Shown piece after piece: positions 1 to 64,000 of a stretch of 64,000 nucleotides of DNA. Location of the stretch: NCBI GenBank assembly GCA_036229005.1, contig JAZAMN010000022.1, positions 6,572-70,571 of the forward strand, given 5' to 3'. Both the position numbers and the translations under genes were made by a program. The DNA comes from Myxococcota bacterium (GTDB lineage: Bacteria > Myxococcota_A > UBA796 > CAJQPC01). Below the pieces are notes generated by a model. It was not told the origin of the DNA. It worked only from the letters and a program-made list of their open reading frames with translations, and ran no database searches. How positions within the stretch are numbered: position 1 is the first letter of the stretch; each line of letters starts with the position of its first letter.

Positions 1-430
1 CGCCCACGGCGCTGAGCAGGCCCTGGTCGTCCTGCTCCAGGCGGGTGAGCCCCAGGGCGCCGCGGCTGCACTCAAAGTGGGTGACCAGCCAGAGGGCGTC
101 GGGGTGCTGGATCAGCGCGTTGAAGTCGGCCTCGTTGCAGAACTCCGTGAAGGGGTCCCGGTTGGCCATCAGGGCGCTGCCGTCGGGGTGGGTCAGCGCG
201 CCAAAGCCCTGCTCACCCACGGCCCGCAGAGGGTGCCAGCCGGTGTTGGGGGTGGCCCACTCGGCGGCGTCGGGGTGTACCGCGGCGGCAGCGACCTCCA
301 GCTCGGGCAGCGCGCTCAGGTCCAGACCTTGGAACTGCAGGGCGGCGCGGGCCTTGGGGGCGGGCGCGGGCTCCGGCTCCGGGGTGGGCGCGGGCTTGGG
401 GCAGGCAAGGAAGAGCAGCAGGGAGATCAT
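1..430 (-). CDS. lipoprotein of unknown function, truncated by the window edge (N-terminal ~143 codons present)
   Basis: Minus-strand ATG at 430..428. It reads MISLLLFLACPKPAPTPEPEPAPAPKARAALQF... with lipobox LFLAC. The frame stays open to position 1, so it is absent from the ORF track (no stop in the window). Confidence 0.6.
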   Translation of the reverse strand, partial: MISLLLFLACPKPAPTPEPEPAPAPKARAALQFQGLDLSALPELEVAAAAVHPDAAEWATPNTGWHPLRAVGEQGFGALTHPDGSALMANRDPFTEFCNEADFNALIQHPDALWLVTHFECSRGALGLTRLEQDDQGLLSAVG

Positions 431-531
431 CGGGACACCTCGGTTCACCTCGCTCTCACTATCTCGCGCAGAGATCTCTGTAGACCCCGGCGCCAGCGAG
501 GTGCGGCGCGGTGTCTCTGGGGTGCGATCCC

Positions 532-3500
532 CTACTCTCGCCAGTCCAAGAGGTTCCGGCGCCACAGGGTGCGCGTGACCTTGGCCTGGGCGCGCAGGGG
601 CACCTGGACCTGGCCGCTGCTGGTCACCAGTCCGCGTCCCCGGAGCACCTGCAGAGAGCCGCGCACGGCGGCCGGGGGCATGTTGTTGACCATGCCCAGC
701 TCGGCCTCGCTCAGGCTGTTCTGCATGCGGACGGCGGAGAGCACAAAGAGCTCGGCCTGGCCAAGGTCCTTGGCCAGATCCTCGGCGACGGCGCTGCCCA
801 TGCGCACCTGGACGTGGCCGTCGTCCACCACGCGGAGGGACTCGACCCAGAGGCGCAGGGCCACCGCGGGGTTGCCCAGGGAGGCCTCGCCCAGCACGCG
901 GAAGAAGGCGACGGTGGCCCGCTCCAGCTCGCCGTCCTGGTCACCGGAGAGCGCGCCGCCGCGGACCAGCGCCGTGAAGTCGACCTGGTAGCCGGCGGCC
1001 TGGGTGCGGGAGACGACCAGCTTGCGGAGCTGGGACTCGGTCATCTGCGGGACCTCGACCACGTGGTGGAAGAGGTGGACCTTGAGCAGGCGCTCCAGGC
1101 GGGAGAGGTAGGCCCAGGCGGGCAGGTGGAAGCAGACGACCCAGAAGTGCTGGTCGCCCATGCGGCCCACGACCTCGAAGAGGGCGCGCATGCCCTCGAA
1201 GCCGCCGACCTTGCGCAGGAAGGCGCGCTCGCCGGCTTCGATGATGAACACGGTCTTGGGGCGGTCCTTGAGGCGGGCCTCCAGGGTCTCCAGGTCCACG
1301 CACTCGCCCAGCTCCAGGGAGTCGGCGAGCCAGCAGACCAGGTCGCGCTCACTGAGGATGCGCCGCTCGATGGCCATGCGCCGCAGCCCCAGGCCCCGAC
1401 TGGCGAGTTCCTTGGCGACGCTCTCCAGCCAGGTCCCGTGCCCGGCGCCGCGGTCCCCGACCAGAGCCATGGTGCCCTGCGCTTCGTCCCGCTCCCAGGC
1501 GCCCAGGGCCTTGTAGAAGATCTCGTCCAGCTCGGGGCGGGGGACGGGCTCGGGGTCGGCGGGCTCCAGGATGGCGGCGCGCAGGGACTCGGGGACCGGA
1601 CGCAGCTCGGCCTCGGCCTCGGGCTTGTCCGACATGGAGTAGCGGTAGAACACGTTGAGGGCGCGGCCCAGGGCGCTGCCCTCGGTGGCCTTGGACTGGA
1701 GCAGGCCCCAGAGAGCGGCGGAGCCCAGCAGCAGCAGATCGGCCGTGGCGCGGATCCAGCGGGTCAGGGTGGGCTGGGCGGGCTCGGAGGTGAGGAAGGC
1801 GCGGATGCGGTCGTCGCCCCCCTGCCGCCGCAGCATGGAGCGCAGGGTCGGCTCCCAGGCGTGCAGCAGGACCAGCACGAGCACGATCAGCGCCGCGGTG
1901 AAGCCCATCATCGTCAGGCGGTGGAGGGCGTCTGCCTTGAGCAGGTCCAGGGTCAGGAAGCCGACGAACTGGCGCAGGATCCCCCACCCCGCCAGCAGGC
2001 GCAGGGTGCGCTCGCCCAGGGTGAAGCCGGCCTCGGAGACGTGGGCCAGCGCCGGGCGGTTGGCCGGGTTGCGGGCGACCAGCAGGTGGTAGAGGCGCAC
2101 CAGGAAGCGCAGCAGCAGGAACTGCCACCAGCCCAGCATCAGCAGGGCGGCCTCGGGGAAGAAGGCCTCCATGGGGCGCAGCAGAGCGCCGACCACGAGC
2201 AGGTCCAGCAGGGCGCGGGAGGCCGAGGCCAGGGGGAGCTGGAGCCGCTCGGTGGCCTGGCGCTCGACCCGGTGCTGCTCGCGGGCGCGCAGGTCGATGA
2301 CCCGCTGGGTGATGGTCGGGAGCCGGTCCCGCAGCCAGCGCCAGATCAGCACAAAGAGGCCAAAGCGCAGCAGCCCCCAGGCCAGCGTGCCCCAGAAGGA
2401 GAGGCTGCGGAGGTTCTCCCGCAGGTGCCCCAGGCGGCTGTCGCTGGTGCTGACCAGGCGCGGGACGACGACCTTGAACTCCAGGCGCAGCTCGTCGACC
2501 AGGGCGGCGCGGTCGTTGGCGCGCTCGGCGGCGCTGATCTCCCCCCGCAGCTCCCGCCGCTCGGCCTTGGCCTGCTCCAGCAGCTCCACGACCTGGGTCT
2601 GGTGCTCGAAGGCGCGGGTCTCTTCGAGGCTGGCGATGGTCTCCATGGCCTGGAGGACCTCGTCCCAGGTCTTGAGCCGCTCGGTGACCTTGGCGCGCTC
2701 GGGCCCCTCGGCCATCTCCTGCACGCGCTCGCGATCCAGCTCGAGCTGAGCCCGGCTGCCCTCGACCTGACGCCGGATGGCGGCCGCGATCTCCTGGCGG
2801 TCGGTGACGGAGTCCGCCGCGGAGATTGCGGCCCTGCGCAGCAGCCCGACCTGGCCCCGGAGCTCGGCGTAGGCCTGGTCGATGGCCTCCTGGCGGTCCC
2901 CGGCCAGCGCGCTCTTGGCGCGGGCCTGGACCACGTCGCTCTTGGCCTCGGTCAGGTCGGTGCGCAGGCCGCTGAGCAGCTCGGCGGCGGCATCACTGTG
3001 CTCCTCCAGCTTGTCGTTGTCGCTGGTGGCGCGGTCGTGATCGTCCGCGACCGAGGTGAGCACCTGAGCCACCCAGCGCGCCTGCTGGTCGGTGGCAGCG
3101 GAGCGGGCCTCGTCGGCCTCCCGGCGCGCCTGGTTGTCGGCGTCCAGGGCCTTGAGGGTCTCAGCGTCCTGGGCCTGCTGGGCCTCGGCGGCCTCCAGCG
3201 AGCGCTGGTAGGCGTCCTGCAGCCGGGCGAGCTCCAGGCTGTCCAGGGCGGCCCAGGCCTGGGAGACGGGTTCCTCGGTGCGCTGCGCCAGCCTGTCCTC
3301 GACGGCGCCGATCTGTGCCTCCAGGTCGGCGGGGGCCGCGATGTCCAGCGGTGGGGACGCCTGCATCGAAGCGCGCTGATCCTCGATCCACCCCAGCAGA
3401 GGCTCCTGCACCGACCCATCCGAGAGGGGCAGCAGCAGGCTGAGGCGCTGGGCGGCGAAGGGGGCGCGGACGGGGTCCTGGAGGGCGGAGGCGTCCAGCT

Positions 3501-4131
3501 CCAGCGAAGCGCCGGGGAGCACCGCCAGGCCGACGATGCGGTCCCCCAGCTTGGCGTAGGCGGCCCGCTCGGCGTCCAGAGCAGCGAGAGAGGCGGCGAG
3601 GGCGGGCTGGTCCGCAGCATCCGCCTGGGCCCACCGCTCGGCCTGGACTGCACGCGCCATCTCCAGGGACTCGATGGCATCGGCGAGGTGCGACCGGGTC
3701 AGGGCGGGGTGCTGCTCCAACAGGGCCTGGACGGAGAGCAGGAGGCGGCGCTCGGCGGCGTCGGCGCTCTCTTCGGCGTCCAGGGCCCGGGTGCGGGCGG
3801 CGCTGAGCTGACGCTGGGTGCGGGCGTCGAGCTCGCCCAGGGGCGCGCGGGCCTCCACGGCGCGCAGACGGGCCGCCTGGTCCAGGCGGGAGAGCTGCCC
3901 GGCCAGCCACGCGGGGTCCAGCCAGTCTCCGCCGGAGAGCTCGGGAAACGCGGCCTCCACCGGTGCCTTTCCAGCGTAGAAGCGCTGTGCGGCGCTGCTG
4001 CGGGCCTTGGCGGTGGCGGCGCGGGCAGCGTAGCTGGGCAGATCGCGCTGCTCAGCCAGGGCCTGATCGAGGCCTTGGGCTGCCAGCGGGGGCGACGCCA
4101 ACGTGAAGATCAGGAGGAGGATTTGGATCAT
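532..4131 (-). CDS. large membrane protein: signal peptide, ~530-aa coiled-coil region, multi-TM block, C-terminal ORC/Cdc6-like P-loop domain with degenerate Walker A, and a winged-helix-like tail
   Basis: 1199-aa ORF. N-terminus is MIQILLLIFTLASPPLAAQG. A long A/E/R/Q/L-rich heptad-like stretch follows. Hydrophobic helices lie around aa 570-800 (e.g. FWGTLAWGLLRFGLFVLIW, LLMLGWWQFLLLRFLV, MMGFTAALIVLVLVLL). The motif MALVGDRGAGHGTW sits where GxxGxGK[ST] is expected, followed by a Walker-B-like TVFIIEAGE. The tail ELFVLSAVRMQNSLSEAELG...LQVLRGRGLV resembles a wHTH. Confidence 0.75.
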   Translation of the reverse strand: MIQILLLIFTLASPPLAAQGLDQALAEQRDLPSYAARAATAKARSSAAQRFYAGKAPVEAAFPELSGGDWLDPAWLAGQLSRLDQAARLRAVEARAPLGELDARTQRQLSAARTRALDAEESADAAERRLLLSVQALLEQHPALTRSHLADAIESLEMARAVQAERWAQADAADQPALAASLAALDAERAAYAKLGDRIVGLAVLPGASLELDASALQDPVRAPFAAQRLSLLLPLSDGSVQEPLLGWIEDQRASMQASPPLDIAAPADLEAQIGAVEDRLAQRTEEPVSQAWAALDSLELARLQDAYQRSLEAAEAQQAQDAETLKALDADNQARREADEARSAATDQQARWVAQVLTSVADDHDRATSDNDKLEEHSDAAAELLSGLRTDLTEAKSDVVQARAKSALAGDRQEAIDQAYAELRGQVGLLRRAAISAADSVTDRQEIAAAIRRQVEGSRAQLELDRERVQEMAEGPERAKVTERLKTWDEVLQAMETIASLEETRAFEHQTQVVELLEQAKAERRELRGEISAAERANDRAALVDELRLEFKVVVPRLVSTSDSRLGHLRENLRSLSFWGTLAWGLLRFGLFVLIWRWLRDRLPTITQRVIDLRAREQHRVERQATERLQLPLASASRALLDLLVVGALLRPMEAFFPEAALLMLGWWQFLLLRFLVRLYHLLVARNPANRPALAHVSEAGFTLGERTLRLLAGWGILRQFVGFLTLDLLKADALHRLTMMGFTAALIVLVLVLLHAWEPTLRSMLRRQGGDDRIRAFLTSEPAQPTLTRWIRATADLLLLGSAALWGLLQSKATEGSALGRALNVFYRYSMSDKPEAEAELRPVPESLRAAILEPADPEPVPRPELDEIFYKALGAWERDEAQGTMALVGDRGAGHGTWLESVAKELASRGLGLRRMAIERRILSERDLVCWLADSLELGECVDLETLEARLKDRPKTVFIIEAGERAFLRKVGGFEGMRALFEVVGRMGDQHFWVVCFHLPAWAYLSRLERLLKVHLFHHVVEVPQMTESQLRKLVVSRTQAAGYQVDFTALVRGGALSGDQDGELERATVAFFRVLGEASLGNPAVALRLWVESLRVVDDGHVQVRMGSAVAEDLAKDLGQAELFVLSAVRMQNSLSEAELGMVNNMPPAAVRGSLQVLRGRGLVTSSGQVQVPLRAQAKVTRTLWRRNLLDWRE

Positions 4132-4220
4132 TCTGGCGAGAGCGTATCTCGACTGAGCTGCTGCGCGCTCACAGGTGCTTGACGCGGGTTAGCTGGGCAA
4201 CCCAATTCAAAGGAGCGCTT

Positions 4221-4775
4221 GTGGCCCATCCCTGGCATGACCTGCCCAACAACCCCGACACCGCGGGGGACTACTTCAACGTCGTCATCGAGATCCCGCG
4301 GGGATCCAAGGTCAAGTACGAGCTGGACAAGCCCAGCGGGTTGCTGCGCGTGGACCGCGTGCTCTACAGCTCGGTCATCTACCCGGCCAACTACGGCTTC
4401 CTGCCCCGCACCTACTGCGGTGACCACGATCCCCTGGACGTGCTGGTGCTCGGCTACGAGTCCGTGCAGCCCGGCGCCATCATGCAGACCCGCGCCATCG
4501 GGGTCATGCGTATGGAGGACGAGGGCGAGCCCGACGACAAGATCATCGCGGTGCACGTGAACGACCCCGCGTTCTGCGACTACACCGACATCCACCAGCT
4601 CCCCGTGCACCTCTTCAAGGAGATCCAGCGCTTCTTCGAGGACTACAAGCAGCTCGAGCACAAGACCGTCAAGGTGAACAGCTGGGGCGGCAACGAGGAG
4701 GCTCTGGCCTGCGTGAAGGAGGCCATGGCCTTCTACCGCGCCGAGGAGCACAAGCTCCGCGGCTGGGGCGACTGA
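4221..4775 (+). CDS. ppa: inorganic pyrophosphatase (family I)
   Basis: Motifs VIEIPRGSKVKYE, YPANYGFLPRT, DGDPLDVLVL-like (GDHDPLDVLVL) and DDKIIAV. The likely start is GTG 4221, preceded by AAAGGAG at 4209-4215. The track ORF begins earlier, at 4179. Confidence 0.9.
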   Translation: MAHPWHDLPNNPDTAGDYFNVVIEIPRGSKVKYELDKPSGLLRVDRVLYSSVIYPANYGFLPRTYCGDHDPLDVLVLGYESVQPGAIMQTRAIGVMRMEDEGEPDDKIIAVHVNDPAFCDYTDIHQLPVHLFKEIQRFFEDYKQLEHKTVKVNSWGGNEEALACVKEAMAFYRAEEHKLRGWGD

Positions 4776-4912
4776 GTCCGCCGTGAGGCAGCCGCCCAGG
4801 GTGGCTGCCTCACCTCAGCGGCCTGAGGCGGGCTGGTGGTCAGGACGATCCGCCCCCAAACCCGCCTCAAGGCTCGCCACCCGCGTCCGACTCCCCTCCC
4901 CGAGGAGAGCTC

Positions 4913-6100
4913 GTGGGACGCCTGCCGACGCGCACGCTGCTGAACAACACCCTGGGCTTCGCCCTGGCCTTCGCGGCCTGGGTGGCGCTGGGTCCTGCTG
5001 CGCGCAGCGTGGGGGCGGAGCTGGGCCTGAGCCCCGGGGCCACCGAGTGGCTGCGGGCGACGCCCATGCTCACAGGCTCGGTCCTGCGCATCCCCATCGG
5101 GGTGCTCGCGGACCGGCTCGGCGCCCGCCGCACCTTCTCGGCGCTGCTGCTCGCGGGCGCGGGGGGCGCGCTGGTCCTGGCCAGCGCACAGGGTACGGTC
5201 GCCGCCTTCTCCGGCGCGCTGATCCTGGGCCTTGTGGGCACGACCTTTGTGGTCGGGGTGCAGGCCGTGAGCGCCCAGACTCCGGGCCCCCTGCGCGGCA
5301 CGGCGCTGGGGCTCTTCGGCGCCGGCAACCTGGGCACCGCCCTGACCACGATGGGGCTGCCCTGGGTGCTGGAGGCGTGGGGCTGGCGCCCGGCGATGGT
5401 GGGCTACGCGGCGGTCCTGGGGCTGAGCGCGGTGGGCTACTGGGCCGCCGCGGGCGACAGCGATGCGGACAAGCCCCGGGTGACCTCGTCTGCGGGCTCA
5501 GCGCTCAAGCCGCTCGCGCACCCGGATGCCTGGCGGTTGTCCCTGGCGTATGCAGCGAGCTTTGGCGGCTTCCTCTGCCTCTCCCTGACCCTGACGGACT
5601 GGTACGCGGATCTGGGGCGCGAGCTCAAGGCCGCGGGCACCCTGGCGACGGTGTTCACCTTCACCGCCTCTCTGGCGCGCATCCCGGGGGGTTGGGTGGC
5701 GGACCGCTGGCCCACCCGTCCCTGGCTGCGCATCTCGCTCGCGGTGGCGGGGCTGCTGGTGCTCCCCACGCTGCTGCGCTGGCCCCTGGGGATCGCGGTC
5801 CCGGCGCTCTTTGCGGCGGCCCTGAGCATGGGCGTGGCCATGACGGCGACCTTCCGCGCGATCCCGGAGCGCTTCCCCACGCAGGTGGGCGCGGTCGGGG
5901 GATTGGTCGGGGCGCTGGGTGGACTGGGGGGCTTCTTCCTGCCTCCCCTTGGGGCCGCGCTGGAGACCGCGACCGCCTGGCAGGGCGTGCGATTCCTGCC
6001 GCTGGTCCTGCTCGGGCTCGTGGCCGCAGCCCTGGCCCCGAGAACGCGCCGCGCCGCGGCGGACGATGTGAATGAGCCAAGCCTTCGGAGGGCGGCATGA
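4913..6100 (+). CDS. MFS transporter, nitrate/nitrite porter (NarK/NNP)-like
   Basis: 395 aa, about 12 hydrophobic helices. MFS loop motif [13 protein letters not shown]. Two nitrate-signature-like glycine motifs: [11 protein letters not shown] and [19 protein letters not shown] start. Confidence 0.75.
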
Positions 6101-7617
6101 ATGAGGTCTCCTACCAGGAAGCCCTGAACCTGGCCGGGCGTCAGCGGATGCTCAACCAGCGCGCCATCAAGGAGGCGCTGGCCTGCAAGCTGGGACAGAC
6201 CCTGGACCCCCAGTCGACCCTGACGCTGCTGGAGCAGAGCGGGCGCGCGCTCCAGATGGGCGGTGAAGCCCAGGGCGCCTCGGGGAGCCTCCACCTCCCG
6301 AAGCCACCCACCGACGCGCTGTTCGGGGCGATGGAGCAGGCCAACCGCGCCTACACCGAGCTGCGCAAGCTGCTGGAGGGCTTCCTGGCCGACCAGGTCC
6401 CGCTGCCGGCGCTGCTCAGCCACGGCGATCAGGTGCACACCAAGGCCAACCGCGTGTGCACCCTCTACGCCAACGCCATCGACGAGCTGCTGGCCCGGCA
6501 GACCCGGGAGTCCCAGCGGATCCTGGAGGCCTGCCAACGCGGCGAGCTGGACTTCCGCGGCGAGACTCTGGGGCTGGCGCCGAGCGTGCGCGGGCCCATC
6601 GAGTCCACCAACGCCGTGCTCGATGCGGTGCTGGCCCCCATCCCCCAGGCGCTGGAGGTGCTGGCCAAGGTGGGCCAGGGCGACCTGCGCGAGCGCATCG
6701 ACACCAGCGAATACGTGGGCGACCACGCCCGCCTGGCCCAGGGCGTGAACCAGAGCGTGGAGACCCTGAACGACCTGCTCTGGGACCTGCGTCCGGTGAG
6801 CGAGGAGGTCGCGGACCAGGCCCACACCCTGCAGGCCACCGCTCTGCATCTGGCCACCAGCACCCAGCAGCAGGGCGGGTCCATCGAGGAGGTCGACAGC
6901 CTGCTCAAGCGCCTGGTCAGCGGCCTGGATGAGCACGCCCAGGTGGCCGACAAGGCCGCGGAGCTGGCGACCACCAGCGACGAGACCCTGCGGGGCTCCA
7001 GCGAACACCTGAGCGACTTCCTGGGCTCCATCCAGAGCCTGGAGGAGGGCGTCGAGCGCATCGCGAACTTCTTGACGGTCATCGACGACATCGCCTTCCA
7101 GACCGACCTGCTCGCTCTGAACGCGGCGGTGGAGGCGGCGCGGGCGGGGAACCACGGCAACGGGTTCGCGGTGGTCGCGCAGGAGGTCCGCGCGCTTGCG
7201 CTGCGCAGCTCCAAGGCCAGCTCACAGATGGAGGAGGTCGTGTCGTTGCTGGACCGGAACATGTCGCGGGCCGAGTCCCTGGCCAACACCACAGCGCGGG
7301 AGCTCCAGGAGGTCTCGGCGGCCTCGGCGCGGCTGGGGACGCACTCCCACACCCTGGCCCAGGCCAGCAAGCAACAGGTCGAGGAGATCCGACGCACCCA
7401 GGCGGCGATGTCGGAGCTGAGGACCACCAGTGAAGACGGCCAGCGCGCCGCCCGCCAGGTCGCCGGGGCCTCCAAGCAGCTCAGCGCCGGGGCCCAGCGC
7501 CTCCAGCAGCTCCAGGGCCGCTTCGAGCTCGCCCCGCAGACAGCGCAGCCGGTGCACGGCTTCGACCCCGAGCTGGTGGCCAAGGTCCGGGAGTGGCTGG
7601 AGCGGGGAGCCGCCTGA
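6097..7617 (+). CDS. soluble methyl-accepting chemotaxis protein with an N-terminal PilJ/NarX-type (nitrate-sensor-like) helical domain
   Basis: N-terminal [20 protein letters not shown] matches the P-box-like motif of PilJ/NarX/NarQ sensor domains. HAMP-like [12 protein letters not shown] signalling hairpin [41 protein letters not shown] see no TM helix. The ATG overlaps the upstream stop (ATGA at 6097-6100). Confidence 0.85.
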
Positions 7618-7647
7618 GCGCATATGCTCCCTCCAACTGGAGGACGA

Positions 7648-8082
7648 ATGCTCTTGCTGCTGCTGGCCTGCAGCGCCGACTGGGAGCCCGCGGTGGACCC
7701 GCTGCAGGTCCTGGCCTGGGCCCCGACCGTCGACGCGCCGGGCACCATCGACACCCCCCTGCACCTGAGCTTCAACGCGCGCCTGGATAGCCAGACGCTG
7801 GACAGCATCGCGCTGCTGAACGCCCAAGAGCAGGTGGTCCCCGCCGACATCTCCGCAGAGGGCCTGCGCCCGACGCTCTGGGTGGAGCCCGAGCGCTCCT
7901 TGCAGCCCGGCGCCACCTACACCCTGGTCCTGGACGTGGGCCTGGAGGGCGTGGGCGGGCAGCTCCTGGGCGGTCCGGTCCAGGTCCCCTTCGCCACCCT
8001 GGGCCCCGACGACGCGCCCGAGGACACCGGTGAGCCCGGCGACACCAGCGAGCCCGCGGACACCGGCGACACGGGCGATTAG
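7648..8082 (+). CDS. small lipoprotein with an Ig-like (SbsA/Big_5-like) domain and an acidic tail
   Basis: MLLLLLACSADW lipobox, with GGAGGA 5 nt upstream of ATG 7648. The pattern VLAWAPTVDAPG...LHLSFNARLDSQTL...ATYTLVLD is typical of bacterial Ig-like domains. Confidence 0.65.
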   Translation: MLLLLLACSADWEPAVDPLQVLAWAPTVDAPGTIDTPLHLSFNARLDSQTLDSIALLNAQEQVVPADISAEGLRPTLWVEPERSLQPGATYTLVLDVGLEGVGGQLLGGPVQVPFATLGPDDAPEDTGEPGDTSEPADTGDTGD

Positions 8083-8132
8083 CCCCGCTGCCCGCTGCTC
8101 CTCCCGCGCCCTCGGCGGTTAGACTGTGCGCG

Positions 8133-9416
8133 ATGTGGCCCTTCACCCGCAGCGCCTCCGCCCAGGACGCACCGCCCGCCGACGCTCCCGCCGAGGCTCC
8201 CGCTGAAGCCCCTGTGGATGGAGCGCCCGCCGACGGACTCCCGCCGGATGCGCAAGCCCCAGAGGGAGTGGATCCCGGCGCTGCGGACACGGTCGACCCC
8301 ACCTCGCTTGGGGACGGTGGCCTCCTGACCCCTGATGGACTGCTGGGCACTGGCGAGGTGCAGTCGCCCGCTCCGGACACCGAGGAGCCGGTCTTCCAGA
8401 CCTCCGACACCCTGCTGGAGGACACCAGCCGGCTCGCGGAGCGCCTGACCCACATCCCCGAGGGCGAGTCCGCGCTGGAGGCTGGGCAGTCCACCCTCTC
8501 GGGCTTCCTGGAGCTGCACCTGTTCACCATCGGACAGGTGGAGATCACGCCGGGTCGCCTGCTGCTGGCCGGCCTGACCCTGGCGGCCACCTTCGGGCTG
8601 TCCAAGATCATCCGCCGCACCACGCGCCGGGCCTTCCACATGCGCGGCGTCACGGACGCTGGCCGGATCGGCGTCACCAACCGCCTGATCCACTACGTGA
8701 TCCTGCTGATCGGCTTCTCCCTGTCGCTGGAGGCCATGGGGATCCACCTCAGCGCCCTGTTCGCGGCCGGCGCCATCTTCGCGGTGGGCATCGGCTTCGC
8801 GATGCAGAACATCGTCCAGAACTTCGTCTCGGGCGTGATCCTGCTGCTGGAGCGCTCGATCAAGCCCGAGGACGTGCTGGAGATCGACGGCCAGATCGTG
8901 CGCGTCGAGCAGATGGGCATCCGCGCCACGGTGGTCCGCACCCGCGACGAAGAAGAGCTGATCGTCCCCAACGGCGTGCTGGTCCAGAACTCGGTGAAGA
9001 ACTTCACCAAGCGGGACCGGCTCTACCGCGTGCGCGCGTCGGTGGGGGTGGCCTACGGCTCGGACATGACCCGGGTCGAGGAGGCCCTTTTGGAGGCCGG
9101 CCACGCCATGCCCGGCCGCGACGACAGCCGCGTGCCCCAGGTGCTGCTGATCGGCTTCGGCAACAACACCGTGGACTGGGAGTTGTCGGTGTGGACCCAG
9201 GATCCCTGGCGGATGCTGGTGACCCGCTCGGAGCTCAACAAGCGGATCTGGAAGGCCTTCAAGGTCTACGGCATCGAGATCGCCTTCCCCCAGGTGGACC
9301 TGCACCTGGACGACGCGGTGGTGGACGCGATCGCAGGCCGCGTGCGGGTGGCGTCCAAGCCCCAGGAGGACCGGGAGACCGAGGCCGGCGAGAAGGCCGA
9401 GAGCTCCGAGGGCTGA
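8133..9416 (+). CDS. mechanosensitive ion channel, MscS family
   Basis: TM3/beta-domain signature AAGAIFAVGIGFAMQNIVQNFVSGVILLLERSIKPEDVLEIDGQIVRVEQMGIRATVVRTRDEEELIVPN. The N-terminus is an acidic/proline-rich low-complexity region. Confidence 0.9.
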   Translation: MWPFTRSASAQDAPPADAPAEAPAEAPVDGAPADGLPPDAQAPEGVDPGAADTVDPTSLGDGGLLTPDGLLGTGEVQSPAPDTEEPVFQTSDTLLEDTSRLAERLTHIPEGESALEAGQSTLSGFLELHLFTIGQVEITPGRLLLAGLTLAATFGLSKIIRRTTRRAFHMRGVTDAGRIGVTNRLIHYVILLIGFSLSLEAMGIHLSALFAAGAIFAVGIGFAMQNIVQNFVSGVILLLERSIKPEDVLEIDGQIVRVEQMGIRATVVRTRDEEELIVPNGVLVQNSVKNFTKRDRLYRVRASVGVAYGSDMTRVEEALLEAGHAMPGRDDSRVPQVLLIGFGNNTVDWELSVWTQDPWRMLVTRSELNKRIWKAFKVYGIEIAFPQVDLHLDDAVVDAIAGRVRVASKPQEDRETEAGEKAESSEG

Positions 9417-10286
9417 GTGCTGCTGCTCGCTGTCCTCGCCTGCGCCGCAGAGCTCGAGCCGGTGTCGGGCTGGCCAGAGGCCGGGTGTGTGAGCCAACAC
9501 GCTCCGGTGACGGGACACAGCCTCGTCAGCTCCCAGACCGGGACCCTGGAGGGGCTGCAGGTGGGGCTGCTTGTGCCCATGGAGCCGGGCTGCTACCCGG
9601 CCGTGGTGATGGTGCCTCCGGGGATCGAGGCCGGGGTGGGCGCGCTGGACGAGTCCCCGGCGATGCACCTGGCGGCGTCGGGGGTGGTCGTGGCGGCCTA
9701 CGACCCCAGCGGGCGGGGGCTGAGCGCAGGGGTGGAGGACTACGGCGGGCCGGCGCACCGGGAGGATCTGGCGCAGGTGCTGCGGGTGGTGGCTGCGCGC
9801 GAGGATGTGGACCCCAGCCGCGTCTGGGTCTTGTCCCGGAGCTACGGAGTGGGCGTGTCGGCGGCCACACTCGCGGGGCTCACCCCCCAGGCTGCTGGGC
9901 TCATCGACCTGGAGGGACCGGCGCGGCTGCCCGAGGACCTGGAGCACGTGGACGACCAGGCCCGCCAGACGCTGGAGTCCGCGGCGACGGGGCCGGACTG
10001 GTACACGGAGCGCAGCGCGGCGGAGCACATTGGGCGGGTGCCGGGGCACTACCTGCGCATCCAGGCGCTCGCGGACCACGCCACCGGGGAGTGGCTGGGG
10101 CACGCGCTGACGCTGCTGAACGCGGCGTGGCAGGGGGAGGCCGCCAGCGTGAGGCTCAACGGGCAAGGGGGCGGGCCCTGGGAGTACGAGCAGGTGCAGG
10201 CGCAGGCGCTGGAGGGGCGGGTGAAGCTGGATGACGAGCGGGTGCACGCGCTGCTGCTGCAGGCGCTCTCCCAGGGGATAGACTGA
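9417..10286 (+). CDS. alpha/beta-hydrolase-like lipoprotein
   Basis: MLLLAVLACA lipobox. A nucleophile-elbow-like VLSRSYGVG sits after a beta-strand. The GTG start abuts the mscS stop (TGAGTG). Confidence 0.55.
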   Translation: MLLLAVLACAAELEPVSGWPEAGCVSQHAPVTGHSLVSSQTGTLEGLQVGLLVPMEPGCYPAVVMVPPGIEAGVGALDESPAMHLAASGVVVAAYDPSGRGLSAGVEDYGGPAHREDLAQVLRVVAAREDVDPSRVWVLSRSYGVGVSAATLAGLTPQAAGLIDLEGPARLPEDLEHVDDQARQTLESAATGPDWYTERSAAEHIGRVPGHYLRIQALADHATGEWLGHALTLLNAAWQGEAASVRLNGQGGGPWEYEQVQAQALEGRVKLDDERVHALLLQALSQGID

Positions 10287-10301
10287 AGGCAGGAGACCCC
10301 C

Positions 10302-10706
10302 ATGAAGCGACTCTCGATCCTGGCCCTCGGCGCGCTGGCCGCCTGCACGGCGACCCCCTCGGACACCAGCGAGCAGCCCGGCGTGGCGGTGCTGACCATG
10401 AACTACAGCTTCGAGGGCTTCGTGCCCCAAGCCACGGACTGCCAGACCGCCTACGCCGAGAGCCTGTACGTGGATCTGGAGCACAGCTCCGGCGAGACCC
10501 GGCTGCTGCCCCGCCCCTGCGAGAACGCCGCCATCGTGCTGGACGACCTGCAGACCGGGGCGTGGATCCTGGAGCTGCGCACGGTCTCCGACCCCGAGAC
10601 GCACACCGGAATCTGGGCGACCACGCCGGTCACCGACCTGAGCCTCGCGGACGGCGACAACAGCGTGGACCTGGTGCTGACCTGCCAGAGCAACTGCGGG
10701 GAGTAG
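10302..10706 (+). CDS. lipoprotein of unknown function
   Basis: MKRLSILALGALAACTATP lipobox. 134 aa with protein-like composition. Same strand and close spacing with the two genes upstream. Confidence 0.6.
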   Translation: MKRLSILALGALAACTATPSDTSEQPGVAVLTMNYSFEGFVPQATDCQTAYAESLYVDLEHSSGETRLLPRPCENAAIVLDDLQTGAWILELRTVSDPETHTGIWATTPVTDLSLADGDNSVDLVLTCQSNCGE

Positions 10707-10721
10707 CCCTGGCGGGCCGGG

Positions 10722-11603
10722 TCACGGGGTGTGGTAGAAGTTCCCGGTGGAGCTGGGGTAGATGAACGCCGTGGTGCCCGCCGGCGGCGTCCCCATGTAG
10801 CAGTTGGCCCCATCGTAGCTGCCGTAGGCGCAGTAGGGGCTGGTGGTGATGTACAGGTTGCCGTCCTGGAGGAACCCGGTGGTCCCCTCGGGGATCGCGC
10901 CCAGGTAGCAGTTGGCGCCGTCGAAGACTCCGTAGGGGCACGCCCCCGCCACATTGGTCGTGGTGTACAGACCGCCCCGCCAGATGAAGCCCTTGCTCCC
11001 CTTGGGGACACTGGCGACGAGGCAGTTGGCGCCGTCGTAGCTCCCCATCAGGCAGACCTCCTGGGGGAAGAGGTAGTAGTTGTTGGCCCAGACAAAGCCC
11101 TCCTCCCCTGCCGGGACGGCATCGATGTAGCAGTTCGCGTTGTCGTACCAAGGCTGGATCGTGGCGCCGTCGTAGACCATGGACTCGCCGCAAGGCAGCG
11201 GGGGATCCAAGGTGAGCTCAGTCTCGTTGGGGCAGCCCACGCAGACCAGGCCGTTGACCTCGAACTCGGGGAGGCCCCCACTGTGGCCGGTGTAGTACAG
11301 GTAGTACTGGAAGGTCATCCCCGAGACCTGCGAGTCGCTGAGGTCGATGAGCACGTGGAGCTCGTCCGGCGGGGTGGCAAAGTCGGTCTGGACCTGGGTG
11401 AACCAGGCGTAGCCCGAGGGGGTGACATCACAGGCGACGCTGGACACAGTGGGGACAGCGCCAATGCCGGTGCCCGTCCAGGAATCGATCTGGACGCACT
11501 CCATAGCCGCAGCTCGGCCGGAAGCCGCCGCTGCGCCGAAGAAGGCGACGCCAAAAGCCGCCACAGTGAATGCCTTGGCGAGAGAGAGAGAAGGGGTTCG
11601 CAT
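10722..11603 (-). CDS. secreted protein with 4-5 tandem ~34-aa Cys-containing repeats ([YF]DGANC[YL]...P.G..GF)
   Basis: ATG 11603 follows GGGAG. Signal peptide MRTPSLSLAKAFTVAAFGVAFFGAAAASGRAAA. Repeats are WYDNANCYIDAVPAGEEGFVW, SYDGANCLVASVPKGSKGFIW, VFDGANCYLGAIPEGTTGFLQ and SYDGANCYMGTPPAGTTAFIY. The track ORF starts earlier, at 11669. Confidence 0.7.
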   Translation of the reverse strand: MRTPSLSLAKAFTVAAFGVAFFGAAAASGRAAAMECVQIDSWTGTGIGAVPTVSSVACDVTPSGYAWFTQVQTDFATPPDELHVLIDLSDSQVSGMTFQYYLYYTGHSGGLPEFEVNGLVCVGCPNETELTLDPPLPCGESMVYDGATIQPWYDNANCYIDAVPAGEEGFVWANNYYLFPQEVCLMGSYDGANCLVASVPKGSKGFIWRGGLYTTTNVAGACPYGVFDGANCYLGAIPEGTTGFLQDGNLYITTSPYCAYGSYDGANCYMGTPPAGTTAFIYPSSTGNFYHTP

Positions 11604-11722
11604 CGAGAGCTCCCAAACGGGTCCGAGATGTGGATCCCGCGCCCCAGAACGACCCGCGCGACCCGCCATCAGACTGGTGCGTTCCCTGGCGACTCGACTC
11701 CCCCAGATCTCTTACCGCCGGG

Positions 11723-12547
11723 TCAGTGACCGTTCACCAGTGGCGTGACCCGCTCGCGCAGGTGCTTGGGCAACCGGGCATCCAAGGCGGCCACGATCTC
11801 GCGCGCCCGGTAGCGCCCGGAGAAGTGCGTGAGCAGGATGGACTCGTTCTCGAAGAGCTCGGCCCGCTCGACGACCTCGTCCAGGTGGATGTGCCCCTTG
11901 GAGCGGCACTGCTCGACCGTGACCTGGTCGTCCACGAAGGTGACCTCCATGACCAGGACCTTGGCCTTGCGCACGACCTCTTCACGCTCGACGACCTCGA
12001 TGAGGCTGTCGCCGGTGAAGGCCAGCACGGGGTACTCCAGGGTCTCGGTGACCTGGGTCCCCGACAGGCGCAGGTCCCGGATCTGGTGACCGCTCAGCCC
12101 CTGGAACTCGGCCTTGAGCTTGCGCTTGGTGCTCCAGATCCCGTAGCCCTGGCAGGGCACCCGGTGCACCGAGCGGAAGGGCCGGGCCACGTGGCCGTTG
12201 CGCAGGGGGATCTCATCGCCGGGCCCCGCCACGATCAGCTTGTGGGCCAGGCGGCTGCGGTCCAGGCGGCGATAGGCCTTGAAGAGCGCTTTGAAGGCGT
12301 CTTCGTTCTCGGGGCCGATCACGTAGGTGGGCGGCTCCAGGCCCATCAGCCCGCGGGTGGCGGCGTGGTAGCAGACGCCCCCCACGTGATCCATGTGGCC
12401 GTGGGTGATCAGCACCGTGTCTTGCAGCACCGCGCTCCGCGGGCAGCGGCCGATGTCCAGGCAGGCCTTGAGCCCCGGGAGCTGGATGCAGGTCTCCAGT
12501 CCGCCCACGCTGGTGGCGTCGATGGCGATGCCGGAGAGCTGGAGCAT
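11723..12547 (-). CDS. MBL-fold metallo-hydrolase, RNase Z/ElaC-like
   Basis: HxHxDH motif (LITHGHMDHVGG). 274 aa with later His/Asp ligand positions (TGDS, LTHFS). Confidence 0.75.
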   Translation of the reverse strand: MLQLSGIAIDATSVGGLETCIQLPGLKACLDIGRCPRSAVLQDTVLITHGHMDHVGGVCYHAATRGLMGLEPPTYVIGPENEDAFKALFKAYRRLDRSRLAHKLIVAGPGDEIPLRNGHVARPFRSVHRVPCQGYGIWSTKRKLKAEFQGLSGHQIRDLRLSGTQVTETLEYPVLAFTGDSLIEVVEREEVVRKAKVLVMEVTFVDDQVTVEQCRSKGHIHLDEVVERAELFENESILLTHFSGRYRAREIVAALDARLPKHLRERVTPLVNGH

Positions 12548-12634
12548 GCGGTGGATCCTGGGTCAAGGAGACGGGGGCCCCCCATTTAGCCCCTGACAAG
12601 ATGTTAGGACAGGGGCCCGTTTGGAGTCCCTCAC

Positions 12635-14323
12635 ATGTACAAGCGCTTTCTCGTGCTCGGCGGCGCCGGTCTGGTCGGTACCCAGGTGGTCCGGCACCTC
12701 TGCCGCACCATGAACCCGGAGACCATCACGGTCGCGTCCCTGCGCCGCGAAGAGGCCGTCAGCGCCTGCGAAGCCTTCGAGCGCGAGTTCCCCGAGGGCG
12801 TCTCCTTCGTCCCCGCCTGGGGCAACCTCTTCGTCTCGGAAGAGCTGGCCAACAGCGACCGCGGCGCCCTGCTCTGCGACCCCGTCAAGCGCGCGGCCCT
12901 GATGCGCGCCGTGTACGGCGATTTTGACGCTGCCTACGAAGAGAACCAGCTCGTCACCATCATCCGCGGCCACAGGCCCCAGGTGATCGTGGACGCGGTG
13001 AACACCGCCACGGGCTTCTCGTACATGGACATTTTCGACGGCGCCGCCAAGGTCCAGGACTGGATCGGCGAGGCCGGGTTCAACCCCGAGGGCACCCAGG
13101 ACCTGGAGGCCTTCCTGCTCTCCCAGTCGGTCCCCCAGCTCATCCGCCACGTGCGCTTTGTGCACCGCTCCACCATCGAGGTGGGGGTCAAGGTCTACGT
13201 CAAGGTCGGCACCACCGGCACCGGCGGCATGGGCATGAACATCCCCTACACCCACTCCGAGGACCGGCCCTCCAAGAAGCTGCTGGCCAAGACCGAGGCC
13301 GCGTTCGGCCACACCGGCCTGCTCTTCCTGCTGGCCCGCACCCCCGACGCCCCCATCGTCAAGGAGGTCAAGCCGGCGGCCATGATCGGCTACCGCGCGG
13401 TCAAGGTGAAGCAGGTCTCGGACAAGCACGGGAACCGCGATCTGGTCGCACCCCAGGCCACACCGCTCAGCGAGCTGGCCACCCTGGAGCTCCGTCAGGA
13501 CGCCGGCCGATACGAGGTCACCGGTGCGCTGGACGTGGCGGTGGTCGACACCGGCGAGAACGGCGTGTTCACCCGCGGGGAGTTCTCGGCCATCACCGCC
13601 CTGGGCCAGATGGAGTACGTGACGCCGGAGGAGATCGCCGCCCTCGTGGTCCGCGAGATCCGCGGCGCCACCACCGGCCGCGACATCATCTCCGCGCTGG
13701 ACGGCGCGGTGCTGGACCCCAGCTACAAGGCCGGTCTGGTGCGCGGCGTGGCCCTGCAGGATCTGGAGGCGGTCGAGACCGCCAGCCTGATGGACAACAC
13801 CGGCGTGCCCAGCATCGCCCTGGGCCGCCTGGGCCCACCCGAGCTCTCCAAGCTGCTGTTCGAGGGCGCCCTGCTGCGCCACGTCTACGGCACCCTGGAG
13901 GCCCTGGCCAACGACACCGCGGACGCCAAGGCCGCCGCCGAGCGCCTGCAGGACGCCCTGGAGCCCACCCAGGTGGGCACCCTGGCCCCCTCCATCGGCA
14001 TCCCCGTGCTGCTGGCCGACGGCGACACCCTGCTGCGCGGCCCCCGCATCAACGTGCCCGAGGTCCTGGGCCACCGCACCCAGGTCGACCTGGACGACGA
14101 GCACGTGGACACCTGGGCCGCCAAGGGCTGGGTGGACCTGCGCGCCCGCAACCTGGACCGCTGGCGCGACCGCGCCCGCCGCATGATCCAGGCCCGCACC
14201 GACCTGCGCGTCGCCGGCTCCGCCGCGGCCACCATCCAGTCCTACATGAGCAACCGCTTCGAGATCGGCGAGGTGGTGGCCTGGGTGTTCAACAATGAGA
14301 TGGGTGGGCACCGGGTAAAGTAG
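12635..14323 (+). CDS. NAD(P)-binding Rossmann-fold protein of unknown function (562 aa)
   Basis: N-terminal FLVLGGAGLVGTQVV glycine-rich dinucleotide-binding motif. Long protein-like sequence with a Gly-rich KVGTTGTGGMGMNIPYTHSE segment. I do not recognise the family. Confidence 0.75.
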   Translation: MYKRFLVLGGAGLVGTQVVRHLCRTMNPETITVASLRREEAVSACEAFEREFPEGVSFVPAWGNLFVSEELANSDRGALLCDPVKRAALMRAVYGDFDAAYEENQLVTIIRGHRPQVIVDAVNTATGFSYMDIFDGAAKVQDWIGEAGFNPEGTQDLEAFLLSQSVPQLIRHVRFVHRSTIEVGVKVYVKVGTTGTGGMGMNIPYTHSEDRPSKKLLAKTEAAFGHTGLLFLLARTPDAPIVKEVKPAAMIGYRAVKVKQVSDKHGNRDLVAPQATPLSELATLELRQDAGRYEVTGALDVAVVDTGENGVFTRGEFSAITALGQMEYVTPEEIAALVVREIRGATTGRDIISALDGAVLDPSYKAGLVRGVALQDLEAVETASLMDNTGVPSIALGRLGPPELSKLLFEGALLRHVYGTLEALANDTADAKAAAERLQDALEPTQVGTLAPSIGIPVLLADGDTLLRGPRINVPEVLGHRTQVDLDDEHVDTWAAKGWVDLRARNLDRWRDRARRMIQARTDLRVAGSAAATIQSYMSNRFEIGEVVAWVFNNEMGGHRVK

Positions 14324-14331
14324 CTGCCCTG

Positions 14332-14745
14332 ATGCTCTCCCTTGTTCTGCCCCTGCTCCTTGCCTGCAGAAGCCCCGAAGACACCGCGAGCGAAGGCTGC
14401 TCTTCCCCTGAAGTGGCCCGCACGAACTGGGCCCTTGGGCAGTGTCAGTGGTACGCGTGCTTCTATGGGGAGGGCGAGATGTTCGAGGGAGAGTCCTTTG
14501 ACCAGGAGCGCTGCATCCAGGACGAGCTGGTGCGTTTCGACCGGCTCTCGGAAGGCCTCTGCGTCGATGTCTGTGCGGTAGACGACATCAACGAGCGCTT
14601 CCTTGGCTACCACAGCGAGCTGGGTTGCGATCACCTGCCTGGCCCCAAGAGCTACGGCTTCTACGCCTGCGAAGAGACGCCCCCCTCCGAGCGCGAGGGC
14701 TACGAGGACTACATGGAGTGCGCGTGCTCGGGGTGCTGCGTGTGA
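14332..14745 (+). CDS. Cys-rich lipoprotein, paralog 1 (137 aa, ends CACSGCCV)
   Basis: MLSLVLPLLLACRSPED lipobox. 13 further Cys. Starts 8 nt after the upstream stop. Confidence 0.7.
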   Translation: MLSLVLPLLLACRSPEDTASEGCSSPEVARTNWALGQCQWYACFYGEGEMFEGESFDQERCIQDELVRFDRLSEGLCVDVCAVDDINERFLGYHSELGCDHLPGPKSYGFYACEETPPSEREGYEDYMECACSGCCV

Positions 14746-14803
14746 TGGGATTGGGGCTCCTGAGTCTGCCCATCACAGGCAAGGTCTTCTGCGAGGAGAC
14801 CTG

Positions 14804-15205
14804 ATGCTCTCCCTTGTCCTGCCCCTGCTCTTTGCCTGCAGAAGCCCCGAAGACACCGCAAGCGACGGCTGCTCTTCACCGGAGATGGCCCGCACGAACT
14901 GGGCCCTTGGGCAGTGTCAGTGGTACGAATGCCACTATGACCAGGACGGCGTGGCATTCGACCAAGAGCGCTGCATCGAAGACGAGCTCTTCAGCTACGA
15001 TCACTTGGCCGAAGGCCTCTGCATCGACACCTGCACGGTAGACGACATCAACGAACGCTTCCTTGGCTACCACGGAGAGCTGGGCTGCGATCACCGGCCA
15101 GGCCCCAGCAGCTACGGCTTCTACGCCTGCGAGGAGACGCCCCCCTCCAAGCGAGACGGCTACGAGGAGTACATGGAGTGCGAGTGCACGGGCTGCTGCG
15201 TGTGA
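14804..15205 (+). CDS. Cys-rich lipoprotein, paralog 2 (133 aa, ends CECTGCCV)
   Basis: MLSLVLPLLFACRSPED. Collinear with paralog 1, with all Cys positions conserved. The track ORF 14603..15205 includes a spurious 5' extension. Confidence 0.7.
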   Translation: MLSLVLPLLFACRSPEDTASDGCSSPEMARTNWALGQCQWYECHYDQDGVAFDQERCIEDELFSYDHLAEGLCIDTCTVDDINERFLGYHGELGCDHRPGPSSYGFYACEETPPSKRDGYEEYMECECTGCCV

Positions 15206-15362
15206 TGGGATGGGTGTGTAGGCCCCTGTAGTGCTTCACACCGACCGCAAACCGAGAAAACCGGATCCACCGAATCGAGTCGTCCTGCTCCCGGCTGCTC
15301 CGCGACGAGCGCAGGACAAGCCCAGCCTGACCTCGCTGGTGGAGGGGGTGCACAGAGTGAGA

Positions 15363-15388
15363 AAGCCCCCGGGGTGACCCGGGGGCTT
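15363..15388 (-). terminator. stem-loop terminator candidate between convergent genes
   Basis: Perfect 11-bp stem AAGCCCCCGGG / CCCGGGGGCTT with loop GTGA. On the minus strand it is followed by TTTCTC, 40 nt downstream of the Fe-S gene stop. Confidence 0.55.
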
Positions 15389-15427
15389 GCTTGTGCTCAG
15401 AGGCTCAAAAGGTGAGCCAACCAGCTC

Positions 15428-17371
15428 CTATTTGGCCGGAGCCGGCTCCTCCTCCTTCTCCTCGGACTTGGGGGCGCCGCCCTCCAGGCGCTCGAGGAGG
15501 ATGGTGGCGATGTCGTCGACCTGGGTCTTCTCGTCCTTGGCGACGGCCAGCATGCGGTGGCAGCCGGAGCAGCCGGTGACGATGCGGTCCTTCTTGGTGT
15601 CCTCCATGATCTGCGCGAAGCGGTTCTTGGAGACCTTGGCGGGGCTGTCCCACAGGAAGCCGCCGCCGCCGCCGCCGCAGCAGCTCGGGACGTCGGGGTC
15701 CTTGCCGGCGGTCAGGCCGGTGACGCCCGCGGTGGACAACAGACCGTCGAAGATGGCGGTCTCGTCGTTGTGGATGGTCTTGCAGGGGTGGTGGACAGCG
15801 ACGGTCTCGGCGCTGGCATTGACCTTGAGCTTGCCCTGGGCGACCAGGTCGGTGAGCAGCTTGATGTGGCTCATGACGCCGGTGAAGGGGGCCTTGCCCA
15901 TCTGCTCGGCGGCGGCCGAGAGCTGCACGGAGACGTTGTCCTTGCAGTGGGGGCAGATGGTGAGGATCTTCTTGCTGTGGTCCTCCTCGAAGACGTCGGA
16001 GAGCTCTTCCACCTTCTCGATCTTGTAGAAGGGCCAGTCCTCGAAGACGCCGCCGCCGTGCAGCAGGCCCTCGCCCCAGCAGGTCTCGTCCTCGAGCACG
16101 CCGTACTTGACGCCGGCAGCCTCGAGCAGGCGGGCGGTGGCGACCACGACGGGGCGGACGTCCGGGCTGTAGGAGCCCTGGCAGCCCAGGATGAAGAGGA
16201 TGTCGTGCTCTTCGGCGTCGTAGAAGGGGATGTTGTTGGCCTCGATGAACTCGTTCCGGTCATCCGAGTCCGCGGCGAAGATGTTGCCGGTGCTGGAGAC
16301 AGGGCTGGCGCCGGTGTCCTTGAGGGCGCGGGGCGGGTAGTGCCCGGCGGCGGTCATGCGGCTGCGGATCTCCAGGCCAGCGCGGCTGGGGCGGTTGCCC
16401 ACGGGGCAGACGTTGTCGCAGGCGCGGCACTGGGTGCAGGTGGACAGGATGTCGGGGGGCACCAGCTCGACGAAGGCCTCCTCGCCGACCTCCGGGTCGC
16501 GGAAGGAGAGGACGAAGTGGTCGCGGGGCGCCAGGCCGGCCTCAGCCGAGGGGCAGGCGTCGTTGCAGCGGCCACACTCGATGCAGGCGGCGGGGTCGAA
16601 CAGCGTGTGGAAGGAGTAGTCCATCACGCCGTTGGGCATGCCGACGCGGGCCAGCTCGGCCTCGAAGTAGTCGTCGTCGGCGTCCTCGTCGCTCATGTCC
16701 AGGTCGGAGCCGGGGATGAAGCGGTCGGAGGGCAGCTCGGTCATGTGCTTGAGCACGACGTTGACCGGGCCGACAACCAGGTGGAAGTGCTTGCCGTAGG
16801 CGATCAGGCTGGGGAAGCCGCACAGGATGAGGGTGTGGATCCACCAGTTGACCATGGCCCCGGTGTTGTCCAGGTTGTCCATGCCGGGGACGTAGCGCTC
16901 GACCAGGTAGGTGATCATCAGGCTGCCGATGAGCAGCAGGACGATGCCCGACTCCAGCATGTGGGTGAGCTGGTTGCGCATGACGGTGTAGCGGCGGATG
17001 GCCAGCGCGATGACGCCCGAGAGGACGGCCACGGCGAAGAAGTCCAGCACGTAGTCGAAGGGGCCCAGGTGGATGGGCTCCGACAGGTTGAGCAGACCGT
17101 TGAGGATGTGGGTCACGCTCTTGGTGCCGAACATCACGAAGCCGTAGAAGACGGCAAAGTGGAAGATGCCGGCGCCGGGGCGGTTGGCGATGACCTTCTT
17201 CTGGGAGATGACCTCCCAGATGCCGGTCCAGAGGCCGGCCTGGTTGACGATCTTGATCTCACCGCGCTTGGGCCAGACGTGCTTGAGGCGACGGGTCCAG
17301 GCGATGTAGCCAGCGCTGGAGGCGCCAGCGACGATGGCCAGGACGATGAGGACGGCTTGAATGATGGCCAT
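15428..17371 (-). CDS. membrane-anchored (Fe-S)-binding oxidoreductase, HdrD/DsrK-like CCG-domain protein fused to a DsrM/NarI-like TM domain (EtfD-like architecture)
   Basis: N-terminal ~5 TM helices with conserved His (FHFAVFYGF, YGKHFHLVVGP). Two ferredoxin-type clusters CIECGRCNDACP and CTQCRACDNVCP. CCG motifs (PSCCGGGGGGF, TGCSGCH). ATG 17371 is preferred over the TTG at 17413 used by the track. Confidence 0.85.
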   Translation of the reverse strand: MAIIQAVLIVLAIVAGASSAGYIAWTRRLKHVWPKRGEIKIVNQAGLWTGIWEVISQKKVIANRPGAGIFHFAVFYGFVMFGTKSVTHILNGLLNLSEPIHLGPFDYVLDFFAVAVLSGVIALAIRRYTVMRNQLTHMLESGIVLLLIGSLMITYLVERYVPGMDNLDNTGAMVNWWIHTLILCGFPSLIAYGKHFHLVVGPVNVVLKHMTELPSDRFIPGSDLDMSDEDADDDYFEAELARVGMPNGVMDYSFHTLFDPAACIECGRCNDACPSAEAGLAPRDHFVLSFRDPEVGEEAFVELVPPDILSTCTQCRACDNVCPVGNRPSRAGLEIRSRMTAAGHYPPRALKDTGASPVSSTGNIFAADSDDRNEFIEANNIPFYDAEEHDILFILGCQGSYSPDVRPVVVATARLLEAAGVKYGVLEDETCWGEGLLHGGGVFEDWPFYKIEKVEELSDVFEEDHSKKILTICPHCKDNVSVQLSAAAEQMGKAPFTGVMSHIKLLTDLVAQGKLKVNASAETVAVHHPCKTIHNDETAIFDGLLSTAGVTGLTAGKDPDVPSCCGGGGGGFLWDSPAKVSKNRFAQIMEDTKKDRIVTGCSGCHRMLAVAKDEKTQVDDIATILLERLEGGAPKSEEKEEEPAPAK

Positions 17372-17498
17372 GATCTCTTCCAGTTGGGAGGCAGCCCGCA
17401 GCGGGGCACTCAAACTGAATGGTGATTCAGTAGGACTCGGATCGCGCCCTTATCCCATTGGGCCGAAAAGGCCCATGCCATCGTATTGATAGCCGTTT

Positions 17499-17990
17499 TC
17501 AAGAGCCGCTCTCCCCCATCCTGGGCCCGTACACGGGCAGCCCTCCGGCGTTCAGACGGTCGAACACCAGGCTGGTCTCCAGGTGGGCGACCTCTTCGCG
17601 GGTGGTGAGCTGATCCAGGGCGAGATCCCGCAGGTGGTGAGCGTCCCGGACGGCCACATGCAGCACGAAGTCGGCCTTGCCGGAGATGTGGAAGGCCTGC
17701 ACGACCTCGGCGAGCCGGCCCACGTGCTCCATGAAGGCGTCGAGCTGGTCCCGGCTGTGCTGGCGGAGCTGCACAAGCACCAGGGCCTGGAGACCGACCT
17801 GCGCGGCGTCGGGATCGAGCTCGGCGTGGAAGCCGGCCAGCGCGCCCTCGTCCACCAGGCGACGCACCCGTCCAAGGCAGGTGGAGGGGGCCAGGCCCAC
17901 CCGCGCGGCCAGCTCCTTGTTGGAGAGGCGGGCGTCGTCGCGGAGCTGGCGGAGGATCTCGAAGTCGATTCGATCCAGGGGCGTATTCAT
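17499..17990 (-). CDS. Lrp/AsnC family transcriptional regulator
   Basis: MNTPLDRIDFEILRQLRDDARLSNKELAARVGLAPSTCLGRVRRLVDEG (HTH) followed by a RAM/ACT-like domain. This is only the last 163 codons of track ORF 17499..19316; the rest is antisense junk. Confidence 0.9.
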   Translation of the reverse strand: MNTPLDRIDFEILRQLRDDARLSNKELAARVGLAPSTCLGRVRRLVDEGALAGFHAELDPDAAQVGLQALVLVQLRQHSRDQLDAFMEHVGRLAEVVQAFHISGKADFVLHVAVRDAHHLRDLALDQLTTREEVAHLETSLVFDRLNAGGLPVYGPRMGESGS

Positions 17991-18077
17991 GGGCAAATTC
18001 CGAAGACTATTCGATTGAAGCGCGAGCCAGTTGAATCTACGCTCAAAGTATAGCCACTCTGCCGAAGGAGATTGGAA

Positions 18078-19268
18078 ATGTCTTGGGATACCCTGGCTGT
18101 CCACGCGGGCCGCGCCGACCTCAAGTCCCTGGGGGTGCACGCCCCTCCCCTGGATCTGTCCACGACCTACCCCGTGCCGGACCGCGCCGAGGGCACCGCC
18201 TCCCTGGAGGCCCTCGCCATGGGCGAGGCCAAGGCCGACAACCCCGTCTACGCCCGGCTGCACAACCCCACCGTGGCGCGCTTCGAGGAGGGCCTGGCCG
18301 CGCTGGAGGGTGCGGACGCCGCGGTCGCCTTCGCCAGCGGCATGGCCGCGATCACCGCGATGCTCATGGCCTTCTCCCAGAAGGGGAAGCACCTGGTGGC
18401 GGTGCGCCCCCTGTACGGGGGCACGGATCACCTCCTCAACGCCGGGCTCCTGGGCATGGAGGTGAGCTGGGTGCGGCCCGATCAGGTGCGCGAGGCCATC
18501 CGTCCCGACACCGCCCTGGTGCTGGTGGAGACCCCGGCGAACCCCACCCTGGCGCTGGTCGACATCCGCGACGTGGTGGCCCAGGCCGGCGAGGTCCCGG
18601 TGTGCGTGGACTCGACCTTCGCCACCCCGGTGCTGCAGCGCCCCATGGAGCTGGGCGCGGCCCTGGTCGTGCACTCCGCCACCAAGTTCCTGGGGGGCCA
18701 CGGCGACGTGCTGGCCGGGGTGGTCGCCTGCTCCGAAGAGCACGCCGCCCTGCTGCGCCAGATCCGCGTGATCACCGGCGCCGTGCTGCACCCCCTGGCC
18801 GGCTACCTGCTGCATCGGGGCCTGCAGACCCTGGCGGTGCGCGTGCGTCAGGCCCAGCAGAACGCCCAGGCCCTGGCCGAGCGGCTGGCGGGGCACCCCA
18901 TGGTCCAGGCCGTGCGCTACCCCGGGCTCCCCGGCCAGGATCCCCGCGGCCTGATCGGCACGCACCCCGGCGCCCAGATGCGCGGCCCCGGCGCCATCCT
19001 GGCCTTCGAGCTGCAGAGCCTCGCCCACGCCGACCAAGTGATGCGGCGGGTGCGCCTGCTGACCCCGGCGGTGAGCCTGGGCAGCACGGACAGCCTGATC
19101 CAGCACCCCGCCGGCCTGACCCACCGCGTGATCGGCGAGGAGGCCCAGGCCGAGGGCGGGATCACCGCCGGAATGATGCGCATCTCCGTGGGCCTGGAGG
19201 ACCCGGAGGACCTCTGGCGCGACCTGGTGCAGGCCATCGAGGGCGAGCGCCTGGCGGCCGCCAAGTAG
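18078..19268 (+). CDS. PLP-dependent Cys/Met-metabolism enzyme (methionine gamma-lyase / cystathionine gamma-synthase family)
   Basis: PLP-lysine motif VVHSATKFLGGHGD plus YARLHNPT and ETPANPTL. AAGGAG lies 7 nt upstream of ATG 18078. Divergent from the Lrp regulator. Confidence 0.9.
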   Translation: MSWDTLAVHAGRADLKSLGVHAPPLDLSTTYPVPDRAEGTASLEALAMGEAKADNPVYARLHNPTVARFEEGLAALEGADAAVAFASGMAAITAMLMAFSQKGKHLVAVRPLYGGTDHLLNAGLLGMEVSWVRPDQVREAIRPDTALVLVETPANPTLALVDIRDVVAQAGEVPVCVDSTFATPVLQRPMELGAALVVHSATKFLGGHGDVLAGVVACSEEHAALLRQIRVITGAVLHPLAGYLLHRGLQTLAVRVRQAQQNAQALAERLAGHPMVQAVRYPGLPGQDPRGLIGTHPGAQMRGPGAILAFELQSLAHADQVMRRVRLLTPAVSLGSTDSLIQHPAGLTHRVIGEEAQAEGGITAGMMRISVGLEDPEDLWRDLVQAIEGERLAAAK

Positions 19269-19335
19269 CGGCCCATCGGATGGAGAGCAGCCGGCCCCCC
19301 GGGGCCCTGTTGGCACCCGGACTCGGGGGGGACGG

Positions 19336-19680
19336 CTACAGGAGTCCGCCCCACTGCTGCTCGGTGTAGGCGCTGCAGGTGGCCTCGTCTGCGGAGAGAT
19401 CAGCGAGGCGTTCGCTGCACATGGATTCGGTGCGGTGGGCCGCAGAGGGGTCTCCGGCCGAGATCTCCTCCTCCTCCAACACCAGCAGCTCCCAGGTCCA
19501 GACCTCGCAGGAGGCCTGGAAGTCCTGGCCGTCGCTGTAGCCGGCGTCCTCCCAGCCCAGGCCCCAGTCCTCCAGGCAGGCGCCGTAGAGGCTCTGGGCC
19601 TCCGCGCACATCTGCAGGCAGGGCTCGGGGGCCTGGTCGGGGTGGGCCGCGCAGGCCAGCAGCGACAGCCAGATCGGCAT
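19336..19680 (-). CDS. small Cys-rich lipoprotein (114 aa)
   Basis: MPIWLSLLACAAHPDQ lipobox and 7 Cys. The ATG shares one nt with the upstream stop (TGATG at 19682-19678). Confidence 0.6.
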   Translation of the reverse strand: MPIWLSLLACAAHPDQAPEPCLQMCAEAQSLYGACLEDWGLGWEDAGYSDGQDFQASCEVWTWELLVLEEEEISAGDPSAAHRTESMCSERLADLSADEATCSAYTEQQWGGLL

Positions 19681-20834
19681 CAGTAGAAGGCCATGGAGCT
19701 GATGCCCAGGGTGGAGCTGATGTAGCCCCCCTCAGCGGTCAGGTCAGAGCAGCTGTTGATGTCCACGAGCATGGCGCCGCCGGCCACGCTGTTGGTCCAG
19801 TCGTAGCCCACGGAGATCCAGGCCTCGCCCTTGTTGTTGAGCCAGGGGCCGGAGCTGTAGGGCAGCTCGCCGCCGAGCTGGGTCATGGTCTCGGCGTCAG
19901 CGTCCAGGCAGTAGATCTCGGTGCCGTAGCTGGGGGTGTAGACGGTCATCAGGGCCTTGCCGGCGTCGTTCATGACCATGCCGCCGATGTCGCCGGAGAC
20001 GTCGGACTCGGTCACGATGGGCTCGGAGAGCAGGCCCTCGGAGAGGCTGAGGGTGCGCAGGTCGCCGTCGGGGCTGCCGTACATGCCGGTCTGGACGAAC
20101 ACCACGTCGCTGTCCTGGGGGTGGGCGCTGATGCGGGGGTTGACGCCCACCTCGTGGCTGCCGACGATGGCCTCGGTGGCGCAGTCGATCTCCAGGACCT
20201 GGCCGGGGCCGGCGCTGGCGAAGGTCTCCTGGTCCAGGATCTGGAGGGCAAGGATCAGGCGGTCGCCGTCCTTGATCATCGCGGCGGCTTCAGGCAGGCC
20301 GTCGGCGTCGGCGTAGGCGCTCAGGTCGATGGCGCCCGCGGGGTTGCCCTCGGCGGAGAAGATGGCGACCTTGTCCACGCCGTACTGGCTGACGAAGATC
20401 TTGTCGTCGCAGAAGTAGGCGGCCTGGGGGTTGGAGCCCTCGGCCAGGGAGATCTCCTGGGGGTTGGACCAGTCGCCGATGTCGTAGATGCGCAGGTAGT
20501 CGAAGCCGTAGCGGCCGAGCTGCAGGACCTTGCCCTGGTCCACGGTGACCCAGGCGTCAGAGGCGATGTCGGCCACGTCGGTGGCGTTGCGGCTGTCCAG
20601 CGCGAAGGTGGTCAGGGCGCCCACCGAGTAGTCGGTGGTGGTGGCGATGGCCATGGTGTGCTCGGGGTCGGCGTCCGCGTCGGAGTCGGAGTCGGCGTCC
20701 GAGTCGGCGTCGGCGTCGGCGTCGGCGTCGGTGTCGGCGTCAGCCTCTTCGGTGTCGCCGGTCTCCTCCAGATCGGCGGCGGGGGGGCAGCCCAGCAGGA
20801 CGGCGAGGGACAGGGACAGGGCGGTGAGGGTCAT
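19680..20834 (-). CDS. surface lipoprotein with an acidic D/A/S/T linker and a probable beta-propeller body, btuB-linked
   Basis: MTLTALSLSLAVLLGCPP lipobox, then ETGDTEEADADTDADADADADSDADSDSDADADPEH, then ~330 aa of beta-rich sequence. The ATG overlaps the btuB stop (ATGA 20831-20834). The track ORF 19680..21716 has a spurious N-terminal extension. Confidence 0.75.
   Translation of the reverse strand: MTLTALSLSLAVLLGCPPAADLEETGDTEEADADTDADADADADSDADSDSDADADPEHTMAIATTTDYSVGALTTFALDSRNATDVADIASDAWVTVDQGKVLQLGRYGFDYLRIYDIGDWSNPQEISLAEGSNPQAAYFCDDKIFVSQYGVDKVAIFSAEGNPAGAIDLSAYADADGLPEAAAMIKDGDRLILALQILDQETFASAGPGQVLEIDCATEAIVGSHEVGVNPRISAHPQDSDVVFVQTGMYGSPDGDLRTLSLSEGLLSEPIVTESDVSGDIGGMVMNDAGKALMTVYTPSYGTEIYCLDADAETMTQLGGELPYSSGPWLNNKGEAWISVGYDWTNSVAGGAMLVDINSCSDLTAEGGYISSTLGISSMAFY
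20667..20745 (-). repeat. imperfect hexanucleotide tract (GTCGGC/GTCGGA)n encoding the (DA/DS)n linker
   Basis: Plus-strand 20703-20726 is four perfect consecutive GTCGGC units, flanked by single-base variants. Confidence 0.85.
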
Positions 20835-22864
20835 GGGGTCTCCGGAGAGGGCGACCAGCGCAGGGTCAACAGGACCGTGCGGCCGGGCAGCGGATAGCCG
20901 ACAAAGTCGGTGAGTGGTTGAAGGATCAGGTTGTCGTCCTGGGGATCCAGGACGTTGCGGGCCACGGCCTCGACGCGCTGATCGCGCAGGTTGAGGACCG
21001 AGAGCTCCAGGGAGGGGAGCGCCGGCTTGGGCTGCACCCGCAGGAACACGCCGTGCAGGCTGCGGGGGGGCACCAGGTACCAGTTCGTGCGGTCCCAGTA
21101 GGACTGGGCGCTGTAGCTCCAGGTGTGCCCCAGGCGGACGCGCTCGCCCCAGTGCACCGAGCTGACCTGGGAGAGCTCCCAGAGGGGGATGCGGGGGAGC
21201 TGGTTGTCGGCCACGGCCGGGTCGGCGGTGAGGTTCACGCTCAGGGTGCGGGTCAGGTTGGACTGCAGCGAGACCCAGCCATGGAGCTCGGCGCTCAGGG
21301 CGGCCTCGACCCCCTGCACCCACGCGCGGCCGACGTTGTGGGCCACCAGGGTCTTCTGCGAGTTCTGGCTCCAGGTGATCAGGTTCTCGCTGTTCCGCCA
21401 GTAGTGCCCCAGCTCCAGGCTGCCCTGGATGCCCCAGCTCTGGGGGCTCTGCAGGCGCGCGCCCACGTCGGCCTGCCAGCCGGACTCGGGGGAGAGATCG
21501 GGGTTGCCCACGAGCACGCCGCGGTCCCCGTAGAGCTCTCCAAAGTCGGGGGGGCGCAGATAGCGGCCCGCGCTGGCCTTGAGGATCACCCCCTGGACCG
21601 GCAGGGCAGCCACCCCGATCCGGGGGGTGAACGCCGCCAGCGAGGACACACTGGCGCTGTCCACCCACAGCCCCTGCAGCACGGGGGAGACCCGCAGGCG
21701 CTCCTTGAGCAGCCACAGGTCAGCGGAGGCGGCGGCCCCGGTGGTCCAGCGCAGGTGCTGTTCGGCCTTGGCGCCGGGGTCCATCAGGTCCTGCGCGCTG
21801 GCCTGGTCCAAGCGGCCCCACGCGGTCCCCCGCAGGATCACGCTGGGGCTGGGCGCCCAGGCCACGCTCGCCAGAGTGCCGAGCTGCTGGGTGCTGGTGC
21901 GCTGCTCCCGGGCGCCGAGCACGATCTCCCCCAGGGGGTCATCCAGGGTCTCGACGCGGAGCTGGTGCCAGGCGCGGGCGGAGAGGCTGAGCTGCCCTGT
22001 CCCTGCCTGGGCCTGCAGCCCGACCAGGTTCCGGCGGCTGTCCAGGCGGGTCTGGTAGGAGCGGGCGCCGCTGTGGCCCGCCAGCCCCTCCTCCCGGAGC
22101 ATGGGGGCCCAGAGCAGGCTGAGCTCGGCGGGGCCGACGGGGCGCTCCAGGCGCAGCAGGCCGGAGATCTGGTCGCTGTCGTTGTTCTGGCGGACCTGGA
22201 GGCGGTCGTCCATCAGCGTGTAGCGGGTGCCGCCGTCGTCGAAGTAGGAGAAGTCCCCGTCGGAGTGGAAGGCCTCCCCCAGCACGAGCACGCGGGTCTG
22301 ACCGAGCTGCCCGGCGTGGGAGGCGCCGGCCTTGCGGTATCCAAAGCTGCCCACGCTGCCGTGGACCTGGGTGCCGCGGGCGTCTCCAGGGACCAGGTTG
22401 ACCACGCCGCCGATGGGGGCCGCGCCGAGCTGGGGAGGCGGGTTGCCGCGGTAGATCTCCACCCGCTCGAAGCTGTGCAGCGGCAGCTCGCTGAGGTTGA
22501 CCGCCGCGCTGCCGTCGGGGTTCAGCGGGATCCCGTCCAGGTGGATCTGCACCTGGCGGCTGCTGGAGCCCCGGATGCTGACGGTGGCGTAGTCCCCCAG
22601 GCCGCCCAGGCGGTTGACGGTGGTGCCCGAGGCGCTGTCCACGACCTGCGCGACGTCCCAGCTCGAGGGCAGGCGCTCGTCGACCTGGATGACGGTGACG
22701 GGGGCGGCGCTGCGCTGGGGATCGGCCTGCTCGCTGCGTTCACCGTGGACCTCGATGACGCCGCCGGCCTCCCCTCCCCCATCGGACGCAGCCCCATCGG
22801 ACGCACCGGTGTCTTCCTGGGCGAGCGCCAGGGAGAGCAGCAGGATGGGCGAGATGGGGGACAT
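20831..22864 (-). CDS. btuB: TonB-dependent outer-membrane receptor, BtuB-like
   Basis: Signal peptide MSPISPILLLSLALAQ. Plug-domain motifs VTVIQVDE, TVNRLGGLGDYATVSIRGSSSRQVQIHLDGIPLN and FERVEIYRG. ~600-aa barrel. Directly preceded by a cobalamin riboswitch. Confidence 0.85.
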   Translation of the reverse strand: MSPISPILLLSLALAQEDTGASDGAASDGGGEAGGVIEVHGERSEQADPQRSAAPVTVIQVDERLPSSWDVAQVVDSASGTTVNRLGGLGDYATVSIRGSSSRQVQIHLDGIPLNPDGSAAVNLSELPLHSFERVEIYRGNPPPQLGAAPIGGVVNLVPGDARGTQVHGSVGSFGYRKAGASHAGQLGQTRVLVLGEAFHSDGDFSYFDDGGTRYTLMDDRLQVRQNNDSDQISGLLRLERPVGPAELSLLWAPMLREEGLAGHSGARSYQTRLDSRRNLVGLQAQAGTGQLSLSARAWHQLRVETLDDPLGEIVLGAREQRTSTQQLGTLASVAWAPSPSVILRGTAWGRLDQASAQDLMDPGAKAEQHLRWTTGAAASADLWLLKERLRVSPVLQGLWVDSASVSSLAAFTPRIGVAALPVQGVILKASAGRYLRPPDFGELYGDRGVLVGNPDLSPESGWQADVGARLQSPQSWGIQGSLELGHYWRNSENLITWSQNSQKTLVAHNVGRAWVQGVEAALSAELHGWVSLQSNLTRTLSVNLTADPAVADNQLPRIPLWELSQVSSVHWGERVRLGHTWSYSAQSYWDRTNWYLVPPRSLHGVFLRVQPKPALPSLELSVLNLRDQRVEAVARNVLDPQDDNLILQPLTDFVGYPLPGRTVLLTLRWSPSPETP

Positions 22865-22954
22865 GTCCGGCCGGGGTCGGGGGGCACAGACAGAGGTCCA
22901 CCAAGGCGGTGGTTCCTGAGCCTGTCTGCATCCCCGCAGGCAAGTTCGTGGACG

Positions 22955-23160
22955 CACGCGCAGGCCGGTCTCCTGGCTCCTGGACCCTTGGGCTGGCCTT
23001 CCCGGAGCGCGCTCCAGTGGCAGTCAGCCAAGTCGCTCCCCGGGGGGAGCCGTCCAGTCACAGTGGCGGGGGCCGCGTCGGTTTCACACCGACTTCCCGT
23101 TTCACCCAGAGCGGACTCCGGGCACCTGCGCGTGGTTCAGACGTCAAAGAAGGTGGGCGT
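22955..23160 (-). promoter_or_regulatory. cobalamin (B12) riboswitch upstream of btuB
   Basis: The minus strand reads ...CAGGTGCCCGGAGTCCGCTCTGGGTGAAACGGGAAGTCGGTGTGAAACCGACGCGGCCCCCGCCACTGTGA...CAGGAGCCAGGAGACCGGCCTGC. This is the conserved GGGAAG..GGTG.GAA...GCGG.CCCGCCACTG core plus a B12 box (AGCCAGGAGACCGGCC). Confidence 0.88.
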
Positions 23161-23196
23161 TGTACCCCCCGACGGCCCCGATGGCAAGTACATCGG

Positions 23197-24225
23197 CTAG
23201 GGATCCGCGGGGCCCAGGCACGCCAGCAGGCGGTCGCCCTGCGCGGGGGTCTGCGGGCTGATCCGGATGTGCTCAGGCAGACCAAAGGACACGCAACTCC
23301 GGACCACAACCCCTTGGGCCAGCAGGCGCTCAAAGCAGGCCTGGGCACCCGGGGTGCGCACGAGGAAATAGGGCGCGTGACCGCCCTGCACCGCCCAGCC
23401 CAGGTCCGCGATGGCGCCCATCAGGCGCTCCCGCTCCCGCCAGACGGCCGCGATCCCAGGGGCGTAGAGCTGGGGGTGGGAGACCGCGACGGTGGCGGCG
23501 GCCTGGGCCAGGGCGTTGACCCCCCAAGGCAGCAGGAGCGCGCGCACGGCGGCCAGAAAGCCCGGGTCCCCGACGGCGTATCCGACCCGCAGCCCGGCCA
23601 GCGCGTGGTCCTTGGTGAGCGAGCGGAGCACCAGCCGCCCAGGGCGCCAGGCGGGCGCCGGCGGGGGCTGCAGGAAGCCCATGTAGGCCTCGTCGATCAG
23701 CAGCGGGGCGATCCCCTGGAGCTGGGCCAGGATGTCCTCGCTGGTGAGCCGACCTGTGGGGTTGTTGGGGTTGCACACCACGATGAGCTGCGGTGAGCTG
23801 GCCCGCACCCGAGCGGGCAGATCCGCTCCCTCCTGGACCTGGACGGGCTCGGCCCCCGCCTGGAGCACGGCGGCCCGGTATTCGCCGAAGGTGGGCCCGA
23901 CGATGGCCACGCGGTCCCCGGGGCCCACGCAGGCCCGGACGGCGGCGTAGAGCAGCTCGATGGAGCCGTTGCCCACCAGGAGCTGGGCTTGAGGGAGTCC
24001 GGTGTGCGCGCTGAGGGCGGCGAGCAGGCCGGTGCAGTGGGGGTCGGGGTAGGCGCGCACGTCGCAGGCGGCGAGGGCCCGCAGCACGGGCTGCGGCGTC
24101 GGGATGGGCAGCAGGGTGGCCGAGAAGTCGATCAGGGCGTCGGGGTCCAGGCCGCGCGCGGCGAGCTGGCGCTTGCCTCCGTGGGGCACGGGCTGCAGGC
24201 GACGCACCCAGGGCTTGGGGATCAT
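23197..24225 (-). CDS. cobD: threonine-phosphate decarboxylase (class I/II aminotransferase fold)
   Basis: NPNNPTG and SLTKDHALAGLRVGY (PLP-Lys) motifs. 342 aa. The ATG overlaps the cbiZ stop (ATGA 24222-24225). Cob-operon context. Confidence 0.75.
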   Translation of the reverse strand: MIPKPWVRRLQPVPHGGKRQLAARGLDPDALIDFSATLLPIPTPQPVLRALAACDVRAYPDPHCTGLLAALSAHTGLPQAQLLVGNGSIELLYAAVRACVGPGDRVAIVGPTFGEYRAAVLQAGAEPVQVQEGADLPARVRASSPQLIVVCNPNNPTGRLTSEDILAQLQGIAPLLIDEAYMGFLQPPPAPAWRPGRLVLRSLTKDHALAGLRVGYAVGDPGFLAAVRALLLPWGVNALAQAAATVAVSHPQLYAPGIAAVWRERERLMGAIADLGWAVQGGHAPYFLVRTPGAQACFERLLAQGVVVRSCVSFGLPEHIRISPQTPAQGDRLLACLGPADP

Positions 24226-24881
24226 GGGGACTCCAGGCAGGCGCGCCCGCCAGCGCGCACGGCATCCAGCACGCAGCGGCCCACCGCGCTGCCGATGGCG
24301 GTGTGTTTTCCGGCGAACGCAAGGGGGGCGGCGCCGGTGAGGGGCGCGGCGACCACGACGCAGTCGGTCCCGGTGCCGGTGGCGCGGTCTCCGGAGCGGA
24401 CGCTGGCCACGCCCAGCTCGTGTACGGCCAAGGTGCGGGCCTCGACGGCCAGGCTCAAGACCTCCAGCAGCGCGGCGGCGCTCAGAGGCTGGCCCACCTG
24501 GACCAGGAGGTTGATGGTCCCGGCCACAGGCGCCAACCCCGGGGGATCCCCGATCCGGAGCCGGTTGCCCAGCCCCACGGTGGCCACGCACTCCGCGGCG
24601 GCGCGCTCCCCCTGGTGCTCCAGCTCGGCCCGGCAGTGGACCACCCGCGAGACGGAGGCCGAGGTCAGCAGCCCCACGGCCTCCGGTCGCCCACAGCCGC
24701 TCAGAGCCCCGCGCAGCAGCGCGCCCGCGTCCACATCCAGGCCCAGATCGCCGTCGCGCACCTGCCGCCAGACCACGGCCTGGGCCTCCCGCAGGCCGCC
24801 GCCCTCCAGCGCCCAGCTCAGGACCCGGTGGGGCGCGCCCAGGTCGACCGCCAAGATCGGCGGGCGCAGGCTCAGCTCCAC
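24222..24881 (-). CDS. cbiZ: adenosylcobinamide amidohydrolase
   Basis: CbiZ-like motifs GTINLLV, ATGTGTDCVVV and AGKHTAIGSAVG. The proposed GTG 24881 overlaps the cbiB 3' end by 10 nt, so the start is uncertain. Confidence 0.65.
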   Translation of the reverse strand: MELSLRPPILAVDLGAPHRVLSWALEGGGLREAQAVVWRQVRDGDLGLDVDAGALLRGALSGCGRPEAVGLLTSASVSRVVHCRAELEHQGERAAAECVATVGLGNRLRIGDPPGLAPVAGTINLLVQVGQPLSAAALLEVLSLAVEARTLAVHELGVASVRSGDRATGTGTDCVVVAAPLTGAAPLAFAGKHTAIGSAVGRCVLDAVRAGGRACLESP

Positions 24882-25789
24882 AGCGCCCCCAGGACGGCAG
24901 CCGTCAGGCCCCCATGGAGCAGCATCGCCCGCTGGGAGAGGGTGCAGGCCAGCCTCAGATCCGCCGCACCGCAGGCCCGCCCCGGGGCGCCCAGGGTGTA
25001 GTGCCCCGGCTTGTCCAGGCGCACCCCGAGCAGCCCGGCCATCGTCGCCATCGGCCACCCCGCGTTGGGGCTGGAGGTGACCCGGCGGTCGCGCCAGAGG
25101 GTCCGGAGCCCCCCACGCACCGAGGCCTGGGGCACGCTCAAGCCCACCAGCAAGAGCCACAGCGCGGTCAACCGCGCCGGGAGCAGGTTCAGCAGGTCGT
25201 CCAGGCGGGCGGCGGGCTTGCCCAGCCACTCGTAGCGGGGGGTGCGGTAGCCGATCATCGCGTCCAGGGTGTTCACGCAGCGGTAGGCCAGCAGCGCGGG
25301 CAGGCCGAGCTCCAGGGGGCTCCCCAGCACCAGCCAACACAGGGGCGCGACCAGGCTGTCCGAGGCGTTCTCCGCGATGCTCTCCGTCGCCGCCGCCGCG
25401 AGCTGGGGGGCCGTCAGCGCCTGCGGATCCCGACTGCACAGCCAGGACAGTCCGCCCCGAGCGGCCTCCAGGTCCCCCGCCTCCAGCGCGTCCGCCACCC
25501 GGTGCCCCGCCGACACCAGCCCCCACCACGAGAAGCCCGAGGTCAGCAGCCAGAGCGCCAGGACCGGTCCCGCCCAAGGCACCCGCTCCAAGAGCCCCAG
25601 CGCGGAGAAGGCCAGCGGGAGCCCCAGCGCCATCGCCGTGCCGTGGAGCAGCGCGCCGACCCGCCCCGCAGGCGCCCGCTCCCGGAGCCAGCCGACGGCG
25701 TTGCCCATCCACACCACCGGGTGGACCTTGAGGGGGGGCTCACCCACCCGATCCAAGGCCAGCGCCCCGAGCAGCAAGAGCCCGCTCAC
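24872..25789 (-). CDS. cbiB: adenosylcobinamide-phosphate synthase
   Basis: HPVVWMGN, ENASDSLVAPL and NAGWPMATMAGLLGVRL motifs, with multiple TM helices. The GTG overlaps the cobS stop (GTGA 25786-25789). Confidence 0.85.
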   Translation of the reverse strand: MSGLLLLGALALDRVGEPPLKVHPVVWMGNAVGWLRERAPAGRVGALLHGTAMALGLPLAFSALGLLERVPWAGPVLALWLLTSGFSWWGLVSAGHRVADALEAGDLEAARGGLSWLCSRDPQALTAPQLAAAATESIAENASDSLVAPLCWLVLGSPLELGLPALLAYRCVNTLDAMIGYRTPRYEWLGKPAARLDDLLNLLPARLTALWLLLVGLSVPQASVRGGLRTLWRDRRVTSSPNAGWPMATMAGLLGVRLDKPGHYTLGAPGRACGAADLRLACTLSQRAMLLHGGLTAAVLGALWS

Positions 25790-26529
25790 AGCAGGCCGAA
25801 CCCCGCCAGCACCAGCAGCTCCGTGCCCACGCAGGCGGCCCCCAACAGGTCCCCGGTGATCCCCCCCAGGCGCCGCCGGAACCACAGGCCCAGCAGGAGG
25901 GTGAGGATCCCGGCGCCCAGCAACAGCAGCCCACCCATGGGCCCCAACAGCGCGCCGCACAGCCCGACAACCACCCCAAAAGCGAGGACAGACCGTCCCC
26001 ACCCCAGCCCCGGCACCATGCGGTCGGCCAGGCCCTTGTTCTCCTGCCGGGCGTAGGGCAGCGCGGCCATGAGCAGCAGGGTGGACCAGCGGCCCAGGGC
26101 GTGGGCGAGCAGCAGCGCGGGCAGCCACTGGGCGGGCTCCAGGGCGCGCAGGGCCTCCAGGCGCAGGGCGAAGGCCACGACCACCGCGACCACCCCGTAG
26201 GCCCCCACCCGGCTGTCCCGGAAGATACGCAGGGCGCTCTCCCGATCCCGCCCGCCGCCCAGGCCATCGGCGGTGTCGGCCAGGCCGTCTTCGTGCAGCG
26301 CGCCCGTGAGCAGCGGACCGAGCGAAAGCACGCCCAGCGCCACGCTCAACCCCGGCGACAGGCCCAGGGTGTGCAGGCCCAGCGCAGCGCCGCCCAGGGC
26401 GGCCCCGATCCCCGCGCCCACCACCGGGAACCAGGGCGTGGCGCGGGCCAGGTCGTCCTCGCGGTAGTCGCGGGGCCACCCCAGGGGGATGCGCGTCAGG
26501 AAGGTGATGGCGGTGGCCAGGCCTCTCAT
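25786..26529 (-). CDS. cobS: adenosylcobinamide-GDP ribazoletransferase (cobalamin synthase)
   Basis: FLTRIP and LTGALHEDGLADTADG motifs. 247-aa polytopic membrane protein. Confidence 0.9.
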   Translation of the reverse strand: MRGLATAITFLTRIPLGWPRDYREDDLARATPWFPVVGAGIGAALGGAALGLHTLGLSPGLSVALGVLSLGPLLTGALHEDGLADTADGLGGGRDRESALRIFRDSRVGAYGVVAVVVAFALRLEALRALEPAQWLPALLLAHALGRWSTLLLMAALPYARQENKGLADRMVPGLGWGRSVLAFGVVVGLCGALLGPMGGLLLLGAGILTLLLGLWFRRRLGGITGDLLGAACVGTELLVLAGFGLL

Positions 26530-26536
26530 GCGGGGC

Positions 26537-27571
26537 TCACTCCGGGGGCGGTCCGGCGGCGGCCAGGACCTCCTGGAGGGTGGCCATCTCCGACATCACG
26601 GCGCAGGCGGAGCGCAGCATGGGCAGGCAGAGGGCGGCGCCGCTGGCCTCGCCGAGGCGCAAGCCCCAGTCCAGCAGGGCCTCGCCGGCGCCCAGAGCCT
26701 CCAAGATGGCCCGGTGGCCAGGCTCAGCGGAGGCGGTGGCCGGTCGAATGAAGCGGGCCAGGGATCCCCTCCCCTTCACCGCGCAGAGCGCCGCAGCGCC
26801 CACGATGAAGCCGTCCAACAACACGGGGATGCCCCGCTCGGCGGCTCCTTCGATGCAGCCGGCGATCGCGGCGAGCTCCAAGCCCCCCAGATCGGCCATC
26901 GCGGCCCAGGGGTCGCTGGGGCCATCGCGGTCCAGGGCGGCCTGCACGACGGCGACCTTGTGGGCGACACCCGCCGGGTCCAGGCCCGTCCCGGGGCCCA
27001 CCATCTCCTGCGCGGAGCGGCCCAGCAGGCGGGCGGAGAGCGCAGCGGCGGGGGTGGTGTTGCCGATGCCCATCTCGCCGAGGGCGAGCACCTGGATCCC
27101 GTCCCGGGCGGCCCGCTCGGCGGCGTCCACACCGGCCTGTCGCGCGGCCTGGAGCTGCTCGGGGGTCAGCGCGGGGCCCAGCATCAGGTCGGCGCTGCCC
27201 CGGGCCACCTTGGCGTTCACCACGGACACGCCGGGGGCGGGCGCAGGCAGCACGTCCAGGCCGGCCACGCCCACGTCCACGACCTCCAGCTCCGCGCCCG
27301 CCTGGCGCGCCAGAACGGACACCGCCGCCTTGCCCGCCGCGAAGGTGTGCACCATCGCCACGGTCACCGCCTGCGGGTAGGGACTCACGCCCTGCGCCAC
27401 CACGCCGTGATCGCCGGCGAACACGACCACGCGGGCCTTGTCGGCCTGGGGCATCGGGGTGTCCTGACACTCGGCCAGCCACAGGGCCAGCGCCTCCAGC
27501 CGCCCCAGGCTGCCGGGGGGCTTGGCCAGGGAATCCAGGTGGGCCTGCGCGGCCTCCACGCTCTCGCTCAT
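26537..27571 (-). CDS. cobT: nicotinate-nucleotide--dimethylbenzimidazole phosphoribosyltransferase
   Basis: LAKPPGSLGRLE, FAGDHGV, GEMGIGNTT and LDGFI motifs. Confidence 0.9.
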   Translation of the reverse strand: MSESVEAAQAHLDSLAKPPGSLGRLEALALWLAECQDTPMPQADKARVVVFAGDHGVVAQGVSPYPQAVTVAMVHTFAAGKAAVSVLARQAGAELEVVDVGVAGLDVLPAPAPGVSVVNAKVARGSADLMLGPALTPEQLQAARQAGVDAAERAARDGIQVLALGEMGIGNTTPAAALSARLLGRSAQEMVGPGTGLDPAGVAHKVAVVQAALDRDGPSDPWAAMADLGGLELAAIAGCIEGAAERGIPVLLDGFIVGAAALCAVKGRGSLARFIRPATASAEPGHRAILEALGAGEALLDWGLRLGEASGAALCLPMLRSACAVMSEMATLQEVLAAAGPPPE

Positions 27572-28077
27572 CGCGTCTCCTTCAGGGTGAGGACCTGCCC
27601 CAGAGCCACCAGCTCCACGCGGTCACAGAGTTCAGCCAGGCGCTGGCCCAGGAAGCCGGCCTCATCGCGGAAGCGGCGCGCCAGGGGGTTCAGGGGGACG
27701 ATGCCCAGCCCGACCTCGTTGGTGACCAGGATGACGGGGTTGGGCGCAGCCTGCAGCGCATCGGCCAGAGCGGTGAAGTCGGCATCCAGCGGGCCCTCCT
27801 TCCGCTCGTGCAGCAGGTTCGAGACCCAGAGCGTCAGGCAGTCCAGGAGCACGACCTTGCCGGGCTGGTGCAGGTGGGGGGCCACGTCGATGGGGGCCTC
27901 GATGGTGGTCCAGCCGGCGCCGCGGTCCGCCTGGTGTCGGGCGATGCGGTCGGTCATCTCGGCGTCGAAGGCCTGTCCGGTCGCCAGGTAGACGCGCTCG
28001 GGGGCCAAAGACTCGGCCAGGGCCTGGGCGCGGCGGCTCTTCCCGCTGCGGGCGCCGCCGGTGATGAGGGCCTTCAT
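27568..28077 (-). CDS. cobU: bifunctional adenosylcobinamide kinase / adenosylcobinamide-phosphate guanylyltransferase
   Basis: P-loop ITGGARSGKS, plus LLDCLTLW and VTNEVGLGIVP motifs. The ATG overlaps the upstream stop (ATGA 28074-28077). Confidence 0.9.
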   Translation of the reverse strand: MKALITGGARSGKSRRAQALAESLAPERVYLATGQAFDAEMTDRIARHQADRGAGWTTIEAPIDVAPHLHQPGKVVLLDCLTLWVSNLLHERKEGPLDADFTALADALQAAPNPVILVTNEVGLGIVPLNPLARRFRDEAGFLGQRLAELCDRVELVALGQVLTLKETR

Positions 28078-28742
28078 GGGGTGCCTCCAAGGGGCAGGGC
28101 GTGGGCCGTCTGCAGGGGACTCAGGGGCACGCGCGCGTCCCACTCCACCCGCTCGATGCGGTCGAAGGACAGGGGAATGGGGGGCAGCGCGCGCAGCGCG
28201 GAGAGCGCCTGGACGATGGGCCCGGTGGGGGTGGCCGGGTGGAAGAGCCCCACGGTGACGTGCGGCGCGTAGGGCGAGAAGCGCAGGTCCCGAGAGCCCT
28301 GGGAGAGGCGGGCTCTGAGGCCCTCCAGAGCGCCTTCGGCGTCGTCCACCTCCAGGACCGCGCAGCCCTCGAAGCAGCTCGCCGATCCCACCCGCAAGCG
28401 AGGACAGGCTGCCCCGCTCAGGGCCTGGGCCTGCGCCGCGAGCTGGCCGGCGTCCACGCTGTCCTCCACCCACCCGGGGGGCAAGGGCTCGGCGCTGGGG
28501 CCGTCCACGAAGCCGGCTACCCACACGGTGATGTGCAGGTCGCTGCTGGGTAGCGGGCGCAGCCACGGAGACAGCGCCTGGGCCACCTGCCGGACGCGCC
28601 GAACCGCCTCGGATGCGCCCACCCGCAGCACCCACGCGGAATAGCGCGCGCGCCCCCGCAGCCAGGCCTGTCGGCCACCCGGCGGGGGATCTGCGGTGTG
28701 GGGCAGCGCGCAGAAGCGCGCCCAGGCGGCCGGCCAGTCCAT
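28074..28742 (-). CDS. 2H phosphoesterase superfamily (LigT/CPDase-like) protein embedded in the cobalamin operon
   Basis: Two H-h-T-h motifs about 95 aa apart (SDLHITVWVAG and APHVTVGLF). 222 aa. Start and stop both overlap neighbouring cob genes (TGATG at 28744-28740; ATGA at 28074-28077), which supports this being the translated frame. Confidence 0.65.
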   Translation of the reverse strand: MDWPAAWARFCALPHTADPPPGGRQAWLRGRARYSAWVLRVGASEAVRRVRQVAQALSPWLRPLPSSDLHITVWVAGFVDGPSAEPLPPGWVEDSVDAGQLAAQAQALSGAACPRLRVGSASCFEGCAVLEVDDAEGALEGLRARLSQGSRDLRFSPYAPHVTVGLFHPATPTGPIVQALSALRALPPIPLSFDRIERVEWDARVPLSPLQTAHALPLGGTP

Positions 28743-29344
28743 CAGAACTCGACGCCCTTGCGCGCCCGGATGCCGGCGTCGAAGGCGTGCTTGACCAGGG
28801 TGTGCTCGGTGACGGTGTCGGCGGCGTCGATCACGGCCTGGGGCGCGTTGCGGCCGGTGACCACGATGGAGACGTGCTCGGGCTTGTTGCGGAGCACCTG
28901 GGCGACCTCGTCGGCGTCCAGGTAGTCGTAGCGCAGGGCGATGTTCAGCTCGTCCAGCACCACCACGTCGTGGGCGCCGCCCTGGATGAACTCCTTGGCC
29001 ATCGCCCAGCCCCGCTCAGCCGCGGCGATGTCCTTGGCGCGGTCCTGGGTGTTCCAGGTGAAGCCCTCGCCGGAGACCACGTGGGTGATCTCGGGGAAGC
29101 GCTTGAGGGCGGCCTGCTCGCCGGTCTTCCAGGTGCCCTTGATGAACTGGACGACGGCCACCTGCTGGCCGTGCCCGGCGGCGCGGATTGCCACCCCAAA
29201 GCCAGCGGTGGACTTGCCCTTTCCGTCACCGGTGTGGACGATCACCACGCCGCGCTTGATGTCCTTGGAGCGCGCCTTGGCGTCCTGCTCGGCCTTGAGG
29301 GCGGCCATGGCGGCCTTGTGCTCTTGTTCGGTGGGCTGGCTCAT
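28742..29344 (-). CDS. cobO: cob(I)yrinic acid a,c-diamide adenosyltransferase (CobA/CobO/BtuR type)
   Basis: HTGDGKGKSTAGFG P-loop, plus VVQFIKG and LDELN motifs. Confidence 0.9.
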   Translation of the reverse strand: MSQPTEQEHKAAMAALKAEQDAKARSKDIKRGVVIVHTGDGKGKSTAGFGVAIRAAGHGQQVAVVQFIKGTWKTGEQAALKRFPEITHVVSGEGFTWNTQDRAKDIAAAERGWAMAKEFIQGGAHDVVVLDELNIALRYDYLDADEVAQVLRNKPEHVSIVVTGRNAPQAVIDAADTVTEHTLVKHAFDAGIRARKGVEF

Positions 29345-30291
29345 TGGGGGCTCCGGGGGTGGACACGGGGTTGCAGCTCCTGGGCGGTCTTGAGCACGCC
29401 CAGGCCGGGGTCATTGGGGTAGCTGGGGGGCAGCTCGACGATCCGCCCGCCTTCGTGGCAGGCGCGGAGCTGCTCCAGGATGGAGTGCCGGCAGATGGTC
29501 GGGGTGCTGCCGCTGGGGGCCAGGATCAGGGGGGGATCCAGGGCCAGCAGGTCCTCGGCGCTGTAGCGGGGCCACATCTGGTGGCCGGCGTCCGCCGCCA
29601 CGTCGTGGATGCCGCTCAGGCGCAGCATGTCGCCGTAGCTGGTGCCTTGGGTGCCGCCGTACCAGGCGTCCCCAATGACGCTCAAGTAGATGCCGTCGAT
29701 GCGCTGGTCGGGCGGAACGGCCAGCTCCAGGGCGCGCTCCTGCAGGTCCAGGCTGCGCAGCAGGGCGTCTCCGCGGGCCGGGGCGCCGACGAGCTGGGAG
29801 AGCAGGCGGATGTCCTCGCGGGTGGACTCCAGACCGTACATGCCGCCCAGGTCGAAGGTGGGGATGCCCTCCTCCTCCAAGCGGGCGAGCAGCGCAGCGT
29901 CCACAAAGTTGGAGACGATCACCAGGTCGGGCTGGGCGCGGAGGATGGCCTCCAGGCGGTTGTTCTGTCCGATGGGGATCTGGGCGGAGAAGCGCCAGCC
30001 CTCGGAGTTGCCGGCGACGTTGGCCTCGGTGATGGCCACGAGCCGGCTGGGCTCCACCAGCTCCAGCAGCAGGTGGTCGGCGACCATGTGCAGGGAGACG
30101 ATGCGCTGGTAGTCGGCCACGGGGACGGCGATCCCGCGGCCATCCACGACCTCGGTGAGCGCGGCGGTGCTCTGGGCGGTGGACACGGAACCGGTGACCT
30201 CGGCGGCGGGCGGCGCAGCCCACATGGCCCCGGCCACCGAGCCCGCCAGAGCGGTGAGGAGCAGAGCCCCGTTGAGCAGCTCAGCCTTCAC
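29341..30291 (-). CDS. btuF: ABC-transporter periplasmic binding protein, BtuF/FecB class
   Basis: Signal sequence, then RIVSL...VAIT...PDLVIVSNF and PPLILAP patterns typical of cluster-8 binding proteins. Coupled by ATGA overlaps on both sides. Confidence 0.7.
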   Translation of the reverse strand: MKAELLNGALLLTALAGSVAGAMWAAPPAAEVTGSVSTAQSTAALTEVVDGRGIAVPVADYQRIVSLHMVADHLLLELVEPSRLVAITEANVAGNSEGWRFSAQIPIGQNNRLEAILRAQPDLVIVSNFVDAALLARLEEEGIPTFDLGGMYGLESTREDIRLLSQLVGAPARGDALLRSLDLQERALELAVPPDQRIDGIYLSVIGDAWYGGTQGTSYGDMLRLSGIHDVAADAGHQMWPRYSAEDLLALDPPLILAPSGSTPTICRHSILEQLRACHEGGRIVELPPSYPNDPGLGVLKTAQELQPRVHPRSPQ

Positions 30292-31028
30292 TCCCCCTCC
30301 CCGGGCAGCGACCAGGACGGGGCCTGGCCGGGGTGCATCTGGACGCCGTAGACCTGCAGGATGGGCTCGGGGGCGACGATCCCGGAGACCGGTCCGAAGG
30401 CGTGGACGCGGCCCTCGTGCAGGAGCACGGCGTCGTCGGCGTGGCGCTGGGCCTCGGCGAGATCGTGGAGGACGGAGACCACCAGGTGGCCCTGGTCGGC
30501 GAGCTCCCGCAGCACGCGGTGGATGGCGAGGGCGTGGCCCAGGTCCAGGGCGGAGGTGGCTTCGTCCAACAGCAGGGTGGTGGCGCCGACGGCCAGGGCG
30601 CGGGCCAGCAAGACGCGCTGCCGCTCGCCGCCGGAGAGCTGGGTGAAGGGGCGCTCCGCCAGGGCGGTGATCGAGACGCGCTCCATGGCCTGGTCCACCT
30701 GCTTGCGGCCGCCGCCGCCGTGGACGAAGCGGCCCAGGGCGACCACCTCGCGCACGGAGAGGGGGGCGTTGAGCAGGCTGCGCTGGGGCACGTAGGCGAC
30801 GCGGCGGGCGCGCTCGGGGGGCGACAGGGCGCCCAGCTCCTGGCCGTCCAGGGTGATGCGGCCCTGGCTGGGGAGCAGGCCCAGGATGGCCTTGAGCAGG
30901 GTGCTCTTGCCGACGCCGTTGGGGCCCAGCAGGGCGGTGATCCGGCCGCGCTCCAGGCGCAGGTCCACGCCGTCAAAGACCTGGTGGTCGCGGTGTCCGG
31001 CGCGCAGGCCGTGGAGCTCCAGGCTCAT
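30288..31028 (-). CDS. btuD: ABC transporter ATP-binding protein, BtuD/FecE class
   Basis: Walker A GPNGVGKST, signature LSGGERQR and Walker B LLLDEATSALD. Only the C-terminal 246 codons of track ORF 30288..32183 are real. Confidence 0.9.
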   Translation of the reverse strand: MSLELHGLRAGHRDHQVFDGVDLRLERGRITALLGPNGVGKSTLLKAILGLLPSQGRITLDGQELGALSPPERARRVAYVPQRSLLNAPLSVREVVALGRFVHGGGGRKQVDQAMERVSITALAERPFTQLSGGERQRVLLARALAVGATTLLLDEATSALDLGHALAIHRVLRELADQGHLVVSVLHDLAEAQRHADDAVLLHEGRVHAFGPVSGIVAPEPILQVYGVQMHPGQAPSWSLPGEGE

Positions 31029-32026
31029 CCCAGCCTCCCCTGGCGGGCGGCGCGGGCCAGCAGGAAGAGGAACACGGGGGCGCCGACCAGGCCGGTGACG
31101 ACGCCCAGGGGGAGCGCGCCGGTGGTGGGGGCCAGGCGGACGATGAGGTCGGCCCAGAGGACGAACGCGGCGCCCCCGACGGCGGCGGCGGGGAGCAGGC
31201 GGCGGTGGCCGGCGCCCAGGAAGGGACGGAGGCCGTGGGGGACGACCAACCCGACGAAGCTGAGGCCGCCCCCGATGGCGACGGCGGCGGCGGTGAGGGT
31301 GGCGGTCCAGACGATGACCCAGCGGCGCACGCGGGGGACGTTGACGCCCAGAGAGGCGGCCTCGTCTTCGCCGGCCAGCAGCACGTCCAGGTGGCGGGAC
31401 CAGCCCATGCCCGCGGCGAGTCCGGCGGCGACCAGGGGGAAGGCCAGCGCGACGTGCCGAGCGCCCTTGGTGTCGATGCCGCCCAGGGTGAAGGCGACCA
31501 CGGCGCGGCCCAGCTCCCAGTTGTCCTGGGCGATGCTCATCATCAGGCCGCCCACGCTCAGGAAGAGGCTGCTGAGGATGAAGCCGGTGAGCAGGGTGGC
31601 CACCATGCCGGGGTTGCGCCCGCTGACCAGCAGCAGGAGCATCAGCGCGCCCCAAGCGCCCAGCAGGCACCCCAGGGGCAGCAGCAGCTCGGGGGGCAGG
31701 AAGCCCGGCAGCACGGCGGCCAGCAGGCCCTCCCACGCGACCATCACCAGCATGCCACCCAGGCTCGCGCCGGCGGTCGTGCCCAGGATCGAGGGGCTGG
31801 CCAAGGGGTTCCGGAACAGGCCCTGCACCAGCACGCCGCCCACAGCCAGGGCCGCCCCCGCCAGGCAGGCGTTGAGCACGCGCCAGAGCCGCAGGCGGAA
31901 CAGGGTCTGCTCCAGCGCGCCCTGCTCCTGGCCGGAGCCCAGCCACAGCGCCAGGCCCACCCCGCCAAAGAACAGGAGCAGGAGCACGGTCCAGACGCCC
32001 AGGACGCCGCGGGGAGGAGCGCTCAA
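31025..32026 (-). CDS. btuC: FecCD-family ABC permease, BtuC-like
   Basis: 333 aa, ~9-10 TM helices, with NPLASPSILG and GxxxFVGLVVPH motifs. Confidence 0.88.
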   Translation of the reverse strand: MSAPPRGVLGVWTVLLLLFFGGVGLALWLGSGQEQGALEQTLFRLRLWRVLNACLAGAALAVGGVLVQGLFRNPLASPSILGTTAGASLGGMLVMVAWEGLLAAVLPGFLPPELLLPLGCLLGAWGALMLLLLVSGRNPGMVATLLTGFILSSLFLSVGGLMMSIAQDNWELGRAVVAFTLGGIDTKGARHVALAFPLVAAGLAAGMGWSRHLDVLLAGEDEAASLGVNVPRVRRWVIVWTATLTAAAVAIGGGLSFVGLVVPHGLRPFLGAGHRRLLPAAAVGGAAFVLWADLIVRLAPTTGALPLGVVTGLVGAPVFLFLLARAARQGRLG

Positions 32027-32089
32027 GGGTGCAGGGGGAGTGGGGGGCCAAGGGGCCCAGAGAGTCGCCGCATCCTTCCCTCCGAAGGA

Positions 32090-32300
32090 CTGGGGTGATC
32101 GCAGAGGCCGGTCTCCTCGCTCCCGCTGATGAGTCTCGGGGACTCCTCGCGCCGCGCCTTCCCAGGGGAGTCCCCAGTGGCATGTGCGGTGCGATTCAGC
32201 GGTCAGAGTGGCGGGGGCCGCGCCGGTTCGCGGAGGCCCCCAGGGGGGCGCGCGTCCGGACTTCCCGTTTCATCCCCGAAGGGACACCTCTGCTGGGTCA
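32090..32300 (-). promoter_or_regulatory. cobalamin (B12) riboswitch upstream of the btuC-...-cobD operon
   Basis: The minus strand reads CAGAGGTGTCCCTTCGGGGATGAAACGGGAAGTCCGG...AACCGGCGCGGCCCCCGCCACTCTGACC...GGGAGCGAGGAGACCGGCCTCTGC, with a B12 box (AGCGAGGAGACCGGCC). Confidence 0.88.
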
Positions 32301-32349
32301 ATGAACTGGCGCCTGTCCTAGCGTGCGCTCCCCCCCCTCGCAAGCGCGC

Positions 32350-32931
32350 TCAGAAGCTCATCACCCCCACGTTGACCGCCGCGTAGGGCGCCTCCAGCCG
32401 CACCAGGGGCCCATCTTCGTTGAACAGCGAGGGCACCATGCCCAGCTCCGGCGCGATGAAGAGCTCCCGCTCCCCCACCCGCTTGCGGAACTCCAGGCCC
32501 ATGCCGACCTCGCCCACCGGGACCACCATGTTGGTGCCACCCTCCGGCGTGCCGTACACAAAGCCGGCGCTCAGGTGCAGGTAGGCGCCCCGGCTCTGCG
32601 ACTGCTCAAAGCGCATGTTGTAGTCGATCACCGGCCCCCAGGCGTAGGGCGGCGGGTCGTCCCCAGCCAGGCTGCCGGTGGGGATGTCGTGCATGTAGAC
32701 CGCGCGCAGGCCCAGCGTCTGCCCGTCGCCGATGTCCAGGCCCAGGCCGATGCTGGCCGCCGGGATGTCGCCCTTGGCCCCGAAGGGCACCGCGAAGGCG
32801 CCGCGCGTCAGCACGTAGAAGGGGCGCTCCTCGGGGGTTTGGGGGCTGGTGACCTCGCTGGCGGGCGGGGGTGCAGAGGGCTCCGGCGGGGACTGGGCCA
32901 GAGCGGTGGGGATCAGGATGGCGAACAGCAT
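32350..32931 (-). CDS. small outer-membrane beta-barrel-like protein, paralog B (ends ...VGVMSF)
   Basis: Signal peptide MLFAILIPTALAQ, a P-rich linker, alternating beta-strand pattern and a C-terminal Phe. The start abuts the upstream stop. Confidence 0.6.
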   Translation of the reverse strand: MLFAILIPTALAQSPPEPSAPPPASEVTSPQTPEERPFYVLTRGAFAVPFGAKGDIPAASIGLGLDIGDGQTLGLRAVYMHDIPTGSLAGDDPPPYAWGPVIDYNMRFEQSQSRGAYLHLSAGFVYGTPEGGTNMVVPVGEVGMGLEFRKRVGERELFIAPELGMVPSLFNEDGPLVRLEAPYAAVNVGVMSF

Positions 32932-33480
32932 TCAGCCCCCCTTCTTGGGGTCGAAGATCATGCCGACCGTGATGCTGGTGTAGGGCGCCTTGGCCCCCGG
33001 CACGACCCCCATCTCCGGGGAGATGAAGAGGCGGTCCCCCGAGTCCAGCTCCCGCACGGCCCGGGCGCCGAAGCCCGCCTCCAGGATGGGCAGGACGATG
33101 TTCTCCTTGCCGTCCTCGGCCGCGTAGACAAAGCCCAGGGACAGGCAGGGGTAGAAGTTGACGTTGCGCCCCGGGTTCAGGTGGAACTGGTAGTCCAGCA
33201 CCGGGCCCCAGGCCTGCTCCACGTCGCGCTGGTTGCCCGAGATGGGGTTGGCCGGCGGGTTGACCATGTAGATGGCGCGCAGGCCGAAGGTGTGGCCGTT
33301 CTCCAGCTCGACCCCCATGGCGACCCCGGCGGTGGGGACCTGCCCCAAGCCTCCGCTGGGCACCGCGACCGAGGCGCGCGTGGCCATGTAGGTGGGCCGC
33401 GGCGGCGGGGCGTCCGGGGCGTCCGGGGTGTCGGCCGCGCTGGCGGTCTGGAGGGAGGCGAGGAGGATGGTGGTGAACAT
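32932..33480 (-). CDS. small outer-membrane beta-barrel-like protein, paralog A
   Basis: MFTTILLASLQTASA signal peptide. Collinear similarity with paralog B (e.g. FGLRAIYMVNPP vs LGLRAVYMHDIP; LFISPEMGVVPG vs LFIAPELGMVPS). AGGAG lies 6 nt upstream. Confidence 0.6.
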   Translation of the reverse strand: MFTTILLASLQTASAADTPDAPDAPPPRPTYMATRASVAVPSGGLGQVPTAGVAMGVELENGHTFGLRAIYMVNPPANPISGNQRDVEQAWGPVLDYQFHLNPGRNVNFYPCLSLGFVYAAEDGKENIVLPILEAGFGARAVRELDSGDRLFISPEMGVVPGAKAPYTSITVGMIFDPKKGG

Positions 33481-33596
33481 GGAATCTCCTGGTTCACCCC
33501 TTTGGAGTGCAGGGCCCGTGCCACCAACTCAAGTACCTGATTTCACAGGCGAGGACAGGCTGACCGTCTCGGCAGGCGGGCCGGCTGCGTCTCCTG

Positions 33597-33614
33597 CTGA
33601 CGCGGGCGCGTCAG
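33597..33614. promoter_or_regulatory. perfect palindrome CTGACGCG-GG-CGCGTCAG
   Basis: 8-bp arms with a 2-bp centre, in the divergent intergenic region just left of the 31-bp array. Confidence 0.5.
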
Positions 33615-33626
33615 GACGGTGCGGGG

Positions 33627-33750
33627 GGCATCCAACCCTGAACGCCCGCGGGATCCGGGCATCCCACCCTGAACGCCCGCGGGATCCGGGCATCCCACCT
33701 TGAACGCCCGCGGGATCCGGGCATCCCACCTTGAACGCCCGCCACTGGGC
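33627..33750 (+). repeat. left block: 4 tandem copies of a 31-bp unit GGCATCC(C/A)ACC(C/T)TGAACGCCCGCGGGATCCG
   Basis: Copies start at 33627, 33658, 33689 and 33720, exactly 31 bp apart. The fourth diverges after 33742. Confidence 0.95.
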
Positions 33751-33757
33751 TCCAGAC

Positions 33758-33912
33758 CGGGCGTTGAACCCCAGATGCCCCCGCAGACCGGGCGTTCGAC
33801 CCCAGATGCCCCGAACACGCGGGCGTTCGACCCCGGATGCCCCGAACACGCGGGCGTTCGACCCCGTATGCCCCCGCAGTCCGGGCGTTCGACCCCCGAT
33901 GCTACCTTCCCT
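33758..33912 (-). repeat. right block: 5 tandem copies of the related unit in inverted orientation (CGGGCGTTCGACCCCAGATGCCCCGAACACG)
   Basis: Copies start at 33758, 33789, 33820, 33851 and 33882, exactly 31 bp apart. The reverse complement shares the GGGCATC and GAACGCCCG cores with the left unit. Confidence 0.95.
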
Positions 33913-33928
33913 CCGCAAGGGAGCCCCC

Positions 33929-36328
33929 ATGGCAGACGACGCACTCCCCCCCGAGCTTGGCCGCTACGCCGTCCAGGACCTGCTGGGCTCCGGCGGAATG
34001 GGGCTGGTCTACCGCGTTCAGGACCCTCGCCTGGGGCGCGATGTGGCCGCCAAGGTCCTGCGCCCCGAGCACGCCGACAGCCCCGAGCGGGCGCGCTTTG
34101 TGGCCGAGGCGCAGATCACCGCGCAGCTCCGCCACCCCTCCATCGTCTCCGTCCACGAGCTCGGCGAGCTGGCCGACGGCCGCGCCTACTTCACCATGGA
34201 GGAGATCGAGGGCCGCACCATGGAGCAGACCCTGGAGCAGCTCCACCAGGCCAGCGACGCCGGCCACTGGGGCCGAAGCGAGGACGGCTGGACCTTCTCC
34301 CGGCTGATCGAGGCCTTCCGCCGCACCTGCGAGGCCGTGGCCTATGCCCACAGCCGCCGCGTGGTGCACCGGGACCTCAAACCCAGCAACGTGATGCTGG
34401 GCCGCTTCGGCGAGGTGCTGGTCATGGACTGGGGCCTGGCCAAGGTGCTGGACGAACAGGCCCCCGAGCCCCTGCGCACCGGGCGCAGCGATGAGAGCGC
34501 CCCCAGCACCGACACCCGGGCCGGCGCCCTGATGGGCACCCCCGCGTTCATGTCCCCCGAGCAGGCCCGCGGCGACTGGGCCCGGGTGGGCACCGCCAGC
34601 GACGTGTACGCCCTGGGCGCCATCCTCTACAACATCCTGCGCGGCCAGCCCCCCTACCTGGGCGACACCGGCAGCGTGATCGCCGCCCTGCTCCAGGGCG
34701 AGCTGGAGCCCCCCGACGCCCCCAGCGAGCACAGCCGCGGGCCCGTCCCCGCCGACCTGGCCGAGATCTGCCTGCGCGCGATGGCCCCCGACCCTCAGGC
34801 TCGCCACGCCGACGCCGCCGAGCTGGCCGCCGACGTCGCCGCCTGGCTGGACGGCTCCCGCCGCCGCGACACCGCCCGCACCCTGGTCCAGGAGGCCGCC
34901 CAGCACAACGAGGAGGCCGCCGAGCTCCACCAGCAGGCCGAGCGCCTGCGCACCGAGGCCTTCCGCCGCCTGGAGCACGTCGCCGAGCACGACCCCGTCG
35001 AGCTCAAGCTGGCCGGCTGGGCCCTGGAGGACCGCGCCCGCCGCCTGGAGCTGCAGGCCAACCTGGTCGCCCTGGAGGGCACCCGTACCCTGCAGACCGC
35101 GCTCTCCCTGGCGCCCGACCTGCCCGAAGCCCACGCCGGGCTGGCCAACTACTACCGCACCCGCCACGCCCGGGCCGAGGCCGAGCGCGACCCCGACGAG
35201 GCCGCGCTGTGGGAGGTCCTGCTCCGCGACCACGACCGCGGCGAGCACCGCGACTACCTGGAGGGCACCGGCGCCCTCACCCTGGTCACCGACCCGCCCA
35301 ACGCCCAGGCCGTGCTCTACCGCTTCGTCGAGCAGGACCGCCGCCTGGTCCCCGAGCGCGTCCGCTCCCTGGGCCGCACTCCCATCCACAAGCTCCCGCT
35401 GCAGGCCGGCGACTACCTGGTGTCCCTGCGGCGCCCCGGGTACGCCGAGCTGCGCTACCCCGTGTCCATCGGCCGCCTGGAGCACTGGGACGGCGTGCCC
35501 CCCGGCGCCACCCGCCCCGCCCCCATCACCCTGCTGCGCGAGGGCGTCCTGGACGACGACGAGCGCTACATCCCCGGAGGGTGGTTCCAGGCAGGCGGCG
35601 ACCCCGGCGCCCCCCACGCCCTCAGCGGCCAGCGCATCTGGGTCGACGACCGCGTCTTCAAGCGCTTCCCCGTGCGCAACCGGGAGTACCTCGCCTTCCT
35701 CAACGATCTCGTGGATCAGGGGCAGCCCGAGCTGGCCAAGCGGTATGGACCGCGCTTTGAGGGCTTTTTGCTCCTCAACCGCTCCCTGGACGGCCACTAC
35801 ACGCTGCGCACCGACATGACGCTCTTCTCCCAGCACCCCGACGCGCCCGTGGTCATGATCGACTGGCACGGGGCCAAGGCCTACGCCGACTGGGAGGCCG
35901 AGCGCACCGGCCTGCCCTGGGATCTGCCCGAGGAGATCGCCTGGGAGAAGGCCGCCCGCGGCGTCGACGGCCGCATCTACCCCTGGGGGAACTACCTGGA
36001 CCCCACCTGGTGCAACGTCCGCGACAGCCAGGTGGGCGCGCCGGGCCTGGCCCAGGTCTCCGAGCACCCCGTCGACGAGAGCGTCTACGGCCTGCGCGGC
36101 ATGGGCGGCAACACGATGGACTGGTGCCGGGACAGCTTCCGCGCCTCGGGCCCCCCCATCGCGGACGGGCGTTACACCCTGCTGGACAACCAGACCGGCC
36201 CCCGGGCCATCCGCGGCGGCCACTGGTACTCCGTGGACCAGCTCTCCCGCTGCGCCCACCGCTTCCGCCTGGAGCCCCAGATGCGCGCCTACATGATCGG
36301 ATTCCGCCTGGCGCGCACCCTGAACTGA
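33929..36328 (+). CDS. Ser/Thr protein kinase with a coiled-coil middle and a C-terminal FGE-sulfatase (SUMF1-like) domain
   Basis: Kinase motifs GSGGMGLVYR, VAAKVL, HRDLKPSNVM, DWGLA and GTPAFMSPEQ. C-terminal domain motifs RFPVRNREYLAFL, DWHGAKAYADW, LPEEIAWEKAARG, RGGHWY and GFRLAR. ATG 33929 is in frame with track ORF 33731..36328. Confidence 0.9.
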   Translation: MADDALPPELGRYAVQDLLGSGGMGLVYRVQDPRLGRDVAAKVLRPEHADSPERARFVAEAQITAQLRHPSIVSVHELGELADGRAYFTMEEIEGRTMEQTLEQLHQASDAGHWGRSEDGWTFSRLIEAFRRTCEAVAYAHSRRVVHRDLKPSNVMLGRFGEVLVMDWGLAKVLDEQAPEPLRTGRSDESAPSTDTRAGALMGTPAFMSPEQARGDWARVGTASDVYALGAILYNILRGQPPYLGDTGSVIAALLQGELEPPDAPSEHSRGPVPADLAEICLRAMAPDPQARHADAAELAADVAAWLDGSRRRDTARTLVQEAAQHNEEAAELHQQAERLRTEAFRRLEHVAEHDPVELKLAGWALEDRARRLELQANLVALEGTRTLQTALSLAPDLPEAHAGLANYYRTRHARAEAERDPDEAALWEVLLRDHDRGEHRDYLEGTGALTLVTDPPNAQAVLYRFVEQDRRLVPERVRSLGRTPIHKLPLQAGDYLVSLRRPGYAELRYPVSIGRLEHWDGVPPGATRPAPITLLREGVLDDDERYIPGGWFQAGGDPGAPHALSGQRIWVDDRVFKRFPVRNREYLAFLNDLVDQGQPELAKRYGPRFEGFLLLNRSLDGHYTLRTDMTLFSQHPDAPVVMIDWHGAKAYADWEAERTGLPWDLPEEIAWEKAARGVDGRIYPWGNYLDPTWCNVRDSQVGAPGLAQVSEHPVDESVYGLRGMGGNTMDWCRDSFRASGPPIADGRYTLLDNQTGPRAIRGGHWYSVDQLSRCAHRFRLEPQMRAYMIGFRLARTLN

Positions 36329-36367
36329 GCAAGCCCGGCGTTCAACGCCGAGACTCCGCGAGCCCAA

Positions 36368-37147
36368 TCAGATCGCGGAGACCCCCGCCCCCAGCACCGG
36401 GTTCAGGTTGACGAACCACCCCGGCTCACAGCGGATCTGCCGGGCGTCCACCTGGAAGTTCTCCGGGTCGGGGTGGGTCCCCTGCACCGTGTACTCGCCG
36501 GGCGCGACGTTCATCCACAGCACCCCGCCGTCCCGGCTCGAGGCCGTCAGCGTGGGGTCGGGCGCGACCTGCTCGTTGAAGTAGATGGGGAAGCTGCCGT
36601 GGGTGTCCGGAACCAACTCCATCACCACGCCGGGCTCTCCGTGGGGGCGCAGCGCGTAGAACTGCTCCCAGGTCTCCATCGCCGCGATCTCGGGCACAGT
36701 GATGGTGTTCACGACCACGCAGCCCTCGGGGTCCCGCGAGAGCCCTGCGTCCGCGAGCCGCGACTCCATCAGGCCAAAGACCTCTACCGGGACCGCCTGC
36801 AGGTACATGCGCGGCTCGTCCTGCTCAAGGGTGAAGGTCGCGTGCCGCGCCGTGATGTAGCCGTCCAGCGCGATCACCGGCGTGAAGGGCACCCCCGCGG
36901 GCACCTGCGCGCTCCAGCTCCCGTCCGCCGCCGACTGGGTCTGCACCCCCACCCCCTCCAGGGTCACCGTCGCACCCTCCATCAGGCGGCGGTCGATGAA
37001 CCTGAAGACCAGCCCATCCACCCGCACCATCTCCACCGGCTGGGTGTCCGGGACACTGTCAGCACCGGTCTCCACCAGCGAGGTCACCCTGTCCGTGTCC
37101 GGCGCGTGCGCCCGCCAGCACGCCAACAGCGAGAGCAGCAGCGTCAC
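36368..37147 (-). CDS. lipoprotein with a carboxypeptidase-regulatory-like beta-sandwich region
   Basis: MTLLLSLLACW lipobox. GATVTLEGVGVQTQSAADGSWSAQVPAG resembles CarboxypepD_reg. The GTG overlaps the EBP stop (GTGA 37144-37147). Confidence 0.65.
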   Translation of the reverse strand: MTLLLSLLACWRAHAPDTDRVTSLVETGADSVPDTQPVEMVRVDGLVFRFIDRRLMEGATVTLEGVGVQTQSAADGSWSAQVPAGVPFTPVIALDGYITARHATFTLEQDEPRMYLQAVPVEVFGLMESRLADAGLSRDPEGCVVVNTITVPEIAAMETWEQFYALRPHGEPGVVMELVPDTHGSFPIYFNEQVAPDPTLTASSRDGGVLWMNVAPGEYTVQGTHPDPENFQVDARQIRCEPGWFVNLNPVLGAGVSAI

Positions 37148-38805
37148 GACAGCAGCTCCGCGGGCAGCGCCACGCCCAGCGCCTGGGCCATCTGCTCGGC
37201 CTCCTGCAGCGCCGCCTTGTAGTCGCGGGTGTGGTTGCGCCCCTGCACCGTCTTCTCCCGGCCAAAGTACAGATAGGCCTCCTTCACCCCGCCCTGGCGG
37301 CGCGCCGCCTCGGCCAGCACAAAGGCCCGCAGCGCCCGGGCGTGCTCCAGCTCCCGCTCGCCGCGCTCCATGGCGTCCAGCATGCGCTCCGCCGTGCGCT
37401 GGAGCAAGGGGATCAGCCTGTCCTCGCCGATGGACGGGGTCGCTGCCGGGCGCTCCAGGCCCAGCGCCCTCTGGACGGCGGACCCATCAATGACCAGCTC
37501 CGCAGATCCGCTCCTCCCCAAGAGCGCGACCGCGTAGGCCCGCCGCAGGACGTTGTCGAGTTGCCGCAGGTTCCCCGGCCACCGCGCCCCCTGGAGCACC
37601 GTGATGGCCTCCTGGGAGAGGGAGACGCTGCCCTGGGCTCCGGCCTCCTGGTGGCGACGCTGCACCATGAAGCCGCCCCAGGCGCCGATCTCGTCGCGGC
37701 GCTCGTCCAGGGAGGGCAGGTGCACCGGCAGCACCTGGATCCGGTAGTAGAGGTCCTCGCGGAAGCGCCCCTCGGCCACCGCCTGCGCCAGGTCCTGGTT
37801 GGTCCCGACCAGAAAGCGCAGATCCGCCTGTCGGTCGCCCCCGCTGTCCCCCAGTCGCCGCCAGGAGCGGGTCTCCAGGAGCTGCAGCAGGCCGGCCTGG
37901 GCGCTCAGGGAGAGCTTGTCGATCTCGTCCAGGAACAGGGTGCCGCCCTCGGCCCGCTCCACCGCGCCCTTGCGGTCCTGGTGGGCCCCCGTGAAGGCCC
38001 CGCGGCGCCAGCCAAAGAGCTCGGCGAGCTGCATGTCCTCCGGCACCGACAGCAGGTCCAGGTGTTCGAAGGGTTGCCCCGCGCGGGGGGAGTGCGCGTG
38101 GCACCAACGCGCCAGGCGGGACTTGCCCGTGCCCGTGGCGCCGGAGATCAGGATGGTCTCGTTGACCCGCGCGAAGGTCTCCAGCAGGTCCATGATCGGC
38201 GCCAGCGCCCTCCCGACCACCGGCAGCAGATCGTCGTCGCGGGGGGCCTCGGTGCGCTCCGGGGGCAGGCCGACCAGGAAGGGCGTGCAGAGGTCCGCGA
38301 TCAGCGAGAGCGCGGGGATCTGGTCCTCCCAGAACCCTGCTTCACCCGTCGCTTCGAGACACTGGGCCTCCACCGTGATCATGCCGTGCAGGCTGCCCTG
38401 GGGTCCGCGCAGCGGGAGCGCCAGTACGTGGGAGGCGTCGCGCGCGATGTGCCGGTGGATGGTCTCCTTGGAGGCCTGGGCGTTTAGCCCCTCGATCCGC
38501 CCCAGGCGCACGTCCAGGCTGACCGGCTCCCCCACCCGCTGGAGCTGGGCCCACGCGCTCAGGCTCGGCGCCATCTCTCCCTGGGCCTGGTGGGGAGGGA
38601 GGGCCAGGTGGCGCAATCCAGCGTAGCCCCCACCGCCTGGCCTCAAATGCACGGCCCCACGCACCAGCTCCGCTCTGGGGTCCAGCGAGGACAGGCTGGC
38701 CTCGAGCACGGCCCGCAGGCAGAGGTCGGCGGCGGCCTCGAAGCTGGGGGCGGCACGGAGCGCGGTGAGCAGCGCGGCGGGGGACGTTGGCGGGGCTATG
38801 GACAC
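37144..38805 (-). CDS. sigma-54-dependent transcriptional activator (GAF-like N-terminus + AAA+ domain)
   Basis: Walker A SGATGTGKS, GAFTGA loop (RRGAFTGA), Walker B GTLFLDEI, plus RFREDLYYR and WPGNLRQL. The GTG start is uncertain because the SD GGGAGG abuts it. Confidence 0.88.
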   Translation of the reverse strand: MSIAPPTSPAALLTALRAAPSFEAAADLCLRAVLEASLSSLDPRAELVRGAVHLRPGGGGYAGLRHLALPPHQAQGEMAPSLSAWAQLQRVGEPVSLDVRLGRIEGLNAQASKETIHRHIARDASHVLALPLRGPQGSLHGMITVEAQCLEATGEAGFWEDQIPALSLIADLCTPFLVGLPPERTEAPRDDDLLPVVGRALAPIMDLLETFARVNETILISGATGTGKSRLARWCHAHSPRAGQPFEHLDLLSVPEDMQLAELFGWRRGAFTGAHQDRKGAVERAEGGTLFLDEIDKLSLSAQAGLLQLLETRSWRRLGDSGGDRQADLRFLVGTNQDLAQAVAEGRFREDLYYRIQVLPVHLPSLDERRDEIGAWGGFMVQRRHQEAGAQGSVSLSQEAITVLQGARWPGNLRQLDNVLRRAYAVALLGRSGSAELVIDGSAVQRALGLERPAATPSIGEDRLIPLLQRTAERMLDAMERGERELEHARALRAFVLAEAARRQGGVKEAYLYFGREKTVQGRNHTRDYKAALQEAEQMAQALGVALPAELLS

Positions 38806-38991
38806 CTCCCTAGGCTACCGCGATTCAGCCCCCAAGGGTGGATCCGGCGCTTTCCCCGGCGCTCTCCCAAAAAGCGGGTGGCAGAGAGCAGCTTGTAAGC
38901 GATAGGACCGCGGAGACGTTGTGGTGGCGCGCCGGAGCAACATCCTCCCGCGCCGAGACAGAACAACCGTCCGACCCATCTGGAGTTCCCC

Positions 38992-39342
38992 ATGAAGATC
39001 CGTCACGTCCTCTTCGCTACCGTCCTCGGCGGCCTGGCCCTCGCTTGCTCCGGCGGCGAGTCCACCCCTGAGCCCCCCTCCGAGAAGGCCGACGCCAAGG
39101 CTCTCTGCGCCGCCTTCCTCTCCGAGGATGCTGGCGACGACGACGCCTCCATCGACGCTTCCGTGGCCGGCGCCACCGTGACCACCGAGTGGGGCAAGAA
39201 GATGCAGACCGACCTGCAGGCCGGCGACGGCCCCTCCACCGAGGTCCAGAAGGCCTTCGTGGACAAGATCAAGGAGACCAAGGCCTCCGAGGAGTCCCTG
39301 GACTGCTCCCTGATCGAGAGCTTCTGGGGCCTGGAGCTCTGA
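38992..39342 (+). CDS. small lipoprotein of unknown function
   Basis: MKIRHVLFATVLGGLALACSGG lipobox. 116 aa with normal composition. Confidence 0.65.
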   Translation: MKIRHVLFATVLGGLALACSGGESTPEPPSEKADAKALCAAFLSEDAGDDDASIDASVAGATVTTEWGKKMQTDLQAGDGPSTEVQKAFVDKIKETKASEESLDCSLIESFWGLEL

Positions 39343-39385
39343 TCGCTCCCCCCGCCTGAGGGCCTCCCCGGGGGCCCGCACCCAG

Positions 39386-39410
39386 CAGGGACCTTCGGGT
39401 CCCTGTTGTC
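39386..39410 (+). terminator. stem-loop terminator candidate
   Basis: CAGGGACC-TTCG-GGTCCCTG followed by TTGTC, 44 nt after the lipoprotein stop. Confidence 0.45.
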
Positions 39411-39458
39411 GCTCTGGGGACGCGCCAGTTTGACCTCGCTGGCGGGCGCGGCTCTGCT

Positions 39459-42400
39459 ATGGTCCGCGCGAAAGGGAGCGTTGTGGTGGGAATCTCAGGT
39501 CTGCTGCCTGTCGTCTTGGGCTGCAGCCCCTCCCCAGAGACCCAAAGGGACTCCCGCGCGACCGTCCGGCAGAAGGATCTGGCGGACACCCAGGTCACCC
39601 TGCAGCCCACCGCGAGCGCCGCAAGCGACCGCTTCGGACGGGCCCTGGCCAGCGGGGACTTCAACGACGACAGCTACCCGGATCTGGTGGTCTCGGCGCC
39701 GGGACTGGGCAGCGGCGGGCTGCTCTACCTCTACGAGGGCACGGTCTCGGGCCTGGACCTGGTCACCGAGCACACCTTCTCCACCACGGGCTCGATCGGC
39801 CTGGGCTACGGCCTCTCCGCTGGCGGCGACGTGAACGGTGACGGCGTCGAGGATCTGGCGGCCACCGAGACAGGCGACAGCACACAGGAGCAGGTCTACC
39901 TCTTCCTGGGCTCCACCACCGCGGGGCTGGTCGCGGATCAGGCGATCCAACCTTCGGACTGGGTGTACGGGGACAGCTTCAAGGTGCCCGCCCTGGGCGC
40001 GGACCTGGACGGAGACGGCTACGGAGACCTGGCGGTGGGCGCCCTCACGGCGGACGCGACCTACACCGACCAGGGCGCGGTCTACGTGTACTACGGCAGC
40101 GCGACAGGGGTCGTCGCCGCCAGCGAGCTCAAGCTGACCGACCAGGCCAATCCCTGGACCAGCGCCTACTACGGGACCGCCGTGGCGATGGGCCCCGACT
40201 CGGACGGGGACGGCTACGACGAGCTCTACGTGGGCCGACCCTGGCTCGGCACCTCGGCGGTCTACATCTACAACGGCAGCACCACCGGGGTCAGCGCCAG
40301 CAGCTACGCGTCCCTGACCGGCAACGGGACCGCCGTCTCCCACGGCGGCTCCATCTCCTTCGCGGACATCGACGGGGACGGGCTCACCGACCTGCTGGTC
40401 GGGGATCAGAACGCCGGGAGCTACGGGTCCGTGGGCGGCGGCGGGCAGATCTACACCTACTTTGGCAGCGCCACGGGGTACTCGGACACCAACCACCAGA
40501 CCGCGGGCTCCTGCTACTACCGCTGCGACTACGCCGAGCACATCGCGGGGCTGGGAGACGTCGACGGGGACGGCTACGGCGACGCCCTCGCGTCCTACCT
40601 GTCCACCTCGATCGGCTCGTCGGGCTCCACGGCACCCAGCTTCTACCTGCACTACGGGACCGCCACCGGCCTGGCGCAGTCGGGCACCCTGCTGGACACC
40701 TCGGGCGGCAGCTTCGGCAACGCCTGGGCCAGCGAGGACTTTGACGGGGACGGCCTGATGGACCCGGCCCTGGGCTGGTTCGGGCAGGCCTCGTGGAGCG
40801 CCACGGATCCGGGCTGGGTGAACCTCTACACCGGCAGCAACCGCACCTGGTACCCGGACCTGGACGGCGACGGCTACGGCGACGAGAGCGCGGGCGTGGA
40901 GAGCGCGACGCCGCCCTCCGGCTACATCGAGGACGGCACGGACTGCGATGACAGCGACGCCACGACCTACCCCGGCGCCACCGAGGTCGTCGCCGACGGG
41001 GTGGACAACAACTGCGACGGCTACGAGAAGTGCAAGGAGGACCGCGACCAGGACGGCTACGCCGAGTACCGGGGGGAGGTCACCTCCTCCGACCTGGACT
41101 GCACGGACCCCGGAGAGGGCGACAGCAGCATGCCCCGCACCGACTGCGACGACGGGGACGCCAGCATCAACCCGGGGGCGACCGATCATCCCGCGGACGG
41201 CATCGATCAGGACTGCGATGGCCAGGAGCTCTGCTACGAGGACCTGGACGGCGACGGCTTCGGGACCGACGCCGGTACCACCCTGAGCTCCGCCGATCTG
41301 GACTGCGAAGACAGCGGCGAGTCCGGCACCGACGACGACTGCGACGACAGCGACGCCAGCATCCACCCGGACGCGACCGAGGGCTTCGCCGACGGCGTGG
41401 ACCAGGACTGCGACGGGATCGAGTTCTGCTACACCGACGCCGACGGGGACGGCCACAGCGCCCTGCTGGAGAGCAGCGACGACGACTGCGACGACGCGGG
41501 GGAGTCCTACACGGCCAGCGGCAGCTTGGACTGCGACGACAGCGACGCCAGCGTGTACCCGGGCGCGGCCGAGACCGTTGGCGACGGGATCGACCAGGAC
41601 TGCGACGACGCGGACGCCTGCTATGTCGACCTGGACGGCGACGGCTACGGGGACGGGCTGGTGGACAGCAACTCCGCGGCCTGCTCGGACAGCGGCGAGG
41701 CGCTGGTGGACGGCGACTGTGATGACGCCGACGCCAGCGTGAACCCCGGCGCGACCGAGGCCGCCGCGGACGGGGTCGACCAGGACTGCGATGGCTTCGA
41801 GCTGTGCTACCTGGACAGCGACGGGGACGGCTACGCAGCGGGGGACACCGTGGCGGACAGCGATCTGGCCTGCGGGAGCGCCGGCAGCGCCACCGTCGCG
41901 GACCAGGACTGCGACGACAGCGACGCCGCCGTGAACCCGGCCGCCGCGGAGATCGCCGGCGATGGGGTCGACCAGGACTGCGACGGCACCGAGGACTGCT
42001 ACGACGACGCCGACGGGGACGGGGTCGCCGGCAGCACCCTGATCCAGGCCGAGGATCTGAGCTGCGGGGCCTACAGCACCACCGCCGGGGCCGACTGCGA
42101 CGACAGCGACAGCGACGCCTTCCCCGGGGCCACCGAGGCGGTCGCCGACGGCGTGGACCAGGACTGCGACGGCGGCGACACCTGCTACGCGGACGGCGAC
42201 GGCGACGGCTTCGTGGACGGCACGGTGACCAGCGCGGATCTGGACTGCACCGACAGCGGAGAGGCCGCCAGCAGCTCCACCACCGACTGCGACGACGCCG
42301 ACGCCTCGGTGTACCCCGGCGCCCCCGAGGCGGTGGGAGACGGCGTGGACTCCGACTGCGACAGCGCCGAGCTCTGCTACGTGGACGCGGACGGCGACGG

Positions 42401-43529
42401 CTACCGCGTGAGCGACACGGTCTCGGACGCCGCGCTGGACTGCAGCAGCGCCGGGAGCGCGGACGCCGCGGCCCCTGACGGGGACTGCGATGACCTCGCC
42501 GCCGCCATCCACCCTGGCGCTACGGAGGTCCTCGCCGATGGGACGGACTCCGACTGCGATGGGCTGGAGCTCTGCTGGGTGGACGATGATGGGGACGGAT
42601 TCCAGGCGGGCGATCAGACCCTCTCGGCCTCCCTGGACTGCAGCGACGCAGGGATCGCCGGGAGCGCCGCGGGCGCCGGAGACTGCGACGACACGGACCC
42701 CGCCATCCACCCGGGCGCCACCGAGGGCATCGGGGACGGCGTGGACTCGGACTGCGACGGCGGCGAGCTCTGCTACGTGGACGCCGACAGCGACGGCTAC
42801 CACGACGGGATCACCGCGGCGGGCCCCTTGGGCTGCGGCGATGCGGGCCTGCTCAGCGGCAGCGCGCCAGGGGACGACTGCGACGACAGCGACCCCGCCT
42901 TCCACCCCGGCGCCGACGAGTCGGACTGCACCGATCCCAACGACTACAACTGCGATGGCTCGGTCCAGTACGCCGACGACGACAGCGACGGCTGGCCCGC
43001 CTGCACCGAGTGCGACGACCAGGATCCCGACGTCCACCCCGACGCCGACGAGCTCTGCGACGGGATCGACAACGACTGCGATGGCACCGTCGACAACGAC
43101 GACGCCCTGGACGCCGGGGTCTGGTACGAGGACGGGGACGGGGATGGCTTCGGGCTGGACGGGTACACCACCCAGGCCTGCTTGGTGCCCTCCGGCTACT
43201 CCGAGCTGCCTGGCGACTGCGAGGACACCGACTCCACGATCCACCCTGACGCCCTCGAGATCTGCGGCGACGGCGTGGACAACGACTGCGACGGTGCGGG
43301 GGGCCCCGACGACGACGAGGACGGCGACACCCTGAGCTGGACCCAGGAGCAGGACCTGGGCACCGACCCCTGCGACCCCGACACGGACGACGACGGACGC
43401 AGCGACGCCGACGACAGGCGGCCGGTGGGCTGTGAAGGCTGCGCCAGCTCGGGATCCGGCGCGCCAGGGGGCTGGATGGCCGGCGTGGTGCTGCTCGGCG
43501 TGCTGCTCAGACGCCGCCGCCGGGCCTGA
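39459..43529 (+). CDS. giant surface protein: lipoprotein signal, FG-GAP/VCBS-type repeats, ~18-20 Cys-rich MopE-type putative metal-binding repeats, TSP3-like Asp motifs and a MYXO-CTERM-like tail
   Basis: Signal GLLPVVLGCSP. FG-GAP-like repeats (GDFNDDSYPDLVVSAPG, GDVNGDGVEDLA, DLDGDGYGDLAVGA...). Repeated DCDD.D..[IV][HNY]PGA.E...DG[VI]D.DCDG.E.CY.D.DGDG units span aa ~470-1290. The C-terminus is GCEGCASSGSGAPGGWMAGVVLLGVLLRRRRRA. Confidence 0.9.
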   Translation: MVRAKGSVVVGISGLLPVVLGCSPSPETQRDSRATVRQKDLADTQVTLQPTASAASDRFGRALASGDFNDDSYPDLVVSAPGLGSGGLLYLYEGTVSGLDLVTEHTFSTTGSIGLGYGLSAGGDVNGDGVEDLAATETGDSTQEQVYLFLGSTTAGLVADQAIQPSDWVYGDSFKVPALGADLDGDGYGDLAVGALTADATYTDQGAVYVYYGSATGVVAASELKLTDQANPWTSAYYGTAVAMGPDSDGDGYDELYVGRPWLGTSAVYIYNGSTTGVSASSYASLTGNGTAVSHGGSISFADIDGDGLTDLLVGDQNAGSYGSVGGGGQIYTYFGSATGYSDTNHQTAGSCYYRCDYAEHIAGLGDVDGDGYGDALASYLSTSIGSSGSTAPSFYLHYGTATGLAQSGTLLDTSGGSFGNAWASEDFDGDGLMDPALGWFGQASWSATDPGWVNLYTGSNRTWYPDLDGDGYGDESAGVESATPPSGYIEDGTDCDDSDATTYPGATEVVADGVDNNCDGYEKCKEDRDQDGYAEYRGEVTSSDLDCTDPGEGDSSMPRTDCDDGDASINPGATDHPADGIDQDCDGQELCYEDLDGDGFGTDAGTTLSSADLDCEDSGESGTDDDCDDSDASIHPDATEGFADGVDQDCDGIEFCYTDADGDGHSALLESSDDDCDDAGESYTASGSLDCDDSDASVYPGAAETVGDGIDQDCDDADACYVDLDGDGYGDGLVDSNSAACSDSGEALVDGDCDDADASVNPGATEAAADGVDQDCDGFELCYLDSDGDGYAAGDTVADSDLACGSAGSATVADQDCDDSDAAVNPAAAEIAGDGVDQDCDGTEDCYDDADGDGVAGSTLIQAEDLSCGAYSTTAGADCDDSDSDAFPGATEAVADGVDQDCDGGDTCYADGDGDGFVDGTVTSADLDCTDSGEAASSSTTDCDDADASVYPGAPEAVGDGVDSDCDSAELCYVDADGDGYRVSDTVSDAALDCSSAGSADAAAPDGDCDDLAAAIHPGATEVLADGTDSDCDGLELCWVDDDGDGFQAGDQTLSASLDCSDAGIAGSAAGAGDCDDTDPAIHPGATEGIGDGVDSDCDGGELCYVDADSDGYHDGITAAGPLGCGDAGLLSGSAPGDDCDDSDPAFHPGADESDCTDPNDYNCDGSVQYADDDSDGWPACTECDDQDPDVHPDADELCDGIDNDCDGTVDNDDALDAGVWYEDGDGDGFGLDGYTTQACLVPSGYSELPGDCEDTDSTIHPDALEICGDGVDNDCDGAGGPDDDEDGDTLSWTQEQDLGTDPCDPDTDDDGRSDADDRRPVGCEGCASSGSGAPGGWMAGVVLLGVLLRRRRRA
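40850..43330 (+). repeat. intragenic array of ~140-150-bp coding repeats (MopE-type Cys repeats)
   Basis: gactgcgacgac...gaccaggactgcgacgg recurs at DNA level throughout this span. Confidence 0.85.
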
Positions 43530-43634
43530 GTCCCGCGCACCTCTGCAACGCAGCACTGCCTATGGAAGCCCACCCTCAAACCCGTTAGGGACCGCTCCCG
43601 CCGCAGGCACGCAGCGGACCCGCCCGGAGGCACC

Positions 43635-44558
43635 ATGGCAGGCCGCAAGCCGCCTTGGCTCAAGGTCAAGTTCCCCTCAGGCGAGCGCCAGGCTCGCTTC
43701 GCGCGCATCAAGAGCCGGGCCCGCGAGCTCAAGCTCCACACCGTGTGCGAAGAGGCCCAGTGCCCCAACCAGGGCGAGTGCTGGGGCGGAGGCACCGCCA
43801 CCTTCATGGTGATGGGCGACATCTGCACCCGCGGCTGCCGCTTCTGCGCCGTGAACACCCGCCGCAACGGCCCCCCTCTGGACCCCGACGAGCCCGCCAA
43901 CGTCGCCTCCGCCATCGCCGAGATGCAGCTTGACTACGTGGTCCTCACCAGCGTCAACCGCGACGACCTGGACGACCAGGGCGCCGGGCACTTCGCCGCC
44001 TGCATCGAGGCCATCCACACGGCCGCCCCCGACACCATGGTCGAGGTCCTCACCCCCGACTTCCGGGGCCGCATGGACCTGGTGGATCTGGTGCTGAACG
44101 CGCGCCCCACCGTCTACGCGCACAACATCGAGACCATCGAGCGCCTGCAGCGCCCCGTGCGCGACCCCCGGGCCAACTACAAGCAGTCCATGGACGTGCT
44201 GGCCCGGGTCAAGGAGCACGATCCCCGGAACTTCTCCAAGTCCTCCATCCAGGTGGGCCTGGGCGAGAAGGAGGCCGAGGTCCTCCAGACCATGCAGGAT
44301 CTGCGCGACGTCGGGGTGGACTTCCTCACCCTGGGGCAGTACCTGCAGCCCACGCAGAAGCACCTCAAGGTCGACGAGTTCATCCCCCCACAGGTCTTTG
44401 ACTGGTACGCCGAGCGCGGCCGGGAGATGGGCTTCAAGTACGTGGCCTCCGGTCCCCTGGTCCGGTCCAGCTACAAGGCGGGCGAGTTCTTCATCCGCGA
44501 GTTCATCGAAAAGCAGCAGCAGGACCCCACCGCATGGCAGAAGCCGCTGGCGCGCTGA
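43635..44558 (+). CDS. lipA: lipoyl synthase
   Basis: CEEAQCPNQGECW and radical-SAM CTRGCRFCAV motifs. 307 aa. Confidence 0.93.
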   Translation: MAGRKPPWLKVKFPSGERQARFARIKSRARELKLHTVCEEAQCPNQGECWGGGTATFMVMGDICTRGCRFCAVNTRRNGPPLDPDEPANVASAIAEMQLDYVVLTSVNRDDLDDQGAGHFAACIEAIHTAAPDTMVEVLTPDFRGRMDLVDLVLNARPTVYAHNIETIERLQRPVRDPRANYKQSMDVLARVKEHDPRNFSKSSIQVGLGEKEAEVLQTMQDLRDVGVDFLTLGQYLQPTQKHLKVDEFIPPQVFDWYAERGREMGFKYVASGPLVRSSYKAGEFFIREFIEKQQQDPTAWQKPLAR

Positions 44559-45427
44559 GCGTCGCCGACTCCATCCGTCAGACCCTCCACGCGGCCATGA
44601 CCGCCGACCCCAGCGTGCTGGTGTTGGGCGAGTCCGTGGGCGCTCTGGGCGGCGTCTTCCGCACCACCACCGGGCTTCAGGCCGAGTTTGGGGAGCAGCG
44701 GGTCGTGCAGACCCCTCTCTCCGAGTCTGCAACCCTCGGGCTGGCCCTGGGCCTCGCCATGGGCGGAAAGCGTCCCGTCGTCGAGGTCGTCACGGGCGCC
44801 GCCGCGGCCTTCTCCCAGCTCGGTGAGCTCGCGACCCTCCACGGGGCCGAGTTCCCCCTCCCCGTCGTCCTGCGCGTGCCCCTGGGCGCCCTGCCCGGCG
44901 GCGGCCACACGGTCGACATGGTCGGCACCCTGGTCGGCATGCCCGGCATCCAGGTCCTGGCCCCCAGCCACCCTGCCGACGCCGCGGCCATGCTCCAGCA
45001 GGCCCTGGACTCCCAGCGCCCCACCGTGCTCATCGAGTCCATCCCCTGCTACGCGGAGCGGGCGAGCAAGCCGGCTGGTGCCCCCGGAAAGGCCGTGGTG
45101 CACCGCTCTGGCCGGGACCTCACCCTGCTCAGCTTCGGCGCCGCCGTCTCCACCTGCGAGGACATCGCGGCCAGCTCCGAGCACGATCTGGGCGTGGTCG
45201 ACCTCCGCAGCCTGAGCCCCCTGGACACCGAGACCCTGGCCGCCGAGCTCCGCCGCTCCGGCCGGGCCATCCTGGTGCACCCCAGCCTGGTGGACGACAC
45301 CCTGTCCCGGAACCTCCTGGCCCAGGTCACCCAGGCCGCCTTCCTCTACCTGGAGTCGCCCCCGACGGCCGTCACCGCGGATCCCGCGGCGCTGTCCCAG
45401 GCCATCTCCGCATCCCTGCGTTTCTAA
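44534..45427 (+). CDS. divergent 2-oxoacid dehydrogenase E1 beta-subunit-like protein
   Basis: Collinear with E1-beta/transketolase Pyr and C-terminal domains (VLGESVGALGGVFRTTTGLQAEFGEQRVVQTPLSE; PGIQVLAPSHPADAAAML; DLRSLSPLD), but several normally conserved segments are altered or shortened. The annotated ATG overlaps lipA by 25 nt, so the start is uncertain. Confidence 0.7.
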   Translation: MAEAAGALSVADSIRQTLHAAMTADPSVLVLGESVGALGGVFRTTTGLQAEFGEQRVVQTPLSESATLGLALGLAMGGKRPVVEVVTGAAAAFSQLGELATLHGAEFPLPVVLRVPLGALPGGGHTVDMVGTLVGMPGIQVLAPSHPADAAAMLQQALDSQRPTVLIESIPCYAERASKPAGAPGKAVVHRSGRDLTLLSFGAAVSTCEDIAASSEHDLGVVDLRSLSPLDTETLAAELRRSGRAILVHPSLVDDTLSRNLLAQVTQAAFLYLESPPTAVTADPAALSQAISASLRF

Positions 45428-45436
45428 GGAGTCTGC

Positions 45437-46699
45437 GTGTACACCTTCGAGCTTCCTGAGATCGGCGAAGGCGTCGTCGAGGGCGAGATCGTCCAGTGGC
45501 TGGTGCAGCCCGGCGACGTGATCGCCGTGGACCAGCCCGTCTGCGAGATCATGACCGACAAGGCCACCGTCGAGATCTCCTCGCCGGTGGGCGGCCGCAT
45601 CCAGAGCCTCCACGGGGAGCCCGGTGATGTGGTGAAGGTCCACACCCCGCTGGCCGAGATCGACGACGGCGCCGCTGGAGCCGCCCCCGCAGCCCCTGCG
45701 CCCGCCCCGGCCCCCAAGGCGGCTGCCCCCGCTCCCGCAGCCCCCGCGCCCAAGGCCGCCCCGGCTCCTGCAGCGCAGGCTACCGCTCCCGCGGCCCCCG
45801 CCCCCACCTCCACCGGCAAGTCCGTCGCCACCCCCGCCGTGCGTCGCCGGGCCCGCGAGATGGGCGTGGACCTGGCCCAGGTCCCCGGCTCCGGCAAGGG
45901 TGGCCGCGTCCTGCACCAGGACCTGGACGGCTTCAACGCCGGCGCCGAGGCCGTCGCTCCCGTGGCCTTGCCCCAGTCCAAGGCCGTCGCAACCGGCGCC
46001 GAAGAGCACATCAAGATCATCGGCCTGCGCCGCAAGATCGCCGAGCAGATGGTGCGCGCCAAGCAGACCGCCCCCCACTTCACCTACGTCGAGGAGATCG
46101 ACGTCACGGAGCTGTGGGCCCTGCGCAAGAAGCTCAAGGGCAAGGCCGCCGAGCGCGGCGTGAAGCTCACCTTCCTGCCCTTCTTCATGAAGGCCCTCAC
46201 CCAGGTGTTCAAGGAATTCCCCAACCTGAACGCCAACGTGATCGAGGACCCCTTCACCCTGGTGGTCAAGGGCGACGTCAACATCGGCATCGCCACCGAC
46301 ACCCCCCAGGGTCTGTTCGTGCCCGTCGTGCACAACGTCGAGCAGAAGAGCATCCTGGAGATCGCCGCCGAGCTGGGCGCGCTGACCGAGCGCGTGCGCA
46401 ACGGCAAGGGCACCCAGGCCGACTTCTCCGGCGGCACCTTCACCATCACCTCCGTCGGCAACATCGGCGGCGTGCTGGCCACCCCCATCCTGAACATCCC
46501 GGAGGTCGCCATCCTGGGCGTCAACCAGATCAAGGATCGGGCCGTGGTGATCGACGGTGAGATCAAGGTCCGCAAGATGGTCTACTTCTCGCCCAGCTTC
46601 GACCACCGCATCATCGACGGCGCCGTGGCGGCCCGCTTCACCTCGGCCCTCAAGGCCCTGCTGGAGAGCCCCGAGTCCATGCTGCTGGAGCTGGTCTGA
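45437..46699 (+). CDS. dihydrolipoamide acyltransferase (E2)
   Basis: Lipoyl domain (EIMTDKATVEISSP), Ala/Pro linker, E3-binding domain (ATPAVRRRAREMGVDLAQVPGSG) and catalytic domain with SFDHRIIDG. Confidence 0.92.
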   Translation: MYTFELPEIGEGVVEGEIVQWLVQPGDVIAVDQPVCEIMTDKATVEISSPVGGRIQSLHGEPGDVVKVHTPLAEIDDGAAGAAPAAPAPAPAPKAAAPAPAAPAPKAAPAPAAQATAPAAPAPTSTGKSVATPAVRRRAREMGVDLAQVPGSGKGGRVLHQDLDGFNAGAEAVAPVALPQSKAVATGAEEHIKIIGLRRKIAEQMVRAKQTAPHFTYVEEIDVTELWALRKKLKGKAAERGVKLTFLPFFMKALTQVFKEFPNLNANVIEDPFTLVVKGDVNIGIATDTPQGLFVPVVHNVEQKSILEIAAELGALTERVRNGKGTQADFSGGTFTITSVGNIGGVLATPILNIPEVAILGVNQIKDRAVVIDGEIKVRKMVYFSPSFDHRIIDGAVAARFTSALKALLESPESMLLELV

Positions 46700-47382
46700 T
46701 GAGCATGCGCCAGGCCCTCAGTCAGGTCCGCGATGCTGGCCAGGCCCTCGCCGAGACCGGCGCGCTGGCCACCCCGGTCCAGGGCCTGGAGGCCGTCATC
46801 GTGGGCGGCTTCTCCGGCATGTCCTCCAAGGACTGGATCGTGCCGGGCCTGCGCGAGCGCGCTGGCGCCGTCCTGCGCGGCTGCTCCGTCGAGCGCCTCC
46901 AGGCCCCCCACGCCGGCGCCCGCCCCTACCGCATCGCCCCGGTGTCCGCCGACCCCGCCGCCCGCATGCTGCACGCCTGCGGCCTGGCCATGGCCATGCG
47001 CGACCAGGACCTCTCGGTCCTCTGCTTCGTCGGCCAGGGCAGCGCCTCCTACGGCGCCTTCCACGAGGCCATGAACATGGCCGTCCTGCACCGCCTGCCC
47101 GTGGTCTTCCTGGCCCACCACTGGGACCTGGACGACCCCGAGAGCCCCCTGAGCCCCCAGGTCGCCGGGTCCATGCAGGGCCTCGCCCTGGCTCACGGAC
47201 TGCGCCCCCACTCGGTGGACGGCGGCCTCGTGACCGAGGTGCTCAGCGCCGTCGCCGAGGCCCGCGCCCACAGCGGCCCCTCCTTCATCGAGGCCCGCTT
47301 GCTCCGCGGCGAGGACCCCCTGCGCCGCGCCTACGACGAGCTCACCGAGAACGAGCCCGCCGCCTCCAACCAGCTTTCCTGA
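46699..47382 (+). CDS. short, degenerate E1 alpha-subunit-like protein (TPP-motif ligands substituted)
   Basis: 227 aa, aligning with the C-terminal two-thirds of E1-alpha. The TPP motif GDG-X27-NN reads GQGSASYGAFHEAMNMAVLHRLPVVFLAHH (D->Q, NN->HH). SVDGG...GPSFIEA is conserved. The start shares a base with the E2 stop. Confidence 0.65.
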   Translation: MSMRQALSQVRDAGQALAETGALATPVQGLEAVIVGGFSGMSSKDWIVPGLRERAGAVLRGCSVERLQAPHAGARPYRIAPVSADPAARMLHACGLAMAMRDQDLSVLCFVGQGSASYGAFHEAMNMAVLHRLPVVFLAHHWDLDDPESPLSPQVAGSMQGLALAHGLRPHSVDGGLVTEVLSAVAEARAHSGPSFIEARLLRGEDPLRRAYDELTENEPAASNQLS

Positions 47383-47415
47383 ATCCCCCCCGAAATTCGC
47401 CCAACGGAGTTCCTC

Positions 47416-48836
<1,421 letters not shown>

Positions 48837-48840
<4 letters not shown>

Positions 48841-49451
48841 TCGCAGAGACCGATGGCGCCCGCGGGCGCTTCATCGTCATCGAGGGCCTGGACGGCAGCG
48901 GCGGCACCACCCAGGTGCGGCTGCTGTCCCAGGCCCTCGCCGCGACGGCCACACGCGAGCCCACCGATGGCCCCATCGGCAAGCTCATCCGGCAGTCTCT
49001 GGCCGAGCCCATGCTCCTGGGCGACGGGGTGCTCCCCTACCTGTTCGCGGCGGACCGCAAGGACCACCTCGAGCGCCTCATCGAGCCCAAGCTCGCCGCC
49101 GGCGTGGACGTGGTCAGCGACCGCTACCTGCACAGCTCCCTGGCCTACCAGTCCCTGGCCATGCCCTTCGAGCAGGTATTCGCCTTGAACGCCGACTTTC
49201 GAGCGCCAGACCTCTGCGTGATGCTGGAGCTCCCCGTGGCCCAGTGCCTGGAGCGCATCGAGGCCCGCGGCCAGGCCCGCGACCGCTTCGAGACCGAGAA
49301 GCAGCTCGTCGCCATCTCCGAGCAGTACGAGCGCGTGCTGGCCCACCTGGAGGCCCGCGGCGATCGCATCCTGCGCTTGGACGCCAGCCAGAGCATCAAG
49401 GCCCTGCACAAGCAGATCCTGGACGCCGTCCAGTCTCTCAAGGGGGGCTGA
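48837..49451 (+). CDS. thymidylate-kinase-like protein with a non-canonical P-loop (GLDGSGGTT, Lys->Gly)
   Basis: Tmk-fold pattern FIVIEGLDGSGGTTQ, SDRYLHSSLAYQ (DRY motif) and a LID-like ARGQARDRFE. The GTG overlaps the lpd stop (GTGA). Confidence 0.75.
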
Positions 49452-49454
49452 GCG

Positions 49455-50072
49455 GTGCGCGTGGTGGACCTGGGTCGGCAGCCCTACCGTCAGACATGGG
49501 AGCTGCAGAAGCAGGTTCTCGCGGAGCGCATCCAGGGCGCCGGCGAGGACACCCTGCTGCTGGTCGAGCACGAGCCCGTGTTCACCCTGGGCCGCGCCCG
49601 CTCCAGCCTGCAGCACGTGTTGGATCCCGGGGACGCCGAGGTCATCCAGATCGAGCGCGGCGGCGACGTCACCTGGCACGGCCCCGGCCAGCTCGTGGTC
49701 TACCCCATCGTGGCCCTGCCCCCGGGCCGCCAGGACCTGCACCGGCACCTGAGCGATCTGGAGCAGGCCGTCATCGACACCTGCGCGGACTTTGGCCTGG
49801 AGACCGGCCGCAACGAGCGGAACACCGGGGTGTGGGTCGGCGACCGCAAGCTCGCCAGCATCGGGATCCACTGCCGCCGCTGGGTGACCTGGCACGGGCT
49901 GGCCCTGAACGTGGCCCCGGACATGGCCTGGTTCGACCGCATCGTGGCCTGCGGGCTGGAGGGCGTACGCATGACCTCGCTGGCGGAGCAGTTGTCGTCG
50001 GGGTGTCCGGACATGCATCAGGTCAAGGGGTGCATCGTGACGCACCTGCAGCGCCTGCTCCCCTCTCCTTGA
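49455..50072 (+). CDS. lipB: lipoyl(octanoyl) transferase
   Basis: VEHEPVFTLG, RGGDVTWHGPGQLVVYPI and KLASIGI...TWHGLALNV motifs. Confidence 0.92.
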   Translation: MRVVDLGRQPYRQTWELQKQVLAERIQGAGEDTLLLVEHEPVFTLGRARSSLQHVLDPGDAEVIQIERGGDVTWHGPGQLVVYPIVALPPGRQDLHRHLSDLEQAVIDTCADFGLETGRNERNTGVWVGDRKLASIGIHCRRWVTWHGLALNVAPDMAWFDRIVACGLEGVRMTSLAEQLSSGCPDMHQVKGCIVTHLQRLLPSP

Positions 50073-50120
50073 CTGGGCCTCTCAGGGGGCTATTTCTGGC
50101 CCCCCGCAGGAGACCCTCAG

Positions 50121-51455
50121 ATGCTGGACCCCAAGTTCGTCGAGAACAACCCGGAGCAGGTTCGCGCCGCTCTGGAGCGCCGCAACGCCACCGAGAAGCA
50201 GCTCGCCGCCTTCGAGGCTGTCGCTGAGCTCAACGAGCGCCGCCGGTCCCTGATCCAGAAGGCGGAAGAGGGCCGCGCCACCCGCAACCAGCTCAGCCCC
50301 CAGATCGGGCAGCTCATGAAGGCCGGCAAGCGGGACGAGGCCACCGCCCTCAAGGCCCAGGTCAAGGAGGCCAGCGAGGCCACCAAGGCCGCCGAGGAGG
50401 CTCTGGAGGCCCTGGAGACCGAGCGCACCCAGCACCTGCTGGAGATCCCCAACCTGGTCGACGCGCGGGTCCCCGCCGGCAAGGGCGAGGAGGACAACGA
50501 GCAGGTGCGCACCTGGGGCACCCCCCGCGAGCTGGACTTCGAGGCCAAGACCCACGACCAGCTCGGCGAGGAGCTGGACATCCTGGACTTCGAGCGGGCC
50601 AGCAAGCTCTCGGGCACGCGCTTCGCGGTCTACAAGGGCCTGGGCGCCCGCCTGGAGCGCGCCCTGGTCAACTTCTTCCTGGACATGCACACCCGGGACC
50701 ACGGCTACACCGAGCTGATGGTGCCCTACATGGTGCGCAGCTCGGCGCTCTACGGCACCGGCCAGCTCCCCAAGTTCGAGGAGGACCTCTTCAAGCTCAA
50801 GCAGCAGCTCGCGGGTGAGGACGCCTACCTGATCCCCACCGCCGAGGTCCCTGTGACCAACCTCCACCGCGAGGAGATCCTGGAGGAGGAGGAGCTGCCC
50901 AAGGCCTACGTCGCGTTCACCCCCTGCTTCCGCTCGGAGGCCGGCAGCTACGGCCGCGACACCAAGGGCCTGATCCGCCAGCACCAGTTCCACAAGGTCG
51001 AGCTGGTGCGGGTCAGCAGCGCAGAAGACAGCGACGCCCAGCACGAGCTGCTCACCCAGCACGCCGAGGCTTGTCTGCAGGCCCTGGGGCTGCCCTACCG
51101 CGTGATGCGGCTCTGCGGCGGCGACATCAGCTTCAACGCCCGCCACTGCTACGACCTGGAGGTCTGGCTGCCCGGTCAGAAGGCCTACCGGGAGATCAGC
51201 AGCTGCTCCACCTTCGGCGACTTCCAGGCGCGCCGGATGGGCCTGCGATACCGGCCCGCGCCGGTCCAGGACGCCAAGGGCAAGCTCAAGAAGCAGAAGC
51301 CCCAGCTTGCTCACACGATCAACGGATCGGGTCTGGCGGTTGGCCGCACCGTGGTGGCGATCCTTGAGAATTATCAGCAGCCTGACGGCACAATCGCGAT
51401 CCCGGATGCACTTCAGAGCTACATGGGCCTTGCCACCATCCCTGCACCCCATTAA
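50121..51455 (+). CDS. serS: seryl-tRNA synthetase
   Basis: N-terminal coiled-coil arm. Class II motifs ([25 protein letters not shown]; [18 protein letters not shown]). Confidence 0.95.
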
Positions 51456-51474
51456 AAGGCTGGGGCCTCGCCGA

Positions 51475-51559
51475 GGAGGTGTGGCCGAGCGGTTGAAGGC
51501 ACCGGTCTTGAAAACCGGCAACCCTTCGGGGTTCGTGGGTTCGAATCCCACCGCCTCCG
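51475..51559 (+). tRNA. tRNA-Ser (anticodon UGA)
   Basis: GGAGGTG acceptor pairs with CGCCTCC. Anticodon arm CCGGT-CTTGAAA-ACCGG. Long variable arm. T-arm GTGGG-TTCGAAT-CCCAC. 85 nt, with no encoded CCA. Confidence 0.9.
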
Positions 51560-51615
51560 CTTCCCCCGTCTCGGGGACCAAGATCTTTTAAAGCGCTGAC
51601 TGCAGATGCCTGTTT

Positions 51616-51708
51616 GGAGGCGTGACCGAGTGGCTGAAGGTGCTTGATTGCTAATCAAGTGTACGGTCAAAAGCTGTACCGAGGGTTCGAATCCCTCCGC
51701 CTCCGCCA
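51616..51708 (+). tRNA. tRNA-Ser (anticodon GCU), CCA encoded
   Basis: GGAGGCG acceptor. Anticodon arm CTTGA-TTGCTAA-TCAAG. Long variable arm. T-arm GAGGG-TTCGAAT-CCCTC, then CGCCTCC-G-CCA. Confidence 0.9.
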
Positions 51709-51757
51709 CCTTGGCTCCAACCGGTTATACCGGCTTCCGCATCGCAGAAGGCCATAC

Positions 51758-51831
51758 GCACCCATAGCTCAATTGGATAGAGCGTCGGACTACGGATCCG
51801 AAGGTTAGGGGTTCGACTCCTCTTGGGTGTA
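51758..51831 (+). tRNA. tRNA-Arg (anticodon ACG)
   Basis: GCACCCA acceptor. D-arm GCTC-AATTGGATA-GAGC. Anticodon arm TCGGA-CTACGGA-TCCGA. T-arm AGGGG-TTCGACT-CCTCT. The 3' acceptor strand TGGGTGT gives a G1-U72 wobble. Confidence 0.85.
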
Positions 51832-51835
51832 CTTC

Positions 51836-51875
51836 AAAACCCCCTGGCAGAAATGCCAGGGGGTTTTTTCTTTTT
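51836..51875 (+). terminator. rho-independent terminator after the tRNA cluster
   Basis: 14-bp stem AAAACCCCCTGGCA / TGCCAGGGGGTTTT, GAAA loop, then a TTTTTTCTTTTT tail. Confidence 0.9.
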
Positions 51876-52107
51876 GGGGTTTGGGATCCGGGGGATGGGA
51901 TTCGTTCTGCGAAAGGCCCGGTACTCGCTTTGGGGATTCAGGCTGCACGGGCTTCCGGGCGTCGTCTGACCGCACCCGGCCCCACGGGTCTGTGGGGCCG
52001 CTCTGCGGCTACTCGTGCGTTGGCCGCCAGTTCCCCTTGCGCTGTCCGGACAGCCGGGCACAAGGTCCTTTGCAAGAGTCAATCCCGCGTGCCCCCAGCC
52101 ACAGCAC

Positions 52108-52647
52108 TCAGAGTCGCTTCCGGACCTCCATCAGCGCGAACCCCAACAGATTCAGCCCCTTCCACAGCCGGGGATTGTCAGCCCCCTCCGCGGATCTCTC
52201 CAGCCCGATGCCCCAAATCCGGTCTTGCGGGCTGGCTTCCACCAACACCCGGGTTTGGGTATTCCGCAAGAACTCGCCGAGCTCCGGGTTCTGCTTGAAC
52301 TTGGCCTCGTTCCCCCGGACAACGATGTCGAACCTGGCGCGCCGCCAAGCCTCCTCGTTGAACCCGCGAACCTCTCGCCCGAGCCGCTTGGCCGCACCAG
52401 GGCTCCGCGCCTCCACGATGCGCGCGGCCATGCTCTCGTCCGAGAACAGCCTTGCCTTCTCGGCCATCATGAAGTGCTCCGCCGTCCGGTAGTGCACCCC
52501 GTCAACAACGAAGGGAGCCCCGTACCATTGGCTGAGACACTCGGCCCCGACACTGTCCCGCGTGCTCGTGTGCCCCCAGAAGAACAAGTACTTGACGTGC
52601 TCGCCCTTCGATACGGCGGCCACCAGCTCTTCAACAGTCCCGTACAT
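52108..52647 (-). CDS. NADAR (YbiA/DUF1768) family protein
   Basis: YLFFWGH...LSQWY...F..DG..Y.TAEH.MMAEKA..F and PQDRIWGIG patterns typical of NADAR/YbiA. ATG 52647; the track ORF has a spurious extension to 52791. Confidence 0.8.
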   Translation of the reverse strand: MYGTVEELVAAVSKGEHVKYLFFWGHTSTRDSVGAECLSQWYGAPFVVDGVHYRTAEHFMMAEKARLFSDESMAARIVEARSPGAAKRLGREVRGFNEEAWRRARFDIVVRGNEAKFKQNPELGEFLRNTQTRVLVEASPQDRIWGIGLERSAEGADNPRLWKGLNLLGFALMEVRKRL

Positions 52648-53511
52648 ATGCCAACCCACCCGATGCGATTCACGTCTCGAGCATAGCGGGTTCCCGAAGA
52701 CAGCGCTCCTGCCCTGCTGTTGACCAGCCAAGGCCCGCACTTCTGATGTTCTCCCCGCTTTGGCTGCAAGGGGCGGGGAACCGGCGGCCAACGCTCGGCC
52801 CTGAAGGGCCGGCCCTCCACCGGGTCCAACTCACCGCCTTCAACCGACACCCGGGCGCCGCAGTCATCCTGCCCTTGCCCCGGCCCGCCGGCCACCACTC
52901 GCTCGCACAACAAGCCCTCCCCTTCGTCCGGCACCCCGGCTCGGTTCGTGCTCCCGCCCTCCGGCTTCCGGCCCTCACCTGGTCGGCAGGGGGCCGGGCG
53001 CCTCCGCTGCGCTTCGGCACGTCGCATACCGCAAAACGCTGGTCGAAAACGCCCCGCCCACGAGCACCGGCCACCTCCACGCGGAGAGATTCTCGACCCA
53101 CCACGCGGTGCAAAGCACTCCCCTCGCTTTTCCACCCAAGTCACACCGCCTCGTGCTCCGGTCACCTTTCGGCGTGGAATGGGTGGGCGCAACTCGGGCA
53201 CCCACTCACTGTGCGGCGCTGAACCCGCCAGTTTGGCGGGCGCAGCGCCTCGCCGGAGCGGGCCATTCGCAGAACGGGCGGTAAACGCCATTGGACCGCG
53301 ACGACCGGTTCTCGGGCCTCCAGCCCCGGAAGCTCTGGAAGCGGCCCAACGGCGTCTACCGCTGGACGGTCCCCGCGTTGCGTCTATGCTCAGCCAAACG
53401 CCGCAAGCGCCCGCGCCATCGGCCTCCTTGGGGCGAAACTGCGGTGTCTTTTCTGCGCAGTGTTTCTTTGGCGCGCTGCCTCTTCCCCGGAGTGTCCCCT
53501 CCGCGCGCCTC

Positions 53512-53919
53512 TCAGTCCCAGAGCGCCCAGACCGTCGGAACGCCAGCGCCGACAGCCTCCTCCGCGAAGCCCCGCAGCGCCTCCAGCGCAGCAACATCCA
53601 CCAGCGGCCCCTGCTCCACGCCAAGGAAGCACCGTACGGTCGAGAGCAGCTCCAGCGCGGGTCTCTCGACCTCGCCGCCTGCGTCCTCCCAGCCACGGCA
53701 TTCGTTGGCTTCTCGGATCAGCCCGGGAAGCTCCGGGTAGGTCCCCGCCTTGAAGGCCTGTTGAACCACCGGGCCCGAGGCGAAGGCGAAGACCTCCCGA
53801 TTCATCTCGAAGACCACCTCTTCCCCGCCAGGGTGGTGGAAGCGGAAGCGTATCGAGCCGCCGCACAGGGCCCCGCAGACGGGGCAGGGCTCGGTGTGGT
53901 CAAGGCGTCGGAGCTTCAT
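53512..53919 (-). CDS. hypothetical protein with an N-terminal CPVC..C Zn-ribbon-like motif, last gene of the csoR operon
   Basis: GGGAGGGGGG precedes ATG 53919, 23 nt after the permease stop. 135 aa with protein-like composition (MKLRRLDHTEPCPVCGALCGGSIRF...). Confidence 0.55.
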   Translation of the reverse strand: MKLRRLDHTEPCPVCGALCGGSIRFRFHHPGGEEVVFEMNREVFAFASGPVVQQAFKAGTYPELPGLIREANECRGWEDAGGEVERPALELLSTVRCFLGVEQGPLVDVAALEALRGFAEEAVGAGVPTVWALWD

Positions 53920-53942
53920 GTCCCCCCTCCCGGTCGTGGGCT

Positions 53943-55349
53943 TCAGACCGTCTCGCCGGGCTTGAACCCCGCCTCGACCACTTTGGCGCGCACGGACTCC
54001 AGGTCCAGCACGCCCTGGACGTGGACGATCCCCGACTCCAGGTCGATGTCGACGGCCTCGACGCCCTCCAGCTCGCGGAGGCGGCCCTCCACCTTGCGGG
54101 CGCAGCCCTTGCAGGTCATGCCGCCGACCTCCAGGTCCAGGCTGGGGCTGAGCACCTGGGCGCCGAAGCCAGCCTCCTGGATGGTCGCGACCACGCGCTC
54201 CTGCAGGTCCGCCCCGCTGCCGTTGACGCTCACCCGGCCGGACTCCAGGTCCACCGTGAAGGCGTCCACACCCTCCAGCTCGCTCAGCCGGCCCTCGACT
54301 TTGCGCACACAGCCCCCGCAGGTCATGCCGGACACCCTCAGGTCCAGAGCGGTGGACTCAGAGAGCTCGGGCTGCTGACGACGCGCCCACCAGAGCCGCA
54401 GATCCTGCAGCGCGAACCAGGCGACCATGGCGATCAGCAGCCCGCCCATGGCCTGCGCGAAGGGGCCCAGGTGCTCGTGGCCGCCGTGCTTGAGGGCCTC
54501 GACGGGGATCACGCCGTCAAAGAGCAGCCCAAAGCCGATGGAGCCGACCACGATGGTGCCCAGGTAGATGGCCAGCGGGCGCTTGCCCAGGGTGCGGTAG
54601 ACGGCGCCCAGGGTGGCCACGTTCGTGGCGGGGCCGGCCATCAGGAAGACCAGCGCGGCGCCCGTGGGCAGGCCCGCACCGACCAACGCAGCGGCGATGG
54701 GCACCGAGGCGGTCGCACAGACGTAGAGCGGCAGCGACACGAGCAGCGCCGCGGCCATCGCCAGCAGTCCGCCGCCCGCCTGGAGCCCGGTCAGCGCGTC
54801 GGGGGGCACGAACACGGTCAGCGCCGCGGACGCCAGCACGCCCACGCTCAGCCAGCCCCAGATGTTCTGGATCATCTCGATGCCGTGCTCGAACATCTGC
54901 TTGGGGGTGGGACGGGGGCCCGCCTCGGGCTCGGGCTGGACGTGCTGCTCGGCGCTCAGGCCGTCGGTCAGGAAGCCGCCCACCAGGCCGGTGACAGCGG
55001 CCGCGGCCACCTTGAACAGCGCGAAGGGCCAGCCCAGGAAGCTGGCGGCCACCAGCGTGGAGTCCACGCCGGTCTGGGGGGTGGAGATCAGGAAGCCCAC
55101 GGCGGCGCCGTCGCTGGCCCCGTCCTTCTTGAGGCCCAGGCCGGCCGGGATGACGCCGCAGGAGCACAGGGGCAGCGGGACGCCCAGGGCGACGGCCTTG
55201 AGCACGCCCGCGCGGCCGCTCAGGTGGCGCTTGACGAAGCCGGGGGGCAGCAACCCGTGGAGCAGGGCGGAGATGCCCGCGCCCAGCAGGAGCCAGGGGG
55301 CGAGCTCGGCTGTGATCTCCCACACGGCGCGCAGGTATTCGGTGATCAT
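53943..55349 (-). CDS. metal (Cu/Zn-type) efflux permease (DUF318/ArsP-like, SO_0444-like) fused to two C-terminal HMA domains
   Basis: ~8 TM helices with the CSCG motif (PLPLCSCGVIPAG). Two heavy-metal-associated domains with GMTCGGC and GMTCKGC. Confidence 0.85.
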   Translation of the reverse strand: MITEYLRAVWEITAELAPWLLLGAGISALLHGLLPPGFVKRHLSGRAGVLKAVALGVPLPLCSCGVIPAGLGLKKDGASDGAAVGFLISTPQTGVDSTLVAASFLGWPFALFKVAAAAVTGLVGGFLTDGLSAEQHVQPEPEAGPRPTPKQMFEHGIEMIQNIWGWLSVGVLASAALTVFVPPDALTGLQAGGGLLAMAAALLVSLPLYVCATASVPIAAALVGAGLPTGAALVFLMAGPATNVATLGAVYRTLGKRPLAIYLGTIVVGSIGFGLLFDGVIPVEALKHGGHEHLGPFAQAMGGLLIAMVAWFALQDLRLWWARRQQPELSESTALDLRVSGMTCGGCVRKVEGRLSELEGVDAFTVDLESGRVSVNGSGADLQERVVATIQEAGFGAQVLSPSLDLEVGGMTCKGCARKVEGRLRELEGVEAVDIDLESGIVHVQGVLDLESVRAKVVEAGFKPGETV

Positions 55350-55630
55350 CGGGTGCCTCCAAAGCGGGCGAGCAGGTCGGAGAGCTCGCTCAGGGTCTGC
55401 TCACGGGTGTTCTCGTCGCCGGACTGCAGGGCGCTGGCGACGCAGTGACGGACGTGCTCTTCGAGCATGATCTGGCCCGCGCGGCCCAGCCCACCGCGGA
55501 CGGCTGAGAGCTGGACCAGCACCTCGGGGCAGTACCGGTCCTCCTCGACCATGCGGCGGACGCCGGCGAGCTGTCCCTCCAGGCGCCGCAGGCGGGCCAG
55601 GAGCTTCTTCTTCTGTTGTGCGTCCTTCAT
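55346..55630 (-). CDS. csoR: CsoR/RcnR/FrmR-family metal-sensing repressor
   Basis: LARLRRLEGQLAGVRRMVEEDRYCPEVLVQLSAV....HVRHC, carrying the C-H-C ligand pattern. ATG 55630. The stop overlaps the permease start (ATGA). Confidence 0.88.
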   Translation of the reverse strand: MKDAQQKKKLLARLRRLEGQLAGVRRMVEEDRYCPEVLVQLSAVRGGLGRAGQIMLEEHVRHCVASALQSGDENTREQTLSELSDLLARFGGTR

Positions 55631-55641
55631 CCGGGTCTCCT

Positions 55642-55692
55642 GATACCCCCTGGGGGTATCTTTCCTGCACCCAGTATACCCCCAGGGGGTAT
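55642..55692. promoter_or_regulatory. two CsoR-type operator palindromes
   Basis: GATACCCCC-T-GGGGGTATC (55642-55660) and ATACCCCC-A-GGGGGTAT (55676-55692), 12-62 bp upstream of csoR. Confidence 0.8.
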
Positions 55693-55762
55693 GAGTTGCA
55701 CCCTGTGCGATGATCGTTTTTTGGAGCGCGATCCCTCGCGGGTCCAATGCGCAGGAGGGCCG

Positions 55763-57352
55763 ATGTTGCTGTGGTGGGTGTTGGCTTGCGGGCGGGTGAC
55801 CTCGCCGATGGAGACGGGTGTAGAGGACTCCGAGGCGGAGACCGGGGACAGCGGTGGGGACGGGATCTGCTCACCGGATCACAGCCTCACCTCGACCCAG
55901 ACCCGGACGAGCACGGCGATCGTGCAGGGAGAGGAAGCGGGGGCTGGGCTGGCTTTTCTGGCGATCCCCTTCACCGAGCCGCCTCTGGGAGCGCTCCGGC
56001 TGGCGCCTCCGCAGCCCTACGCCTGCCGCGACGGCGAGGTCATCTCGGCGCAGACCTTCGGCCCCACCTGTCCGCAGCTCGACGACGAGGGCGCGCTCAC
56101 GGGCAGCGAGGACTGCCTGCAGCTCAACGTGTTCACGCCGGACACCGCGCTGAGCGGCGCGCGCCCCGTGATGGTGTTCATCCACGGTGGCGGGATGGTG
56201 CAAGGAAGCGCCAGCCGCGAGGAGAACGGGGTGGCCCTCTTTGACGGGGCGCTGCTGGCGGAGCGCACGGGGGCGATCGTGGTGACGCTCCAGTACCGGC
56301 TGGGGGCGCTGGGCTTCCTGAACCACCCGGAGCTGCGGGCTGTGGGGCTGGGCGGGAACCTGGGCACGCAGGACCAGCTCCAGGGGCTGGCGTGGGTGCA
56401 GGAGAACGCGGCGGCCTTTGGCGGAGACCCGGCGCAGGTGATGGTCTTTGGGGAGAGCGCGGGGGCGCTGAGCATCTGCGGGCTCTACACCAGCCCCTAC
56501 GCCGAGGGGCTCTTCTCGGCGGCGGTCATCCAGTCCGGGGGCTGTCAGACGGCCACCTTGGCGGAGGCGGAGGCCGAGGGGGAGGCCTACGCTGCGGAGC
56601 TGGGCTGTGAGGACGCGGCGTGCCTGCAGGAGGCCCCGCTGGAGGACCTGGTGGCGCTGAGCACTGCGCCCATCTCGGAGCTGGGCGTGCCGGGGACCGG
56701 GGGCTTCGGGCTGAGCATTGATGGGGACGTCCTGCCCCAGGACCCCTGGGATGCCCTGGCGGCGGGCGAGCACGTCGGGGTGCCGCTGATCGTGGGCCAC
56801 AACCGCGAGGAGACGGGCAGCTACAGCCCCACCCTGAGCGAGGCCGAGTACGAGACCCTGCTCAAGGGGCTCTTCCTGACCCGCTGGGAGGAGGCGGCGG
56901 CCCTCTGGTCGGTGGAGGAGTACGGCAGCGCCCGCAGCGCCTGGATCGCGCTGAGCACCGACGCCTCCTTTGGCTGCCCCGCCCAGCGCATGGCCGACCT
57001 GGTGAGCGAGAGCGGCACGCCTGCCTACCGCTACCTGTTCACCCACACCCCCGATACCGCCCTGTCCCGCGTTCGCGGCGCCTACCACGGCCTGGAGCTG
57101 CTCTACCTCTTCCAGCGGCTGGAGCCCATGGAAGCCGCCGGGCTCTACGAGGGCAACACCGACGACGAGGCCGTGGAGGCGCTGATGCGCACCCTCTGGC
57201 TGGCGCACGCGCAGGGCGAGGACCTGCAGGCTGACGGCGTCGCCTGGCCCGTGACCGACGACACGCAGCCCTACCTGGAGCTGGCGGCCGAGCCGGCGGT
57301 GGGGACCGGGTGGCATGCGGAGGGGTGTGGGTTTCTGGGGGAGGTGTTCTGA
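55763..57352 (+). CDS. carboxylesterase type B family lipoprotein
   Basis: MLLWWVLACG lipobox preceded by AGGAGGG. EDCLQLNVFTP, VFIHGGG and the nucleophile elbow FGESAGA. Confidence 0.88.
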   Translation: MLLWWVLACGRVTSPMETGVEDSEAETGDSGGDGICSPDHSLTSTQTRTSTAIVQGEEAGAGLAFLAIPFTEPPLGALRLAPPQPYACRDGEVISAQTFGPTCPQLDDEGALTGSEDCLQLNVFTPDTALSGARPVMVFIHGGGMVQGSASREENGVALFDGALLAERTGAIVVTLQYRLGALGFLNHPELRAVGLGGNLGTQDQLQGLAWVQENAAAFGGDPAQVMVFGESAGALSICGLYTSPYAEGLFSAAVIQSGGCQTATLAEAEAEGEAYAAELGCEDAACLQEAPLEDLVALSTAPISELGVPGTGGFGLSIDGDVLPQDPWDALAAGEHVGVPLIVGHNREETGSYSPTLSEAEYETLLKGLFLTRWEEAAALWSVEEYGSARSAWIALSTDASFGCPAQRMADLVSESGTPAYRYLFTHTPDTALSRVRGAYHGLELLYLFQRLEPMEAAGLYEGNTDDEAVEALMRTLWLAHAQGEDLQADGVAWPVTDDTQPYLELAAEPAVGTGWHAEGCGFLGEVF

Positions 57353-57359
57353 GGGGGGC

Positions 57360-57629
57360 TCAGAGCGATTCCAGCGCGAGAGAGAGCTTGTCGGCGAGGC
57401 TCCAGCGCAGGCCGGCGGAGTAGAGGCTCCCTGCGAGGCTGGGGCGGCGGAAGACGGTGATGACGGCGCGGCCATCGTGGACCACCACGACGCCACGCAG
57501 GTGGACACGGACCTGACCGGGCTTGGCCCGCAGGGGTTCGCCGGAGGCCACGCAGGCGCGGACCTCGGCCAGGGAGATGTTGCGCTCGTGCATTCGCTGG
57601 CGGGCGTGGAGGGAGAGAGACAGGGACAT
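57360..57629 (-). CDS. DUF4258-like small protein (putative toxin-fold)
   Basis: LSLHARQRMHERNISLAEV pattern. 89 aa. Confidence 0.55.
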   Translation of the reverse strand: MSLSLSLHARQRMHERNISLAEVRACVASGEPLRAKPGQVRVHLRGVVVVHDGRAVITVFRRPSLAGSLYSAGLRWSLADKLSLALESL

Positions 57630-57684
57630 CGGCGGGCTCCGGGGACAGGGGGAGAACGCGGGGACCGAAGCCCCCGCAGCGAGC

Positions 57685-57885
57685 TCAGCGCTTGCCGCCG
57701 CCGCCCTTGGTGCTGCCCTTTCCGGACTTGGCGCCCCCCTTTCCAGGCTTGGCGCCTCCCTTTCCGCTGTTGCTGGCCGCGGCCTTCGACGCGCGCGCCT
57801 TGAACCCGGAGTTCTTGCCGCTCTTGTCGGCGTGGCTCTGGATCCGGCTCGCGGCGGGCTGGGTCATCGGGGTCTTCTTGCTCAT
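57685..57885 (-). CDS. small basic Gly/Lys-rich protein (SMP/KGG-like)
   Basis: MSKKTPMTQPAASRIQSHADKSGKNSG..., then GKGGAKPGKGGAKSGKGSTKGGGGKR. 66 aa. Confidence 0.5.
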   Translation of the reverse strand: MSKKTPMTQPAASRIQSHADKSGKNSGFKARASKAAASNSGKGGAKPGKGGAKSGKGSTKGGGGKR

Positions 57886-58056
57886 GTGGACTCTCCAGTT
57901 GGGGTTCTGTCAGCGAGCTGACACCCTTGGAATCACACGGGCCAAAGCTGGGTTTTCATTGTTTCCCAGAACAGCGGAGGGTCCCCCTCGAACGCCGACT
58001 CCAGACAAGACAGCCACCCCGGAGGCTGGCTGCGCTCGCCTGGACGGGGGGCCGGG

Positions 58057-58656
58057 TCAGGTGTCTCTGGGGTCCAGCCGAAGGGCCCCCAGCACCTCTG
58101 CGCTCCCCTGCCCTCCCAAGGCTTCCTGCAGGAGCGCAATGGCCGGAGCGGCAGACTGGTCCGGGGTCCTCAGTGCCCACAGCGTGCTGCGCTCCCCTGG
58201 CTGAGGGAGCTCGCGCTCAAAGGACTGCCCGGCATTCAAGCGTTGATGGCCCAAGCGCTGCACGCGGCCGCCATCATCGGTCACGATCAGGTGGTAGTGC
58301 CCGGGCTGAGGAGCTGTCACCACGGCCATTGGGCCAGGGTCTGACTCCAGGAGTTGGAGCAGCTCCACGGGCGCCGCCTCGTCGCTCGCCAGGGCGAAGG
58401 TCCCGGCGGGGGCGTCCAGGAGCACAGCGCGCCCCTGCTCCAGCAGGGTCTGCCAACCCGCGACGAAGCTCGCCCAAGGCGCTCCCCGGGCTGCGAGCCC
58501 AGCGTCACGGCGTGCGTCTCGCTCCGCTTGCAGGATCCCATCCAGGAGCAGGGGAAGCTGGGGGTCCCGGCAGCGGATCATCCACTCGGTGACGCGGCGG
58601 CGCTCAGGGGCCGGGAGCTCTCCCCGGACCCACTGAACGAGGGTCTGTTCGGTCAT
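58057..58656 (-). CDS. hypothetical protein, N-terminus reminiscent of anti-sigma factors
   Basis: MTEQTLVQWVRGELPAPERRRVTEWMIRC resembles the LxxYLDGELxxxERxxVExHL pattern but lacks the Zn ligands. The ATG overlaps the upstream stop by 4 nt. Confidence 0.55.
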   Translation of the reverse strand: MTEQTLVQWVRGELPAPERRRVTEWMIRCRDPQLPLLLDGILQAERDARRDAGLAARGAPWASFVAGWQTLLEQGRAVLLDAPAGTFALASDEAAPVELLQLLESDPGPMAVVTAPQPGHYHLIVTDDGGRVQRLGHQRLNAGQSFERELPQPGERSTLWALRTPDQSAAPAIALLQEALGGQGSAEVLGALRLDPRDT

Positions 58657-59246
58657 TTGGTCATCCCATAGCTCTGGCTGCGCTCGAGCTTGAGCACGTC
58701 GCAGGCGGTTGTAGTGACTGCAGGCTTGAGCAGCCGGAAGACCAGCTCCCCGAGCACCTGCTGCTGATCCAAGGCGTCCATCTCCTCACAGAGGGTGAGG
58801 ACGGCCTCTTCGGCGCCGGAGCGGGCCAGGGCCTTGAGCAGACGGGGCCCCCCGAAGCCTTTGACACCTGGGGCCTTGGCCGCGGCCTTGCTCCACGCGT
58901 AGGGCGGGACGTTGTCCGGGAAGGGTGTGAAGTACACCACCTTGAGCGCCTCCCGCTGCCTGCTGTCGCTGAGCTTGGGCAGCACCTGCTTCCAGATCAC
59001 AGCGTGCCGGAAGACCGCCAGGCTGCGGTACTTGCTCCGAGAGGGGCGACCCAGGGCCAGGTAGCGACGCGAAGGCTCGAAGGGCATGGCCATCTCCGTC
59101 CGCGCCAGCTCGGCCCTCGCCCGCTGGGTGGCTGCCAGCCAGAGCGGACTCATCTCCATGCAGCTCTGGTCCACGACCTGCTCCAAGGCCGCCGCCAGCT
59201 CACTGACGAGCTGCTGGTCCTCTTCTTCGCTGAGTCTGAACGGCAT
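58653..59246 (-). CDS. hypothetical protein (197 aa)
   Basis: Protein-like composition. LPKLSDSRQREALKVVYF faintly resembles sigma-70 region 4. Coupled to the downstream gene. Confidence 0.55.
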   Translation of the reverse strand: MPFRLSEEEDQQLVSELAAALEQVVDQSCMEMSPLWLAATQRARAELARTEMAMPFEPSRRYLALGRPSRSKYRSLAVFRHAVIWKQVLPKLSDSRQREALKVVYFTPFPDNVPPYAWSKAAAKAPGVKGFGGPRLLKALARSGAEEAVLTLCEEMDALDQQQVLGELVFRLLKPAVTTTACDVLKLERSQSYGMTK

Positions 59247-59303
59247 GTCGCCCCTTTAGGCCGAGTCCTGGCCCGGCTGATCCGTGTTTCCCAGAACGCG
59301 CCC

Positions 59304-61007
59304 TCAGGTGGCCACACACTGCCCCGTCAGCGCCAGCCAGACGTAGGCCTGGTAGGCCCGGACCTCCCCGCCCTCACTGCTCACCTGCAGCGCATTGCGG
59401 AGCTCCTTGGGGTTGGCCTTGGGGCACAGGTACAGCAGGCTCGCCGCGATCCCGGAGACATAGGGGGCGGCCAGCGAGGTCCCCGACAGGCTGCCGTAGC
59501 CGCCCCCCACCTGGGTGGTGCAGATGGCCTCTCCGGGCGCCTTGAGGTCCGGCCCAGCGCCGTTGAACCCGCTGCTGTTCCCGAGCCGGTTCGTCGAAGC
59601 GACGCTCAACACTGTCCCGTGGCGGGCCGGCCAGTGCCGCGCGCCCGACTTGTTGCCAGCGGCCGCCACCACCAGCACCCCCTCCTGCTCGGCGTACTCC
59701 AGCGCCTCGACCACCACCTGGGGCGTGGTGCCCACCCCAGCCAAGGACAGGTTGATGACCTGGGCTCCCTCGTCGACAGCGTCGGTGATGGCATCGGCGA
59801 CCTCCCAGCTCGGCGTCCGACGCTCGCTCAGCGCAAAGTCCAGCAGCTCGATGCGCTGCCCGCTGTGGTTTGGGCTGCTCACGCCGATGTAGTTGTGGCT
59901 CTTTGCGGCCAGCACGCCGGCGACGCCTGTTCCGTGAACCGACCCCCGCCCGTACCCGCCTCGCACCACCCCCTTCAGGTCGGGGTGGGAGGCGTCGATG
60001 CCCAGATCCACGACGGCCACCAAGGTCTCCGGCCTGCGCACCAGGGGCCGGAGCTTCGCCAGCTCCAGCAGCTCGGTGCGCTCCAGGCCGTATTGATGCT
60101 GCGAATAGGGGTCGTTTGTGAGCCTGCGACCGGGCACCGGGCTCGCGCACCGGCTCGCAGCCTCGGCCTCGGGGACCTGGGCCATCGACACAGGCTCCAC
60201 CCAGTCGACGTTCTCCCAGTCGTCCTCAAGCAGCTCCTGCGCCCTGGCCCGGTCGGCGTAGGACACGGAGAGCACAAACTGGCGGTTGAGGCCGGTCCGG
60301 TCGTGCGGGACGTAGTCGTCGTGGACCCGCTCGGGTTTCAGCGCCAGCAGCCGGTCGTCCAGCTCTGTGAGGGAGTCGTCTGGGCCCAGCTCGAAGACCA
60401 GCTCCGCGCTGCCTGGGTCGAGGGGGGTGACGGGCTCCTCCCAGTCCAACCAGAACATCAGCGCGAAAGGAGACGCGGAGAGCGCGACCCAACCGGGGAT
60501 GGGTGTGGGGAAGTCTGGTCGGGCGACCGCGGCCAGGTGTCGAGTGGCGCGGGAGAAGCGGCGGAGCGTCCAGGAGCCGAGCAGCAGCCGGAGAAAGAGG
60601 GCGGTGTAGAAGGCCAGGAGCAGGATGGCCAATCCCATCGCGAGGGTGAACACCAGCACAGCCTCTTCCGGAGACGCCTGCTCGAGGCCATCGAAGAGAA
60701 ACGCCTCCGGGTCTCGAATCAAACCGGCACAGGTCACGATCAACGCCGCGCCCGCCATGAGGAAGAAGAACCCCAGCCCCCGAGTGAAGCGCTCCGGGCG
60801 CATGGGGACCGGCTCCGCGGCACGCTTGAGCACCCCCGTCAAGGTCTCGATGGCCCGGTTCAAGCGGAGCCACTCAAAGACCATGAGCACGATGAAGCTC
60901 AGCATGCCCGAGAAGATGACGGTCCCTTCCAGGTCTGTCCCATCCTGGACGAGCCAGAGGAACCACCCCACAAACAACGCGCCAAGCTGCAGGGCGCGCA
61001 CAATCAT
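59304..61007 (-). CDS. membrane-anchored subtilisin-like (S8) serine protease
   Basis: N-terminal ~4-5 TM helices (ALQLGALFVGWFLWLV, MLSFIVLMVFEWL, GLGFFFLMAGAALIVTCAG, VLVFTLAMGLAILLLAFYTALFL). Catalytic triad motifs VAVVDLGID, HGTGVAGVLAA and GTSLAAPYVSG. ATG 61007. Confidence 0.85.
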   Translation of the reverse strand: MIVRALQLGALFVGWFLWLVQDGTDLEGTVIFSGMLSFIVLMVFEWLRLNRAIETLTGVLKRAAEPVPMRPERFTRGLGFFFLMAGAALIVTCAGLIRDPEAFLFDGLEQASPEEAVLVFTLAMGLAILLLAFYTALFLRLLLGSWTLRRFSRATRHLAAVARPDFPTPIPGWVALSASPFALMFWLDWEEPVTPLDPGSAELVFELGPDDSLTELDDRLLALKPERVHDDYVPHDRTGLNRQFVLSVSYADRARAQELLEDDWENVDWVEPVSMAQVPEAEAASRCASPVPGRRLTNDPYSQHQYGLERTELLELAKLRPLVRRPETLVAVVDLGIDASHPDLKGVVRGGYGRGSVHGTGVAGVLAAKSHNYIGVSSPNHSGQRIELLDFALSERRTPSWEVADAITDAVDEGAQVINLSLAGVGTTPQVVVEALEYAEQEGVLVVAAAGNKSGARHWPARHGTVLSVASTNRLGNSSGFNGAGPDLKAPGEAICTTQVGGGYGSLSGTSLAAPYVSGIAASLLYLCPKANPKELRNALQVSSEGGEVRAYQAYVWLALTGQCVAT

Positions 61008-61099
61008 GCTTCGAAGCACACTCTTCCCGAGTCGAGCGCGAATCCTACGGGCAGGCGCGTCCCTGCGTCGATTACAGCGCCCTACAGCCGCGGGCGGCC

Positions 61100-61606
61100 C
61101 TACTCCAGCACCAAACACGCCCCCTGCAGCGCCGCCAGCTCGTCCATCCACACCTGACGCGTCTGGGCGTTGGGGTCGGCCTCGTAGGCAGCCTGGGCTT
61201 CGGCGGCGACCTGGGCGGCGATCTGGATGGCCTCCCGCGCGGGATCGGGCAGAGGCTCGGGCTCACTGCCCTGGGCGACGGGCTCGACGCCGGAGGGCTC
61301 CTGGATGTCCTCGCACACGCGCTGGGGCGTGGGGTTGCGCTGGTCTCCAGGCTCCAGGATGCGTTGCTGTTGCTCATGCCCGGCGGCGGTGGCGTAGGCC
61401 ATCTGGACGCCCACTCCGGGCAGGGCGCAGTCCTGCTCAGGGCTCCAGGCGTACTGGGGCTCGCGCTCGGCGCAGACGCGGTGCACCTCGGCGGCGTAGG
61501 CCCGCACGCGGGCATCCTCCTGGGTCTCCACCGAAGCCTCCGAGAGGGGCTCTGGATCAGGAGTCGGGGTCGAAGCGCAGGCGAGCAGGAGCATCCACAT
61601 GCACAC
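61100..61606 (-). CDS. lipoprotein of unknown function
   Basis: MCMWMLLLACASTPTPDPEP lipobox. 168 aa. Confidence 0.6.
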   Translation of the reverse strand: MCMWMLLLACASTPTPDPEPLSEASVETQEDARVRAYAAEVHRVCAEREPQYAWSPEQDCALPGVGVQMAYATAAGHEQQQRILEPGDQRNPTPQRVCEDIQEPSGVEPVAQGSEPEPLPDPAREAIQIAAQVAAEAQAAYEADPNAQTRQVWMDELAALQGACLVLE

Positions 61607-61622
61607 AGGATAAACGCGCGGG

Positions 61623-62630
61623 GTGAGACTCCCCTACCAAGATCCCGTGGACCTGATCTGGCTCGGCACACTGCGTGAGCTGGGCTGGCGCGTGGAGCGC
61701 AGCGACGAGGTCTTTGCGAGCTGGGACGGGCAGGGGCTGCTGCGGATCTCCTCGCCGGCGGGCTTCGATCCCGACGACTGCCTGGCGCAGATGTGTTTCC
61801 ACGAGGTGTGCCACGCGCTGGTGCAGGGCCCAGAGAACCTCTCCCGACCCGACTTCGGGATGGAGAACATCGACGATCGGGATCTGGTGGCCGAGTGGGG
61901 CTGCCACCGCCTCCAGGCGGCGCTGCTGGATCCCCACGGGCTGCGCTGGGTGCTCGCTCCCACCACGGACCACCGGCCCTACTACGAGGCCCTGCCGGCG
62001 CGCCCCCTGGCCCCCTGCGACGACCCCGCGCTGCCTCTGGCCCTGGCTGGCTACAAGCGCGCCATGGAGGGCCCCTGGGCCGAGGCGATCCAGGCCGCCC
62101 TGCAGGCCACCGCCGAGATCGGCCGCCAGGCCCGCCGCTACGCCCCCGAGAGCCTCTGGGCGCAGACCCTGGAGCGCCACCCCACCGGCTTGCCGCCCGC
62201 CCCTGAGCCCCGCCCCTGCACCGGCTGCGCGTGGTCCCGCGATGGGCAGTGCCTGGTGGCCGAGACCGCGCACCCCGAGCGGGGCTGCGGCTACTGGGAG
62301 CCTCGCCTGGGCATGGAGGACTGCGCGGACTGCGGGGCCTGCTGTCGGCAGGGCTTCGACGTGGTGGACCTGGAGCCGGACAGCCCCCTGCTGGAGAGCC
62401 ACACAAGTTGGGTGGAGGACCGCGGCTTCGGCCCACAGCTCCCCCGCCCCGGTGGCTTCTGCGTGGGCCTGGAGGACACCCAGGCGCCCTTTCGCTGCAG
62501 CGTGTATTCGCGGCGTCCCAAGGCCTGCCGGGATCTGGCGCCGGGATCGGAGGGGTGCCTGGCGGCCCGGGAGCGCTGCGGCGTGGCGCGGACGGAGCTG
62601 CCGCGGCCGAGGGTGCGGGAGCTGGGCTGA
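61623..62630 (+). CDS. fusion of an HExxH-motif domain and a YkgJ-type (CxxCxxCC) cysteine-cluster domain
   Basis: QMCFHEVCHAL (HExxH). C-terminal CADCGACCRQGF....GGFCVGL....RCSVYSRRPKACRDL matches the UPF0153/YkgJ pattern. The GTG start lies only 16 bp from the divergent lipoprotein start. Confidence 0.7.
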   Translation: MRLPYQDPVDLIWLGTLRELGWRVERSDEVFASWDGQGLLRISSPAGFDPDDCLAQMCFHEVCHALVQGPENLSRPDFGMENIDDRDLVAEWGCHRLQAALLDPHGLRWVLAPTTDHRPYYEALPARPLAPCDDPALPLALAGYKRAMEGPWAEAIQAALQATAEIGRQARRYAPESLWAQTLERHPTGLPPAPEPRPCTGCAWSRDGQCLVAETAHPERGCGYWEPRLGMEDCADCGACCRQGFDVVDLEPDSPLLESHTSWVEDRGFGPQLPRPGGFCVGLEDTQAPFRCSVYSRRPKACRDLAPGSEGCLAARERCGVARTELPRPRVRELG

Positions 62631-62754
62631 CCGCTGGGCGTCAACACTGCCCCGAGACAGCGTTCGCTTGAGCTGGGGAGCCCGTGCCCGCCCAGCGAGG
62701 CCCCGCGGCCGTGACAGTCCTGGTGCAGCCGACCTGCGAGACCGCCCAGGAAGG

Positions 62755-62847
62755 CCTCGCCAAGGCGGCTACGGGGTCTGAGTGAGCGCCCAACCGAGGC
62801 CACGGCCCCCCAATGAGCGGCGTTCTGAGGCTACGCCTGCTCGGTGA
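62755..62847 (-). repeat. left block of a second 31-bp repeat array: 3 copies in inverted orientation
   Basis: Units at 62755, 62786 and 62817, each ending (A/G/C)(A/G)TGA. For example, GCGCCCAACCGAGGCCACGGCCCCCCAATGA matches the reverse complement of the right-block unit at 23/31 positions. Confidence 0.8.
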
Positions 62848-62942
62848 GCGATTCGGCCACCGATCTGGCCCTGCGGGGCCCCAAATGCCCCCCATACGGG
62901 CCCGGATCGGGCTGAATCGGGCTGGATCGGTGGACAAATCGA

Positions 62943-63062
62943 TCACTGGTGGGCCGTAGCCTCCAGCGAGCGCTCACTGGTATGCCGTAGCCTCCGGCGG
63001 GCGCTCATTGGCGTGGCGTAGCCTCCGGCGCGCGCTCATTGGCAGGGCGTAGCCGCCACGCC
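62943..63062 (+). repeat. right block of the second 31-bp repeat array: 3.9 direct copies of TCA(C/T)TGG..G.CGTAGCCTCC.GCG.GCGC
   Basis: Units start at 62943, 62974, 63005 and 63036, exactly 31 bp apart. The block ends ~10 bp from the stop of the minus-strand gene at 63073. Confidence 0.92.
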
Positions 63063-63072
63063 ACCCACAACC

Positions 63073-64000
63073 CTACTCCACCCAAATCACCGAGCCGACC
63101 GCCCACCCCAGCGTGTCCTCGACGGTGGCCTGAAGCCAGGAGGGGTCCCCGGGCAGCAGGATGTCGCGCGGTGTGCACGGCCCCTCCCAGGCCAGCTCGC
63201 CGTCTGCCCAGACCTGGACCCCATCGGCCGCCCCCTGACACTCCAGGCGCACGGAGCGGCCCTCCAGGCTCAACCCGCCCGGCTCCACCCAGACAAGCGG
63301 CCCGCTCGACGCCACGCTCTGCCCGATGAACAGCGCCTTCTCGAAGGCCACCGCGCCCGGGAGCTCGAAATCCACGACCCGCAGCCAGGTGTAGGGGCCT
63401 ACGGCGGACACGCGCTCGTCCTGGGCGGCCAAGGCCCGAAGCCAGGCGGCGTCCTCGACCCCGTTGACCCGCAGCGCGGTGGGCATGGGCTCCCAGCCAG
63501 ACACGGGGCCCGCGCCCTCCATCCACGCCACATCGACGACCGCCAGGCGCTGCGCCTTGAGGGGCTCCATCGCGACGTGCAGGAGCAGCTCGGGGGTCTC
63601 GATGCCGGCCCACTCCACCGCGCCGTGGCCCGGGTTCTTGCTGCGGCTCCAGCCCCAGCTCCAGACTTGGCCCAGGGGGCTCTCCAGGCGGCTGCCGGCC
63701 CGGACGCGCAACACCTCGGCGACCCAGTCGGTGGTGTAGGGGCGCGCGATCTCGTCGCGGGGGGTGTGCACCACGAACTGCACGCCCAGACCGGCGGCGA
63801 GGCTGAGATCGTCCATGGGCTCCGTGCGGGACAGGGCGCTGGGCCAGGCCTCGCGGTCGAGCTGTGCCAGGCGCCAGTCCCCAGGCGCGATGCGGCGCTC
63901 CAGCACGATGGGCTCGTCGGGGGCGTCCTGTCCGGCGTAGACCGACAGCTCCAGAGGCGCGAACATGGGCCCCGCGTCCACGGTGACGGCGTGCTCCCCG
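63073..64000 (-). CDS. hypothetical protein, N-terminus beyond the window edge
   Basis: Protein-like 302-aa ORF. The frame stays open upstream of the GTG at 63981 to the window end (..GEHAVTVDAGPMF..), so it is probably 5'-truncated here. Confidence 0.6.
   Translation of the reverse strand, partial: GEHAVTVDAGPMFAPLELSVYAGQDAPDEPIVLERRIAPGDWRLAQLDREAWPSALSRTEPMDDLSLAAGLGVQFVVHTPRDEIARPYTTDWVAEVLRVRAGSRLESPLGQVWSWGWSRSKNPGHGAVEWAGIETPELLLHVAMEPLKAQRLAVVDVAWMEGAGPVSGWEPMPTALRVNGVEDAAWLRALAAQDERVSAVGPYTWLRVVDFELPGAVAFEKALFIGQSVASSGPLVWVEPGGLSLEGRSVRLECQGAADGVQVWADGELAWEGPCTPRDILLPGDPSWLQATVEDTLGWAVGSVIWVE

Follow-up and report, generated by a model that had tools for sequence, protein, structure and literature searches.

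The 1199-aa protein encoded at 532..4131 on the minus strand of the window, as we call the whole 64,000-nt stretch of DNA analysed here, represents a family of membrane proteins in which, by the structural models, a long helical arm extends out of the cell while the cytoplasmic end carries an ORC/Cdc6-like ATPase with a winged helix; almost throughout the family, its gene is linked to, and translationally coupled with, a gene for an MscS-type pressure-release channel. We favour, at a probability of roughly one half, a reading in which the protein is an accessory or regulatory subunit of this dedicated channel of about 275 aa, the two genes making up a conserved membrane module. To our knowledge, MscS-family channels are regarded as self-contained tension sensors that are regulated via fused domains (MscK, bCNG, MscCG), and our search of the literature brought up no MscS channel described as having a partner of AAA+ or ORC/Cdc6-like type. 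If the reading is true, this would be the first case of an AAA+-type protein dedicated to a mechanosensitive channel, as well as an unusual membrane use of the replication-initiator fold. The repeated catalytic loss within one family provides a natural series on what AAA+ switches do after ATP hydrolysis has ceased. Although the hosts are uncultured Myxococcota, the two-gene module is compact and directly testable.

The reading frame (1199 aa plus a stop codon at 532-534) is a genuine gene, since GC at codon positions 1, 2 and 3 is 0.775, 0.467 and 0.946, and a third-position value of 94.6% fits real genes in DNA of 72% GC. An identical protein has been deposited at NCBI as a hypothetical protein in a Myxococcota MAG. 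A 1223-aa ORF on the plus strand (511..4182; GC1 0.94) was rejected as an antisense shadow of this gene. An earlier, sequence-only reading of the DNA had not recognised the architecture, and indeed the protein falls under no model of Pfam, NCBIfam or PADLOC. As for its distribution, which that reading had proposed to survey, the protein proved to be no orphan: relatives, counted as 50%-identity clusters at E<=1e-30, number at least 1,821, all of them metagenome-derived. The family, unnamed so far, appears to belong to uncultured Myxococcota and is seemingly confined to the MAGs of this one phylum. Full-length homologues of about 1200 aa are common, so that relatives have an intact frame rather than one broken up by frameshifts. 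Arm length is variable across the family, with ORFs from 755 to 1312 aa, and the conserved core consists of the membrane block, the ATPase and the winged helix.

The AlphaFold models of the protein (pLDDT 91-93) allow its predicted layout to be given with confidence: an export signal comes first, then long helices over some 560 aa and a block of six hydrophobic ones, and the chain closes with an AAA+ core, a lid and a winged helix. Together with the Foldseek matches described below, they bear out the four-part architecture proposed earlier. All features of the gene lie, like the gene itself, on the minus strand. Residues 1-19 (MIQILLLIFTLASPPLAAQ; 4075..4131) probably serve as a signal peptide or as an export anchor at the N-terminus: they coincide with a hydropathy peak, are modelled as a helix (residues 2-10) followed by a low-pLDDT linker (11-18), and find counterparts in relatives, where the h-regions are comparable and have AxA-like sites. 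These observations make an export signal plausible, and the cleavage that had been read into it is putative. The arm that follows (aa 20-577; 2401..4074), predicted to be extracytoplasmic, is all-helical at pLDDT >90, with helices of 30-60 residues each, and conserved columns define an N-terminal motif within it (Q28, P32, R37, A41, G54, A61 and P63). In a PDB sequence-profile search the arm matched tropomyosin, myosin and SMC proteins, that is, chains of coiled-coil-like composition; the former description as about 530 aa of coiled coil holds for composition, but the modelled arm has the look of several long helices bundled together rather than of a single continuous coiled coil. The membrane block (aa 578-814; 1690..2400) contains six hydrophobic helices, both in the model and in the family-averaged hydropathy profile, in keeping with the six or so transmembrane helices counted before; yet an N-terminal domain outside and an ATPase inside require an odd number of spans, so that the block probably comprises five true spans plus one non-spanning helix. 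Its near-invariant residues are W597, R601, D643, R675, R692-P693, W759 and P761. A predicted cytoplasmic linker (aa 815-865; 1537..1689), bearing an amphipathic helix and a near-invariant R830, leads to the ATPase.

The C-terminal module of about 335 aa is modelled with a pLDDT of 92.9 and a pTM of 0.91, and its best PDB matches in Foldseek are Cdc6, Orc1 and archaeal ORC proteins, with E from 8.8e-9 to 1e-6 and probability 1.00 (7jgr_G, Cdc6, at 8.8e-9; 7jgr_A, Orc1; 1w5s/1w5t and 2v1u, Aeropyrum ORC; 2qby), in alignments that span the whole core, lid and winged helix. The earlier assignment of this region to an ORC-like ATPase of about 330 aa with a winged-helix tail is thereby substantiated. 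The α/β core (aa 866-1030; 1042..1536) has five strands and is matched by PF13401 (AAA_22) in 8 of 15 relatives. The helical lid (aa 1031-1098; 838..1041) carries the conserved R1071 and R1078 and, further on, a GxP-type motif, SLGNPAVA (859-882, coordinates verified). The winged helix with its C-terminal helix (aa 1099-1199; 535..837) is MarR-like by sequence in 6 of the 15 relatives (MarR_2, MarR, TrmB) and matches YusO at E 1.5e-4 in the PDB sequence-profile search. Conserved basic columns occur in this domain and its tail (1157, 1161, 1187 and 1190-1192) and could mean DNA binding instead of a channel-subunit role.

With the initiators the module shares the succession of AAA+ core, helical lid and C-terminal winged helix, and also, in the window model, two helices between β2 and β3, the site of the initiator-specific motif. 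However, sequence identity is only 12-16%, no ORC/Cdc6 chain stands among the 60 listed sequence-profile matches, and the module shares its chain with a membrane block and a periplasmic arm; moreover, the conserved neighbour of the family is an ion channel, with no link to replication origins, a context that points to the channel rather than to replication. The AAA_22 family, including ExeA/GspA, TniB and TnsC, offers a second comparison, through PF13401 itself and through fold matches to TnsC (7m99 and the 7ufi heptamer). ExeA, with its N-terminal ATPase, one TM helix and a peptidoglycan-binding periplasmic domain, acts in type II secretion and shows that an AAA_22 ATPase can be anchored in the membrane and joined to a periplasmic domain; in our protein, by contrast, the order is reversed, the membrane part is multi-spanning, the outer part is a helical arm and the partner is an MscS channel, whereas TnsC and TniB act in transposition as soluble proteins. 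STAND proteins likewise share the order of nucleotide-binding, helical and winged-helix domains and a GxP-type lid motif (SxGNPxVA in this family; GLPLA in NB-ARC), and Apaf-1 (3shf) and CED-4 (2a5y) are matched by Foldseek at 1e-5 to 1e-4, ranking below ORC/Cdc6; NACHT gave a weak match in one relative. Unlike them, the protein ends after the winged helix, with no C-terminal repeat sensor domain, and its sensor-like part is N-terminal, membrane-embedded and periplasmic.

The catalytic motifs vary across the family. The degenerate Walker A, GDRGAGHGT (aa 892-900; 1432..1458, coordinates verified), aligns exactly with the family motif GDRGxGK, confirming that His898 stands where the Lys of ORC/Cdc6-type ATPases is expected. 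In this column 115 of 162 relatives have Lys and 26 have Arg; over the 163 alignment rows it is Lys in 116, Arg in 26, Leu in 8, Val in 4, Ala in 2 and His in 1. His is found in the window protein only, and its close clade has Arg. Even among the 115 K-type members, a Ser or Thr follows the Lys in only 48. The Walker B-like segment VFIIEAGE (aa 961-968; 1228..1251) sits, as had been surmised, at the Walker B position on strand β3 of the model. Over 163 alignment rows column 965 is Glu in 73 and Asp in 53, and column 966 is Asp in 64, Gly in 32 and Glu in 18; in the window protein the second acidic residue is Ala, leaving a single acid (VFIIE-A). Both acids are present in 60/115 K-type vs 11/47 non-K members. 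Downstream lie a family signature, FLRKVGGF (aa 971-978; 1198..1221), whose R973 is retained in 160 of the 163 rows, with intact and degenerate catalytic motifs alike, and the β4 strand with the sensor-1 region, HFWVVCFHLPAW (aa 995-1006; 1114..1149), in which H1002, at the end of β4, is kept in 147 of 163; the motif of this region served as the search pattern by which genome loci were retrieved. Column 1022, before β5, is Arg in 112 of 163 rows and His in the window clade, and is a putative Arg finger assigned by position only. In the lid, Val or Ile (Val in the window protein) occupies the place where the sensor-2 Arg is expected, a position in GNPxV that we take to be that of the GDAR-type Arg of ORC/Cdc6, as a correspondence of place rather than an alignment of residues.

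Because the window clade has substitutions at the Walker A Lys, at the second acid of Walker B and at the putative Arg finger, the window protein is probably a pseudo-ATPase, and the suspicion voiced to that effect in the sequence-only reading gains support for this clade. For the family as a whole, the Walker A Lys is missing in 47 of 162 relatives, yet R973, R1071, R1078 and the GNP motif are near-invariant; this repeated loss of catalytic residues against a near-invariant background argues for a conserved role that is structural or regulatory rather than hydrolytic.

The evidence for a channel partner comes from gene order. In all 17 complete loci outside the window clade, an MscS gene of about 275 codons begins where the big gene stops or overlaps its stop codon, and these partner genes make up one subfamily (E 1e-120 to 1e-152). 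The stop and start codons overlap as ATGA or TGATG in 10 of 15 junctions, as is typical where the subunits of a complex are coupled in translation. The association also holds when approached from the channel: among 70 metagenomic loci found by an MscS query and offering 500 nt or more of upstream sequence, the big gene precedes the channel in 64, at a median gap of 14 nt. Furthermore, a soluble sister protein with the same ATPase-winged-helix module, and likewise without the Walker lysine, directly follows the same MscS subfamily in two loci (L096 and L098), so that the association of module and channel outlasts a change in gene order. The link is not absolute, as three MscS loci of the channel-first set are without the big gene, and in the window clade other genes split the pair. 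In four of four close-clade loci, the MscS gene lies on the same strand, 2.5-4 kb downstream, and a PF05787 PhoX gene stands between the two (L001, L008, L009 and L013). The lipoprotein next to the gene in the window (1..430, minus strand), of which the N-terminal 143 aa are seen before the window edge cuts it, is 65% identical to these PhoX genes; it had been taken for a possible conserved neighbour, but is an insertion specific to the window clade, the conserved partner being the small MscS gene. Only 531 nt of the window remain past the big gene's stop codon, and the partner channel, beyond view, should lie just outside its edge; the 64 kb contain a single MscS gene (8133..9416), which is a member of another, larger subfamily. 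Other neighbours vary among the fetched loci (PPase, MFS, PhoX, AlaDH and others), and the big gene is present in one copy in the window and in each of these loci.

On this basis we suggest that the protein would be the large subunit of an assembly with the MscS channel, its helical arm in the periplasm, about five TM helices in the inner membrane and the AAA+ core, lid and winged helix in the cytoplasm. Arm and membrane block might relay conditions in the envelope or membrane to the channel, a task that in MscK falls in cis to its fused N-terminal half, and the AAA+/winged-helix module could act as a switch for oligomerisation and regulation beneath the channel, nucleotide-dependent in members with intact motifs; the copy in the window clade would most likely be a pseudo-ATPase scaffold. 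The data establish the gene, the folds, the states of the motifs and the family-wide coupled linkage to MscS, whereas a complex of the two proteins, the direction in which regulation would run and an influence of the big protein on gating are what we infer from them. More tentatively, and short of what we would call likely, the pair may form a mechanosensitive complex of an unknown type, in which a ring of ORC/Cdc6-like AAA+ subunits, anchored in the membrane, surrounds and underlies the MscS heptamer, gating depends on nucleotide state or on a periplasmic or envelope signal that the helical arm reads, membrane tension is perhaps coupled to DNA binding via the winged helix, and lineages such as that of the window retain the complex with the ATPase as a pseudo-enzyme. 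The envelope-to-cytoplasm signalling or scaffold role first envisaged is compatible with the data, and the linkage to MscS narrows it.

The fold could also speak for a membrane-tethered DNA-binding regulator, or a chromosome-membrane tether, whose arm senses an envelope signal and whose MscS neighbour is merely co-expressed under the same stress. The likeness to DNA-binding initiators across core, lid and winged helix, the MarR-like character of the latter, its conserved basic recognition helix (R1157; column 1161 basic in 76%) and a tail with 64-93% basic residues at columns 1187 and 1190-1192 agree with such a role. Nonetheless, the window protein has Gln at column 1161 and Trp at column 1190, winged helices of STAND and AAA+ proteins are frequently structural only, no conserved candidate target gene or operator emerged among the variable neighbours of the fetched loci, and the stop/start overlaps and reciprocal co-occurrence with MscS exceed what a shared regulon needs; we regard this explanation as unlikely. 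The prospects are similarly slim for an independent envelope scaffold, with the arm anchoring or spacing envelope layers and the adjacency of MscS reflecting co-regulation or an inherited operon. It would account for a long periplasmic arm with a conserved N-terminal motif, for degenerate ATPase motifs in many members and for a window clade in which inserted genes split the pair and neither gene was lost; however, the arm is much shortened in many members (ORFs of 755-1000 aa), the conserved core lies instead in the membrane block, ATPase and winged helix, and neither the single MscS subfamily in 64 of 70 loci nor the gene-order change survived by the soluble sister family would be expected of it.

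The likeness to the MscK/KefA arm that the sequence-only reading had noted raises the question of descent, namely whether arm and membrane block share their origin with the N-terminal half of MscK/MscM, split from the channel and joined to an acquired ORC-like module. Taken together, the two genes reproduce the domain order of MscK, with export signal, helical periplasmic region, extra TM helices and, in the next gene, the MscS core (PF00924, absent from the big protein and found in the adjacent gene in relatives); and when the N-terminal model was compared with 350,542 PDB chains, MscK ranked first and second (7uw5_A and 7ux1_A). Yet these Foldseek matches, the best for the membrane block as well, are non-significant (E 0.94 and 0.98, TM 0.12-0.19); hhalign gave a probability of 0.1-0.2% against MscK and MscM profiles; and PF12795 (MscS_porin) and PF12794 (MscS_TM), which E. 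coli MscK matches at 4.6e-61 and 2.3e-100, were absent from all 15 family members searched. MscK, moreover, has eight extra TMs vs the 5-6 helices of this family, carries no ATPase or winged-helix module, and keeps its pore in the same chain, whereas here the pore is a separate polypeptide. The resemblance is therefore architectural at most, and common descent seems improbable. Finally, an anti-phage or abortive-infection module, in which an NTPase-like sensor controls a membrane channel effector, would follow a layout common in defence systems (an ORC/STAND-like NTPase with a membrane effector) and the matches to Apaf-1 and CED-4, but is very improbable, given that PADLOC gave no hits when run on the window protein, on two distant relatives and on the partner MscS, that neighbours are housekeeping genes (PPase, MFS, PhoX, AlaDH) rather than defence islands, that the family is apparently confined to one phylum's MAGs, with one copy seen in the window and in each fetched locus, and that its catalytic motifs are relaxed, not diversifying.

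The near-universal pairing of the big protein (window 532..4131, minus strand; 1199 aa) with a small MscS channel is its most informative property, and one that is invisible from the window alone. Gene calls in five distant relatives place a 258-287-aa PF00924 (MscS) gene directly downstream of the big gene; an HMM of this partner MscS was built from the five genes and scanned against every fetched locus, the big-gene loci having been retrieved with a six-sequence subset of the family. In all 17 complete loci outside the window's clade the partner MscS (E 1e-120 to 1e-152) starts at or overlaps the big-gene stop codon, and in the four close-clade loci it is found 2.5-4 kb further downstream, on the big gene's strand. 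Of 15 junctions between the two genes, 10 overlap as ATGA or TGATG and the others leave a gap of 3-10 nt. Reciprocally, 80 metagenomic loci were retrieved with the MscS as query, 70 of them with at least 500 nt upstream, and in 64 of these 70 the big gene precedes the MscS, its end lying a median of 14 nt away; the remaining loci have the big gene 3.5 kb upstream (1/70), a related gene downstream (2/70) or neither (3/70). A translationally coupled, reciprocal linkage is thus directly supported. The two loci with a related gene downstream, L096 (897-4142) and L098 (5771-8767), encode soluble sister proteins of about 1000 aa right after a partner-type MscS and not before it. These combine a helical, A/E/R-rich N-region with the same ATPase-winged helix (WH) module, have no TM block, and carry a Walker A without lysine (GSGVTS and GCGITS, respectively). 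The association of the ATPase-WH module with this MscS subfamily therefore survives a change of gene order and the loss of the membrane anchor, and is robust to both.

The best-supported reading, to which we assign a probability of roughly 0.5, makes the big protein an accessory or regulatory subunit that serves its dedicated MscS channel. Through the arm and membrane block, the state of the envelope or membrane would be coupled to the channel; the AAA+ and WH module would be a switch that oligomerises, dependent on nucleotide in members whose motifs are intact and a fixed scaffold in the window's clade. Physical assembly of the two proteins and any effect on gating are inferred. Such a protein falls under known kinds, the AAA+ ORC-like switch and the accessory of an MscS channel; that it stands for a truly new, ATPase-coupled type of mechanosensitive channel complex is a tentative suggestion.

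The big gene is an uninterrupted ORF of 1199 codons, and codon statistics mark it as the real gene, with GC1/2/3 of 0.775/0.467/0.946 in its frame. Since the window DNA is 72% GC, chance ORFs can be long on either strand: a plus-strand ORF of 1223 aa (511..4182; GC1 0.94) spans the entire big gene and is its antisense shadow, given that its 94% GC sits at codon position 1. The ORF list of the window is crowded with such high-GC shadow ORFs, which are not to be mistaken for genes. A Myxococcota MAG has an identical protein on deposit, annotated as hypothetical, and full-length relatives were found, five at about 57% and many at 20-35% identity. No frameshift therefore splits the gene in relatives; such a split would, on the sequence-only reading's own terms, have refuted its claim.

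Two AlphaFold2 models were built on family alignments, covering aa 1-860 and aa 816-1199. The C-terminal one (pLDDT 92.9, pTM 0.91) consists of an alpha/beta core of five strands followed by a helical lid and a winged helix, and Foldseek returned 91 matches to it in the PDB at E<=1e-3. The best are Drosophila Cdc6 (7jgr_G, E 8.8e-9) and Orc1 (7jgr_A, E 1.4e-8), with Aeropyrum ORC2 and ORC1, Sulfolobus Orc1/Cdc6 and human Orc4 also at the top, these ORC/Cdc6 proteins being aligned over about 400 columns each; TnsC, PAB2304, clamp loaders, Apaf-1 and CED-4 rank after them. By single sequence, the window protein, whole or as its C-terminal 349 aa, gave no useful Pfam, NCBIfam or PDB match (best MarR_2, E 0.11). 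Among 15 relatives, PF13401 AAA_22 is matched in eight and MarR_2 in six, and a 67-sequence family profile matches the MarR-type protein YusO (E 1.5e-4). These matches support, at the level of the fold, the ORC/Cdc6-like ATPase with a winged helix-turn-helix proposed from sequence alone; that original observation is confirmed, and its structural interpretation was largely right. Basic residues are conserved in the WH and in the C-terminal tail, as would suit a membrane-tethered DNA-binding regulator, a role that we regard as unlikely for the big protein.

Motif states were counted in 162 family representatives aligned to a family HMM (163 alignment rows). At the Walker A lysine (column 898) the family has K in 115 members, R in 26 and hydrophobic or other residues in 21; the His of the window, noticed by the sequence-only reading, is unique. 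The following residue, canonically S/T, is so in 48 of the 115 K-type members and is Gly in the window. Both Walker B acidic residues are present in 60/115 K-type and 11/47 non-K members, the window having E-A, with a single acidic residue, and the putative Arg finger (column 1022) is R in 112/163 rows and His in the window. The window's clade differs at three of these positions: Walker A has R or H, the second Walker B residue is non-acidic and column 1022 is His. These substitutions make a pseudo-ATPase the most likely state of the window copy, a possibility raised from the start. Nearly invariant family-wide are R973, within the signature FLRxVGGF, H1002, R1071, R1078 and SxGNPxVA; that these stay while the catalytic motifs vary argues, at the level of sequence, for a conserved function of the module that is independent of hydrolysis.

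The N-terminal model (aa 1-860, pLDDT 91.2) opens with a hydrophobic stretch (aa 1-19) and a low-confidence linker, in keeping with the signal peptide claimed earlier, a predicted export signal. The arm (aa 20-577) is entirely helical, with helices of 30-60 residues, and its composition is coiled-coil-like, since its sequence profiles match tropomyosin, myosin and SMC-type proteins. The model itself looks like a bundle of long helices, so that of the coiled-coil arm of about 530 aa first described, the helical nature and the composition stand. Though the arm is poorly conserved overall, its N-terminal motif (Q28, P32, R37, A41, G54, A61, P63) is at least 90% conserved. The membrane block (aa 578-814) has six hydrophobic helices in the family-averaged profile, in line with the roughly six TM helices originally counted, and its K/R-rich loops, at 601-631 and 760-789, agree with an outside N-terminus. 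With the arm outside and the ATPase inside, the number of spans must be odd; therefore one of the six, for which helix 787-814 is one candidate, probably makes no full span. W597, R601, D643, R675, R692-P693, W759 and P761 are near-invariant in the block. The idea that D643 forms an intramembrane salt bridge with an arginine of MscS TM1 was considered and dropped: the sole invariant basic residue of the N-terminal part of MscS is R50, which we place in the loop that follows TM1, and the conserved R675 is a possible intramolecular partner for D643. The membrane block, ATPase and WH form the conserved core, and the arm seems to be an expandable add-on. That the big protein serves as an envelope scaffold independent of the channel seems improbable.

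The arm had also been likened to that of MscK/KefA, and the order of parts does match: the big gene and its partner together give an export signal, a periplasmic helical region, extra TM helices and an MscS core. Unlike MscK, which matches the MscS_porin and MscS_TM domains strongly, family members have neither. Against 350,542 PDB chains, the N-terminal model had no significant Foldseek match, MscK chains ranking first and second at E 0.94 and 0.98 (TM 0.12-0.19), and when the family profile was compared by hhalign with MscK alone and with an MscK+MscM profile, the probability was 0.1-0.2%, a negative of limited power because the MscK profile was shallow (template Neff 1.9), the homologues listed for it all exceeding 80% identity. 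The likeness is therefore at most an analogy of function; these comparisons, made with a shallow MscK profile, do not support homology, and a split MscK by descent is a decidedly doubtful origin for the pair.

Searched exhaustively with a TM+ATPase+WH profile, 1.84 billion cluster representatives yielded 4,028 proteins at E<=1e-3, of which 1,821 reach E<=1e-30. Most have 1150-1350 aa, with the profile match in the C-terminal 640 residues. Many members are of only about 755-1000 aa, with a reduced arm or without most of it (L025-L104, e.g. L046-L051). The family is large, unnamed and entirely from uncultured sources (metagenomes or MAGs); deposited members are named 'hypothetical protein' or 'AAA family ATPase [Myxococcota bacterium]'. 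It lacks a covering model in Pfam, NCBIfam and PADLOC, and literature on MscS with Cdc6, AAA+ or Myxococcota yielded nothing relevant. The protein was thus rightly called unrecognised, though it belongs to a family of considerable size. A defence module is very unlikely and was rejected as the main explanation because PADLOC gave no match. The MAG labels of loci L008-L022 are inconsistent (Cognaticolwellia, Rickettsiales, Enterobacterales, Alphaproteobacteria (isolate 'MYXO-39'), Deltaproteobacteria, Myxococcota); gene content and a GC of about 70%, as measured in the window and L096/L098, suggest that many are binning or taxonomy errors.

In the window itself, the downstream lipoprotein (2..430, minus strand, truncated by the window edge) did not hold up as the conserved partner, a candidate that the sequence-only reading had listed for checking: it is a PhoX-family gene, 65% identical to the PF05787 PhoX phosphatase genes of the close-clade loci L001, L008, L009 and L013, where these occupy the same strand and separate the big gene from the small MscS. 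In the PhoX region of L001 (13281-16480), the gene after PhoX is a 133-aa ORF without Pfam match and the one before it an oppositely oriented LysR gene. From synteny, closest to L013, the window's partner MscS should lie about 2-3 kb past window position 1. Upstream and divergent from the big gene, all on the plus strand, are an inorganic pyrophosphatase (PF00719; 4179..4775), an MFS transporter (4913..6100), an MCP-type chemoreceptor with PilJ and HAMP domains (6097..7617) and a small Ig-like (Big_5) lipoprotein (7624..8082). In L001, too, the divergent neighbour is the pyrophosphatase, but MFS and MCP genes were not called there between it and the large MscS. In the window this large MscS (8133..9416, plus strand; 427 aa; PF00924, PF21082, PF21088) is the sole MscS in 64 kb. 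It belongs to another, larger subfamily than the partner (E 1e-14 against the partner HMM) and has an N-terminal extension of about 180 aa rich in A/P/D/E; it is kept upstream, on the far side of the divergent region, in the close clade, as ORFs of about 390-445 aa in L001, L008, L009 and L013.

Follow-up and report, generated by a model that had tools for sequence, protein, structure and literature searches.

A predicted B12-uptake locus in a Myxococcota genome pairs a BtuB-like outer-membrane transporter with a lipoprotein that is a remote homologue of BtuG, the B12-capture "lid" of Bacteroides. This lipoprotein belongs to a large family without a Pfam model that is linked to cobalamin riboswitches and BtuB-like genes in many phyla in which BtuG was thought to be absent. 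B12 is made by a minority of microbes and limits many others, so how cells capture it shapes communities in the gut, the ocean and soil. BtuB-BtuG is the only known lid-assisted B12 uptake system and has been described as exclusive to Bacteroidetes (PMC6143338), and conserved transporter-lid pairs have been described as almost confined to that phylum (bioRxiv 10.1101/2023.03.17.533168). In the literature we searched, no paper reports BtuG-like proteins outside Bacteroidota.

We examined a 64,000-nucleotide stretch (the window) of a Myxococcota bacterium (GCA_036229005.1, contig JAZAMN010000022.1), for which an earlier note, made from sequence alone, had described two lipoproteins co-translated with a riboswitch-controlled btuB. 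The sequence-level observation in that note is confirmed in full. A Cobalamin riboswitch (Rfam RF00174, 22946-23144, minus strand, 106.3 bits, E 1.3e-25, full model 1-189) precedes a BtuB-like TonB-dependent transporter gene (20831-22867, minus strand; 678 aa from the ATG at 22867, with a GTG at 22891 as an alternative start). BtuB is defined by a plug plus a 22-strand barrel, and the transporter has Plug (8e-15) and TonB_dep_Rec_b-barrel (4.5e-27) domains in Pfam. Its best PDB sequence hits are E. coli BtuB (5e-21), but it scores only 98.8 bits against NCBIfam TonB-B12, far below the equivalog cut-off of 599.7, and its B12 specificity is inferred. The transporter stop and the ATG of the next gene form ATGA at 20834-20831. 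This second gene (19680-20834, minus strand) encodes a 384-aa lipoprotein beginning MTLTALSLSLAVLLGC, with a signal peptide (20787-20834) that ends in an LLGC lipobox at residues 13-16, Cys16 being the predicted lipidated residue. A 42-residue acidic tether rich in D/E/S/T/A, PPAADLEETGDTEEADADTDADADADADSDADSDSDADADPE (20661-20786), links the anchor to the body; it is predicted to be disordered (pLDDT below 55) and is the only such stretch in the window apart from one unrelated Cys-rich repeat. The TGA of this gene shares one base (19680) with the ATG of a third gene (TGATG), which encodes a 114-aa lipoprotein (19336-19680, minus strand) with an LLAC lipobox and 7 Cys in all. The signal peptides of both lipoproteins are short and lack a basic N-region. 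No promoter-like or terminator-like site was found inside the three-gene block, although such a scan is weak evidence in 71% GC DNA. The note had also placed the DNA in a Myxococcota-like organism, which is right: the 384-aa protein is 100% identical to VX899_09790 of a Myxococcota MAG.

The interpretation in the note was partly supported: the propeller fold and the linkage to btuB and the riboswitch hold, as does the BtuG-like role as an inference. It had proposed a YncE-type beta-propeller with a BtuG-like role, and had named a structural comparison with BtuG and conserved linkage to btuB as checks. The AlphaFold2 model has a mean pLDDT of 86 and shows an all-beta, seven-bladed propeller body (19683-20660, residues 59-384) with about 27 strands at pLDDT 86-98, mostly above 90. 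In a Foldseek search of the PDB the 12 best hits are all BtuG1, BtuG2 or BtuG3 (E 8e-12 to 6e-11, TM-score 0.68-0.78 normalised by BtuG chain length, rmsd 3.5-4.3 A), ahead of the generic YVTN propeller 1L0Q at rank 13 and of cd1-type propellers. The proposal that the protein is an analogue, "probably non-homologous" to BtuG, is not supported. Profile-profile comparison (hhalign) with a BtuG profile limited to the N-terminal 214 residues gives 96.5% probability (E 8e-10 over 210 columns), with Cys16 aligned to the lipid Cys21 of BtuG3. The signal does not come from the signal peptide, given that after removal of signal peptide and tether the probability is still 95.9% (E 5e-9 over 113 columns), against 0.1% for reversed and shuffled controls. 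A protein search with a 95-aa BtuG3 fragment returned only fragments of 167 aa or fewer, so that residue-level comparison does not extend to blades 5-7. Identity to BtuG is 11-15%. BtuG fragments carry Pfam DUF5074 (PF16819), but the window protein has no Pfam hit at E<=1 and none of 29 family members hits PF16819 at E<=10. By sequence, the family profile is about as close to 1L0Q (1.4e-4, the best PDB profile hit) as to BtuG3 (3.5e-4), with BtuG2 at 6e-3; hence the specific link to BtuG rests on fold ranking and gene context. NCBIfam gave only low-complexity matches of the tether to SdrD/Clf adhesins.

We also mapped the BtuG2 ligand contacts (E55, F58, Q93, N107, S131, W149, W194, Q219 and W272; bioRxiv 10.1101/2024.02.16.580637) onto the family through the alignment of blades 1-4, using 175 representatives. 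F58 aligns with Y/F69 (97% aromatic), N107 with a position that is N in 70% of the family but G in the window protein, S131 with N135 (96%) and Q219 with N232 (84%), and Q93 lies next to D93 (98%); Y151 and Q198 are also at aligned positions. These positions are among the most conserved of the family, but the contact residues of BtuG are mostly replaced rather than kept. A loop between two blades, IDLSAYADADGLPEA (20286-20330, minus strand, residues 169-183), is a signature of the family, with D176 97%, D178 98%, G179 95% and E182 97% conserved. It is not conserved in BtuG, which has IECPDMTMETGSTEQ at the aligned place.

The family comprises 1,259 clusters at E<=1e-30. We located 38 genome loci by a peptide motif alone, using a 9-sequence subset because the full alignment lacked a conserved block. 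A Cobalamin riboswitch lies upstream on the same strand in 27 of 34 evaluable loci. A BtuB-like gene lies upstream on the same strand in 27 loci and is adjacent in another orientation or distant in 4 more, giving 31 of 38 (33 of 40 with two further loci, L039 and L040). In three Desulfobacterota loci (L026, L034 and L037) the riboswitch sits directly in front of the propeller gene. Elsewhere the downstream neighbours look, from our reading of their N-terminal sequences alone, like PduO-type or CobA adenosyltransferases, BtuF-like or CobD-like genes. The genomes span Myxococcota, Desulfobacterota, Gammaproteobacteria, Leptospiraceae, Gemmatimonadota and Latescibacterota, and the cultured gammaproteobacterial carriers Spongiibacter thalassae KMU-166 and S. 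pelagi KMU-158 make the idea directly testable. Most members have a lipobox, but the tether is long only in the closest clade, and other members have shorter, often acidic linkers. Four members of the 29-sequence alignment have no lipobox but a FlgD_ig plus Por_Secre_tail (type IX secretion) C-terminus, which argues for a surface location, whereas some Desulfobacterota members have only a Sec signal without Cys, which by default means periplasmic. No fusion to known B12-binding domains was found among ten long family members scanned, and a tblastn search against plasmids gave no match.

We consider it more likely than not that the three genes form one B12-repressed operon for corrinoid scavenging at the outer membrane. 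In this view, when B12 is scarce the riboswitch would allow expression of the BtuB-like transporter, and the two lipoproteins would be made with it through the overlapping stop and start codons. We propose that the propeller binds corrinoids in the central cavity on one face, using the conserved polar and aromatic residues of blades 1-4, and sits on or next to the extracellular side of BtuB as a tethered lid that hands the ligand to the transporter. The acidic tether would let it swing away from the membrane, and TonB-driven uptake would be followed by the BtuF and BtuC (and presumably BtuD) system encoded 6-9 kb upstream. The analysis itself establishes the gene arrangement, the riboswitch, the predicted fold, the remote homology to BtuG and the conserved linkage to the riboswitch and btuB in many phyla, whereas co-transcription and riboswitch control of the two downstream genes, corrinoid binding, contact with BtuB and surface exposure are inferred without any binding or localisation experiment. 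Lipoproteins outside Bacteroidota usually face the periplasm, and the Bacteroidota export signal that follows the Cys in BtuG (MKWD in BtuG2; PMC6143338) is absent here, where Cys16 is followed by PPAADLEE.

These points leave a periplasmic relay as the strongest alternative, although we regard it as unlikely. The propeller would then be anchored to the inner leaflet of the outer membrane, or be soluble in the periplasm in the Sec-only members, and would bind corrinoid as it leaves BtuB and pass it to BtuF; a long tether could span the periplasm. It would still be a B12-binding partner, but not a surface lid. However, members with type IX secretion tails must be exported, the homologue BtuG sits on the extracellular face (PMC10404256), and a separate BtuF-like binding protein is already encoded in the window, which also led us to reject the idea that the propeller replaces BtuF. 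A Ca2+-dependent hydrolase or lactonase-like enzyme of the Drp35/SMP30/paraoxonase type, acting on corrinoids or on another substrate of the transporter, is very unlikely. Conserved acidic or amide residues are spread over the blades (D68, D93, D112, N135, D176/D178/E182, D217, N232, D256 and E276), the signature loop contains a DxDG-like motif, and there are weak profile hits to the lactonase Drp35 (3e-3) and one SGL hit in a family member, but the best fold matches are seven-bladed BtuG rather than six-bladed lactonases, BtuG also binds B12 mainly through many polar contacts to corrin amides, and the gene pairs with the transporter rather than with enzymes. Least likely is an accessory without ligand binding (a structural or protective cap for BtuB, for example for stability or shielding from phages and bacteriocins, or a passenger unrelated to B12): direct evidence for binding is lacking and the BtuG contact residues are not conserved as such, but a riboswitch sits directly in front of the propeller gene alone in L026, L034 and L037, the linkage holds across at least six phylum-level groups, and the positions that align with the BtuG pocket are among the most conserved.

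A broader reading, which we hold only tentatively, is that extracellular, propeller-mediated B12 capture is not a Bacteroidota speciality and that a very large sister family of BtuG serves BtuB transporters in marine, sediment and soil bacteria of the groups listed above. Members would reach the cell surface in three different ways, by a lipid anchor with an acidic tether, by type IX secretion or by Sec-only export, with the small lipoprotein as a third component in one Myxococcota clade. If true, this implies an unrecognised surface-lipoprotein export route in these phyla and a widespread mechanism of corrinoid competition in the environment. A remote BtuG family of at least about 1,250 sequence clusters, tied to B12 riboswitches and btuB in at least six other phylum-level groups, would extend the lid mechanism widely, give a name and a testable function to a large Pfam-less family, and raise the question of how non-Bacteroidota expose such lipoproteins.

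Of known systems, BtuG1/2/3 of Bacteroides thetaiotaomicron (PDB 3DSM, 8BMX, 8OKV and 8PTD) is the closest, being likewise a seven-bladed propeller lipoprotein encoded next to btuB under a B12 riboswitch, with a co-linear lipid Cys and blades 1-4. BtuG is further marked by very high-affinity (picomolar or tighter) corrinoid binding, surface exposure and a stable BtuB complex, whereas for the Myxococcota protein corrinoid binding, surface exposure and contact with BtuB are inferred. Besides the sequence divergence, pocket residues, signature loop and export signal described above, the Myxococcota protein has the 42-residue acidic tether instead of a short linker, its gene order is btuB then propeller with overlapping genes that suggest translational coupling, and the new family occurs in other hosts with lipobox, Sec-only or type IX anchoring. 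YVTN/YncE-type propellers (the archaeal S-layer propeller 1L0Q and E. coli YncE) belong to the same repeat superfamily but have no link to B12 genes, whereas the window family has its own conserved motifs and a conserved riboswitch and btuB context. XusB, a Bacteroides xenosiderophore-binding propeller lipoprotein (DUF4374; PDB 9HQE/9HQK), also serves a TonB-dependent transporter but is structurally less similar than BtuG (Foldseek E about 1e-8, TM 0.60) and has a siderophore ligand and an iron regulon. In Proteobacteria, the Slam-dependent surface lipoproteins TbpB and HpuA are tethered and capture the ligand for a TonB-dependent transporter encoded in the same operon, with unrelated folds and ligands.

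The suggestion in the note that the 114-aa protein has a BtuH-like role is not supported, and the protein is not BtuH-like. BtuH binds B12 through a DUF4465 domain, which is a beta-jellyroll in the solved BtuJ1 structure (PMC13398666); like the 114-aa protein, BtuH and BtuJ are extra lipoproteins encoded in riboswitch-controlled B12 uptake loci, and DUF4465 itself is reported in Myxococcota and other phyla (PMC13398666). The 114-aa protein has no Pfam or NCBIfam match, and its AlphaFold2 model, built with 3 sequences (pLDDT 82.6), is an all-helical, four-helix domain (helices 19-38, 51-74, 83-95 and 102-106), with three disulfides inferred, and no PDB fold match (E>6). All 7 Cys (the lipobox Cys and 6 more), W43, W63, E64, Y105 and W110 are invariant in 7 homologues. 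The protein occurs only in the closest relatives and follows the propeller gene only in loci L001, L002, L039 and L040. It would be a clade-specific accessory of the proposed complex. The wider context is also one of corrinoid import and salvage: a second Cobalamin riboswitch (32089-32306, 79.7 bits) heads a minus-strand stretch (23197-32306) with btuC, a BtuF-like binding protein, CobA/BtuR, CobT, CobS, CbiB, CbiZ and a CobD-type aminotransferase (Pfam FecCD, Peripla_BP_2, CobA_CobO_BtuR, DBI_PRT, CobS, CobD_Cbib, CbiZ and Aminotran_1_2).

The minus strand of the window carries a Cobalamin riboswitch aptamer at 22946-23144 (RF00174, 106 bits, E 1.3e-25), and a TonB-dependent transporter begins about 80 nt downstream, with an ATG at 22867 and a stop at 20831-20833. 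The transporter has Plug and barrel domains and its best solved sequence relatives are E. coli BtuB (5e-21), but it scores far below the BtuB equivalog cut-off of NCBI, and 'BtuB-like' is therefore a call from context. Its TGA is embedded in ATGA with the start of a 384-aa ORF (20834-19680), and the TGA of that ORF shares its A with the ATG of a 114-aa ORF (19680-19336). The 384-aa protein starts MTLTALSLSLAVLLGC and continues with a 42-residue linker that is almost entirely D, E, A, S and T, whereas the 114-aa protein starts MPIWLSLLAC and has six more cysteines. No upstream in-frame start exists for either gene, and although both signal peptides are short and lack a basic N-region, the lipobox is conserved in homologues. 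No promoter-like or terminator-like site was found inside the block, and a convergent Cys/Met-metabolism gene ends 68 nt beyond the operon. The arrangement described in the earlier note, two lipoprotein genes following a riboswitch-headed btuB, each with its start overlapping the stop of the gene before it, is confirmed and accurately described.

The 384-aa protein has no Pfam or NCBIfam family. A word-indexed search found 30 relatives, including a 100% identical protein from a Myxococcota MAG, and an exhaustive profile search of 1.84 billion cluster representatives found 4,489 proteins at E<=1e-3 and 1,259 at E<=1e-30, which makes this a large, unnamed family. One representative (protein P0031, 739 aa) contains two tandem copies of the propeller, and several others (600-860 aa) have long extensions with no Pfam match. 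An AlphaFold2 model based on a 29-sequence alignment gave a mean pLDDT of 86, with the body mostly above 90 and about 27 strands. Foldseek against the PDB placed BtuG2, BtuG1 and BtuG3 chains in ranks 1-12 (E 8e-12 to 6e-11, target-normalised TM 0.68-0.78, rmsd 3.5-4.3 A, 11-15% identity), with the PDB codes tied to BtuG through PMC10404256, whereas the generic YVTN propeller 1L0Q, cd1-type propellers and XusB rank lower.

On the sequence level, the family profile reaches 1L0Q (1.4e-4), BtuG3 (3.5e-4) and BtuG2 (about 6e-3). We rebuilt BtuG3 residues 1-214 from fragments and aligned 19 BtuG N-terminal sequences, and hhalign of this alignment against the family gave 96.5% probability over 210 columns, with the lipid cysteines aligned. 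After removal of the signal peptide and tether it still gave 95.9% (E 5e-9, 113 columns), while reversed and shuffled template columns gave 0.1%. However, no member of the family hits Pfam DUF5074, which the BtuG fragments carry, even at E<=10. The protein is therefore a remote homologue of BtuG within the YVTN/YncE propeller superfamily, and neither a DUF5074 member nor an unrelated analogue.

BtuG binds B12 in the central cavity through many hydrogen bonds from blades 1-4 to the corrin amides, plus aromatic packing (PMC10404256). A preprint lists the BtuG2 contacts as Glu55, Gly56, Phe58, Gln93, Asn107, Ser131, an Arg, Ile148, Trp149, Trp194, Ser195, Gln219 and Trp272, and over this range BtuG2 numbering equals BtuG3 numbering plus 11, without gaps. 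We mapped these contacts through the hhalign alignment onto conservation in 175 family representatives. Phe58 aligns with Y/F69 (97% aromatic), Gln93 lies next to D93 (98%), Asn107 aligns with position 107 (N in 70%, but G in the window protein), Ser131 with N135 (96%) and the adjacent Arg with Q/H137 (Q in 54%, H in 31%). Further along, Ile148 aligns with Y151 (Y in 73%), Trp194-Ser195 with Q198-R199 (Q in 71%, R in 72%, although the window protein has I at 199) and Gln219 with N232 (84%). The most conserved residues of the new family thus sit where BtuG touches its ligand, but they are mostly different residues. This fits a retained pocket with altered chemistry but is not proof, given that the blade-1 part of the alignment is the least certain, that the comparison leaves out blades 5-7, and that it rests on aligned sequence rather than on model coordinates. 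The strongest motif of the family, IDLSAYADADGLPEA (20286-20330), has no counterpart in BtuG.

To examine gene context elsewhere, we scanned one genome per species using only the peptide pattern [IVL]DLSAYADA, which returned 38 loci, none of them from Bacteroidota. The hosts are Myxococcota and "Deltaproteobacteria"; Thermodesulfobacteriota, Desulfatiglandales and Desulfobacteraceae; Gammaproteobacteria, including the cultured Spongiibacter thalassae and S. pelagi; Leptospiraceae (Turneriella); Gemmatimonadaceae; and Latescibacterota. Rfam found a Cobalamin riboswitch upstream on the same strand in 27 of these loci, and as four of the other 11 have less than about 1.2 kb of upstream sequence, this corresponds to 27 of 34 evaluable loci. 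Riboswitches of this class number a few per genome, so chance would give well under 1%. Two further loci from close relatives (L039 and L040) also have the riboswitch. In two of the loci, L013 (1275-1406, minus strand) and L014 (2597-2732, minus strand), a short Cobalamin riboswitch match covering only model positions 45-169 lies on the opposite strand, upstream of the full riboswitch-btuB-propeller unit.

Across the 40 loci including L039 and L040, tblastn found a BtuB-like gene upstream on the same strand in 29. It lies immediately downstream in one locus, convergent with its own riboswitch in three, and as an upstream fragment about 2.2 kb away in one, which makes 34 of 40 loci with a BtuB-like gene (the figures for the 38 genome loci alone are 27 and 31). 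In the three convergent Desulfobacterota loci, from Desulfatiglandales and deltaproteobacterial MAGs (L026 6528-8374, L034 6287-8128 and L037 901-2732), the riboswitch lies directly in front of a propeller gene that has a Sec signal only and no lipobox, and a tRNA-Sec gene lies just upstream in L026 and L034. In another Myxococcota MAG (locus L003, 8047-8236), which has a BtuB-like gene but no riboswitch hit, the gene after the propeller starts a lipoprotein with a DTSDTSDNTDNTDDTD tether like the one in the window before the contig ends. Judged from their N-terminal sequences alone, genes downstream of the propeller in other lineages look like PduO-type adenosyltransferases, CobA/BtuR, BtuF-like binding proteins and CobD-like enzymes.

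In the window itself, a second Cobalamin riboswitch (32089-32306) heads a minus-strand cluster (23197-32306) of btuC and a BtuF-like binding protein for import, followed by CobA/BtuR, CobT, CobS, CbiB, CbiZ and a CobD-type aminotransferase for salvage and remodelling. The window thus holds a corrinoid import and remodelling cluster with its own periplasmic binding protein, and no ring-synthesis genes are in view among the genes scanned, which leave out the 30291-31025 gap, presumably btuD. A 2H/LigT-like phosphoesterase (2_5_RNA_ligase2, 2e-10; 28074-28742, minus strand) sits between CobA and CobT inside this cluster, a family that is not known to occur in B12 gene clusters.

Three anchoring modes occur in the family: a lipobox in most members, including Spongiibacter and Turneriella; a plain Sec signal in several Desulfobacterota; and a Sec signal plus a C-terminal FlgD_ig/Por_Secre_tail (type IX secretion) domain in Latescibacterota, Gemmatimonadaceae and metagenomic members. 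The last group, of about 460-480 aa and without a lipobox, includes L005 6851-8230, L011 about 5769-7148 and proteins P0018, P0020, P0021 and P0024. The type IX forms must act outside the outer membrane, the separate BtuF-like protein argues against a BtuF-like role, and translational coupling to BtuB, as read from the overlapping codons, fits a stoichiometric complex. These points favour a surface lid as in Bacteroides. However, the Sec-only forms, and the general rule for lipoproteins outside Bacteroidota, keep a periplasmic relay alive as the main rival. The long acidic tether is special to the closest clade, whereas other members have shorter, often acidic linkers after the Cys, which is reminiscent of, but not the same as, the Bacteroidota export signal, a comparison that is an inference only.

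For the 114-aa protein, only three database sequences exist (itself, one at 77% and one at 44% identity), and four more copies lie directly after the propeller gene, with overlapping start, in L001, L002, L039 and L040. All seven Cys and several Trp and Tyr residues are invariant. AlphaFold2 predicts a four-helix domain with a pLDDT of 82.6, although from only three sequences, and Foldseek finds nothing in the PDB (best E 6). The protein is not BtuH-like. Three disulfides imply a periplasmic or extracellular location, where it may serve as a complex accessory, a second binder or an assembly factor.

Wexler et al. 2018 describe BtuG as found exclusively in Bacteroidetes, on the basis of BlastP over 313 gut genomes, and Price's survey of transporter lids finds conserved pairs almost only in Bacteroidota. 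Among the papers mentioning BtuG in the literature searched, none that we could identify reports relatives in other phyla. The wider idea is not without precedent, given that DUF4465 (BtuH/BtuJ) has recently been noted in Myxococcota and other phyla. Compared with BtuG, we see the same predicted fold, the same operon logic and probably the same job, but in a separate sequence family, with different anchoring, in different phyla and with a new third component. The interpretation in the earlier note, of a BtuG/BtuH-like but probably non-homologous pair, is thus only partly supported: it is right about role and context, but wrong about non-homology and wrong about a BtuH-like second protein. While the gene arrangement is established by the sequence, corrinoid binding and surface exposure are well-motivated inferences, which we hold with moderate confidence overall. 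The breadth of the family outside Bacteroidota would surprise a specialist, and the existence of cultured carriers makes the proposal testable.

Elsewhere in the window, the only other strongly acidic stretch belongs to a 1,356-aa protein (39459-43529, plus strand) that contains Cys/Asp-rich repeats (...CDDQDPDVHPDADELCDGIDNDCD...), and three tRNA genes (Rfam RF00005, 60-66 bits) lie in a row at 51475-51831 on the plus strand.

Follow-up and report, generated by a model that had tools for sequence, protein, structure and literature searches.

The 64-kb stretch of DNA analysed here (the window) carries a cobalamin operon that is headed by a cobalamin riboswitch aptamer (32089..32306; RF00174, 79.7 bits against a gathering score of 31.5, full model) and runs in the order btuC-btuD-btuF-cobO-2H-cobU-cobT-cobS-cbiB-cbiZ-cobD; this riboswitch and all window genes described below lie on the reverse strand. 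The first gene is a btuC-like FecCD permease (31025..31987), whose PF01032 match and coordinates come from a locus 99.7% identical to the window (L001). It is followed by a btuD-like ABC ATPase (30288..31028; PF00005) that overlaps its neighbors by four bases on each side, a btuF-like periplasmic binding protein (29341..30291; PF01497, E = 7.9e-15) and the corrinoid adenosyltransferase cobO/btuR (28742..29344; PF02572, E = 2.9e-66; NF004637, 259 bits). Downstream of the 2H phosphoesterase gene are cobU, the adenosylcobinamide kinase/guanylyltransferase (27568..28077; PF02283, E = 8.2e-58), the lower-base phosphoribosyltransferase cobT (26537..27571; PF02277, E = 6.4e-117; TIGR03160), the cobalamin-5'-phosphate synthase cobS (25786..26529; PF02654, E = 1.1e-49), the adenosylcobinamide-phosphate synthase cbiB (24872..25789; PF03186, E = 6.8e-79; TIGR00380) and the adenosylcobinamide amidohydrolase cbiZ (24222..24881; PF01955, E = 1.9e-48). 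The NCBIfam CbiS model matches this separate cbiZ gene alone, over its hydrolase half. The last gene of the operon is a cobD-type threonine-phosphate decarboxylase (23197..24225; PF00155), for which the best NCBIfam match, TIGR01140, scores 241 bits, under its cut-off of 290.

Pfam and NCBIfam thus confirm the CobO, CobU, CobT, CobS, CbiB, CbiZ and CobD assignments made around the 2H gene in the initial annotation, to which our analysis adds the btuC, btuD and btuF genes and the riboswitch upstream. A second cobalamin riboswitch (22946..23144; RF00174, 106.3 bits), also on the reverse strand, heads a receptor operon and drives a btuB-like TonB-dependent receptor (20831..22864; PF07715 and PF00593 in L001).

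The 2H gene (28074..28742) is the fifth of this 12-gene operon and encodes, from an ATG start, a protein of 222 amino acids. Nearly all junctions of the operon overlap, with one 7-base gap between cobT and cobS. The TGA stop codon of cobO (28744-28742) and the ATG of the 2H gene (28742-28740) have one base in common (TGATG), and the TGA of the 2H gene (28076-28074) overlaps the ATG of cobU (28077-28075) in the sequence ATGA. Reading of these junctions agrees with the span, length and overlaps given earlier, and with the proposed tight coupling to the cob operon, which is moreover controlled by a riboswitch (RF00174). These data show that the 2H gene is co-translated with cob genes under riboswitch control; it lies in the same transcription unit downstream of the cobalamin riboswitch, as expected of a B12 regulon member.

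The window segment 28074-28742 is a genuine gene, given the contrast between its GC3 (0.89) and GC2 (0.60) in a genome of 72% G+C, its Pfam score, its homologs and their invariant histidine and threonine residues. A chance open reading frame is ruled out by the codon-position G+C, the homologs and the Pfam score. The protein matches PF13563 (2_5_RNA_ligase2; 41.2 bits, above the gathering score of 27, E = 2.2e-10) and, below the cut-off of 23.3, PF02834 (LigT_PEase; 20.5 bits); no other Pfam family and no NCBIfam model matches it. Its motifs are W27-x-x-G30-R31-x-x-Y34-x-x-W37, H70-x-T72 and H161-x-T163. The two 2H motifs, LHITVW (H70/T72) and PHVTVG (H161/T163), are present as first noted, although they are spaced by 91 residues rather than about 95.

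A structure predicted by AF2 with an alignment reached a pLDDT of 95.1 and a pTM of 0.91 (single-sequence AF2 gave a pLDDT of 36). It has the bilobed alpha+beta fold with pseudo-twofold symmetry of 2H enzymes, and the top 45 PDB matches found with Foldseek are all 2H enzymes, including LigT, plant CPDase, TT0787, AKAP18, USB1, ASCC1 and Acb1, while a PDB sequence search with the protein found nothing. The above-threshold PF13563 match, the intact motifs and the Foldseek matches show that the window protein has the 2H fold claimed for it, with an intact catalytic tetrad.

An exhaustive search of cluster representatives (50% identity) recovered 311 relatives at E <= 1e-3 and 143 at E <= 1e-10, mostly full length; word-indexed searches returned one protein with a single query and eight with a 60-sequence profile. 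H70, T72 and H161 are invariant and T163 is at least 90% conserved among 60 aligned homologs, and all four residues are also conserved in 26 context-labelled sequences. Judged by its sequence, the protein belongs to a distinct family with an extra invariant N-terminal motif, W-x-x-G-R-x-x-Y-x-x-W. The long members of the family contain no informative extra domain. A neighbor-joining tree with 200 bootstraps separated only a proteobacterial clade (98%) and gave no resolution inside the other clade.

In six lineages, whose 2H proteins are 39-51% identical, the 2H gene lies immediately upstream of cobU, and the positions of cobT, cobS and cobO permute around this constant pair. The order is cobO-2H-cobU-cobT-cobS in the window, 2H-cobU-cobT-cobS in L003, cobT-2H-cobU-cobS in L034 and cobS-2H-cobU-cobT in L035; in L029, valS precedes 2H-cobU-cobT. 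In L032, the DNA of which ends inside cobU, the 3' part of a cobalamin aptamer (46 bits) directly precedes the 2H gene and cobU. The 2H and cobU genes overlap by four bases in five of the six lineages. No cobalamin riboswitch was found in the DNA around L003, L029, L034 and L035. Of the lineages sampled, about 17 belong to the Myxococcota-type clade, and 6 of these show the linkage, always to cobU; none of the 14 loci of the proteobacterial clade shows it. These genomes were drawn by the pattern WHRGRxRYAV, and the sample is biased towards that motif variant; a metagenome scan gave a single informative related locus. The linkage to cob genes or riboswitches that was anticipated for the homologs is thus found before cobU in five further lineages, one of them (L032) behind a riboswitch, but it is not family-wide. 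The adjacency could also be one ancestral arrangement kept by the overlapping frames rather than six events. In Algiphilus (L028), the 2H gene adjoins btuCD, near a riboswitch-receptor-cobO unit; it is convergent and on a separate transcript, and we treated this locus as a possible coincidence.

The constancy of cobU bears on an early proposal that the enzyme processes the nucleotide-loop fragment released by CbiZ. No cbiZ was detected in the DNA around L003, L029, L034 and L035 (L032 could not be judged), and this proposal is weakened because four of the five other linked loci show no cbiZ and the constant partner is cobU.

About two thirds of the sampled relatives (about 11 close and 14 distant loci) have unrelated surroundings, with neighbors such as an FAD oxidase, a GDSL lipase, YaeQ, an SNF2 helicase, SerRS, PPK2 and GGDEF proteins, and we found no neighbor conserved family-wide among the sampled loci. 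This heterogeneity of non-B12 contexts for most members would be expected if the protein were a 2H enzyme with a housekeeping function on RNA ends or cyclic nucleotides, carried in the cob operon as a passenger without a role in B12 metabolism. Such a passenger would also agree with the finding that no specificity-determining position separates cob-linked from unlinked members, and with the somewhat relaxed constraint on the gene: between near-identical strains, it shows six non-synonymous and six synonymous codon differences, compared with 0:8 in cobO and 3:14 in cobT. However, the placement before cobU, usually overlapping, has persisted across six lineages, at identities as low as about 40%, despite the reordering of the other genes, and two lineages are under riboswitch control, in one of which the aptamer is followed directly by the 2H gene. 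Neither the tight placement nor the riboswitch control is expected of a passenger gene, and we regard this explanation as improbable.

The operon also encodes no recognized enzyme for the last dephosphorylation step. As noted in the initial annotation, it has neither CobC nor CobZ: Pfam detected no histidine phosphatase, HAD phosphatase or PgpA/CobZ-type phosphatase in 39 of the 47 GC3-called genes of the 64-kb window. The genes left out of the Pfam search include five wrong-strand shadows or mis-extended open reading frames, which in the GC3 call had replaced cobU, cobT, cbiB, cbiZ and btuC/btuD. An RHG motif was not found in the six-frame translations of any linked locus.

These absences are in favor of the main rival to the phosphodiesterase function discussed below, namely that the 2H protein is a non-orthologous replacement of CobC that dephosphorylates alpha-ribazole-5'-phosphate and/or adenosylcobalamin-5'-phosphate. 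In L003, L034 and L035, the operon consists of cobU, cobT, cobS and the 2H gene, CobC being the one function absent, and 2H domains do bind 5'-mononucleotides, as in the AKAP18-AMP and USB1-AMP/UMP structures among the Foldseek matches. The replacement would nevertheless require phosphomonoesterase chemistry, which is foreign to known 2H enzymes: to our knowledge, all characterized members act on phosphodiesters or cyclic phosphates beside a ribose hydroxyl, and we know of none that hydrolyzes a 5'-phosphomonoester. Moreover, the substrates would come from CobS and CobT, yet the constant neighbor is cobU, and relatives in the Pseudomonas/Stutzerimonas group, whose genomes presumably encode a canonical CobC, retain the invariant residues unchanged. 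There is precedent for replacement of CobC in CobZ and in the proposed cblZ and cblXY (PMC7617358; PMC8620254). However, cobC commonly lies away from the other cob genes or gives way to unspecific phosphatases; little weight therefore attaches to its absence from the locus, and we consider a CobC replacement doubtful.

We prefer, at a probability of roughly 35%, the explanation that the 2H protein is a metal-independent phosphodiesterase that would act on the ribose-3'-phosphodiester of the nucleotide loop, beside its free 2'-OH, and yield cobinamide for CobU. We infer its substrate, the bond cleaved and its products as follows. An active 2H phosphodiesterase would have been recruited to the nucleotide-loop branch of cobamide metabolism, where it would be made together with CobU. 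The sole bond of the pathway that would fit 2H chemistry is the ribose-3'-phosphodiester of the lower nucleotide, the vicinal 2'-OH of which is free. One catalytic histidine would activate this 2'-OH and the other would protonate the leaving aminopropanol oxygen. A cobamide that is imported or unsuitable would in this way be broken down to adenosylcobinamide and the 2',3'-cyclic phosphate of an alpha-riboside, the latter possibly being opened afterwards. The CobU kinase would re-phosphorylate and guanylylate the cobinamide, and the preferred base would then be installed by CobT and CobS.

The kinase activity of CobU is needed only for cobinamide salvage, and the constant 2H-cobU pair fits a product-to-substrate relation with this kinase. 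The second recurrent neighbor of the family, the GGDEF diguanylate cyclase, makes a product with 3'-phosphodiesters and free 2'-OH groups, a context that we count in favor of the phosphodiesterase. Against it, the window already has CbiZ for remodelling, which would make a second loop remover partly redundant, and the scheme assigns no enzyme to the last dephosphorylation step. The weaker constraint on the 2H gene than on cobO and cobT also counts against it, as do the location of about two thirds of the relatives away from cob genes and the lack of a 2H-CobU fusion among the best 120 matches to a concatenated 2H+CobU query, 119 of which are CobU homologs (none of the 119 is matched by the family HMM). 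Since the unlinked relatives keep the same invariant residues, the 2H activity may be general rather than cobamide-specific.

The same context evidence, the riboswitch and the 2H-cobU linkage, would equally suit another B12-linked role with ordinary 2H chemistry. The protein might correct loop isomers with a 2' linkage, or it might open a by-product that carries a 2',3'-cyclic phosphate and so 'heal' metabolites alongside the CobU kinase after spontaneous or enzymatic cleavage of the loop. The activity seen most often among the structural neighbors is that of a cyclic phosphodiesterase (as in LigT/ThpR and the plant and Deinococcus CPDases), and the tRNA ligases of fungi and plants offer a parallel, their healing module being a P-loop kinase combined with a 2H CPDase. 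However, cobamide metabolism has no known intermediate of this kind, and this purely inferential role appears unlikely to us.

Overall, sequence and gene context suggest that the 2H protein of the 2H-cobU pair is an enzyme of the B12 nucleotide loop that has not been described before. In line with the earlier remark that no 2H enzyme had been described in B12 metabolism, a literature search, outside which the definitions of cblX, cblY and cblZ lay, returned no link of 2H, LigT or PF13563 to cobalamin; these three genes were reportedly proposed in a 2003 comparative-genomics study. The cobamide that a microbe makes or remodels shapes B12 cross-feeding in microbial communities. In the late cobamide pathway, enzymes are still variable or without assignment and many producers lack CobC, and the only remodelling enzymes we know of are CbiZ and CbiR. 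The 2H family is a concrete candidate for this gap, being conserved, partly riboswitch-controlled and co-translated with cobU. A CobC function would make it the first phosphomonoesterase in the 2H superfamily, whereas the preferred phosphodiesterase would represent a new bond-specific route of lower-ligand removal. Any B12 function, if proven, would also make it easier to predict the cobamide metabolism of Myxococcota-like bacteria from their genomes.

Among known systems, the LigT/ThpR and CPDase enzymes share with the window protein the two H-x-T motifs, the bilobed 2H fold and PF13563. The structures of E. coli LigT (5ldm), T. thermophilus TT0787 (1iuh), Arabidopsis CPDase (1jh6) and the P. 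horikoshii protein (1vdx) match it with a Foldseek probability of 1.00, E-values of 8.5e-8 to 1e-6 and TM-scores of 0.63-0.74 on the target, but at a sequence identity of merely 12-17%. In contrast to these enzymes, the window protein has an N-terminus about 40 residues longer, in which the family-specific invariant W-x-x-G-R-x-x-Y-x-x-W motif leads into the first strand, and it is paired in the genome with cobU, not with RNA-repair genes. USB1 and Acb1 are alike in the proposed mechanism, the attack of a 2'-OH on a 3'-phosphodiester to give a 2',3'-cyclic phosphate. Both are among the Foldseek matches but weaker (E = 1e-4 to 1e-3), and they act on RNA 3' ends or cyclic oligonucleotides instead of a corrinoid.

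The resemblance to CobC and CobZ lies in the operon slot and in the 'missing step', which CobC often fills near cobU, cobS and cobT. The 2H protein is a member of neither family, as it has no match to PF00300 or to the NCBIfam CobC model, no His_Phos_1 or PgpA-type domain and no RHG motif; its chemistry also differs from that of CobC, 2H enzymes having no known phospho-histidine intermediate. The CbiZ domain is likewise absent from it.

The closest functional parallel to the predicted role is CbiR of Akkermansia muciniphila, a remodelling enzyme from a nucleic-acid-type hydrolase (nuclease-type) superfamily that is encoded in nucleotide-loop operons among cobU, cobT and cobS, acts on the nucleotide-loop phosphate and starts lower-ligand replacement (PMC7733943). 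CbiR is a metal-dependent AP endonuclease 2 TIM-barrel that cuts the phosphoribosyl bond, on the other side of the same phosphate, and releases cobinamide-phosphate and alpha-ribazole (PMC7733943). The 2H protein is not a CbiR, as it has no AP_endonuc_2 domain, no other sequence or Pfam relation to CbiR, no metal requirement and, by Foldseek, a 2H fold; under our hypothesis, its cut would fall on the other P-O bond, proceed via a 2',3'-cyclic phosphate and yield cobinamide. Tentatively, the family might then join CbiZ and CbiR as a third class of enzyme in cobamide remodelling or salvage, with a new mechanism, a metal-independent transesterase that makes an RNA-like cut in the loop and acts as a 'cleave/heal' pair with CobU. 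In that case, the lower nucleotide's own 2'-OH would cut the loop to give cobinamide and alpha-riboside 2',3'-cyclic phosphate, and the 2H protein with its co-translated P-loop kinase CobU would be analogous to the kinase-CPDase module of tRNA ligases.

A 222-aa ORF carrying two 2H motifs and overlapping both cobO and cobU, as reported in the initial annotation, is present in the window (28074-28742, minus strand, ATG start). The cobO stop and the 2H start form TGATG, with base 28742 common to both, and the 2H stop and cobU start form ATGA (28077-28074). The window has a G+C content of 72%, with long spurious ORFs in all frames; the 2H ORF has a coding signature (GC1/2/3 of 0.77/0.60/0.89) and matches Pfam PF13563 (2'-5' RNA ligase superfamily, 41.2 bits against a gathering score of 27). 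NCBIfam has no model for the protein. An exhaustive HMMER scan detected 311 cluster representatives of the family at E<=1e-3, most of them full length.

In a 60-sequence alignment, W27, R31, H70, T72, G77, F78 and H161 are invariant and G30, Y34, W37, R49, D94, F124, R143, R154, P160, T163 and G165 nearly so, which gives the family signature W-x-x-G-R-x-x-[YF]-x-x-W ... H-x-T-x-x-x-x-G-F ... P-H-x-T-x-G. The two H-x-T motifs read H70-I-T72 and H161-V-T163; the invariant W/R/Y/W motif lies in an N-terminal extension of ~40 residues. The AlphaFold model reached a pLDDT of 95.1 and a pTM of 0.91 with the 60-sequence alignment as input (single-sequence modelling failed). At E<=1e-3, Foldseek matched this model only to 2H proteins in the PDB (identity 9-17%), including Thermus thermophilus TT0787, Escherichia coli LigT, Arabidopsis CPDase, Pyrococcus horikoshii 1vdx, AKAP18, USB1, ASCC1 and phage Acb1. 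Thus, the predicted structure confirms the proposed 2H fold, and the protein is a remote, separate subfamily of the 2H superfamily.

The neighbouring genes are CobO, CobU, CobT, CobS, CbiB, CbiZ and a CobD-type threonine-phosphate decarboxylase, as originally assigned (Pfam and NCBIfam agree). The operon extends further than first described: it is headed by a cobalamin riboswitch (32089-32306, minus strand, 79.7 bits), followed by btuC-btuD-btuF-cobO-2H-cobU-cobT-cobS-cbiB-cbiZ-cobD. Of its 11 junctions, ten overlap by 1-10 bases and one has a gap of 7 bases. A second cobalamin riboswitch (22946-23144, minus strand, 106.3 bits) drives a TonB-dependent receptor and two unannotated genes (together 19336-22864, minus strand). 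With this receptor unit and the riboswitch-led operon, the window therefore carries a full set for B12 uptake, salvage and nucleotide loop assembly. Of the two unannotated genes, one (19680-20834) encodes a predicted lipoprotein of 384 aa whose linker is acidic and D/A/S-rich, the other (19336-19680) a protein of 114 aa; both products lack Pfam matches and may be surface B12-capture proteins.

Several other window genes lack Pfam matches: adjacent paralogues of 193 and 182 aa with signal-peptide-like N-termini, just upstream of the operon's riboswitch (32350-32931 and 32932-33480, minus strand), and a 1199-aa protein (532-4131, minus strand). A 1356-aa protein (39459-43529, plus strand) consists of Asp/Cys-rich repeats, 'DCDD.D..(I/V)(H/N/Y)PGA.E...DG(V/I)D.DCDG'. 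A housekeeping block (43635-51831, plus strand) comprises genes for lipoyl synthase, 2-oxoacid dehydrogenase E1/E2/E3, thymidylate kinase and lipoate-protein ligase B as well as serS; three tRNA genes come after these (51475-51831, plus strand). The window also encodes a Ser/Thr kinase-FGE-sulfatase fusion and a sigma-54 activator; taken with the housekeeping block, these genes are consistent with a Myxococcota-like genome.

Linkage of the 2H gene to cob genes recurs in other genomes, always before cobU. A 97%-identical protein occurs in two assemblies with identical operon layout, and in five more lineages, with 39-51% identity to the window protein and among themselves, the gene lies directly before cobU. 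These arrangements are 2H-cobU-cobT-cobS (L003, NCBI MAG GCA_964599085.1, 4-base overlap), valS then 2H-cobU-cobT (L029), 2H-cobU behind the 3' part of a cobalamin riboswitch (46 bits; L032), cobT-2H-cobU-cobS (L034) and cobS-2H-cobU-cobT (L035). The 2H-cobU junction is constant while cobT, cobS, cobO and transporters change place, and the gene is under a B12 riboswitch in two lineages. A mere passenger is unlikely, because the overlapping place before cobU is kept to ~40% identity while the operon reshuffles, and because of the riboswitches in two lineages; that the gene lacks any B12 role is the least probable of the readings considered here. Compared with the 97%-identical strain (locus L001, 10001-10669), the 2H gene differs in six codons non-synonymously and in six synonymously, and none of these falls at a conserved position. 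The corresponding counts are 0:8 in cobO, 3:14 in cobT and 0:0 in cobS, and the 2H gene is noticeably less constrained than its neighbours.

Relatives unlinked to cob genes are also found. At 11 sampled loci of the Myxococcota-type clade, to which the window protein belongs, the genes nearby code for, among others, an FAD oxidase, a fatty-acid hydroxylase, a GDSL lipase, YaeQ, PPK2 and a Na/H antiporter. At two of these 11, a response-regulator GGDEF diguanylate cyclase gene lies directly upstream (L031 917-3132, with an ATGA overlap; L036 763-2872); identity between the two loci is 52% for the 2H proteins and 51% for the GGDEF proteins. From this second recurrent context comes a hint that 3'-phosphodiesters of the c-di-GMP type are substrates of some family members. 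A well-separated proteobacterial clade (98% bootstrap), including Pseudomonas/Stutzerimonas, Oryzomicrobium and Algiphilus, is unlinked at 14 of 14 loci; the tree did not settle branching inside the Myxococcota-type clade. On an Algiphilus sp. chromosome (L028 9917-17740), a distant member follows serS and is convergent with btuD and btuC, with a cobalamin riboswitch-TonB receptor unit ~3 kb away and a cobO match ~1.3 kb beyond; this proximity, on a separate transcript, may be coincidence. No residues were found that tell linked from unlinked members, nor any fusion of family members to an informative domain, and the best 120 hits to a concatenated 2H+CobU query contained no 2H-CobU fusion. 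Those hits include CobU homologues fused to CobT, CbiZ, a BluB-like nitroreductase domain, PF13366 or an unannotated C-terminal region (P0156, P0157, P0228, P0268, P0189, P0270, P0166 and P0191; in P0166 and P0191 this region is ~300 aa).

Fold, operon embedding, recurrent linkage and riboswitch control lend partial support to the earlier interpretation of the protein as a CobC replacement or a corrinoid-remodelling enzyme. The former would fill the sole gap in the nucleotide-loop pathway of linked operons. Pfam detected no histidine-phosphatase, HAD or PgpA-type phosphatase, and no corrin-ring genes, among 39 of 47 GC3-called window genes (the other eight include five wrong-strand shadows or mis-extended ORFs that replaced cobU, cobT, cbiB, cbiZ and btuC/btuD), and six-frame translations contained no RHG motif. 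However, cobC often lies away from other cob genes, so that its local absence counts for little, and the constant partner cobU, rather than cobS or cobT, would be left without explanation. Replacement also demands phosphomonoesterase activity, which to our knowledge no 2H enzyme has, and we consider it rather unlikely. Another B12-linked 2H role, in cyclic-phosphate healing or repair, seems somewhat less likely still.

We tentatively favor a phosphodiesterase of the cobamide nucleotide loop, at a probability of roughly one in three. The lower nucleotide is joined via a ribose-3'-phosphodiester with its 2'-OH free, and cobinamide is the very substrate of the CobU kinase activity. The 2'-OH would attack the loop phosphodiester, releasing cobinamide that would then pass to CobU, a reading that relies on chemistry 2H enzymes do carry out. 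Against it, such an enzyme would be redundant with the window's CbiZ, the phosphatase step would still lack a gene, and many unlinked relatives carry identical conserved residues. Full-text literature searches found no 2H-type phosphoesterase tied to cobalamin, although one of the earlier proposed alternatives to CobC, cblZ and cblXY (PMC8620254), may correspond to this family. On present evidence, the protein is a new, B12-associated variant within a known enzyme superfamily. A precedent for loop cleavage is CbiR, a nuclease-superfamily enzyme encoded in nucleotide-loop operons that cuts at the nucleotide-loop phosphate (PMC7733943); the cut proposed for the 2H protein would fall on the opposite side of the same phosphate.
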